Source: an uncultured Kiritimatiellota bacterium (GTDB lineage Bacteria > Verrucomicrobiota > Kiritimatiellia > RFP12 > UBA1067). From it: 33,141 nt of DNA. Of the stretch, positions 1 to 33,141 are shown one piece after another; positions within the stretch are counted from its first letter, which is position 1; every line of letters starts with the position of its first letter. The notes under the pieces are model-generated. The model was given only the letters and a program-made list of their open reading frames with translations. It was not told the origin of the DNA and did not search any database. The stretch is from the NCBI GenBank assembly GCA_934667295.1, contig CAKULR010000001.1, forward strand, positions 1 to 33,141. The letters are read 5' to 3'. Both the position numbers and the translations under genes were made by a program.

Positions 1-1765
1 CACAGGCCGCAAGGGCGAGCGTGCCGCGCATCTGCGCGAAGGCGTCGTCGCCCGTATCCGGCCCGTCGGCCTCCCGGCGCCACGCCGCGACGAACGCCCG
101 CGTGAAGGCGTGCGACAGAACCGCGTCCGGTGCATACTGCGCCACGAGCGCGGCGAGCGCGGCGTCACGCTCGTGCGCGAAGAGGAGTTCGCACAGGGCC
201 AGTTCGCGGGGCGGCGGCGGTTCGACGACGGGCGGCAGGTCCACAAGGTCGTCGGGCGGCTCGGAATCGATGTAGAAATCCTCGGGGCGCCCGTCGGGGA
301 CAGGCCCCCTCGCTTGGGGGACCGTCGCCGAGGGGACTGTCCCCTTTTGCGTGGACACAGGCCCCCCGGACGTGGGGACAGGCCCCGTCGGCTTCGTCTG
401 GGGGCGCGCGGGCGGCGGGGCGGCGACGGCGGACGCGGCGGGGCGACGGCGCGCGGCCGTCGAAACCTTCGAAAGATCCTCCTCCAGGGCGGAGACGGGC
501 ACGCCGAGGAGCTTCGCCGCCTCGCCGAGGAGCGAGGCGCGGAGGAGGGCCGAGGGGCACTTCGCCACCGTCTCCAGCGCCGCGCGGCCGACGCGCGACA
601 CGGCGTCGATGGAGTCGGGGTGCGTCTCGGCGGCGAGCAGGGTGCGGACCTGGAAGTGCGTGATCGACTCGGCGCGTTCGAGGACCGCGCGAAAGGCGTC
701 CGGCCCCTGGTCGCGCAGGAGGGAATCGGGGTCCTCGCCCGGCGGCAGGGTCGCGACGCGCACGGGGATCTCCGCCGCGAGGAATTCGCCCCCCGTCTTG
801 ATCGCGGCCTTCCGCCCCGCGCCGTCCGCGTCGAAGACGAGCACCACGGAGTCCGCGCACTTCTTGACCATCCGCACGTGCTCCTCGGTGAACGCCGTGC
901 CCTGCGAGGCCACCGCGTTCGTGAAGCCGCAGGCGTGGCAACGGATGAGGTCGATCTGGCCCTCGCAGACGAGCGCGCAGCGGCCGGGGGCCTTGACGAT
1001 GTTCGGCGCCGCCTTGTCGAGGCCGAAGAGGACGTTCGACTTCTTGAAGATGAGAGTTTCGGGCGAGTTGACGTACTTCGCGGCCTTCTTCTCGTTCGTG
1101 AGGATGCGGCCGGAAAAGGCGACGGGGCGGCCCTGCCGATCGCAGATCGTGAACATGAGCCGCCCGCCGAAGCGGTTGTAGGGGCGGCCGTTCGCGTACC
1201 TGCTCTTGAGGAGCACGCCCGCCGCGTCCATCTCGTCCGCGCTGAACCCGTACTTCCGCGCCCACGTCTGCATCGACTCGGCGGCGCGCGGCGCGTAGCC
1301 CACGCAGAACCTCTCAAGGGCGTCCTCGGGCAGACGGCGCGTCGCGAGGTAGCGGCGGGCCGGCTCCGCCTCGGGCGCGCTTTTCAGGCAGCGGCGGAAG
1401 AAGGCCGCCAGCGCGGCGTGGAGCGCGTAGAGGCGCGCGCGGCGCGCGGCGTCGGGATCGGCCTTCTCCTCCACCGTCACGCCGCACTGCTGGGCGAGCT
1501 TGCGCACGGCCTCGCCGAACGACATGCCCTCCTGCTTCATCACGAACGAGAAGGCGTCCCCCTTCTCGCCGCAGCCGAAGCAGTGGTAGTAGCCCTGGTT
1601 CGGGTGGATGATGAAGCTCGGCGTCTTCTCGTGGTGGAAGGGGCAGCAGGCCTTGTAGTCGGCCCCGCTGCGGCGCAGCTGCACGCCGTAGGACGAAATC
1701 AAATCGGCGAGATCGGTCCGGGCCTTGATCTCGTCGAGGAGGGGCTGTGAATAACTGGAAGCCAT
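1..1765 (-). CDS. dnaG: DNA primase DnaG; the C-terminal end runs off the left edge of the window
   Basis: Absent from the ORF track because there is no stop in the window. My own minus-strand translation from the ATG at 1765 is open all the way to position 1. It reads MASSYSQPLLDEIKARTDLADLISSYGVQLRRSGADYKACCPFHHEKTPSFIIHPNQGYYHCFGCGEKGDAFSFVM (CHC2 zinc finger). Further on come KYVNSPETLIFKKSNVLFGLD (primase core), EGQIDLIRCH and VLVFDADGAGRKA (TOPRIM). An in-frame ATG at 1774 overlaps the -10 box and is less likely to be the start. Confidence 0.93.
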   Translation of the reverse strand, partial: MASSYSQPLLDEIKARTDLADLISSYGVQLRRSGADYKACCPFHHEKTPSFIIHPNQGYYHCFGCGEKGDAFSFVMKQEGMSFGEAVRKLAQQCGVTVEEKADPDAARRARLYALHAALAAFFRRCLKSAPEAEPARRYLATRRLPEDALERFCVGYAPRAAESMQTWARKYGFSADEMDAAGVLLKSRYANGRPYNRFGGRLMFTICDRQGRPVAFSGRILTNEKKAAKYVNSPETLIFKKSNVLFGLDKAAPNIVKAPGRCALVCEGQIDLIRCHACGFTNAVASQGTAFTEEHVRMVKKCADSVVLVFDADGAGRKAAIKTGGEFLAAEIPVRVATLPPGEDPDSLLRDQGPDAFRAVLERAESITHFQVRTLLAAETHPDSIDAVSRVGRAALETVAKCPSALLRASLLGEAAKLLGVPVSALEEDLSKVSTAARRRPAASAVAAPPPARPQTKPTGPVPTSGGPVSTQKGTVPSATVPQARGPVPDGRPEDFYIDSEPPDDLVDLPPVVEPPPPRELALCELLFAHERDAALAALVAQYAPDAVLSHAFTRAFVAAWRREADGPDTGDDAFAQMRGTLALAAC

Positions 1766-1772
1766 TGCGGCC

Positions 1773-1781
1773 ATTATAACA
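1773..1781 (-). promoter_or_regulatory. Extended -10 box TGTTATAAT, 7 nt upstream of the dnaG ATG (leaderless-type arrangement)
   Basis: The minus strand reads GTTTTTGTGTTATAATGGCCGCAATGGCT. TGnTATAAT is followed by a 7-nt spacer and then ATG. There is no purine-rich SD between them. Confidence 0.45.
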
Positions 1782-1814
1782 CAAAAACGCGGACGGGGAC
1801 CGAGCCCCGTCCGC
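1781..1814 (-). terminator. Rho-independent terminator downstream of the small lipoprotein gene
   Basis: The minus strand has GCGGACGGGG-CTCGGT-CCCCGTCCGC (10-bp GC stem) followed directly by GTTTTTGT. It lies 27 nt after the stop at 1841. Confidence 0.7.
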
Positions 1815-1840
1815 GCATTCGCAATCCGGCCTTTGCCCGA

Positions 1841-2092
1841 TTACTTCTTCGCGGCGTCAACGGCCTTCTTGACCTCGCCCGCCGCCTTCTTGACTTCGCC
1901 GGCGGCCTTCTCGGCGACCTTCTTGGTCTCCTGGGCGACCGCTTCGCCGGCCTTCTTCACGTCCTGGGCCGCCTTCTGGACGGCGCCCTCCTTGGCCGGC
2001 GCCGGGGCGGGAGCCGCCTCTTCCTTCGCGCAGCCCGAGACCAGCACCGCCGCCGTGCACGCCGCCATCGCGGCCATCATCAGCTTCTTCAT
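1841..2092 (-). CDS. Small Lys/Ala-rich lipoprotein (83 aa)
   Basis: MKKLMMAAMAACTAAVLVSGC has a signal peptide with lipobox LVSGC. The mature part is low complexity with the tandem repeat AAGEVKKAAGEVKKA. SD GAAGGAGAAACACA precedes the ATG. Confidence 0.75.
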   Translation of the reverse strand: MKKLMMAAMAACTAAVLVSGCAKEEAAPAPAPAKEGAVQKAAQDVKKAGEAVAQETKKVAEKAAGEVKKAAGEVKKAVDAAKK

Positions 2093-2140
2093 TGTGTTTC
2101 TCCTTCTTTTTTTTCGGCAACCGTGGTTGCCCTTGTTTGT

Positions 2141-3532
<1,392 letters not shown>

Positions 3533-3534
3533 CT

Positions 3535-3543
3535 AGTATACCA
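3535..3543 (-). promoter_or_regulatory. Candidate extended -10 box TGGTATACT upstream of purB
   Basis: The minus strand reads GATTATGGTATACTAGGGGCCGCTTTTCCAGGAGTACAGGACGATG. TGnTATACT lies about 30 nt upstream of the ATG, and the leader contains the SD AGGAG. Confidence 0.35.
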
Positions 3544-3552
3544 TAATCTCCG

Positions 3553-5988
3553 CTACTCGCCGCACTCGGCGGCGTAGTCGGGCAGCCAGGCCCGGACGTC
3601 CGCCCATTTGAACGGCGGCTCGCCGTAGAGGAAGTGGTTGCGGAACGGTTTTCCGTCGAGCGTCGCCTCGATCAGCACGACGCCCTGCCCGGAGAACGGA
3701 ACCGTCCCGAGCGCGAGCTTGCCGTTGGCGGGGATCTCGAACGCCTTTTCGAGGAACACCCTCCCCGTCGCCTTGTCGGTGAAGGTCGCCCGGCCCTTCA
3801 CGGCGCGGCGGGCGTCGTTCACGGCCCAGGCCGTGCGGTCGTCGACCACGCAGACCATCTGGTCCTTCTGCGCGTTCTTAAGGGCGAAGTAGGCCTTCTT
3901 CTTCCCGCCGTAGTAGTCGACCACGGCGTCCGAGATGATCGGCCAGCCGTCGCGCACGTTCCACCAGATGAGGCCGTTGAAGCGCGTGAACTTGCGGCTG
4001 CGGAAGAGTTCGCAGAAGGTCTTCATCGCCTCGGCCTGCACGGTCTGGCTCTGCTCCACGAAGCCCTCCACGTCCTGCGCGACGGCGCCGAACAGGATCC
4101 TCGCCTGGTTCGTCATGAGGCTGTTGCGCGTGCCGTGGCGCAGCACGCCGGGCGCGAGGCCCGCGTTGCACGCCTTGAGCTGCCATTCGTCGTTCCAGTG
4201 GAAGTCCCTGCGCGGATCGGCGCCGCCGTTCGTGATCTCCTTCCAGGGCGAGACGCAGCCGGGCGTCATCATCTTCTTCAGGGAGGCGAGGTTCGGGCAG
4301 CCGTGGTAGCCCATCTCGCTCGCGAACCACGCCGGGCTGTTCGTGTAGTACGGCACCTTGTAGGCGGCGCGCGCGCCCCAGAGGTGCAGTTCGCTCGGCT
4401 TCGCCCGGCCCGCCACCACGTCCGGCGACCGGTACGGCGAGGACGGCAGGTAGGGGCGCGTCAGGTCGTACTCGAAGAGCACGTCGGGGATGGTCCTGCG
4501 CGACGTGCGGTCCAGGTTCGGATCGCGGGCGAGCTTCGGGCCGACGAGCCAGGTGAACGCCTCGTCGTTCTCGTTGTTGCCGCTCCAGAGGGCGATGGAC
4601 GGATGGTTGCGGTGGCGGATCACCGTCGCGAGGATCTCCTCGCGCGTCGCCCGGGCGTAGGCGTCGTCCTGCGGGAAGACGTCGCATCCGGTCATGAAGT
4701 CCTGCCACACCATCATGCCGTTCGCGTCGCACCAGTCGAAGAAGGCGTCCGGTTCGTACACGCCGCCGCCCCACACGCGCACCATGTTGCAGTTGAGGTC
4801 CTTCCACATGTCGAGCGTGGACGCGAGGTGCTGCATGTCGCGCCCGTGGAAGGCGTCCAGGGGCACCCAGTTCGAACCCCGGATGTAGCACGGCTCGTCG
4901 TTGACCTTGAACAGGAACTGGCCGGGGCGGTCGGGGCCGTACACGTCGTCCCGCACGAGCTCGATTTTGCGGATGCCGACCTTCCGCGCGTCGCGCGCGA
5001 GCACGGTGCCGTCCTTGTCGACGATCTCGGCCACGGCGTCGTAGAGGGCGGGTTCGCCGAAGCCGTGCGGCCACCAGAGGTCGACGTTGCCGATGCCGAA
5101 CTGGACGACCAGGTGGTAGGAGAAGAGGAGCGTTTCCGACGCGGCCCGCACCGCGCCGTTGCGCGACAGCGTGCAGCGCAGGCGGGCGTTGTCCAGCACC
5201 GGGAACGGCGCCTCCACGCGCGAGCGGAACATGAACTGCGCCCAGCGGTTCTTGACGTTCAGGTCCTTGACGATCCACGCGCACTCGCGCAGACGCACGG
5301 GATCCTCGACCTCGAAGCGGACGCTGCGCCAGAGCCCCTGCGCGAGGACGCGCGGGAAGATGTCCCAGCCGCCCATGTGCGCGGCCTTGCGGTAGCGGAT
5401 CAGGTCCGCCCCGGGCTCGGCCCCGCTCGTCATGTCCCCCACGGTGGCGTGCTGCGCGTCGAGGAGGACGGGGCGCAGGAGCACCTGCACCGTGTTTTCG
5501 CCGGGCCGCACCTTCTTCGTCACGTCGAACTGCCGCTCGATCAGCATGTTCGCCGACTCGCCGATCTTCTCGCCGTTCAGGAAGACGTCCGCGAGCGTGT
5601 CGATGCCGCCGAAGACGAGCACCGCGCGGCAGCCCGCCTTCACGTCCACCGCCGGCGCCTCGAACGTCTTCGTGTAGAGCCACTGGTACGCCTCGTAGGG
5701 CCGCAGCTTCAGGACGTTGAGCCCCACCTCCATCGGCGGCAGAAGCCCCGCGTTCACGAGGTCGAGCTCGCAGTTCCCCGGCACGGTCGCCTTCACGGTC
5801 TTCGCGCCAAGCTCCGCCGCGAGCGGCAGCGTGCGCACCGCCCCGTCGTTCGGCTGCGGGAAGTAGTCGAGCCGCCAGTCCCCGTCCAGGCTGACCGTCG
5901 TCGCGCCGAACGCACCCGCCAGACACACCCCCACGAGGGCGAAGACCCTGCACTTCACGTCGGTGAATATCCTGTACTTCACATCCAT
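3553..5988 (-). CDS. Secreted glycoside hydrolase family 2, beta-mannosidase-like
   Basis: The track ORF is 3553..6069. I place the start at ATG 5988 (MDVKYRIFTDVKCRVFALVGVCLAGAFG, a signal peptide) because AGGAGA sits just upstream. GH2 hallmarks are ALWSGNNENDEAF (acid/base) and WFASEMGYHGCP (nucleophile region). Confidence 0.85.
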   Translation of the reverse strand: MDVKYRIFTDVKCRVFALVGVCLAGAFGATTVSLDGDWRLDYFPQPNDGAVRTLPLAAELGAKTVKATVPGNCELDLVNAGLLPPMEVGLNVLKLRPYEAYQWLYTKTFEAPAVDVKAGCRAVLVFGGIDTLADVFLNGEKIGESANMLIERQFDVTKKVRPGENTVQVLLRPVLLDAQHATVGDMTSGAEPGADLIRYRKAAHMGGWDIFPRVLAQGLWRSVRFEVEDPVRLRECAWIVKDLNVKNRWAQFMFRSRVEAPFPVLDNARLRCTLSRNGAVRAASETLLFSYHLVVQFGIGNVDLWWPHGFGEPALYDAVAEIVDKDGTVLARDARKVGIRKIELVRDDVYGPDRPGQFLFKVNDEPCYIRGSNWVPLDAFHGRDMQHLASTLDMWKDLNCNMVRVWGGGVYEPDAFFDWCDANGMMVWQDFMTGCDVFPQDDAYARATREEILATVIRHRNHPSIALWSGNNENDEAFTWLVGPKLARDPNLDRTSRRTIPDVLFEYDLTRPYLPSSPYRSPDVVAGRAKPSELHLWGARAAYKVPYYTNSPAWFASEMGYHGCPNLASLKKMMTPGCVSPWKEITNGGADPRRDFHWNDEWQLKACNAGLAPGVLRHGTRNSLMTNQARILFGAVAQDVEGFVEQSQTVQAEAMKTFCELFRSRKFTRFNGLIWWNVRDGWPIISDAVVDYYGGKKKAYFALKNAQKDQMVCVVDDRTAWAVNDARRAVKGRATFTDKATGRVFLEKAFEIPANGKLALGTVPFSGQGVVLIEATLDGKPFRNHFLYGEPPFKWADVRAWLPDYAAECGE

Positions 5989-6117
5989 TGTCCGTCTCCT
6001 GTTGTCGCTTTGAGAAAACTGCCCGTTAAGAAAACCGTTCGCCAGTATAGCAGATGCAGAAATATTCATCTTGCTGAATACAGAACGCCCCGATCACGTC
6101 GTGTGCGGAGAAGGCCA

Positions 6118-7821
6118 TCAACGATCGACGAGACCGGCGTAGCCGGGGCCGCCGCCGGCGAGGTAGCCGTTCGACGTGCCCGACGGAGAGCGGCTGACCC
6201 AGAATGAATAGAACGTACCCTTCTCCAACGTGAAACGGAAACGCACGTCCTTCCCGCGCAGCTCGGCAAGATCCGCCTTCCCCTTCCAGGAAACGCGCGC
6301 CTTCGTCGTGTCGCCCGAGACCGCGACGCAGGCATCCGACGAGAAGCCCGGCACGACGGCGCCCGCCGCGTCCAGCACCTCCGCGCGGAGCGCGCCCTGC
6401 GGCGCCTCGACGTTCACGAAGAGATGGCGTCCGCTGAAGCGCACGGGGCGCGTCAGCACCTCGCCCGCCGTCTCCGCCTTCAGGCCGACGAATCCGTCGC
6501 GCCGCAGGACGGCGCACCCCATCGCGCCGTTGTCGTACATGCCGTTCATGCTCCCGTTGCCGGTTCCCGATCCCGTCCCGCTCCGGCGCAGGCGCATGGG
6601 GTCGCCGCCGAACGCGCCGTAGTAGAACCACAGCTTCTCGTCGCGGATGACGCAGAGGTTCGAGAGCGGCTGCACGTAGCCACGGTCCCACTTGTCGGAC
6701 GCCCACCGCTCCGCGCGGATCGCCGCGCGGCGGTCTGGGCGCGACCAGTGGAAGCCGTCGCGGGAGTAGGCGAACTGGATCTCGGTGATCTTCGGCATGC
6801 CGTGCCGTTCGCAGATGTCGTTCTCGGGACCCCAGTGGATCTCGAAGCCGCCGAGCATGATGGACTCGTAGGCCACGGCGTCGAAGCAGTAGAGCTGCGC
6901 GGCGCGGTTCTCGATCGGACGGTCCGTCTGCACGTCGTGGAGGTCGGCCCGCAGCCAGCGGACCGCCCAGCGGGGCGATTTCTCGTCGTACCAGTCCCAC
7001 ACGCAGTCCGCGAGGAAGTCGTCGCCCTCCCAGTAGCGCCGCGCGCGGCCGCGGTCCTTCCAGCCGCCGCGCAGGGAGAACACCCACTTGCGCCGGAACG
7101 GATTGTAGAACATCGTCGTGCGGTCGCCGATGTCGCCCGTCTTCGTCCTGTTCGTCCAGTGGATGCCGTCCGCGCTCGTGTAGCAGAAGCCCGGCCGGTC
7201 GTTGCCGCCCGGCATGACGAAGAGCTTCCACCGCTCCAACGGGTCGGCGGCCTCGTAATCGGGGACGACGCTCCAGGAATCGACGCCCTGGTTCGGCAGG
7301 AGGCGGTTCGTGCCGGGGACGACGTCGAGCGCGGGACGCTCCCACCGGAGGCCGTCTTTCGATTCGGCGTAGCAGATGCGGTGGCACCAGCCCGCCTCGT
7401 ACCAGAGGCGGAAGACCGCGCGCCCGGCATCCCACCAGAGACCGCCGCCCTTCGGAAGGGCGATGGCGTTCTGGGGACGATGCCGCTCGAAGTCGTTCTC
7501 GGGCCTGAGGACGGGATTGCCCGCGTACTTGACGGGGTGGTTGTAGACGCGCGCGAGGTCGGTCTTCTCGACGAGGAAGTCGTCGACGAACAGCTGGCGG
7601 CCGACGTCGATGAACGCGACGGCGGGGCGCCCCGCACCCAGATACGGCACGGACAGCTCGCTCCGTCCCGACGGCGGCACATCGCGTGGCGGCCACGCCT
7701 TCGGGAGCACGATGCCGTTGTAGAGGCGTTCACCTTCCCGGCACGGCTGTCCCGGCTTGTCCGGAACGGCCCCCTGCGCCACCGCGCAGCAACACGCAAG
7801 AGCAAGAACCAATGTCTTCAT
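6118..7821 (-). CDS. Secreted beta-propeller-type glycosidase-like protein (GH43/GH32/GH130-like fold) with a C-terminal beta-sandwich
   Basis: The signal peptide is MKTLVLALACCCAVAQG. The ATG at 7821 is preceded by GAGGTG; the track starts at a GTG at 7827. The motif RQLFVDDFLVE...NPVL is typical of PVC propeller hydrolases. The C-terminal module is RFSGRHLFVNVEAPQGALRAEVLD...GKDVRFRFTLEKGTFYSFWV. Family assignment is by resemblance only. Confidence 0.6.
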   Translation of the reverse strand: MKTLVLALACCCAVAQGAVPDKPGQPCREGERLYNGIVLPKAWPPRDVPPSGRSELSVPYLGAGRPAVAFIDVGRQLFVDDFLVEKTDLARVYNHPVKYAGNPVLRPENDFERHRPQNAIALPKGGGLWWDAGRAVFRLWYEAGWCHRICYAESKDGLRWERPALDVVPGTNRLLPNQGVDSWSVVPDYEAADPLERWKLFVMPGGNDRPGFCYTSADGIHWTNRTKTGDIGDRTTMFYNPFRRKWVFSLRGGWKDRGRARRYWEGDDFLADCVWDWYDEKSPRWAVRWLRADLHDVQTDRPIENRAAQLYCFDAVAYESIMLGGFEIHWGPENDICERHGMPKITEIQFAYSRDGFHWSRPDRRAAIRAERWASDKWDRGYVQPLSNLCVIRDEKLWFYYGAFGGDPMRLRRSGTGSGTGNGSMNGMYDNGAMGCAVLRRDGFVGLKAETAGEVLTRPVRFSGRHLFVNVEAPQGALRAEVLDAAGAVVPGFSSDACVAVSGDTTKARVSWKGKADLAELRGKDVRFRFTLEKGTFYSFWVSRSPSGTSNGYLAGGGPGYAGLVDR

Positions 7822-7849
7822 CCACACCTCGTCGTATTCGTCATTAACA

Positions 7850-8560
7850 CTACTTTAGCCGCTCATGCAGAATCTGCTTGATCAGCGTTTGCGCAGAGAC
7901 ATCTCCGGCCTGTTCCATGAGCTTTTCATAATCGGCAACCTCATCCCCGGAGAACATGACGGAAATCACGCGGCGTTCCTTCCCGGCAATATGCCCGTAG
8001 TTCTCAGGATGGGTCCAGAAGCACCGGACACAGAAAAGCGGATCCTTCCGCGTCCAATTCTCGCAATGCTCGCACGCCCATGACTTCGCCCGGTTCGCCG
8101 AAGGACTCAACAACATGAAGGAGTCAATTTCCCCCACATCGACTTCACCGCCGATTTCGTATGGAATCCGATGGTCGATCTGCAATTCCGCCGGTTCCAT
8201 CTCTTCCAGGTAAATGGAACACCGTGCCCCGTATTTCTCGATCAGGGCCGACTTCAAGGCGCGCGTAAGCGCCGTCCGTCCCTTTGTTTTCTTCGGAGCG
8301 CGCCCCCATTTGGACAAGTCGCCAAATTCGTAGACCGCAATGCGCTTGCCATCATCCGTTTTGATCCGGCGCGTCACAAGCGGGATTCCCAGTTCCCGCA
8401 CATCACGCACCGCACGGGGAGGATGCTCATATCCATAGCATTCCGTCAATTCAGCCGACGTAACGGACCCATGCTTGAGGATATGCTGAATGACGGCACG
8501 GGGACGCTTTGCGGTAACCGCGTTGAGCCGTTCCAGAATGTCCTTCGAGATGCCTACCAC
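7850..8560 (-). CDS. HNH-family restriction endonuclease with an N-terminal winged-helix domain
   Basis: The core is QIDHRIPYEIGG...LLSPSANRAKSWACEHCENW...CVRCFW, i.e. HNH with two CxxC pairs. The N-terminus (RAVIQHILKHGSVTSAELTE...RDVRELGIPL) looks like a wHTH. The GTG start overlaps the methyltransferase stop by 7 nt. The gene is visibly more A+T-rich than its flanks. Confidence 0.75.
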   Translation of the reverse strand: MVGISKDILERLNAVTAKRPRAVIQHILKHGSVTSAELTECYGYEHPPRAVRDVRELGIPLVTRRIKTDDGKRIAVYEFGDLSKWGRAPKKTKGRTALTRALKSALIEKYGARCSIYLEEMEPAELQIDHRIPYEIGGEVDVGEIDSFMLLSPSANRAKSWACEHCENWTRKDPLFCVRCFWTHPENYGHIAGKERRVISVMFSGDEVADYEKLMEQAGDVSAQTLIKQILHERLK

Positions 8561-9483
8561 GATGCCACCCGCTGAAAGTCAAATTCCGCCTGCCGGAGAT
8601 TCGCGTCCCCGTCCGACTGATGTCGATCCAACAAGCCACGACTTACATAGAGGGCTTCATAGGTAATCTGGCGACGCCCCAACAACAGAGCCTGACTTGA
8701 CAATCCCGCATTCAGCAGAATCTTCCGGCACCCCAGTTCGTCCGGCAGGTCAACGCCGTAACCCTTGTCGCCACACGTTCCGTCGTAGCTGATCAAGAAA
8801 TCCACGCCCCGACGGTTCAATTCATGGAGCGACTGGGCGAACTCATCGAACGACAGCCCCGCCACATAACGCTGATCCCGTGCCGTTGAGACACCCTGAT
8901 ACGGCGGATCCATGTAGACAACATCTCCGGGAACAACCTGCTGGAAGATCTCCCGGTAGTCCAGGGATGAAAACTGCGTCCGGCCCTTCAGGAGCGCCGA
9001 TAACGACGGCAGATTCTTCGCAAGCGTTTTCGGTGACGTTCCATGTCTCCGCTTGTCGGGCGACTGATTGAAATTACCATTCCGACCATACCGCACAGAG
9101 CCCTTGACGCAACGCGCCAGGAGGTACATCATGTTCGCCGGGGATCGATCTCCGGCATTGAATCGATCCCGCACGGCATAGAAGTGGGCGAGATGTCCGT
9201 CGGGAAAGTCAAATTGGGCGTTCCACAATTCCGTATAGGAATCCAGCAAGACGTCCGGCGTTTCAATCGCACATGTCAACAACCCGACCAGGGGCGCATT
9301 CAGATCGTTCACCAGATACGAAGCCGCACGGTTCTCCATGGCCGCCGCAATGGTCAAGGCCGCCGTACCCGAGAACGGTTCGACTAGGCGACGAAAACGC
9401 CTTGGCATGTATTGTAGGATCCAAGGCGCAAGAATGCGCTTGGATCCTTGATACTGGACAAGATGTGGCGCCCTCGTCTTCAT
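8554..9483 (-). CDS. Dam-like (D12 class, alpha group) N6-adenine DNA methyltransferase
   Basis: YQGSKRILAPWI, VEPFSGTAAL (SAM-binding FxGxG-type motif) and VVYMDPPYQG (catalytic DPPY) occur in the order typical of the Dam family. Confidence 0.88.
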   Translation of the reverse strand: MKTRAPHLVQYQGSKRILAPWILQYMPRRFRRLVEPFSGTAALTIAAAMENRAASYLVNDLNAPLVGLLTCAIETPDVLLDSYTELWNAQFDFPDGHLAHFYAVRDRFNAGDRSPANMMYLLARCVKGSVRYGRNGNFNQSPDKRRHGTSPKTLAKNLPSLSALLKGRTQFSSLDYREIFQQVVPGDVVYMDPPYQGVSTARDQRYVAGLSFDEFAQSLHELNRRGVDFLISYDGTCGDKGYGVDLPDELGCRKILLNAGLSSQALLLGRRQITYEALYVSRGLLDRHQSDGDANLRQAEFDFQRVASW

Positions 9484-9510
9484 CGTGGGAACGGTTCTCG
9501 CACAAAACCC

Positions 9511-11130
9511 TCACTTCTGTCCGAAGTCGGGTTCGCGGCGGCCCTGGTAGTTCGTGCGGTTGTGCTTCGCCTTCTTGGCGTTTGCCGGATGGACGAACTT
9601 CTTCTCCTTCTTCGGCTGGTCCCAGAAGCGCGCGCCCGGATGGCGGGCGTGGCCCTTCTTGTTGCGCGCACCGCCCCGGATCCAGGGGGCCTGGGGCATG
9701 CCCTGGTCCTGCTTGCCGGCCTTGCGCTCGGCTTCCTCGGAGTGGAACGGCTGGTCGCGGTCGACGGGAACCGACTTGCGGATGTAGCGCTCGACGGCCT
9801 TGAGAAGCCCGCGTTCCTCGGGGGCGACGAAGGAGATCGCCACGCCGCTCTCGCCGGCGCGCGCCGTGCGGCCGATGCGGTGGACGTAGCTTTCCGTCTC
9901 GACGGGCAGCTCCATGTTGACGACGAGGTCGACGTCGGGGACGTCGATGCCGCGGCTCGCGATGTCCGTCGCGACGAGGACGCGCAGCGTCCCGTCCTTG
10001 AAGGCCTTCAGCGCGCGCGTGCGCTGGTTCTGCGTCTTGTCGGAGTGGATCGCCGCGACGGTGATCTCCTCGCGCTTCAGCTTCTTCTCCACGCGGTCCG
10101 CGCCGTGGCGCGTGCGCGCGAAGACGATGACGCGGTTCCACTCGGGATGGTTCTGCAGGAGGTGGATGAGGAGGCTGTCCTTGCTGCCCTTCTCCACGAA
10201 CATGCACTTCTGGTTGATGCGGTCCACGGTGGGCGTCTCGGGCGAGATCATGATCTGGACGGGATCGTGGACGAGTTCGCCCGCCAGCTTGAGGATCTCG
10301 GGCGAGAGCGTCGCCGAGAAGAAGAGCGACTGGCGCAGCTTGCCGGCGACGCCGTTCGCGGTGGCGCCGGGGGCGACCTTGTTCGGCGGCAGCTTCGAGA
10401 TGATGCGCTTGATGTCCGGCAGGAAGCCCATGTCGAGCATGCGGTCCGCCTCGTCGAGGACGAACATCTCCACCTTGTCGAGGAAGACGACGCCCTGCGT
10501 CATCAGGTCGATGAGACGGCCCGGCGTGGCGATCACGGTCTCGGCGCCCTTCTGGAGCGCCTTCACCTGCGGGAACTGCGACACGCCGCCGAAGACGACG
10601 GCGAACGGGAGGCCCGCATACTTCGAATACTTCGCGACGTTCTCCGCCGTCTGGGCGGCAAGCTCGCGCGTGGGGGAGAGGACGAGCGCGCGGGGATGCC
10701 CGGCCTCGCCACGCGGCGCCGCACCCTCCGGCGCGCCGGCCGTCTGCAGGAGGCGGTGCAGGATCGGCAGCATGAACGCCGCCGTCTTGCCCGTCCCCGT
10801 CTGCGCGCAGCCGATGAGGTCGCGTCCTTCGAGGAGGAAGGGGATCGCCTTCTCCTGGATGGGCGTGGGGACGGAGTAGCCGACCTCGCCGATCGCGTGC
10901 TGGAGGCGGAGGTCGAGCTTCCCGAAGACGTTCGCCTCGTAGACGGCGGGCGGAGGCGTCTCCGGCAGCGGCGGCACCTTCACGGCGTCGTCGCGTTCCG
11001 CGAGGCCGGGATGGCGCGGGCCGCGTCCGCCGCCGCCATGCCGCCGCTTCTTGTGCCTGTTGAAGAACGCCGGCTTGCCGCTCCTGAAGTCCTTGCCCTT
11101 GCCGCCGATCGGATAATGGAAATCGCCCAT
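9511..11130 (-). CDS. DEAD-box ATP-dependent RNA helicase (RhlE-like) with basic Arg/Gly-rich N- and C-terminal tails
   Basis: Q motif TPIQEKAIP, motif I AQTGTGKT, motif II DEAD, motif III SAT, motif VI HRIGRTARAG. Confidence 0.92.
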   Translation of the reverse strand: MGDFHYPIGGKGKDFRSGKPAFFNRHKKRRHGGGGRGPRHPGLAERDDAVKVPPLPETPPPAVYEANVFGKLDLRLQHAIGEVGYSVPTPIQEKAIPFLLEGRDLIGCAQTGTGKTAAFMLPILHRLLQTAGAPEGAAPRGEAGHPRALVLSPTRELAAQTAENVAKYSKYAGLPFAVVFGGVSQFPQVKALQKGAETVIATPGRLIDLMTQGVVFLDKVEMFVLDEADRMLDMGFLPDIKRIISKLPPNKVAPGATANGVAGKLRQSLFFSATLSPEILKLAGELVHDPVQIMISPETPTVDRINQKCMFVEKGSKDSLLIHLLQNHPEWNRVIVFARTRHGADRVEKKLKREEITVAAIHSDKTQNQRTRALKAFKDGTLRVLVATDIASRGIDVPDVDLVVNMELPVETESYVHRIGRTARAGESGVAISFVAPEERGLLKAVERYIRKSVPVDRDQPFHSEEAERKAGKQDQGMPQAPWIRGGARNKKGHARHPGARFWDQPKKEKKFVHPANAKKAKHNRTNYQGRREPDFGQK

Positions 11131-11196
11131 TTTACTACCTTTTGACTTTCTGTACTTTTCGTTGAACGCAGATCGCTGTCGCGATACGCGGAATCA

Positions 11197-11257
11197 GGCA
11201 ATGACCGATGTGGCTACAACGGCCCCTACGGGGCCTTCGCCACAATCGGTCATTGCC
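11197..11257. repeat. REP-like nested hairpin, copy 1
   Basis: The sequence is GGCAATGACCGATGTGGC...GCCACAATCGGTCATTGCC (18/19-nt arms with one bulge). It encloses the inner hairpin GGCCCC-TAC-GGGGCC. Confidence 0.8.
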
Positions 11258-11292
11258 CAGTTTGCGGCGTTTGGTCCATAACAGGCAAAACC

Positions 11293-11355
11293 GGTCGAAA
11301 AGGCATTGTGGCGTAGGCGACGCAGTCGCCGTCGTAGCCACATGCCTTTTCGACC
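11293..11355. repeat. REP-like nested hairpin, copy 2 (same architecture as 11197..11257)
   Basis: The sequence is GGTCGAAAAGGCATTGTGGC...GCCACATGCCTTTTCGACC. It encloses the inner hairpin GGCGAC-GCA-GTCGCC. It shares the (A)TGTGGC/GCCACA(A)T junction with copy 1. Confidence 0.8.
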
Positions 11356-11390
11356 CATTCTGCGTATGCGAAGCATTTGCGTTTCACCCC

Positions 11391-12533
11391 TTAGATGACT
11401 TCCCGGATGTACGTCTCCTTCAGCGCGCGCCACAGGACCACGCAGAACGCGGAGAGCGGAATGGCGAGGAGGAGCCCCAGCAGGGAATGGAAGACGACGC
11501 CCCAGAAGATGAAGCTGAAGATGACGCCCGCGTAGCCGAGACCGGTCTTCTCGCCCTGGATCTTCGGCGTGATGAGATAGCCGTCGAGGACCTGCCCCGT
11601 CAGCCACACCGCCACCACGAGGACGAGCCGCAACACGCTTCCCCCGTCGCCAAAGTAGGCGATCGGCAGGGCGAGCGGCAGGCACGTCACCGTCCCGAAG
11701 AGCGGCACGAGGTTGAGCGCCCCCAGCAGAAAGCCGATCACGAAGCCATACGGCAGCCCCACGAGCATGAAGCCGAGTCCGTAGAGGACGCCCTCGATCA
11801 GGCAGATCACCACCTGCCGCTGGAAGAAGTTCACGAGGATGTCGAGGAATGCGTCGATCTGCTTGGCGACGAACCCGCGCGTCCCCTCCCGGAGGAACGG
11901 CAGCTCGCGCACGTAGTCGCGCCCCGTCATCGCCGGGCGCGTGAGGAAGAAAACGAAGAAGATGAGCGCCAGGAGGGCGGAGCCGATGCTCGAAAGGGAC
12001 TTGATGAAGCCGACGCCGGCCCGCATCGCGTCCGCTCCGTACTCGTTGCCGACCGTCGCGACGAGCGTCTGCGAGAACTTCGCGGGGTCCGTGAGGAACA
12101 TGAGCGGCAGGTCGTCGGGCTTGACGCCGAGCTGCGCAAGCAGCGCCTGCGCGTTCGGGTAGTGGACGTTCAACCACGCGCTCAGGCGCGCCGCAACCGT
12201 CGGCGCCGCATGGACAAGGTGCGTGAGCTGGTCCACGACGAACGCCCCGCAGAACCAGCTGATGACGCCCAGCGGCAGCAGGATGCTCGCCAGCATCAGG
12301 AGAAGCGCCAGCGTCGGGTTGTGGACGAGCCGGTGGAAGCCCTCGTAGTAGGGCTTGAAGAAGAGCGCGAGGAAGATGCCCATGATCACGGGCACAAGCG
12401 CCGGCGCCACGAACGAAAGGCACTTCAGGACGCCCCAGCCGACGAGCAGCACGAAAGCCAGCACGATTGCGAAGGACAACACCGTCACGCCGGCGGCAAT
12501 GGTCCTCTTCTGGGTTGGCGTAAAATGAATCAT
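11391..12533 (-). CDS. AI-2E family (PerM/YhhT-like) membrane transporter
   Basis: The track ORF is 11391..12830. I start at ATG 12533 (MIHFTPTQKRTIAAGVTVLSFAIVLAFVLL) because the upstream 99 codons run through REP-like repeats. The product is a multi-TM protein with a family-typical C-terminal region (LNLVPLFG, ITPKIQGEKTGL, LLLAIPL). Confidence 0.82.
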   Translation of the reverse strand: MIHFTPTQKRTIAAGVTVLSFAIVLAFVLLVGWGVLKCLSFVAPALVPVIMGIFLALFFKPYYEGFHRLVHNPTLALLLMLASILLPLGVISWFCGAFVVDQLTHLVHAAPTVAARLSAWLNVHYPNAQALLAQLGVKPDDLPLMFLTDPAKFSQTLVATVGNEYGADAMRAGVGFIKSLSSIGSALLALIFFVFFLTRPAMTGRDYVRELPFLREGTRGFVAKQIDAFLDILVNFFQRQVVICLIEGVLYGLGFMLVGLPYGFVIGFLLGALNLVPLFGTVTCLPLALPIAYFGDGGSVLRLVLVVAVWLTGQVLDGYLITPKIQGEKTGLGYAGVIFSFIFWGVVFHSLLGLLLAIPLSAFCVVLWRALKETYIREVI

Positions 12534-12539
12534 GGCGAT

Positions 12540-12548
12540 AGTATAGCA
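12540..12548 (-). promoter_or_regulatory. Extended -10 box TGCTATACT, 6 nt upstream of the AI-2E transporter ATG (leaderless-type arrangement)
   Basis: The minus strand reads GGTTTTCTGCTATACTATCGCCATGATT. There is no SD between the box and the ATG. Confidence 0.45.
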
Positions 12549-12668
12549 GAAAACCGCCCCGTTCGGGGGGAAGGGAGGTTTTAGGTTCCAGCTTTTAGGT
12601 TTCAGGAGGGCCGCGCTCCTGTCCGGCGGGACGAGCCGCGCGTACGAACAAGGGCGGCACGTGTACGC

Positions 12669-12797
12669 GGTCGCAACAAGTTGCGCCCCTCCCGTGCAGC
12701 GACTCCACAACCTCCCCAACGGGGAACCTTTCCAAGCGGGCGGTCGCGCGGGAGGGTCGCAACTTGTTGCGACCGGGCCCTGCACGCGAAGGATCCG
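12669..12797. repeat. REP/MITE-like element, copy 1, built on the 18-bp palindrome GTCGCAAC-NN-GTTGCGAC
   Basis: The left arm is GGTCGCAACAAGTTGCGCCCCTCCCG (12669..12694). The right arm is CGGGAGGGTCGCAACTTGTTGCGACC (12749..12774). The arms are inverted and each is itself palindromic. The right arm continues as GGGCCCTGCACGCGAAGGATCCG, which recurs in copy 2. Confidence 0.8.
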
Positions 12798-12927
12798 CGC
12801 CACCCCCGGCCCAGTCAGATAGATACGCAATTCATTGCATCCGTTCCCACAGGCACGCCGCCGGACGAGACGGCACGGCGGACCGGGAAACAGACAGCCC
12901 CGGCTCCGCGCACATGGGGCACAAGGC

Positions 12928-13020
12928 GTGAGATTCCAGTGCGTAATAAAATCTCATCTCTGGCGTCTGGACTGGCGGAGATGTCGATCCGTGAGATTTC
13001 ACTGCGTAATAAAATCTCAT
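12928..13020. repeat. Two copies of a 30-nt hairpin-forming repeat separated by a 33-nt unique spacer
   Basis: GTGAGATTCCAGTGCGTAATAAAATCTCAT lies at 12928..12957 and GTGAGATTTCACTGCGTAATAAAATCTCAT at 12991..13020, with 28/30 positions identical. Each can fold as TGAGATT(T)...(A)AATCTCA. The repeats are AT-rich islands in GC-rich DNA. Confidence 0.85.
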
Positions 13021-13205
13021 ATGGCCGGGATCGTAGTTTGCAGAAGCGTTTTCGCCTCGGTAATCAAATATTATGGGCCCAAAGGACACAAACAAAACCT
13101 TTTCGCCCTTTGTGATCTTTGCGGCAAAAATCATCCCATTTCGCCACCCGATCTAAAAGCCGACGATTTTAGCCGTGTAGATGTGTGGAATTGCAGAAAG
13201 AGCGC

Positions 13206-13370
13206 GGCCGCAACAAGTTGCGGCCCTCCCGCCGTCGGAACTGTTCCGACGTGAAATCGCACGGCTGCGCGCGTCCGCCACCGCACATACCGCCATCGGT
13301 CGTGCAGGAGCGCGACCCTCCCGGGAGGGTCGCAACTTATTGCGACCGGGCCCTGCGCACGACGATCCGA
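13206..13370. repeat. REP/MITE-like element, copy 2 (same family as 12669..12797)
   Basis: The left arm is GGCCGCAACAAGTTGCGGCCCTCCCG (13206..13231). The right arm is CGGGAGGGTCGCAACTTATTGCGACC (13322..13347), followed by GGGCCCTGCGCACGACGATCCG. The internal sequence differs from copy 1. Confidence 0.8.
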
Positions 13371-13387
13371 AACGATTCTGTGGTTCA

Positions 13388-14494
13388 TCAGGGGCGAACC
13401 TCATTCTCCATATCGTGCCACGAAGCCTCCAAAAGGGAAAACTGCAAGGTCGCGCTTCGGGCAAAGGCGTCGCACGCCCCCTTGTCCTCAACCTTGATCC
13501 CCGTCTCCTCATCTCCGTCTACGTACAAAGCCGAGGGGTCCGTCGGCGTGCGCTCAAGCTGGACAAATCTCCTTGCCTGTCCCGTCGAATCGTATTCGCA
13601 GATGATTCTTGGCTCGTTGCGTCCTTGGCGGAAACGCACCAGCACGGGAGAACCTGCGCCCTCGTACCGTGCCATCATCTCATATCCAGTTGCTGACATC
13701 TTGGCGACTCCCACCACCATGACGTTCGTCCCGTTCCGGGCAATCTCCATCAAGCCCACAATTCGCCCCACGGACGGAATGTTCTCGTCTGAGAAACACG
13801 AGACCAAGTGTTCCCCTTCCCTCTGGGGAATCCTGTCCTTTCCAGTCTTCATGCAATCACAGGCCTTTGAATACATGCGCCTCGCCCCTCGTAGCAATGT
13901 AAAGGAGGAATGATTCCGGGAGAACCGCCGCATATACTCCCTCCTGTTCTTCCAGAGGGCCTGAAAGGGCAAGTCAAACCGTTCGAAGCCGTTCGCCTCA
14001 ACGTCAAACAATTCCGCGTTGGCAACATCGTAGATAAACAGCCGATGGTTTCGGGCCGTCTCCCGCCCCTTCCCCCTACTCCGACAGTCACTATCGTCAA
14101 ACACAATCAATTGCCGGGAATCGGCAAACCGCCCAGGGACCCTGGCACGTTCGGATTTCCAAGTCCCATTCGTGACCACCACGGACATTCCGCCCGGAAA
14201 ACCGGGTATGTAGAAATAGAGGTTGTCCCCCGATTTCAGCCGAACCTTCTCGCAGGAATCCGCCTCCCGGGACAGCTTCCGATTCCCGCGATTGGAGATC
14301 GACCACCGGAATCGCGTCTCCATCAACGTCACTTCAAGCCCCGCCTCTCCACGCCGTTCAACATGCGAGAAGTGACGGGACAGCACATACGGAAACGTGT
14401 CCTTGAACGTCTCCTTCCCAGCGGCGGCATCCAACGGGGCAATCAACGCCGACACACCTAAAAAGAATACGCACGCCTTGACAATCTGATTCAT
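13388..14494 (-). CDS. Orphan secreted protein (368 aa), no recognisable domain
   Basis: The track ORF is 13388..14938. I start at ATG 14494 (MNQIVKACVFFLGVSALIAPLDAAAG, a signal peptide), which is preceded by GGAGAGGAAAAAGGC. The upstream extension crosses the fusA terminator. The gene is noticeably less G+C-rich than the neighbouring housekeeping genes. Confidence 0.6.
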   Translation of the reverse strand: MNQIVKACVFFLGVSALIAPLDAAAGKETFKDTFPYVLSRHFSHVERRGEAGLEVTLMETRFRWSISNRGNRKLSREADSCEKVRLKSGDNLYFYIPGFPGGMSVVVTNGTWKSERARVPGRFADSRQLIVFDDSDCRSRGKGRETARNHRLFIYDVANAELFDVEANGFERFDLPFQALWKNRREYMRRFSRNHSSFTLLRGARRMYSKACDCMKTGKDRIPQREGEHLVSCFSDENIPSVGRIVGLMEIARNGTNVMVVGVAKMSATGYEMMARYEGAGSPVLVRFRQGRNEPRIICEYDSTGQARRFVQLERTPTDPSALYVDGDEETGIKVEDKGACDAFARSATLQFSLLEASWHDMENEVRP

Positions 14495-14520
14495 GCCTTT
14501 TTCCTCTCCGCGCTCGGAAC

Positions 14521-14548
14521 GACAAAACCGCCCTCGCCCGCAGGGCGG
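14521..14548 (-). terminator. Rho-independent terminator after fusA
   Basis: The minus strand has CCGCCCT-GCGGGCG-AGGGCGG followed by TTTTGTC. It starts 45 nt downstream of the fusA stop. Confidence 0.6.
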
Positions 14549-14592
14549 GGGAGGACGGCTTCTCATTGTCTCGGGGAGAGACCGCGCGGACG

Positions 14593-16695
14593 CTATTCGG
14601 CGCTCGGGCGGACCTTGCCTTCCTTGATGCGCTTCTCGATGACCGTCTTCGCGATCGAGGCCGGAACCGGCTCGTACTGCTTGAAGATCATCGTGAACGT
14701 GCCACGGCCCTGCGTGACCGTGCGGATCGCGTTCGAGTAGCCGAACATCTCGCCCAGCGGGACGGTCGCCTTGATGCTCTTCATGCCGCCACGGTCGTCC
14801 ATGCCCTCCACGCGGCCACGGCGCTGGTTGATGGAGCCGTTCGCCGCGCCCATGTACTGCTCGGGCACCACGACCTCGACGTCCATCATCGGTTCCAGCA
14901 GCTGCGGCTTCGCCTTGAGGAAGCCCTGCTTGAAGCACTGCATCGCGCAGGTGATGAACGCGAATTCGTTCGAGTCGACTTCGTGGTAGGAACCGAAGTA
15001 GACCGTCACCTTGCAGTTGACGACCGGGAAGCCCGCGAGCGGACCCGCCTCAAGCGCCTTGCGGACGCCCTTCTCGACGGCCGGGATGTACTCCGTCGGA
15101 ATCACGCCGCCCTTGACCTCGTTGACGAACTCGAACTCCTTGCCGGGTTCCTGCGGTTCGAGGCGGAGGCAGACGTGGGCGTACTGGCCGCGGCCGCCGG
15201 ACTGCTTGACGTGCTTGTACTCGCTCTCGACCTTCTGGGTGAGCGTTTCGCGGTAGGCGACCTGCGGGGCGCCCACGTCGCACGCCACGTTGAACTCGCG
15301 CTTGAGGCGGTCCACGATGACTTCGAGGTAGAGTTCGCCCATGCCGGCGATGATCGTCTCGGAGGTCTCCTGGTCGAAGGTCACGACGAAGGTCGGGTCT
15401 TCCATCGCAAGCGCGTGGAGCGCGACGCCGAGCTTTTCGTTGTCCTGGCGGGACTGCGGCTTCACCGCGACGGAAATCACCGGCGCCGGGAAGTCGATCG
15501 ACTCCAGCGTGATCGGGTGGTCGGGGTCGCAGAGCGTGTCGCCCGTGCGCGTCTCGGTGAGGCCCACGCACGCCACGATGTCGCCGGCGTGCGCCTCGTC
15601 CAGGGGCTCCTGCTTGGCGGCGTGCATGCGGAAGAGGCGGGAGATGCGCTGCTCGCGGTTGATCGTGGAGTCGAGCAGTTCGGCGCCGAGCTTGAGCGTG
15701 CCCGAGTAGACGCGCACGAAGGTGATCTTGCCGCCGGACTTCGGGTCGTTCATGATCTTGAACGCGAGGCCGCAGAACGGCTCGCTGTCGCTCGGCTCGC
15801 GCCGCTGCGACGGATCGTCGGCGGAGACCGCCGGGCCCGCGTCGAGCGGGGACGGCAGGTAGTCGCACACGCCGTCCAGCAGCTGCTGCACACCCTTGTC
15901 CTTGAACGCGCTGCCGCAGAACGCCGGCGTGATCGTGCGCGCGATGCAGCCCTTGCGGATGGCCTTCTTGATCTCATCGACCGTCAGCTCCTCGCCCGCG
16001 AAGAACTTCTCCATGAGGGCGTCGTCCTGCTCGGCCGCGCTCTCGACCATCTTCTGGCGGTACTCCTTCGCCTTCTCGACCATGTCGGCGGGGATCTCCT
16101 CCTCCGTCACCGTCTTGCCGAGGGTCTTCATGTCGTAGCGGAGGGCCTTCATCGAGATGAGGTCGACGATGCCGCTGAACGTCTCGCCGGCGCCGATCGG
16201 CAACACCATCGGCACGGGCGTCGCGCCGAGCTGGCTCTTCATCTGGTCCATGACGGCGTAGAAGTTCGCGCCCACGCGGTCCATCTTGTTGACGAACGCG
16301 ATCTTCGGCACCTTGTACTTCTCGCTCTGGCGCCACACCTGCTCGGACTGCGGCTGCACGCCGCCGACCGCGCAGTAGAGGGCGACCGCGCCGTCCAGCA
16401 CGCGGAGCGAACGCTCCACCTCGGCCGTGAAGTCCACGTGTCCGGGGGTGTCGATCAGGGAGAGGCGGTAGGCGCCCCACATCACGCACGTGGCGGCGGA
16501 CTGGATCGTAATGCCGCGCTCCTGCTCCTGCACCATGAAGTCCATCGTCGCGGCGCCCTCGTGCACCTCGCCGATCTTGTAGTTCTTGCCCGAATAGTAA
16601 AGGATGCGCTCGGACGTCGTCGTCTTGCCGCCATCGATGTGGGCCATGATGCCGAAGTTGCGCACATGGTCAAGCGGGAAGGGTTTAGCTGCCAT
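14593..16695 (-). CDS. fusA: Translation elongation factor G (stand-alone, not in an rpsL-rpsG-fusA-tuf context)
   Basis: The product is 700 aa. It has G1 [10 protein letters not shown]3 DTPGHVDF and G4 NKMD, and EF-G domains II-V can be followed through to the C-terminus. Confidence 0.93.
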
Positions 16696-16734
16696 TTCTG
16701 TCTACTCCTGGTGTGTTCAAAAAAGTGAGCAAAT

Positions 16735-16764
16735 AGTTTATCGCTTTTATTGGGCGGAAAGCAA
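16735..16764 (-). promoter_or_regulatory. Candidate sigma70-type promoter of fusA
   Basis: The minus strand has TTGCTT, an 18-nt spacer, then TAAACT. About 40 nt of leader follow, containing the SD CCAGGAGTAG before the ATG. Confidence 0.3.
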
Positions 16765-16815
16765 GGGGAAATCTGAAAAAGTTGAAGAGACGGCGAAAAT
16801 CGGAGACGGCGGGGA

Positions 16816-17703
16816 TCAGGGGAGGACGGCACTCGCGTAGCGGTCGTGGCCGGCGTAGTCCGGCTCGACGCGGATGTCGTCGAAACCCGCGTCGAAGAAG
16901 AGCTTTCGGAGCGCGGCGCCCTGTCCGTCGCCGATTTCGAAGAAGACGCCGCCGCCGGGCCGGAGCACGTTGAGGGCGTCGCCGACCAGGCGCTCGTAGA
17001 AGTCCAGGCCCTCGGGGCCGCCGTCGAGCGCGTTCATCGGCTCGTGGTCGCGGATGCGCGGGTCGAGCGCCGCGCAGTCCGCCGTGCGGATGTAGGGCGG
17101 GTTGGAGACGAGCACATCGACCGTCTCCGGCTCATCGAAGTCGTCGAGGCCGTCCGCCACCGTGAACGCCACCCGGTCGGACAGTCCGCACCGCGCCGCG
17201 TTCTCGCGCGCAAGCGCCACCGCGTTCGCGGAGATGTCGATGCCCAGGAACGCGGCCTCGCCCGGGAACTCCTTCGCGAGGGAGAGGAGGATGCACCCCG
17301 ACCCCGTGCCGACGTCCACGACGAGCGGGGGTGTGGACGAGGGGGACGGCCGGGAGGGCGACGCAAAACGCGCCTTGAGGAACTTCAGGACGCGCGTGAC
17401 AAGTTCCTCCGTCTCGGGGCGGGGGATGAGCGCCCGCCGGTCGCACGTGAGCGTGAGCGAGCGGAAGTCCCACTCGCCGAGCACGTACTGGATCGGTTCG
17501 CCCTTCGCAAGGCGCGTCATGCCGCGCCGCATCGCCTCCACGTAGGCTTCGGACGGCGTTTCCGCGAGGTGGGGAGAAAGAAAGCCGCGGCCGCATTTCA
17601 GCAGCCGCGCCACCAGAAGTTCCGCCGCAACCTGTGCGTCCGGCACGCCCCGGCCCGCGAGATACGTCCCGCCGAGCCGGAGGATGTCACCCCAGGTCTT
17701 CAC
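16816..17703 (-). CDS. prmC: Release-factor glutamine N5-methyltransferase PrmC/HemK
   Basis: SAM motif VVDVGTGSGCILLSLA and catalytic VSNPPYI. The GTG start lies 2 nt after the stop of the upstream gene. Confidence 0.88.
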   Translation of the reverse strand: MKTWGDILRLGGTYLAGRGVPDAQVAAELLVARLLKCGRGFLSPHLAETPSEAYVEAMRRGMTRLAKGEPIQYVLGEWDFRSLTLTCDRRALIPRPETEELVTRVLKFLKARFASPSRPSPSSTPPLVVDVGTGSGCILLSLAKEFPGEAAFLGIDISANAVALARENAARCGLSDRVAFTVADGLDDFDEPETVDVLVSNPPYIRTADCAALDPRIRDHEPMNALDGGPEGLDFYERLVGDALNVLRPGGGVFFEIGDGQGAALRKLFFDAGFDDIRVEPDYAGHDRYASAVLP

Positions 17704-17705
17704 CG

Positions 17706-18101
17706 TCAGAACGGAAGGTCGTCGGGATCGCTCGCCGCCGCGGCGGAAGCCTCCATCGCCGGGGCCTCGGCGGGGGCGGGGACCGGCTCGGTGGACGAAC
17801 CGTCGCCGTTCAGCACCTCGATCTTCCAGCCCGTGAGGTCCGTGAAGTAGCGCGTTCCGTTCGGGCCGTCCCAGCGGCGGCCGTCAATCGTGAAGTTGAC
17901 CTTGACCCGGTCGCCCTTCTTCACCGCGTCGCACAGCGCGCAGCGCTCCTTCTTGAAGGTGAAGAGGACGGGGTTCGGGTACTTGTTCATGGAATCCACG
18001 TCATTGCCGACGACGAGTTCCCGTTTCGTGAAGCCATTCGTGCCAAAGGCCTTCGTCTCGCCGACCAACTCGACGACGCCCGTGTAGTCATACGTTGTCA
18101 T
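17706..18101 (-). CDS. DUF3127-like OB-fold protein with an SSB-type acidic C-terminal tip (DPDDLPF)
   Basis: The track ORF is 17706..18500. I start at ATG 18101 (MTTYDYTGVVELVGETKAFG), which is preceded by AAGGAG. The core ...YPNPVLFTFKKERC...GDRVKVNFTIDGRRWDGPNGTRYFTDLTGWKIEV resembles DUF3127. A Pro/Ala linker then ends in DDLPF. Confidence 0.65.
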   Translation of the reverse strand: MTTYDYTGVVELVGETKAFGTNGFTKRELVVGNDVDSMNKYPNPVLFTFKKERCALCDAVKKGDRVKVNFTIDGRRWDGPNGTRYFTDLTGWKIEVLNGDGSSTEPVPAPAEAPAMEASAAAASDPDDLPF

Positions 18102-18127
18102 GTCTGCTCCTTGTGTCCTGACGCCGT

Positions 18128-18631
18128 TCATTCTATCAAATCGGCCCCTTGTCCGCAAGATGGCGACGGCAAGAGGGGCGGCGAACGCCGCCCGGACTTC
18201 AACCGGTCGATCCGGTTCGTCCCCCCGGGCCAGACCTTGTCCCTCTCCACAAACCAAACCACGCGCCTCATGTTCTTCTCGGCATAGGCATAGAGCTGCC
18301 GTGCGCCGAGCACCTGGACCGTCGTCGTTTGCGAGCCCCCCTTGACCGGTTCCCGATTGGCCAGGTAGCGCGCAAGATTGTTTCGGGCATCCATGGACGC
18401 CTCGCGATAGAGTTCGGAATCCTTCTCCGCGAATGCCCCCGTGAAGCATTGTTCGGCTTCGCCGTTGTACACATAGCCAACCCGACCACCGACGGTACAT
18501 TCCAGTACGTTCCCGGGAACAAAGACCGCCGGATGCGTTCGCCGTGCGACCTCCAAAGGGCCCAGGTCACACTGCGCAAGCACCGGGAGACCTCCTCCCA
18601 TCAGGCAGATCCATGCGTAAACGGCTTTCAT
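18128..18631 (-). CDS. Exported protein H of the envelope operon, remote LPP20-like
   Basis: The signal peptide is MKAVYAWICLMGGGLPVLAQC. The segment ELYREASMDARNNLARYLANRE...TTTVQVLGARQLYAYAE echoes the DAR...AKA.L.KFL helix plus beta-strand pattern of genes F and G. The SD is GAGGGGAG. Confidence 0.55.
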   Translation of the reverse strand: MKAVYAWICLMGGGLPVLAQCDLGPLEVARRTHPAVFVPGNVLECTVGGRVGYVYNGEAEQCFTGAFAEKDSELYREASMDARNNLARYLANREPVKGGSQTTTVQVLGARQLYAYAEKNMRRVVWFVERDKVWPGGTNRIDRLKSGRRSPPLLPSPSCGQGADLIE

Positions 18632-18653
18632 TCAACCCTGCTCCCCTCGTAAT

Positions 18654-18681
18654 GCCTACAGGAAGTGACCTTCCTGTAGGC
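18654..18681 (-). other. Perfect 12-bp intercistronic stem-loop between operon genes G and H
   Basis: The sequence is GCCTACAGGAAG-TGAC-CTTCCTGTAGGC. No U-tract follows on the coding strand. Confidence 0.75.
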
Positions 18682-18691
18682 GCCCCTCCCC

Positions 18692-19363
18692 CTAGAAATC
18701 CGTATCGGCCTGACGTGTGGCACCTGTGTTCGGTTGATTGGGCAATACGGCGGATCCCGCCGTTCCCGCTTCCCCAACCGCCGCATCGCGGTTCTGCAGA
18801 CTCTGATTGATGCCCTGGGCCGCCATCTGCGCCGCCCTGAGCGTCTTCGAACTCACGCCGACCGTGACCTGAACCTCACCGCCGTTGCCGCGCGGCACCT
18901 TCTGGTCCTTCAGCGTGATCACGCCCGTCAGGATCGCCTCGGACGCGCTGCGGATCGACTCGGTGGCGGTTTTCACCGACTCCTTGCTGACGGCGATCTT
19001 CTGGACCTGCCCATCGGAAGTCATGGATTTCGACTTCCGGGAGACTTCCTCAAGTCCCTCGCTGGACGCGACCTTCTCCTTGAGGAACTTGGAGAGGTTC
19101 GCCTTGGCGCGCATTGTGCCGTCACGCCGGGCATCCTTGACATCATCGGGGTCGTTGAAGTCGTAGATTCCCGTACCACGGGCGAAGATCTGGAACGAGC
19201 CATCCGGCTTGATCGTAATCGCCACGCCGTCGGGCTGGTCAAGTTCGGCCTGTACGGCCGCGTTCCCGGCATTCGCCTGAAGCTGCAGGTCCTGTGCCGC
19301 CTGTGCAAAAGCACCCTGCACGAGCAACATGCCGCTCGCCACGGCGATCATGAGTTTCTTCAT
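18692..19363 (-). CDS. Exported LPP20/FlgP-like protein G (223 aa), paralogue of the N-terminal domain of gene F
   Basis: The signal peptide is MKKLMIAVASGMLLVQGAFA. The segment GTGIYDFNDPDDVKDARRDGTMRAKANLSKFLKEKVASSEGLEE...ESIRSASEAILTGVITLKDQKVP...VQVTVGVSSKT aligns by hand to gene F, with about two thirds of positions identical. Confidence 0.7.
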   Translation of the reverse strand: MKKLMIAVASGMLLVQGAFAQAAQDLQLQANAGNAAVQAELDQPDGVAITIKPDGSFQIFARGTGIYDFNDPDDVKDARRDGTMRAKANLSKFLKEKVASSEGLEEVSRKSKSMTSDGQVQKIAVSKESVKTATESIRSASEAILTGVITLKDQKVPRGNGGEVQVTVGVSSKTLRAAQMAAQGINQSLQNRDAAVGEAGTAGSAVLPNQPNTGATRQADTDF

Positions 19364-19407
19364 TGTCGTATCCTTCCTGTTTTCCTGGTGTTGTTTTCCG
19401 GGATGGA

Positions 19408-20919
19408 CTACTTCTGTCCAATCCAGGTCTCGATTGGTTCGGCAAGCTTGCCGAGTGCCGCCTGAAGGAGGTCGGCGTCCTCATCTTCGGCAAGGAGCCC
19501 CTTGATTTCGTCATTGTCGAGTGTAAGCGTAATTGCGTCGGACTTCACGGCCTGACCGTTCCGCGCGTTCATGAGTGCGACGTCGAGCTTGATCGTCATC
19601 TTGTAGACAGAACCGAACTTCTTGGTCTTCCTGTCCTGCCCGAGTTTTTTGGAATACTTGATATCCCTGATTTCGGTCCGCAGGGTGAAGTCCGGCGTGA
19701 GTCCCGCCCCCGCCAGCATGAGTTCCGAGGCGTTGGAGAGGCCCGCCTCCACCATTACGTCCGTCGTCACCTTGTTCTCGATGACCGTACCGAGCGACTT
19801 GTCGTTGAGGATGAGGAACTTGTTCGCCTTCGCGAGGCCATTCGGCAACGCGAACTGGACAGCCTTGGCAACCTCCGCGCCCGACATACGCACCTTGGGA
19901 CCCAACTGGTAAATCGCCGAACGATCCTCGACGGTCATCGTGGGGCGGCAGACCATCAGCGCCACCGTACCACCCGCACGCGGGTTGACGATAAAGGCGT
20001 AGACCGTCGCCTCCTGTCCACCGTCTTTCGGCACGACCTGAATGACGCGATACTCGCGCACGAACCCCGCCGTCTTCGTCAGCGTTGAGGATGCCTGCTC
20101 CTTGACCGAGGTCTTCATCGTCGCGCTTACCGGCTTGTCCAGCAAAGTGGCATTCGTCTTGATCTTCTTCATGCGTTCACTCATGCGCTCGTCGTTCTGG
20201 ATCAGCTGTCCATACACCTGCGAAATACCCTCCACGAGCGCCTGCTGTACGGCCGTCTTGCGCTCGGATCCAACACCTACGCAGACAATCCACCCCTCCG
20301 GCACGGGCGGCAGTCCCTCCGGCGGCGTCGCGATGCCCGTCCCAATCGGTGCCGCCGCACCGTCCTCCGATGCGGTGGCGGCCGTACCGCGACTGGACAA
20401 CGCCCCCGCGATGCCGTTCGCGGCCGCCGTGGCGGCGGCCGTCGTCTTCGAGCTCACGCCGACCATCACCTTGTAGGAACCGCCGCTGCCGCTGGGGACC
20501 TTAGCGTCCGCCAGGACGACGACGCCCGTCAACAACGCGCTCGCGGACGAACGGATCGACTCCAGCGTTGTCTTGACGCTCGTCTTGGAAACGCCCGTCG
20601 TCTGGGTCTCCCCGTCGGACGAAACGTTCTTGATCTTCTTGGACGCCTCTTCCAGGCCCTCCTGGGACGCAATGTCCTCCTTCAAGAACTTGGCGAGCGT
20701 GGCCTTTGCGCGCTTTTCGGCCTCGCTGCGGGCGTCCTTGATGTCGTCCGGGTCGTTGAAGTCGTACGTCCCCGTGCCGACGGCCGTAATCTGATAGCCT
20801 CCGTCGGGGAACAACTTGACTGCGGCGCCGTCCGGTGCGTCCGCGATGTTCTGTCCCGCCGCGAAAACCCCGCCGGCCAAAACCAGCGAAAGTCCGAGCA
20901 TGTGGATTCTGAAACTCAT
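19408..20919 (-). CDS. Exported three-module protein F (503 aa): two LPP20-like domains plus a C-terminal CsgG/LpoB-like alpha/beta module
   Basis: The signal peptide is MSFRIHMLGLSLVLAGGVFA. Domain 1 is GTGTYDFNDPDDIKDARSEAEKRAKATLAKFLKE...YKVMVGVSSKT. Domain 2 is WIVCVGVGSERKTAVQQALVEGISQVYGQLIQ...REYRVIQVVPKDGGQEATVYAFIV. The tail is VALMVCRPT...LAKANKFLILNDKSLGTVIENK...PDFTLRTEIRDIKY...MTIKLDVALMNARNGQAV, and its pattern is like the CsgG/LpoB/TolB-N fold. Domain calls are by motif resemblance only. Confidence 0.6.
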   Translation of the reverse strand: MSFRIHMLGLSLVLAGGVFAAGQNIADAPDGAAVKLFPDGGYQITAVGTGTYDFNDPDDIKDARSEAEKRAKATLAKFLKEDIASQEGLEEASKKIKNVSSDGETQTTGVSKTSVKTTLESIRSSASALLTGVVVLADAKVPSGSGGSYKVMVGVSSKTTAAATAAANGIAGALSSRGTAATASEDGAAAPIGTGIATPPEGLPPVPEGWIVCVGVGSERKTAVQQALVEGISQVYGQLIQNDERMSERMKKIKTNATLLDKPVSATMKTSVKEQASSTLTKTAGFVREYRVIQVVPKDGGQEATVYAFIVNPRAGGTVALMVCRPTMTVEDRSAIYQLGPKVRMSGAEVAKAVQFALPNGLAKANKFLILNDKSLGTVIENKVTTDVMVEAGLSNASELMLAGAGLTPDFTLRTEIRDIKYSKKLGQDRKTKKFGSVYKMTIKLDVALMNARNGQAVKSDAITLTLDNDEIKGLLAEDEDADLLQAALGKLAEPIETWIGQK

Positions 20920-20934
20920 GGTCTTCCCTCTTGA

Positions 20935-21423
20935 TTATTGAATGATCTTCATGCGAAGCCGGAAATCCGCACAGTCCGTCTTCGGGGCAATCGACGTAAA
21001 CGTGCCGTCGTCACCTGGAATCAGGGTCGTCTTCTCCCAGCCGTCATGGTCGGGATCCTGTACGACGACACCGGCGGCGTCCTGCCAGTCGAAGCGGTAA
21101 CGTGTACGGATGGGTGCCGTCGTCAGGTTCTTGACGAGTACCTGGACACGTGCGTAGCCGTCATTCGTCCGTGAACGGCGGATGTCCTGGACGGCGACCC
21201 ACTGCGGTTGAATACCGTCCAGAATGACCTGCCGATACGCGGCATGGTCGATGGCGGCGACCGGCGCGGCCGTCGCATAGGAGTTGACCTGTGGGACGTA
21301 CACGGGCTGCACGGGTTCAGGTTCCACGGATACGGACACGGCGGGCTGCGCCTCCTCGGAGGCGCAGCCCGCCACGAGGAACACACAGCCCAACAGGATG
21401 CTCGGCACTCTAAATACGTACAT
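20935..21423 (-). CDS. YcfL/DUF1425-family lipoprotein E (162 aa)
   Basis: The track ORF begins at 21474. The ATG at 21423 gives MYVFRVPSILLGCVFLVAGCAS (lipobox VAGC). The family-like core is ARVQVLVKNLTTAPIRTRYRFDWQDAAGVVV...WEKTTLIPGDDGTFTSIAPKTDCADFRLRMK. The start lies 2 nt after the stop of gene D. Confidence 0.7.
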   Translation of the reverse strand: MYVFRVPSILLGCVFLVAGCASEEAQPAVSVSVEPEPVQPVYVPQVNSYATAAPVAAIDHAAYRQVILDGIQPQWVAVQDIRRSRTNDGYARVQVLVKNLTTAPIRTRYRFDWQDAAGVVVQDPDHDGWEKTTLIPGDDGTFTSIAPKTDCADFRLRMKIIQ

Positions 21424-21425
21424 GG

Positions 21426-22685
21426 CTATTTCCCGATGGTGACGGTGAGCGTGTCGCCGTTCTTCTTCGCCCATTCGTCCGTGATCTCAATGTCGTCACC
21501 CAAGAACTCGGGCAGGATCTCGGACACCTTTCCCCAGACGTCGTCGAGGTCGCCGAAGTCCTTGCTCGGCACGACCACGCAGGAAAGCGAGTCCTTGACC
21601 ACCTTGGTCTGCTTGGTCAGCCCTGCGGAGACGAGCGCCTTCTTGAGGCCGTTGCGCACCTTGATCTTGATCTTCCTGTCAACCTGGGAACAGTTGATGA
21701 CGAGCTTCATCGGGCCTTTCGGACGCGCGGCGGCGTTCCGCATGGATTTGACGGTGTGGTTGAGCTTTTCGCCCATCCCCTCGCCGTTCAGAAGCGCGAA
21801 CATCGCGCGCTCGACGCACGTACCGAAGTCCGCCATCACCATGTCGGGCTTGCGGTTGCGCGTGATCTGCTGGAAATCGCGCGTTCCGACGTTGATTGTC
21901 TTGTTGGCCGCGAGGTTCTTGAAGTTCAGCGCAACCGTCGTGCGGATCGCCCCCGTATCCGCGTCGAACGCGAGTGCGTCGATGCGGTAGTAGAGGGCGA
22001 TGGCATCGGGATTGTTCTCCTGTACCGTGCGAAGGAAATCAGGCGTCCGGGTGAAGCCCTTCGTGTCGCCGTTGACATTGTAGCTCACGCCCACGAGCAC
22101 GGGATCCGTCTTCTTCATGTCCTCGTAGTTCTCGTTGTCCTCAAGGAGGATGACCGAGAAACCGAATTCACCGACTTTCTTGACGAGCGCGTCGCGGATA
22201 CGCCGCTGGAACATGTTGTAGCGCGTGAAGAAGAAATTCCCCACCTCGTCCCCCAGCTGCATCTGTCCGACATCCGGCGGTTCCTCCATGACGAAGATCT
22301 CCAGCGAGCCCGCGTCGCCGACGGCGTTGAGGTCGATCCCCTCGCCCTCCAGCCATTTCGCGAGATCCGTCTGCTTGATTGTCACGGTGTAGGAACACGT
22401 CAGTTCGCCATCCTCGTACTCCTGTTCGTCCGCCTCGATGTCCTCGACGAACTTCGCATAGGACGACATGGCCTCGTCGATGACCTTGTCCGTGATGGCC
22501 GCATTGCCCATCTTGACGAGATACTTCTTCACGGCGGTTTTCTTGCCCTGTACCTCGCACTGCTTCCTCAGCGCGGAATTGTTGTCGCCGGCGACCGACA
22601 CCTTGACGGTCACCTCCTCGTCACCCGCAAGGGCCGTGAACGACAAAGCGCACACGGCCATGAGCATTCTTACCATTCTCTTCAT
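21426..22685 (-). CDS. Exported protein D (419 aa), multi-domain, unknown function
   Basis: The signal peptide is MKRMVRMLMAVCALSFTALA. The N-terminal segment LRKQCEVQGKKTAVKKYLVKM...ELTCSYTVTIKQ is vaguely LPP20-like. I recognise nothing in the rest. Confidence 0.6.
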   Translation of the reverse strand: MKRMVRMLMAVCALSFTALAGDEEVTVKVSVAGDNNSALRKQCEVQGKKTAVKKYLVKMGNAAITDKVIDEAMSSYAKFVEDIEADEQEYEDGELTCSYTVTIKQTDLAKWLEGEGIDLNAVGDAGSLEIFVMEEPPDVGQMQLGDEVGNFFFTRYNMFQRRIRDALVKKVGEFGFSVILLEDNENYEDMKKTDPVLVGVSYNVNGDTKGFTRTPDFLRTVQENNPDAIALYYRIDALAFDADTGAIRTTVALNFKNLAANKTINVGTRDFQQITRNRKPDMVMADFGTCVERAMFALLNGEGMGEKLNHTVKSMRNAAARPKGPMKLVINCSQVDRKIKIKVRNGLKKALVSAGLTKQTKVVKDSLSCVVVPSKDFGDLDDVWGKVSEILPEFLGDDIEITDEWAKKNGDTLTVTIGK

Positions 22686-22721
22686 GTGATCATCCTTTCC
22701 TGAGTACGTGTAGACTTGCGA

Positions 22722-22759
22722 GAGGTCCTGTAGAACCTGGCGCCGTTCTACAAGACCTC
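22722..22759 (-). other. 15-bp intercistronic stem-loop between operon genes C and D
   Basis: The sequence is GAGGTCCTGTAGAAC-CTGGCGCC-GTTCTACAAGACCTC with one mismatch. It sits in the only long (93-nt) gap of the operon's upstream half. Confidence 0.7.
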
Positions 22760-22778
22760 GTGTTCAACCTATCCGGCG

Positions 22779-24308
22779 TCAGTCGAGTTTCGCCTTCTTC
22801 GCCGCCTTGTTCCGGGCCTTCTGCGTCTGCTTGAGCTTGGCCGCCTCGCCCAGCGACAGATAGACACGCGAGAGACCGAGCGCAGAATCGAGAGAAGGCT
22901 TCACGTTGAAGGCGAAGCGATAGTAGTCCATCGCCTCGTCCATGCGCTGTGTTGCCTCATTGCAGATGCCGAGCGCGTAGAAGTAGGCGTCCAGGTCCTC
23001 ATCCGCAAGGTACTCGAACATCTTGTCGTTGACTTCCTCGATCTTCTCGCTCGAATCGGGGACGGGGTAGGAAACCGCTTCGCCGAGTTCGGGAAGGTCG
23101 CGGGCCAGCTTCTCGCAGATCTGCCGCCCCATCTTCTGCCGGAGCGTGTAGAGCGCGTAATCCCGGGCCGACTTGAACGCCCCGTTCCTGAGCAGGTTTT
23201 CGAGGCGCGCGTCGCCGAGGTCGGCGGGGACGTCAAACGTCGCCTTGGAGGGCGCGAACTTGGCGACCAGGCCTTTCGAGATGGAAGAGGCCAGCATGAG
23301 CTTCGCCTGCAGTTCCGTCGGCATGGAGACCGTCTCCTGCGTCAGGATGAGCTTTCCGTTGGCGTCGACCCTGCGGTTCGACTTCGGCGTCTCCTCCTCC
23401 TTCTTCGTTTCCTCCTCCTTCTTGTCGCCAAGCATCCCGCCGCCAAGCGCCCCCATGCCGGACAGTCCACCCGTCAATCCAGACGTCAGGGAGGAGGCCA
23501 TCTCGTCCGCGGCCTTGCCGACGTCGGCCATCGACAGCGTCTGCGGCACGAACATGTCCTCGTAGGCCGTGGTGGTCTTCTCGTCCTTGCCCGTCGCCTG
23601 GAGGCGCGTGACGGCGTTGTCGTCCTTCACGCCCACGCTCGCGCAATCGAGCTTCATCTCGCCGTTCATGAGCGTGAAGCCCTGGTTCGTGACCTGGTAC
23701 GTGTCGGTGATCTTGACGATGTTGCCGCTCTGCTCCAGACGGTAGACGGAAAGCGTGAGCATCAACGTCGCATTGCGCACGCGGTAGTCGAGCATCCTGA
23801 TCACGTCCTTGCGCTGCGTCGTGACGTGCGCGACGGCCTGCTCGTCCTTGCCCGTGAGCGGATTCTTCTTCGTGTACGGCACGTTGTTCCACGATTCAAG
23901 CGTGAACTTGTGCGGATACTGCCCCTTCGCCTCGGGGGTGACCGCCCACCAGAGGCGCCCGTAGACAATCGCGTCAAACCGTTTCTTCGGCGTTACGTTC
24001 TCGGCATCGTGGATGTCCTTCTCGATGTCCATGTCGACGATCTGGTACATCGGCGAGGCGTAGAACGCCGACGCCACCGCGCGCTTGACAAGCGCACACG
24101 TCTCCGCATCCGCCGCCATCACGCCCGTGAAGGCATCGCCCTTGAGCGAGTTGAAGTCCGCAAGCGCGATCTTGCTCACGCCGTTGAGCTTCACTTCGCC
24201 CGACACGTTCATCGTGATCGGAATCGTCGGCGTCGAGCAGCCGGCAATCATCGTCGCTACCAGGCCGGCGACCGCAGCCACCCTGAAAATCGTCATATCC
24301 AGTTTCAT
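22779..24308 (-). CDS. Lipoprotein C (509 aa): CsgG/LpoB-like N-terminal region, Gly/Lys/Glu-rich linker, TPR-like helical tail
   Basis: The lipobox is in MKLDMTIFRVAAVAGLVATMIAGCS. The N-terminal part has KIALADFNS...LVKRAVASAFYASPMYQIVD...DAIVYGRLW and NATLMLTLSVYRLEQSGNIV. The linker is GLSGMGALGGGMLGDKKEEETKKEEE. The tail is AYFYALGICNEATQRMDEAMDYYRFAFNVKPSLDSALGLSRVYLSLGE. Confidence 0.6.
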   Translation of the reverse strand: MKLDMTIFRVAAVAGLVATMIAGCSTPTIPITMNVSGEVKLNGVSKIALADFNSLKGDAFTGVMAADAETCALVKRAVASAFYASPMYQIVDMDIEKDIHDAENVTPKKRFDAIVYGRLWWAVTPEAKGQYPHKFTLESWNNVPYTKKNPLTGKDEQAVAHVTTQRKDVIRMLDYRVRNATLMLTLSVYRLEQSGNIVKITDTYQVTNQGFTLMNGEMKLDCASVGVKDDNAVTRLQATGKDEKTTTAYEDMFVPQTLSMADVGKAADEMASSLTSGLTGGLSGMGALGGGMLGDKKEEETKKEEETPKSNRRVDANGKLILTQETVSMPTELQAKLMLASSISKGLVAKFAPSKATFDVPADLGDARLENLLRNGAFKSARDYALYTLRQKMGRQICEKLARDLPELGEAVSYPVPDSSEKIEEVNDKMFEYLADEDLDAYFYALGICNEATQRMDEAMDYYRFAFNVKPSLDSALGLSRVYLSLGEAAKLKQTQKARNKAAKKAKLD

Positions 24309-24325
24309 CGTCTCAATCCCTTCTC

Positions 24326-25417
24326 TTACTTCGAGAACTTGGTGTCCTTGTTCTGCTTCGCGCCCGATTCCTTCACGGCGCGCCTGCCGGCCAACGTGTC
24401 CAGCACGCGCTGGTGCCCGGCCTTGGCGGTCGGCGATCCGGGATCGGCCTTCATCGCCTTCGCATAGACGTCGCGCGCGCTGAAGAAGTCGCCCATGGCC
24501 TCATGCGCGATCGCGAGGTTTTCAAGGTCGGCGGCTTTCGCCCGTCCCGCGACCTCCAGCTTTTCAACGACCGACACGACCTCCGGAAACGCCTTGGCGT
24601 TCAGGAGGTGGACGACGCGCTCGTCTCCACCCTCGATGGCGACCAGTTCGCGGGTCACCTTGTACGGCGAGATGTCCGCGACAATCCCGTTCACCGCCGG
24701 CGTGACGGCGGCGGCAAGCGCCTTGAGCTGCGACGGCTCGGCGGCGTCGAAGCGGTCCGCCTCCGGCATCGAGATCTGGAAGTCGTTCGCGTACGGCAGA
24801 GGCGGTTCGGTACCGTTCGGACCGACGAACTTCGCCTTGAGCGTGCCTTTGGCGACGACTTCGTAGACCGTAACCTCCTGCTTCACCTGCTCGACGACCG
24901 TGGCCTTCACGTCCGGTTCGCTCGTCGGCACGTCCTTGACCTTCTTCGGCTTGTAGGGGACCGTGGTCAACGTGAAGGGAATCTCCCTCTTGACGGGCTT
25001 CGCGTCCAGCGCCAAGTCGAGCGTGACGTCGATCACGACCTTTTCCGCGCCCTGTCCCATCGCCGCGAGGCCTGCGTAGCCGTGGCCGGAATCCCTGTCC
25101 TTGACCATCTTCTCCAGTTCGCCGGCACCCTCCGCAGTGGACCAGATGTCGTCCGCCACCCGGTAGTACCCTTCCTTGTACAGGCGCATGGCCAGCAGCT
25201 GCTTGACCAGGCCGGCGTTCCGCCTGTTGTCGCCGGCCAGATTGCCCGTGACATTGGCCTTGACCCGGATGGCCGCCACGTTCACCTTGCCGACGTCCTG
25301 GACGGCCTTCGCCGGCATGACGTAATCGACCATGATCTTCTCGGACGCGCATCCACCCAGAAACGCAATCATCCCGGTCACCAGACCGAACGCACCGATC
25401 TTCACAATGCTCTTCAT
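24326..25417 (-). CDS. Lipoprotein B (363 aa): CsgG/LpoB-like N-terminal region and TPR-like tail
   Basis: The lipobox is in MKSIVKIGAFGLVTGMIAFLGGCAS. The N-terminal part is VAAIRVKANVTGNLAGDNRRNAGLVKQLLAMRLYKEGYYRV. The tail is LENLAIAHEAMGDFFSARDVYAKAMKADPGSPTA. The SD is AGGAAGGTGA. Confidence 0.6.
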   Translation of the reverse strand: MKSIVKIGAFGLVTGMIAFLGGCASEKIMVDYVMPAKAVQDVGKVNVAAIRVKANVTGNLAGDNRRNAGLVKQLLAMRLYKEGYYRVADDIWSTAEGAGELEKMVKDRDSGHGYAGLAAMGQGAEKVVIDVTLDLALDAKPVKREIPFTLTTVPYKPKKVKDVPTSEPDVKATVVEQVKQEVTVYEVVAKGTLKAKFVGPNGTEPPLPYANDFQISMPEADRFDAAEPSQLKALAAAVTPAVNGIVADISPYKVTRELVAIEGGDERVVHLLNAKAFPEVVSVVEKLEVAGRAKAADLENLAIAHEAMGDFFSARDVYAKAMKADPGSPTAKAGHQRVLDTLAGRRAVKESGAKQNKDTKFSK

Positions 25418-25435
25418 CGTCTCATCACCTTCCTG

Positions 25436-26365
25436 TTATTCACCAAGATTGGAACGCTTGTATTCAAGGCGTGCCAGCGCGACCGGGACGGCCTCCGCAA
25501 GTCCCTTTGCATCCGAAGCCCGCAGGATCATCATCTGTTCGTCCTGGATCTTCTTCAACTCGGCCGGATCCTGCACAAGCGCCTCCTTCACGAGAAGGTA
25601 CAGGTAGTAGTTACCGAGCCGCAGATCCGCGTCCGAGCCCTCATACGTCTTGGTGCGCAGCTGTTCGCAGAGCTTCGCCAGGTCTGTCGCTCCAATCTGC
25701 CTGTAGCGCTGGAGAAAGGGCGTGTAGGCTTTTCGGTCCCCCTTGGCAAATCCCACGCCGCCCTTCGTGAACAGTTCGCGCAGTGAACCATCCGCCTCCA
25801 GCGGCATGGGCGTCTCGACCTGTTTCTGCTGCGTGATGAACACATCCTTCACGCGCTCGACGACTTCCGCCGCGAACTGCGCCTCGAAGTCGGCGGCCTT
25901 GCGGACGACGGCGTTCGTATTGTCGCCCGAATAAATCGGAACTTCAAGATAATGGACGGGGGCGAGCGTCTTCGTCTCGTACACCGCGACGCCGACGCCA
26001 GTGGCGGCACTGGCAAGGTTCCGGTCAGTTTCCGTCAGAACCTCCGTTCCGCCGCTTTCGTTTTCCTGCTTGTCAACCGAAACCGTCTTCTGTGGCACGC
26101 TTTCAAGGTACTGTCTCGACCCGTTGAGGACAAACCAGTAGTCCGCCTTCTCTTCGACAACTTGGAGGACCCCGCTCTTCTTGAACTCGTCCGTCAGCGC
26201 CGTGGCAATCGGCGTGAGCGCATCGCCATTCGCGACGATCTTCACCTTGGCCTTGTCCTTCAACGGAACCTCCGCAAAGGAAGTAACCGTATACTGGGCC
26301 ATTTCAACAGAAGCGCAGCCTCCCAAAAGGAGGGCCGTGCCAACCCCCAACCATCTTGCTTTCAT
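25436..26365 (-). CDS. Lipoprotein A (309 aa), first gene of the envelope operon, helical C-terminal half
   Basis: The track ORF begins at 26416. The ATG at 26365 gives MKARWLGVGTALLLGGCAS (lipobox LGGC) and is preceded by AAGGAAAG. The C-terminal half (DLRLGNYYLYLLVKEALVQDPAELKK...) looks like a helical repeat. Confidence 0.6.
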   Translation of the reverse strand: MKARWLGVGTALLLGGCASVEMAQYTVTSFAEVPLKDKAKVKIVANGDALTPIATALTDEFKKSGVLQVVEEKADYWFVLNGSRQYLESVPQKTVSVDKQENESGGTEVLTETDRNLASAATGVGVAVYETKTLAPVHYLEVPIYSGDNTNAVVRKAADFEAQFAAEVVERVKDVFITQQKQVETPMPLEADGSLRELFTKGGVGFAKGDRKAYTPFLQRYRQIGATDLAKLCEQLRTKTYEGSDADLRLGNYYLYLLVKEALVQDPAELKKIQDEQMMILRASDAKGLAEAVPVALARLEYKRSNLGE

Positions 26366-26467
26366 AGCTTTCCTTGTTGTACTCACACAAAGGTGAACCG
26401 ATGTTGTTGTTTTCACTCAGAACCGGGCTTTCGGCATGCCGTCGAGTGCCCAATCCCTTTACGGAAA

Positions 26468-26497
26468 ATTTTACATCTTCGACGGGTTGGCTATCAA
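26468..26497 (-). promoter_or_regulatory. Candidate sigma70 promoter of the envelope operon
   Basis: The minus strand has TTGATA, an 18-nt spacer, then TAAAAT. This sits in the AT-rich 219-nt gap between the AraC gene and gene A and implies a leader of about 95 nt. The direct repeats GTGAAAT (26534..26528) and GTGAATT (26520..26514) lie just upstream of the -35. Confidence 0.35.
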
Positions 26498-26584
26498 TTT
26501 CCAAAACGGACACAATTCACCAGTTTCATTTCACAGATTGTCCAGACGTGCCCAGATGTTTGTTTTTGTGAACATCGACCTTTT

Positions 26585-27406
26585 TCACAGAAAAGGCGTC
26601 CGCCCATTCCGCAGCTCACGCGGCGAGTATCCCGTGCGCCGCCTGATGAAGGTCGAGAAATGCGAAACCGTCAGGAAACCCGTCGCCTCCGCAATCTTCC
26701 CCACCGGGTCGACAGAGTGCCGAAGAAGCCACAGGGCGCGGCGCAGCTGTTCGGACTTCACGTAGTCGGCAACGCTTCCCAAACCATGTTGGCGGAAGAC
26801 GCGGTGCAGATAGGAGCGGCTGACCCGCAATTCCGCGCACAGGTCCTCCAACCGTACGGCACCGCGTGACAGGTTGCGGCGAATCTGCTGCATGGCATCG
26901 AAGACCAGACGGTTCATCGACGAACGCGCGTCCTCAAGGATCGACACAAGGAGATTCGCCAGATACCCCCACGCCCGATCATGCCCTTCGGGCGTCACAT
27001 ACGCATCGGCCCTAACCAGTTTGCACAACTCGTGAAAGCAGGCGTCCCGTGCGACGACACGTGCAAGAAGGCCATCGACGTACCCAAGCCCGTCAAAGTA
27101 GTCCTCCACCTGCCCACCTGTCAGCACGGCGGAGACCAGACGGTTCGACGGCTCCAACGCCGTGACGGTGATCCAGTACCCCGGATAGCTCACGAACAGA
27201 TGGCCCGGTTCAAGGACAACATCCTCACACCCTCGCCGTGAAATGCAGAAGCGCCCCTCGTAGCAGTGCCAGACCCCCACACCCGCAAAATAGAAATCCT
27301 GCATCATCGTCTTCGCCCCCGTACGAAGATCCGACAGCGACCGGATGGCGACATCGCACGCGAAGCCTGCACCGCCGCCAGGCGATACATCATCCCATGT
27401 AAACAT
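26585..27406 (-). CDS. AraC-family transcriptional regulator (cupin-like N-terminal domain plus C-terminal double HTH)
   Basis: The C-terminus is LEDLCAELRVSRSYLHRVFRQH...IAEATGFLTVSHFSTFIRRRTGYSPRELR. The start is uncertain: GTG 27427, ATG 27406 or ATG 27307. Confidence 0.85.
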   Translation of the reverse strand: MFTWDDVSPGGGAGFACDVAIRSLSDLRTGAKTMMQDFYFAGVGVWHCYEGRFCISRRGCEDVVLEPGHLFVSYPGYWITVTALEPSNRLVSAVLTGGQVEDYFDGLGYVDGLLARVVARDACFHELCKLVRADAYVTPEGHDRAWGYLANLLVSILEDARSSMNRLVFDAMQQIRRNLSRGAVRLEDLCAELRVSRSYLHRVFRQHGLGSVADYVKSEQLRRALWLLRHSVDPVGKIAEATGFLTVSHFSTFIRRRTGYSPRELRNGRTPFL

Positions 27407-27822
27407 AAAACGGCAGTCTCTCCACACTTCTTCCGCACATCTCGCCTCACGTCACCTCCCGTGCGAAAAAAAGATGGCGTGCTTCAACAACACGTCTTAC
27501 AGGAGGTGTCGCCAAACACCCAAAGACAAAACATGCATGATGAAACACGCCACGTGTGTGTAGGACACACGTAGCGCGACCATTGTATTCCGCTTTGTCC
27601 TTTAGAATCTTTGGCGAAGTTTCCTGTAAAGCGTCATACGCTGATTCGCGTACGCTGTGCGGGTTAGGTTGCCCACCCCGCACATCTCCAACTCCTCGGC
27701 CAGGACGCAACGGAGTGCGTTCCTCCCGAGTGGGGAGCCGGCCGCCCCCTAAAGGCCCGACCGATCTATTCGTTCAATTTCGTTCAGTCCGCCGACGGTC
27801 TCCCTTCAATCGGTCCTTCTTC

Positions 27823-29040
27823 TCACTTCACGCGGCCGGTGTAGGCATTCACCCCGGAATTGTCGATCGTCGCGTTGAAGAAGGCGTTCGCCGCCTTCTC
27901 GCGCGGACCGTCCCAGGGGCGCGGACCGCCCGTGAGCTGCACCGCCCAGAGCTTGAGCTGCCTGCGGTGCCAGTTGACCATGCAGTTCGTCCCCCACGCG
28001 CCGCCGTGGCCGAACCAGCTTCCCTCGCTGTCCGTCTCGGGGGCCACAAGGCCGAGCGAATAGCCGCCCATGCCCTTCGGACGCGACGAGACCGCGAGGA
28101 GGTTCTTCACCGTCTCCTCCTTGAGGATGCGCACGCCGTTCTCGCCCTTGCCGAGGTTCATCAGCATCCTGTAGAACTTGAGCTGGTCCGCCGCCGTCGT
28201 CCACAGCCCCGCGCCCGCCGAGGCGAACACGTGGCGGTCGTTGTACGGGCGCTGCTGCATCGACGCCTCGCGCTGGTACACGGCCGGCTGGTCCTTCCGG
28301 CAGCTGTACATCTCAACCTGGTGCGCGAGCTGCGCGTCGGTCGGCCAGAAGCCCGAATCCTTCATCCCGAGCGGCAGCAGCACGCGCTCCTTCAGGAACT
28401 CCTCCCACGGCTTGCCCGTGATGACCTCCGTCACCGCCGCGCCGATGTCGATGCCCGTGTTCGAATACTGCACCTTCGTGCCGGGCTCGAAGAGGAGCGG
28501 GCACGCCGCCGCGATCGCCGCCGTCTGGCGGAGGGGCGCGCCGCCCGACCAGCCGCCGCCCTTGATGTTGCCCTGCTTGGCCGGGATCTCGAACGGGAAG
28601 CCGCCCGTGTGGTTCATCACCATGCGCACGGTGAGCGTGTTCTTCGCCCGCGTGAGCGTGCGCACGCCGTTCGATTCGGACGTCTTGACCCACAGGTTCG
28701 CGAACTCGGGCAGGTACTTCGAGACGGGATCGTCGAGCTTGAGCCTGCCTTCCTCCACGAGGATGGCGATCGTCACGCCGCAGAAGCCCTTCGTCTGGGA
28801 GCACTGCATGTAGACGTCGTCCATCTTGATCGGGCGCTTCGCCGCCACGTCCGCATAGCCCACGCACGCGACTTCCTCGGCGCCGGGCTTGACGAAGACG
28901 CTGATCGCGCCCGGCAGCTGCCCGTTCTCGACGTACGGCTTGAGCGCATCGCGCGCGAACGTGGTGTCCGCCGAGGCGGTGAAGAGGTTTCCGGCGAGCG
29001 CCGCGCCCGCCGCCAACAGGATGAGTGTGTTGAGTTTCAT
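27823..29040 (-). CDS. Secreted serine hydrolase of the class-C beta-lactamase / PBP (esterase EstB-like) family
   Basis: The track ORF begins at 29214. The ATG at 29040 gives the signal peptide MKLNTLILLAAGAALAGNLFTASA. Motifs are SQTK (SxxK), YSN (YxN) and HGG in FGHGGAWG. Confidence 0.85.
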   Translation of the reverse strand: MKLNTLILLAAGAALAGNLFTASADTTFARDALKPYVENGQLPGAISVFVKPGAEEVACVGYADVAAKRPIKMDDVYMQCSQTKGFCGVTIAILVEEGRLKLDDPVSKYLPEFANLWVKTSESNGVRTLTRAKNTLTVRMVMNHTGGFPFEIPAKQGNIKGGGWSGGAPLRQTAAIAAACPLLFEPGTKVQYSNTGIDIGAAVTEVITGKPWEEFLKERVLLPLGMKDSGFWPTDAQLAHQVEMYSCRKDQPAVYQREASMQQRPYNDRHVFASAGAGLWTTAADQLKFYRMLMNLGKGENGVRILKEETVKNLLAVSSRPKGMGGYSLGLVAPETDSEGSWFGHGGAWGTNCMVNWHRRQLKLWAVQLTGGPRPWDGPREKAANAFFNATIDNSGVNAYTGRVK

Positions 29041-29047
29041 GCGGGCT

Positions 29048-29056
29048 ATTCTACCA
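29048..29056 (-). promoter_or_regulatory. Extended -10 box TGGTAGAAT, 7 nt upstream of the serine-hydrolase ATG (leaderless-type arrangement)
   Basis: The minus strand reads GATGTGGTAGAATAGCCCGCATGAAA. There is no SD. Confidence 0.4.
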
Positions 29057-29084
29057 CATCCGCCGAACGCGGGCAATTGCCCCA

Positions 29085-29229
29085 CGCCGCGCCCACGGGG
29101 ACGACATCGGGCACACGGGCCGTCGGGACGTCGGCCCCTACCACGCACGCACAGCATGGTAGGGCGCGACGTCCTCGGCGCGCCGCGCCCACGGGAATGC
29201 CACGGGAACGACATCGGGCACGCGGGCCG
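29085..29229. repeat. Direct repeat pair flanking a long imperfect hairpin (REP-like cluster)
   Basis: CGCCGCGCCCACGGGGACGACATCGGGCACACGGGCCG lies at 29085..29122. CGCCGCGCCCACGGGAATGCCACGGGAACGACATCGGGCACGCGGGCCG lies at 29181..29229 and carries an internal 10-11 nt duplication. Between them, GGACGTCGGCCCCTACCA (29126..29143) pairs with TGGTAGGGCGCGACGTCC (29157..29174). Confidence 0.75.
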
Positions 29230-29231
29230 CC

Positions 29232-29268
29232 GACCTCCAGAATTAGGTCAGACCTAATTTTGGAGGTC
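29232..29268. other. 18-bp near-perfect palindrome spanning the stop codon of the TSCPD gene
   Basis: The sequence is GACCTCCAGAATTAGGTC-A-GACCTAATTTTGGAGGTC with one mismatch. The TAA stop at 29243..29245 lies inside the left arm. Confidence 0.75.
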
Positions 29269-29512
29269 TGGCGTTCAGCTCGGTCTCCAGCGCGCGGGCG
29301 AGCTGGTCCGGGCAGGAGGTGCCGTTGCGGCAGGGGATGCCCTTCAGGAGCGCCACGACCTCCTCCACCTTCCGGCCCACCACGAGCTTCGCCACGCCCT
29401 GCGTGTTCCCCGGGCAGCCACCCATGAACTGGCACACCGTGACGATGCCGTTCTCGACCTCGTAGCCAATCGCCTGGGCGCAGACGCCCTGTGTCTTCAC
29501 GACCTTCCGCAT
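29243..29512 (-). CDS. TSCPD-domain small protein (89 aa)
   Basis: The motif CRNGTSCPDQLA sits after GGCPGNTQGV. A strong SD, AAGGAGAGGGAAG, precedes the ATG. The gene overlaps the GT2 gene by 16 nt. Confidence 0.7.
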   Translation of the reverse strand: MRKVVKTQGVCAQAIGYEVENGIVTVCQFMGGCPGNTQGVAKLVVGRKVEEVVALLKGIPCRNGTSCPDQLARALETELNARPPKLGLT

Positions 29513-30222
29513 CTTCCCTCTCCTTCAGCGTTCTTCGAAAAGCGCGCGGACCACAGGGCCCGCTGCGTCAAGATCGTATCGCGCAGCGGCTGGAAATGCG
29601 AGGACCGATTGCCGTCGAGGTAGACGGTCTCGATGGTGACCTGCAGCGGCTTCGCCGCATGGCGGCGCGCGTCGACGAGCATCCGCATCTCGTATTCGTA
29701 GCGGTTGCCCGGCAAGGCGAGCATGCGCCCCAGGAGCGCGCGCGGAACGGCGCGCAGGCCGGTCTGCGTGTCGCGCACGGAAAGCCCCGTCAGCAGACGG
29801 AAGAGCACGCGCGACCAGGCGTTGCCGAAGCGGCTCCTGAGCGGCACGTGCCCCGAGAACGCGCGCACGCCCAGCACCAGCCCCTGCGGATGCCCAAGCG
29901 CCGCCTCCGCCACGCGGCGGATGTCCACCGGCGTGTGCTGGCCGTCCGCATCGGCCGTCACGACCACCTCCGCCTCCGGCAGATGGTCGCGGATCCACGC
30001 GAAGCCCGTCCGCAGCGCGGCGCCCTTCCCGCGGTTGGCCCCATGCACGAGCACGGCGTCCACCCGTTCCCGCACCGCCGTGAACGCCGCCCGCGCCTCG
30101 GGCCGCGTCGACCCGTCATCGACGACGACCAGGTGCGCACCCAGCGGATACAGCGCCTCGACAAGCCGGACAAGCTTGTCGTCCGGCTCATACGCGGGAA
30201 TCAAGATTACAACTTTTTTCAT
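29497..30222 (-). CDS. Family 2 glycosyltransferase (polyprenol-phosphate sugar transferase-like, soluble catalytic domain)
   Basis: The ATG at 30222 gives MKKVVILIPAYEPDDKL. Motifs are VVVDDGS, NRGKGAAL and DADGQH (DxD-type). The track start at 30249 is less likely. Confidence 0.82.
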   Translation of the reverse strand: MKKVVILIPAYEPDDKLVRLVEALYPLGAHLVVVDDGSTRPEARAAFTAVRERVDAVLVHGANRGKGAALRTGFAWIRDHLPEAEVVVTADADGQHTPVDIRRVAEAALGHPQGLVLGVRAFSGHVPLRSRFGNAWSRVLFRLLTGLSVRDTQTGLRAVPRALLGRMLALPGNRYEYEMRMLVDARRHAAKPLQVTIETVYLDGNRSSHFQPLRDTILTQRALWSARFSKNAEGEGRCGRS

Positions 30223-30250
30223 TGACTGATGTTGGCAATTCATTGTCACG

Positions 30251-30368
30251 TTAAGTAGTTAAGTAGTTAAGTGGTTAAGTAGTTAAATGCGAAGGGCGAG
30301 GGGCGGGCAACGGGAGGGACGCGCTTGTCGCGTCCGGGCTCTACTTAATCACTTAACTACTTAACCAC
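30251..30368. repeat. Tandem octamer array (TTAAGTAG)n with an inverted partner array flanking a GC hairpin
   Basis: 30251..30286 reads TTAAGTAG TTAAGTAG TTAAGTGG TTAAGTAG TTAA. 30341..30368 reads CTACTTAA TCACTTAA CTACTTAA CCAC. GTGGTTAAGTAGTTAA (30271..30286) is the exact reverse complement of 30353..30368. The central hairpin GGACGCG-CTTGT-CGCGTCC lies at 30317..30335. Confidence 0.85.
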
Positions 30369-31294
30369 AGTTCCTTAACCATCGCAAGGGACGCCTTCAA
30401 TTCGTCGAACGAGACGGGGGCGTGCGGCTCGAAGACGCGGAGGATGTCGCGCGCGGCGAGCGGCTTCAACGCCGCGAAGTCGACGCCGCCCCAGCCGGGC
30501 TGGCGGTGGTCGTCGTGGAAGTCCCGCACGTCGTTCAGGTGCATGCCGCAGATGTGGGGGGCCATCCGCGTGGCGATTTCCGTGGTGGACGCGCTCCAGA
30601 GGTGGCATTCCCGCACGCGCGCGTGCCCCGTGTCGAACCAGAGCCGCACGGGCGCGCCCGCGAACCGCTTCACCAGTGCCTCGCCCTCGTCCGCGTTCGG
30701 AAACCCCTCCAGGCGCGGCAGGTTCTCCAGGGCAAGCGTGAGGCGGGCCTTCTCCAGGTCGGGGATGAGCGCGTCGAGTTCGCGCGAGAAGACATCGAGC
30801 AACTTCCGTCCGCGCGCCGCGCGCCGCTTGAGCGCCTTCGCGAGATGGGCGCGGTAGGCGGGGCGCGCCGCGTCCGCCTTGCCGTCCGGCCCCTTCAGGA
30901 GCCGCCTCAGCACATCCGAGGAGCAGTTCACGAAAAGGCCGTCGAGATCGACGTAGCCCGCGTGCGTCACGACGACCTTCGCGCCGAGGTCCGCCGCACA
31001 GGCGATCGTCTGCTTCATGAGGAGGCGGGCGAGCGCGCGTTCCGTCTCGTCGCGGTCCGCGAGCTGGTGGAGCTCGGGGTGTCCGCTCGGTGCGCCGATG
31101 GGCACGGGGCAGTAGGCGTGGACCGAGTCGACGGGCATCTGGTCGAGGCGGCTGCGGATGCCCGGCAGGTGTTCCGGCTGCGTGCGGAAGCTCAGTTCCA
31201 GCGCGTCGAACCCCAGGGCCAGCGCCTCGTCGGCGAGGGCCGCGCCGTCCGAAAGGCGGTCGCTGTTCCAGTTGGTGGAAAGGGCGAAGCGCAT
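30353..31294 (-). CDS. Sugar-phosphate isomerase/epimerase (xylose-isomerase-like TIM barrel)
   Basis: The pattern is GFDALELSF, KVVVTHAG, LTLALENLP, WFDTGHA, GMHLNDV. The SD GGAGA precedes the ATG. The last codons (TGG TTA AGT AGT TAA) belong to the octamer repeat. Confidence 0.72.
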   Translation of the reverse strand: MRFALSTNWNSDRLSDGAALADEALALGFDALELSFRTQPEHLPGIRSRLDQMPVDSVHAYCPVPIGAPSGHPELHQLADRDETERALARLLMKQTIACAADLGAKVVVTHAGYVDLDGLFVNCSSDVLRRLLKGPDGKADAARPAYRAHLAKALKRRAARGRKLLDVFSRELDALIPDLEKARLTLALENLPRLEGFPNADEGEALVKRFAGAPVRLWFDTGHARVRECHLWSASTTEIATRMAPHICGMHLNDVRDFHDDHRQPGWGGVDFAALKPLAARDILRVFEPHAPVSFDELKASLAMVKELWLSS

Positions 31295-31307
31295 GGACGG
31301 CTCTCCG

Positions 31308-31679
31308 TCAGGGCGCGCGGTAGGGACCGAGGAATTCCTCGCGGAAGTCGAAGCCGCCGATGAAGTCGGCCGGCGAATCCTGGTCCGTCTTGCCGATGCG
31401 GCGGGCGTTGTAGAGGTTGAAGACGATCGCGCCCACGTCCTCGCAGCACGTGATCCCCCACGTCGTCAGGACGGTGTAGGCGAGCGGACCGTAGGCGTCG
31501 AGCGCGAGGTCGCGGAAGAAGCCCAGCAGTTCCTGCCCGGAGACGTGGCCCTTCGCAACCTCGCTCGCCTCGGCGATGACGCGCAGCACGAAGTCGTAGG
31601 CGCGGCTGTCGAAGCGGGCGTCCTTCTTCAGGATGTCCGAGAAGTCCTCGGTCTCGTAGCTGATCTCGGGAACGTCCAT
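31308..31679 (-). CDS. Minf_1886-like conserved hypothetical protein (a family I recall as restricted to Verrucomicrobia/Planctomycetes)
   Basis: The ATG at 31679 gives MDVPEISYETEDFSDILKKDARFDSRAYDFVLRVIAEA...GHVSGQELL...WGITCCEDVGAIVFNLYNARRIGKTDQDSPADFIGGFDFREEF. The family call is from memory of the pattern. The start lies 2 nt after the HIT stop. Confidence 0.55.
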   Translation of the reverse strand: MDVPEISYETEDFSDILKKDARFDSRAYDFVLRVIAEASEVAKGHVSGQELLGFFRDLALDAYGPLAYTVLTTWGITCCEDVGAIVFNLYNARRIGKTDQDSPADFIGGFDFREEFLGPYRAP

Positions 31680-31681
31680 GG

Positions 31682-32089
31682 CTAGAAGCGCAGTCGGGCC
31701 GCGAGTTTCCCCAATGCTTCCCTGTCGCCGGGATGGTTCGCGAACGAAATCTCGCCCGCCGCCGTGCCGACGCGCGGCACGATGTGGAAGTGGACGTGGG
31801 GGACGGTCTGCCCCGCCGCCGCGCCGTTGTTCTGGAGGATGTTGAACCCGTCGCACGGCAGCGCGGCCCTGAGGTGGGCGGCGACCTTCTGCACGCGAAC
31901 GACGATCTCCTTCAGCGTCTCGGCGGGCGTGTCCAGAAGCCCCGTCGTGTGGGTCTTGGGGATTACGAGCGTATGGCCCTCGGTGAAGGGGTTGATGTCC
32001 AGGTACGCGAGCACAAGGTCGTCCTCGTAGACCTTGAAGCTCGGGATCTCGCCGGCGGCGATCGCGCAGAACACGCAGTCGTTCTTCAT
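31682..32089 (-). CDS. HIT-family (histidine triad) nucleotide hydrolase/transferase
   Basis: The N-terminus is MKNDCVFCAIAAGEIPSFKVYEDD and the histidine triad is VPHVHFHIVPR. The SD is AAGGAGAGA. Confidence 0.9.
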   Translation of the reverse strand: MKNDCVFCAIAAGEIPSFKVYEDDLVLAYLDINPFTEGHTLVIPKTHTTGLLDTPAETLKEIVVRVQKVAAHLRAALPCDGFNILQNNGAAAGQTVPHVHFHIVPRVGTAAGEISFANHPGDREALGKLAARLRF

Positions 32090-32167
32090 TTCGTCTCTCC
32101 TTGCCTATAGATGCGGTAATAAATTAGGTTGACTCTTCCCAGTGAGAAAACAACTCCGATTCGTGCA

Positions 32168-32297
32168 GCTCTCGCTACCGCTCCGCAGAATGTTTCTGCC
32201 AAGAGTTATAACATTCGCACTTCACGACCCTAAAAGTGATTGTTTTTTGACTGGCTTCTGCGAAGCCATATAGAGTCTGCGGAGCGGTAGCGAGAGC
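32168..32297. repeat. Perfect 22-bp inverted repeat enclosing an 86-nt AT-rich core
   Basis: GCTCTCGCTACCGCTCCGCAGA (32168..32189) is the exact reverse complement of TCTGCGGAGCGGTAGCGAGAGC (32276..32297). The core holds two small hairpins, GCAGAA-TGT-TTCTGC and GGCTTC-TGC-GAAGCC. It also holds a minus-strand TGTTATAAC box (32213..32205). Confidence 0.85.
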
Positions 32298-32302
32298 ATC
32301 AA

Positions 32303-33141
32303 TCATCGGAGTTTATCAACTCCTTTCATTGCCGGAACAATAAATGCCGTCTTCCCCGGATCGACCTTCACGCCGAGTTCGCGGAAGAGCGGGAAAAGAT
32401 CCTTCTTCGCCGCCCGCCCCAGGAGGGCCACCACGTCGTCCAGCGACAGCGCGCGCGGCTGCGGCAGGAGCGCAGTGGCGGCGATCTTCTCGCGGGCGTA
32501 CTGCTCCAGCAGCTTCGGGCAGTCCGCGCGCGTCAGCTCCAGCGCGAGGAAGACCTTGCCGGTGCGCAGCGTCGCGCGGTCGGCGGACGCGAGCGGCGGA
32601 CGGCCCGGCAGATTCGCGGACCCGTCCAGGTCGTAGATCCGCATGTCGGGGTCGAGCAGCCGCGCGTCGTTGACCGCCTTCAGAACGGCTCTGTACGCCT
32701 CCGCCCGCGTCTCGGGCACCGTCGCCATGCGGCGGTACATCGCGTAGCGGCGCAGCTCGGGCGCGATGGTCTCCACGAACGCGGAGGCGTTCGGGCGCGG
32801 CCGCGCAGGCACCGGAGCCGGCGTCGTGCTCGGCTGCGGCGCGGGCTTCGCGACGGCGGGGGACTCCTCGGCGGACGGCTGCGGCGCGAGCGCGGAGGCG
32901 AGTTCGTCGGATGCGGATGCCTCGGCGACGGGCGCCGTAGGCGATGCGGACGACGGCGCCTCCACCCCTCCGGCTGGGACGGGTGTCTCGGTCGTCGTCA
33001 GGACGGAAAGCGGATCGGGCGGGAGCGACGGCGCAGACGGCGACGCGGGTAGTTCCGGACGCAGCGACTTCACGAGCATGGCCATGCCCATCACGCCCAG
33101 CACGAGGGCGGAGGCGAGGGCGGAAAGGCCGATCCACAGGC
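32303..33141 (-). CDS. Membrane-anchored Pro/Ala/Ser-rich protein of unknown function; the N-terminus lies beyond the right edge of the window
   Basis: The frame is open to the window end (..LWIGLSALASALVLGVMGMAMLVKSL, a TM helix). A proline-rich linker follows, then a globular C-terminal domain (ETIAPELRRYAMYRRMATVPETRAEAYRAVLKAVNDARLLDPD...). I recognise no family. Confidence 0.5.
   Translation of the reverse strand, partial: LWIGLSALASALVLGVMGMAMLVKSLRPELPASPSAPSLPPDPLSVLTTTETPVPAGGVEAPSSASPTAPVAEASASDELASALAPQPSAEESPAVAKPAPQPSTTPAPVPARPRPNASAFVETIAPELRRYAMYRRMATVPETRAEAYRAVLKAVNDARLLDPDMRIYDLDGSANLPGRPPLASADRATLRTGKVFLALELTRADCPKLLEQYAREKIAATALLPQPRALSLDDVVALLGRAAKKDLFPLFRELGVKVDPGKTAFIVPAMKGVDKLR

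Follow-up and report, generated by a model that had tools for sequence, protein, structure and literature searches.

The eight adjoining minus-strand genes that we designate A to H, which run from position 26365 down to position 18128 of the window (the whole 33-kb stretch of DNA that was analyzed), encode what we believe, with a probability of about one half, to be a self-contained and energy-independent protein scaffold located under the outer membrane. Our best reading of its form is a periplasmic ring or plate that is tethered to this membrane. Judging from their signal peptides and lipoboxes, all eight products are exported, with four lipoproteins (A, B, C and E) among them; in the structural models, the soluble proteins D and F each appear to pair an SHS2/Lpp20-type domain with a domain of the CsgG/PelC/PqiC/TolB-N type, as does the Vibrio protein FlgT.

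The host of this locus is an uncultured gut bacterium of the class Kiritimatiellae. The intergenic gaps from A to H measure 18, 17, 93, 2, 15, 44 and 60 nt, exactly the sizes given in the first-pass annotation, and the same eight products were called independently on an identical metagenome scaffold (L001). A purine-rich motif resembling a Shine–Dalgarno (SD) sequence lies 5' of all eight starts, as had been proposed, that of E being weak (GGGAAA). The lower G+C content that was also noted for the block is real yet small (61.2% versus 65.3% and 65.1% in the flanks); the GC3 of A-H is 0.71-0.88 versus about 0.85-0.95 for most of the neighboring genes, and some genes of the flanks (for example, the AraC gene and a methyltransferase island) have a GC3 that is equally low or lower. 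A candidate promoter, TTGATA-18-TAAAAT (26468..26497, minus strand), is situated about 100 nt upstream of gene A and is the sole sigma70-like site on the minus strand of the A-AraC intergenic region, where the count of such sites is not above that in shuffled sequence; -10-like boxes are also present 100-200 nt upstream of A at other loci. A sigma28 or sigma54 consensus upstream of A was found at no locus, with the exception of one loose sigma28-like match in L006.

The block is an autonomous unit whose gene set is inherited together. The A-H order is kept in metagenome-assembled genomes of the Kiritimatiellae, a core of A to F is found again, at 25-40% identity and between unrelated flanks, in a lineage of 35-38% G+C, and the operon order is maintained in genomes that range from 35 to 64% G+C and have unrelated flanks. 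Since independent genomes contain homologues of all eight genes in an unchanged order, the grouping goes beyond chance. Part of the block co-varies: in L008 the N-domain of F, G and H are all missing together. A G-G-H set stands alone in L012, G-like genes are also found singly in other contexts, and the distant versions of the operon terminate in a membrane HExxH protein. The proposed control by the adjacent AraC regulator is unsupported because this adjacency is missing at every other locus examined. The claim that flagellar (flg/fli/mot), curli (csg) and PBP genes are absent nearby holds true across the whole 33-kb window.

Each of the eight products has a hydrophobic N-terminal segment with no TM-like window further on, and a signal peptide is predicted for all of them, in agreement with the first-pass annotation. 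The four canonical lipoboxes that it listed (LGGC in A and in B, IAGC in C, VAGC in E) are present and are conserved in homologues. In alignments of 9-11 homologues the lipobox cysteines of A, B and C are invariant (G16 and C17 in 11 homologues of A, G22 and C23 in those of B, C24 in those of C), and a lipobox or lipobox-like motif was found in 10/10 of the E homologues checked; D, F, G and their homologues have none. An Asp at position +2 is absent from all four lipoproteins; outer-membrane sorting by this residue is an E. coli rule that may not hold in PVC bacteria. Searches of all eight products with Pfam, NCBIfam and PADLOC found no enzyme, ATPase or membrane-protein families, and no beta-barrel protein is encoded among A-H. 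The absence of an inner-membrane component thus stands for the window but not for the distant operon versions with their terminal HExxH protein.

Among the putative lipoproteins, A (309 aa; 25436-26365, minus strand, as are all the features that follow) belongs to no recognizable family, and Pfam and PDB searches with it gave no match. Judging from its sequence pattern, the C-terminal half looks helical, and it ends in a conserved LARLEYK; its first ~70 residues are weakly similar by hhalign to B (68%) and C (49%), a similarity that is partly driven by the signal peptide. B (363 aa; 24326-25417) consists of an N-terminal ~240 aa followed by a TPR-like tail (residues ~270-345, 24383..24610). 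In the PDB, the B family profile matches TPR chains of the consensus and Hop/STI1 kinds (2.8e-31 to 6e-7), and Pfam TPR_2 matches 8/9 family members, the window B by itself falling under the TPR cut-off (21 versus 27 bits). In C (509 aa; 22779-24308) the N-terminal ~250 aa are conserved; they are followed by a linker rich in Gly, Lys and Glu, whose length varies and which is missing in the distant homologues of L009 and L011, and by a C-terminal helical module (residues ~342-495, 22824..23285). This module is homologous to residues 244-352 of B (hhalign 96.5%, E 8.4e-10), and its TPR matches are weak. The TPR-like tails that had been attributed to A, B and C are consequently borne out for B and, more weakly and through homology to the B module, for C; no sequence method detected one in A, nor did any detect the CsgG/LpoB-like N-terminal halves suggested for B and C. 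E (162 aa; 20935-21423) carries its DUF1425/YcfL domain behind a Pro-rich tether of ~45 aa and is the sole protein of the eight above a Pfam cut-off: residues 66-158 match PF07233 with 54.6 bits versus a cut-off of 28.3, which establishes the family membership earlier assigned to it. It also matches PDB 4gio (E 1.1e-4), a "putative lipoprotein" that we take to be C. jejuni Cj0090.

D (419 aa; 21426-22685), the best conserved protein of the eight, carries a signal peptide without lipobox and is probably periplasmic. Pfam and PDB sequence searches with it gave no match; its AlphaFold model (pLDDT 83, pTM 0.67) suggests a three-domain FlgT-like fold. Foldseek places FlgT highest (3w1e, 3.9e-7; FlgT in the cryo-EM LPHT ring, 8z5n, 7.9e-7), with CsgG (1.3e-4), GNA1162 (2.2e-4), PelC and Lpp20 next. 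By eye, as Foldseek gives no aligned residues, the model of D can be divided into an SHS2/Lpp20-like N-domain of strand-helix-strand-strand type (residues ~21-115, 22341..22625) and a CsgG/PelC/GNA1162/PqiC-like alpha/beta domain (residues ~125-322, 21720..22313). The match of D to Lpp20 (5ok8; probability 0.97-0.98, E 0.025-0.034) agrees with the Lpp20-like N-terminus that had been suspected, the whole of D being FlgT-like.

F (503 aa; 19408-20919), likewise predicted to be periplasmic, is modeled as three domains and a disordered linker (pLDDT 67; domains 70-92), FlgT-like overall. Foldseek again gives FlgT (5.5e-8; 8z5n, 1.6e-7) and CsgG (5e-6), and further 2iqi, GNA1162, HpaA, CT253, PelC, LptE and PqiC-like proteins. 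The FlgT matches to D and F have TM-scores of 0.18-0.28, low because the domains are oriented differently, at a sequence identity of 7-11%. The N-domain of F (residues ~29-160, 20440..20835), a paralogue of G, appears SHS2-like with an insert of ~50 aa after the helix. The middle domain (residues ~208-312, 19984..20298) is modeled as SHS2/LPP20-type and has a hydrophilic insert of ~45 aa between its helix and second strand (residues 238-284, nt 20068-20208). This insert is drawn as a long beta-hairpin, 11/32 residues of its strands being charged, with a pLDDT of only 34-42, and the presence of the insert is therefore the one firm part. Pfam LPP20 matches are below threshold both in the window F (E 0.05) and in two distant homologues (0.019 and 0.071); the two SHS2/LPP20-type domains announced for F are supported by the model, and its N-domain is 56% identical to G. 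The C-terminal domain (residues ~316-503, 19411..19974; pLDDT 80-92) has no lipid anchor and was correctly described as CsgG/LpoB/TolB-N-like: the distant F homologues P0167 and P0202 pass the Pfam CsgG model (35.2 and 33 bits versus 20.8), the Foldseek matches to CsgG, GNA1162, PelC and PqiC-like proteins agree, and there are weak LpoB matches in distant homologues (19.3 bits versus a cut-off of 22.3). Amphipathic membrane hairpins are absent from this domain, and the long strands of F are heavily charged (7/18, 7/16 and 4/16 residues).

G (223 aa; 18692-19363), predicted to be periplasmic, is a free-standing copy of the F N-domain, to which its residues 35-205 correspond; it carries an SHS2-type domain, as had been proposed. 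It ends in a Gln/Asn-rich tail with a conserved ...TDF, and many of the best matches in a search with the F profile are proteins of ~180-260 aa that cover the F N-domain only. H (167 aa; 18128-18631), a probable exported protein, is a short form that is conserved in residues ~8-135 only; its homologues elsewhere have 314-331 aa with an extra TPR-like tail of ~170 aa. An LPP20 fold in H, proposed earlier, was not detected by any sequence method.

How might these proteins be assembled? A, B, C and E, which lack Asp at +2, would be anchored in the inner leaflet of the outer membrane, A, B and C lying flat on it and E extending on its ~45-residue tether. F, probably with D, may oligomerize into a ring or plate; this idea draws on the F insert at the position of the FlgP hairpin and on the alpha/beta fold shared with the PelC, PqiC and CsgG rings. 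In the FlgP family, an insert that separates the SHS2 helix from the second strand accompanies ring formation (PMC12222027), and a PqiC-like octameric lipoprotein has essentially the same list of structural matches, most of which have been grouped as outer-membrane lipoproteins with one alpha/beta core (PMC13631591). G could co-assemble with the homologous N-domain of F, by analogy to FlgQ with FlgP, and H would accompany G, while the TPR-like tails might fix the soluble parts to the lipoproteins. The role is most likely structural: the scaffold may stiffen or organize the space between outer membrane and peptidoglycan, or offer other envelope proteins a platform. Transport by it is unlikely. 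Of the ring, cage or pore originally envisaged, we retain the ring or cage; a pore is not supported, as F lacks lipidation and has highly charged long strands and as no barrel protein is encoded.

A possible, though rather doubtful, alternative is that the operon is an elaborated relative of the small YcfL-LpoB and Cj0089-Cj0090-Cj0091 lipoprotein operons of the Proteobacteria and Campylobacterota; its outer-membrane-anchored proteins would then span the periplasm and regulate peptidoglycan synthases or hydrolases for envelope integrity, without forming a ring. E, as a DUF1425/YcfL lipoprotein related to 4gio with a long LpoB-style tether, is encoded here with the TPR-tailed B and C, the distant F homologues have their weak LpoB matches, and in E. 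coli ycfL adjoins lpoB. The Cj0090 protein of C. jejuni (122 aa) is encoded between a 453-aa TPR lipoprotein and the 207-aa lipoprotein Cj0091 (PMC3100323), which is orthologous to the LpoB homologue HP1457 (PMC11394524); in H. pylori the TPR homologue is HP0018, which co-precipitates with MltD and AmiA and whose loss reportedly disturbs the envelope, with chains of outer-membrane vesicles (PMC11394524). However, none of the eight proteins reaches the LpoB Pfam cut-off, PBP or hydrolase genes are linked to none of the loci examined, and a regulator would need far fewer than eight proteins, two of which are here FlgT-like with ring-type features.

It is unlikely that A-H are flagellar motor accessories, that is, an outer scaffold resembling an H-ring or basal disk which is encoded apart from the core flagellar genes and includes lipoproteins with TPRs as loose counterparts of PflA/PflB or MotX. 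FlgT as the top structural match of both D and F speaks for such a role, as does the position of the F insert, and in Campylobacter the disk genes do not form a cluster but lie scattered; moreover, TPR proteins accompany such disks (PMC12222027) and at least one cultured member of the Kiritimatiellota has a full flagellar gene set (PMC10880615). But all five of the cultured Kiritimatiellota tabulated are non-motile (PMC10880615), and the fold is also common to many non-flagellar proteins (PMC13631591). Pfam families of flagellar, motor or chemotaxis proteins were found neither in the 33 kb nor in the retrieved flanks (up to about 10 kb per side) of the loci examined, which is weak evidence against a flagellar role; in addition, Pfam FlgT and FlgP membership is absent, F and G are unlipidated, unlike FlgP, and sigma70-like boxes take the place of the sigma28/sigma54 consensus. 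Still more improbable is an outer-membrane export gate of the CsgG (curli-like, type VIII) or PelC kind, in which F would be the channel or funnel, G and/or H would be exported as cargo and the TPR lipoproteins would serve as adaptors. The CsgG and PelC matches of D and F, the Pfam CsgG membership of distant F homologues, the tail of G with its conserved C-terminal Phe and the occurrence of G-like genes elsewhere are all consistent with a gate; yet F lacks a lipobox, its strands are too charged for CsgG-like membrane hairpins, no PelB-like beta-barrel, CsgA/B/E/F-like or polysaccharide genes are linked, and G, a paralogue of an F domain, is a folded protein instead of an amyloid built of repeats.

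The tethered ring or plate that we prefer can be set against several known systems. The H-ring protein FlgT, the best structural match of D and F (E 4e-7 to 5e-8 over about 330 aligned columns), is like them a periplasmic non-lipoprotein with SHS2-type and TolB-N/CsgG-type alpha/beta domains, and it forms an outer-membrane-associated ring. Besides the low identity and TM-scores, the differences are that Pfam FlgT is unmatched, that no flgO, flgP, motX, motY or other flagellar gene is linked and that the A-H locus has two such proteins plus four lipoproteins. FlgP, the Campylobacter basal-disk subunit, and Lpp20 (Pfam LPP20) share the SHS2-type domains of F (twice), G and D; the F insert occupies the position of the ring-forming hairpin, and F with its free paralogue G recalls FlgP with FlgQ, which is proposed to accompany FlgP, its place in the basal disk itself being unproven. 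In contrast to FlgP and Lpp20, all LPP20 scores here are under the Pfam cut-off, F and G are not lipoproteins, the F hairpin is of low confidence and the flagellar context is missing.

The cj0089-cj0090-cj0091 operon, known by its adherence and vesiculation phenotypes only, likewise places a member of the Cj0090/YcfL family beside TPR-tailed lipoproteins and LpoB/CsgG-fold proteins, but it has three small genes versus eight, and no A-H protein passes the LpoB model. The fold group of CsgG, PelC, PqiC and LptE, several members of which assemble into rings either in the outer membrane or under it (the PqiC octamer, CsgG nonamer and PelC dodecamer), also takes in the alpha/beta domains of D and F. 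CsgG, PelC, PqiC and LptE are lipidated and act together with a transporter, barrel or substrate that is encoded nearby, whereas D and F are soluble, F has no membrane hairpins and there are no transporter or cargo genes. The earlier statement that A-H fits no named system is upheld, and a ring or cage is its most economical reading.

The eight open reading frames of the operon follow one another in the same orientation, all on the minus strand, in the order A (25436-26365), B (24326-25417), C (22779-24308), D (21426-22685), E (20935-21423), F (19408-20919), G (18692-19363) and H (18128-18631), and are separated by gaps of 18, 17, 93, 2, 15, 44 and 60 nt. A purine-rich, Shine-Dalgarno-like motif lies 5' of every start (weakly at E), and the same eight products were called on a public metagenome scaffold of identical sequence (L001; ENA ERZ28614901). 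All of these begin with a hydrophobic segment and have no later transmembrane-like window; lipoboxes are found in A (LGGC), B (LGGC), C (IAGC) and E (VAGC). The lipobox cysteine of A, B and C is invariant among 9-11 homologues, and a lipobox or lipobox-like motif occurs in all 10 homologues of E that were checked; D, F, G and their homologues have a signal peptide with no cysteine after it. Searches of Pfam, NCBIfam and PADLOC detected no enzyme, ATPase or membrane-protein family in the A-H products, DUF1425 being the only family above cut-off for any of the eight, and a defence system was rejected on the PADLOC null result. Sequence searches of the PDB, run with the F and E sequences and with profiles of the A, B, C and D families, gave just TPR matches for B and C and entry 4gio for E. 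The first-pass annotation, which had described an operon of exported proteins without enzyme, ATPase or inner-membrane component, therefore stands in its genes, gaps, ribosome-binding motifs, signal peptides and four lipoboxes.

The block had also been thought less G+C-rich than its surroundings, and this dip is real, though small: 61.2% for the operon versus about 65% on both flanks, with a lower GC3 as well. Because the operon differs from its flanks by just 4 points and shows vertical conservation, a mobile island was rejected. A sigma70-like site is present on the minus strand at 26497-26468, in a region where such sites do not exceed their count in shuffled sequence. No terminator-like site was found on the minus strand within the A-H block, nor any sigma28, sigma54 or ECF motif upstream of A, save one loose sigma28-like match in the comparison locus L006; scans for Rfam families and tRNAs gave no match anywhere in the window. 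Elsewhere in the window, positions 7850-9483 encode an HTH_39 protein and a D12-class N6-adenine DNA methyltransferase with a GC3 of 0.66, versus about 0.9 for their neighbours, and are possibly a small acquired island. The segment 13000-14500 (56% G+C) has reading frames overlapping on both strands and no Pfam match, and its coding assignment is ambiguous.

Gene E is the sole member of the operon with a curated family. It passes Pfam PF07233 (DUF1425/YcfL) at 54.6 bits, versus a cut-off of 28.3, over residues 66-158, which together with its VAGC lipobox confirms its earlier designation as a YcfL/DUF1425 lipoprotein; the domain is likewise recorded in its homologues of L001, L009-L011 and L016-L019. 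Its PDB match, 4gio (E 1.1e-4), is a structure that we take to be that of Campylobacter jejuni Cj0090. About 45 proline-rich residues separate the lipid anchor from the DUF1425 domain, an architecture that resembles the long tether of LpoB. The tethers of E and of its high-G+C homologues (L003, L005, L006) are all proline-rich and roughly 30-50 residues long, with as many as 10 prolines in a row; A, B and C lack such a tether. DUF1425/YcfL is a widespread lipoprotein family of unknown function, for which the operon now supplies a context.

The three other lipoproteins are less uniform. The B family profile matches a consensus TPR in the PDB at 2.8e-31 and also scores strongly against Hop-type TPRs, and Pfam TPR_2 is present in eight of the nine family members, so that the TPR-like tail proposed for B is borne out at the level of the family. 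The corresponding matches of C are weak (7e-4; three of nine family members), and A has no TPR match either in Pfam or when its family profile is compared with the PDB. B and C share a homologous C-terminal module (hhalign 96.5%), and hhalign also finds the N-termini of A, B and C weakly related to one another; these N-terminal halves have no match by any sequence method used. The CsgG/LpoB-like fold earlier suggested for those of B and C is therefore putative, as are the TPR-like tail suggested for A and the LPP20-like fold suggested for H. LpoB (PF13036) was matched neither in A, B or C nor in the B and C families, its best score (19.3 bits versus a cut-off of 22.3) falling in a distant F homologue, and with Pfam at E values up to 10 no CsgG, LpoB, TolB or DUF799 signal appeared in any B or C family member.

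The AlphaFold model of F, built from a 35-sequence alignment, has a mean pLDDT of 67 (70-92 within domains) and comprises an N-domain (residues about 29-160) followed by a disordered linker, a middle domain (about 208-312; strand, helix, long insert at 238-284, strand, strand) and a C-terminal alpha/beta domain (about 316-503). That of D, from 43 sequences, has a pLDDT of 83 and a pTM of 0.67. Foldseek against the PDB places Vibrio FlgT first for F (3w1e, 5.5e-8; FlgT in the LPHT-ring entry 8z5n, 1.6e-7), ahead of CsgG (5e-6) and then PqiC-like XCC0632, GNA1162, HpaA, CT253, PelC and LptE; for D it again places FlgT first (3.9e-7; 8z5n, 7.9e-7), then CsgG, GNA1162, PelC, a PqiC-like protein and Lpp20. 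For both models FlgT is matched with a probability of 1.00 over about 330 columns, yet with TM-scores of 0.18-0.28. Since the two lists are nearly identical, D and F are predicted to be two FlgT-like periplasmic proteins, and both models have the multi-domain FlgT-like arrangement of SHS2-type and TolB-N-type domains. Profile-profile comparison of D with F was null, as were those of F and D with B and C, so that the D-F likeness, and any between B or C and F, is invisible at the sequence level. Similarly, hmmscan against all of Pfam-A (E up to 1) found neither FlgT nor any other flagellar family in D or F, and PDB sequence searches with F or the D family profile did not recover 3w1e.

The SHS2 topology is evident in the F and D models, Lpp20 (5ok8) matching D with a probability of 0.97-0.98. 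In Pfam the F middle domain reaches 14.5 bits for LPP20 (PF02169) versus a cut-off of 25.9, distant F homologues score 14-15.8 bits, and G and D are not matched; the lipidation cysteine expected of LPP20/FlgP is absent from F, G, D and their homologues. Work on the Campylobacter motor has shown that an SHS2-type fold is common to FlgP, Lpp20 and FlgT. The same work reports that ring formation among these proteins accompanies an insert separating the SHS2 helix from the second strand, and that in FlgP this insert is a long hairpin making a continuous sheet round the ring (PMC12222027). The F middle domain has an insert of ~45 residues at exactly the position of the FlgP ring hairpin, itself hairpin-shaped in the model at a pLDDT of 34-42, and the F N-domain and G have one of ~50 residues at the equivalent place.

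The C-terminal domain of F is probably a divergent member of the CsgG superfamily: the window's F has no match to Pfam CsgG (PF03783) at E up to 1, and two distant homologues, P0167 and P0202, pass its cut-off of 20.8 bits in the matching region (35.2 and 33 bits). The first-pass annotation appears to have guessed rightly in giving F a CsgG-type C-domain and in seeing SHS2/Lpp20-type domains in F, G and, perhaps, the D N-terminus. Among the structural relatives of D and F, PelC and CsgG form rings whose stoichiometries lie among 8-, 9- and 12-mers. A study of PqiC lists an almost identical set of matches, most of them outer-membrane lipoproteins with one core, and several members of the group are 8-, 9- or 12-mer rings (PMC13631591, the PelC and CsgG stoichiometries apart); the alpha/beta domains of D and F belong to this PqiC/CsgG/PelC fold group.

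G is 56% identical to residues 20-190 of F; in locus L008 the F homologue is without its N-domain and both G and H are missing, and a G-G-H set stands on its own in L012. From this we conclude that G, H and the F N-domain are a co-varying sub-module. The L012 set (2319-4075) lies between toxin-antitoxin genes and is without A-F, and in L014 (718-3360) a G-like gene with two uncharacterised neighbours lies beside a relaxase gene; the sub-module may move independently. All G homologues (L004-L007, L012, L016) end in the motif R-x-A/S-x-T/S-D/L-F, which in the window reads TRQADTDF (18692-18730). The best natural PDB matches of the B profile are the TPRs of Hop/STI1, which clamp C-terminal peptides, and the G motif could serve to dock G onto the TPR-like tails. 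H, matched by none of the sequence methods used, is a short form of 167 aa in the window; its homologues in L004-L006 and L016 have 314-331 aa, with a weak TPR-like tail of about 170 aa. The last ~30 residues of H are not conserved, and next to the operon lie a DUF3127 gene and prmC (positions concerned: 18128-18230, the 3' end of H, and 17706-18101). The short H and this junction suggest that the 3' end has been rearranged in the window.

About 130 homologues of F are present in the database, each of roughly 500 aa and at least 45% identity; their sources are metagenomes or metagenome-assembled genomes, of which some carry a rumen label (RUG), and the sole source name is "Kiritimatiellae bacterium". 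An exhaustive profile search with F returned 833 representatives. In five of the six genome loci with F (L003-L008) the order A-B-C-D-E-F-G-H is kept, the contig of L003 stopping within G; the exception, L008, retains A-F. All eight genes recur in L016/L017, a branch that diverges further (49% G+C). Clear homologues of six of them, A to F, are present at 25-40% identity in a lineage that is far more distant, ordered A-B-C-D-F-E in L009-L011 (35-38% G+C) and A-B-C-D-E-F in L018 (44%). In L009-L011 three genes follow this core: X (550-590 aa), a paralogue of F; Y, which encodes a TPR protein; and Z, whose product is a membrane protein with HExxH and a weak, below-threshold Peptidase_M50B match. 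A 590-aa gene takes the position of X in L018. The flanks are unlike in every lineage. The system is therefore best described as a six-gene core, A-F, with lineage-specific additions, which in the window's lineage are G and H. All carriers found in this analysis come from metagenomes or metagenome-assembled genomes, and the operon is present in gut and rumen Kiritimatiellae.

A polytopic HExxH membrane protein of ~263 aa ends the operon in distant and in some close versions (L009, 16439-17227; L011, 16210-17049; L005, 14280-15071; L008, 14189-14980), two of the four copies having a sub-threshold Peptidase_M50B match. Missing from the window, it is the sole candidate for an inner-membrane or enzymatic partner of the system. 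Two of the contigs, L004 (CAVCXQ010000027.1) and L007 (CAVDHG010000091.1), are filed under Muribaculaceae and Agathobacter rectalis genomes; their Kiritimatiellae-type operon, F identity (56-73%) and G+C (60-64%) are at odds with these names, and they are probably binning contaminants. The proposal that the adjacent AraC regulator controls the operon finds no comparative support, since the AraC, DUF3127 and PrmC neighbours recur in L001 alone, a scaffold from the same organism. The low-G+C lineage has a block divergent from A (L009, 814-3809; L010, 55-3050; L011, 2900-4845) that encodes a ~190-230-aa protein (with a weak sigma-70 region-2 match in L011 only), a 71-75-aa protein, a Ser/Thr kinase and, in L009 and L010, a trypsin-like protease. 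Such a gene set hints at regulation of the envelope-stress type there, and not at AraC.

The best explanation that we can offer, to which we give a probability of about one half, is that the operon encodes a periplasmic ring or plate tethered to the outer membrane. The lipoproteins A, B, C and E would anchor the scaffold, D and F would be its oligomerising subunits, G and H would be add-ons that co-assemble through the F N-domain, and the TPR-like tails would act as fasteners. Export, lipidation signals, folds, paralogy and co-inheritance of the products are all directly supported by the analyses described here. Outer-membrane sorting, oligomerisation and a structural role are what we infer for these products. 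Of the ring, cage or pore originally suggested, the ring or cage survives as the best-supported reading and the pore is unlikely. A gate for export of the CsgG or Pel kind is the least probable of the alternatives. The F model is closer to the pre-pore form of CsgG (4uv2) than to the membrane form (4uv3); F has no lipid anchor, its long strands are 25-45% charged and no barrel protein is encoded, and a CsgG-type pore was rejected for these reasons. Neither csgA/B/E/F nor other secreted-substrate families were found in the window or the related loci, nor were Pel genes or a porin, and the PelC resemblance of D and F is at the level of fold only.

An accessory disk of a flagellum would accord with FlgT as the top structural match of both D and F, and one cultured member of Kiritimatiellota, although non-motile, has a full flagellar gene set (PMC10880615). 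But flagellar genes, including flgO, flgP, motX, motY and those of the LP-ring, are absent from the 33-kb window and from the flanks retrieved elsewhere (up to about 10 kb per side), membership of a flagellar family is lacking, and the loose L006 match is the only trace of a sigma28 or sigma54 motif; we regard this reading as improbable. Somewhat less so, though still unlikely, is a regulator of envelope maintenance, in which the operon would be related, in elaborated form, to the YcfL-LpoB or Cj0089-Cj0091 lipoprotein operons. The C. jejuni operon combines a 453-aa TPR lipoprotein with the DUF1425 protein Cj0090 and Cj0091 (PMC3100323); Cj0091 is orthologous to the LpoB homologue HP1457, and in H. 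pylori the homologue of the TPR protein has an effect on the integrity of the envelope and is co-precipitated with peptidoglycan hydrolases (PMC11394524). Against this, no product scores at the level of LpoB, there is no linked PBP gene, and the components far outnumber what a regulator would need.

We found no description of the A-H operon in the literature searched, and tests of membership place the ensemble in none of the FlgT/H-ring, FlgP/LPP20, CsgG/curli, LpoB and Pel systems. Its parts are of kinds already known (DUF1425, SHS2/LPP20-like, CsgG/TolB-N-like and TPR); what is new is a putative outer-envelope scaffold made of modules known otherwise from the outer rings of flagella and from rings of lipoproteins. 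Both the outer disks of flagella (FlgP, FlgT) and the lipoprotein rings (PelC, PqiC, CsgG) are regarded as recruits from wider envelope-protein families, and to our knowledge their free-standing relatives have hardly been described. Here a single conserved unit, in which transporter, cargo and motor genes are absent, brings the building blocks of disks and rings together with lipoproteins of the YcfL-like and TPR kinds; the operon is therefore a candidate stand-alone assembly. The Kiritimatiellae envelope is, as far as we know, almost unstudied, and a conserved, undescribed unit of this inferred function bears on the origin of both flagellar disks and lipoprotein rings. More tentatively, and with rather more doubt than confidence, we suggest that in the Kiritimatiellae and a second, low-G+C lineage the operon builds an unseen non-flagellar ring or disk under the outer membrane from the SHS2 and TolB-N/CsgG-type modules of flagellar H-rings and basal disks, either as a free-living relative of those add-ons or as a survivor that resembles their ancestor. 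If true, such a structure would reveal what these disks do, or once did, outside motility.
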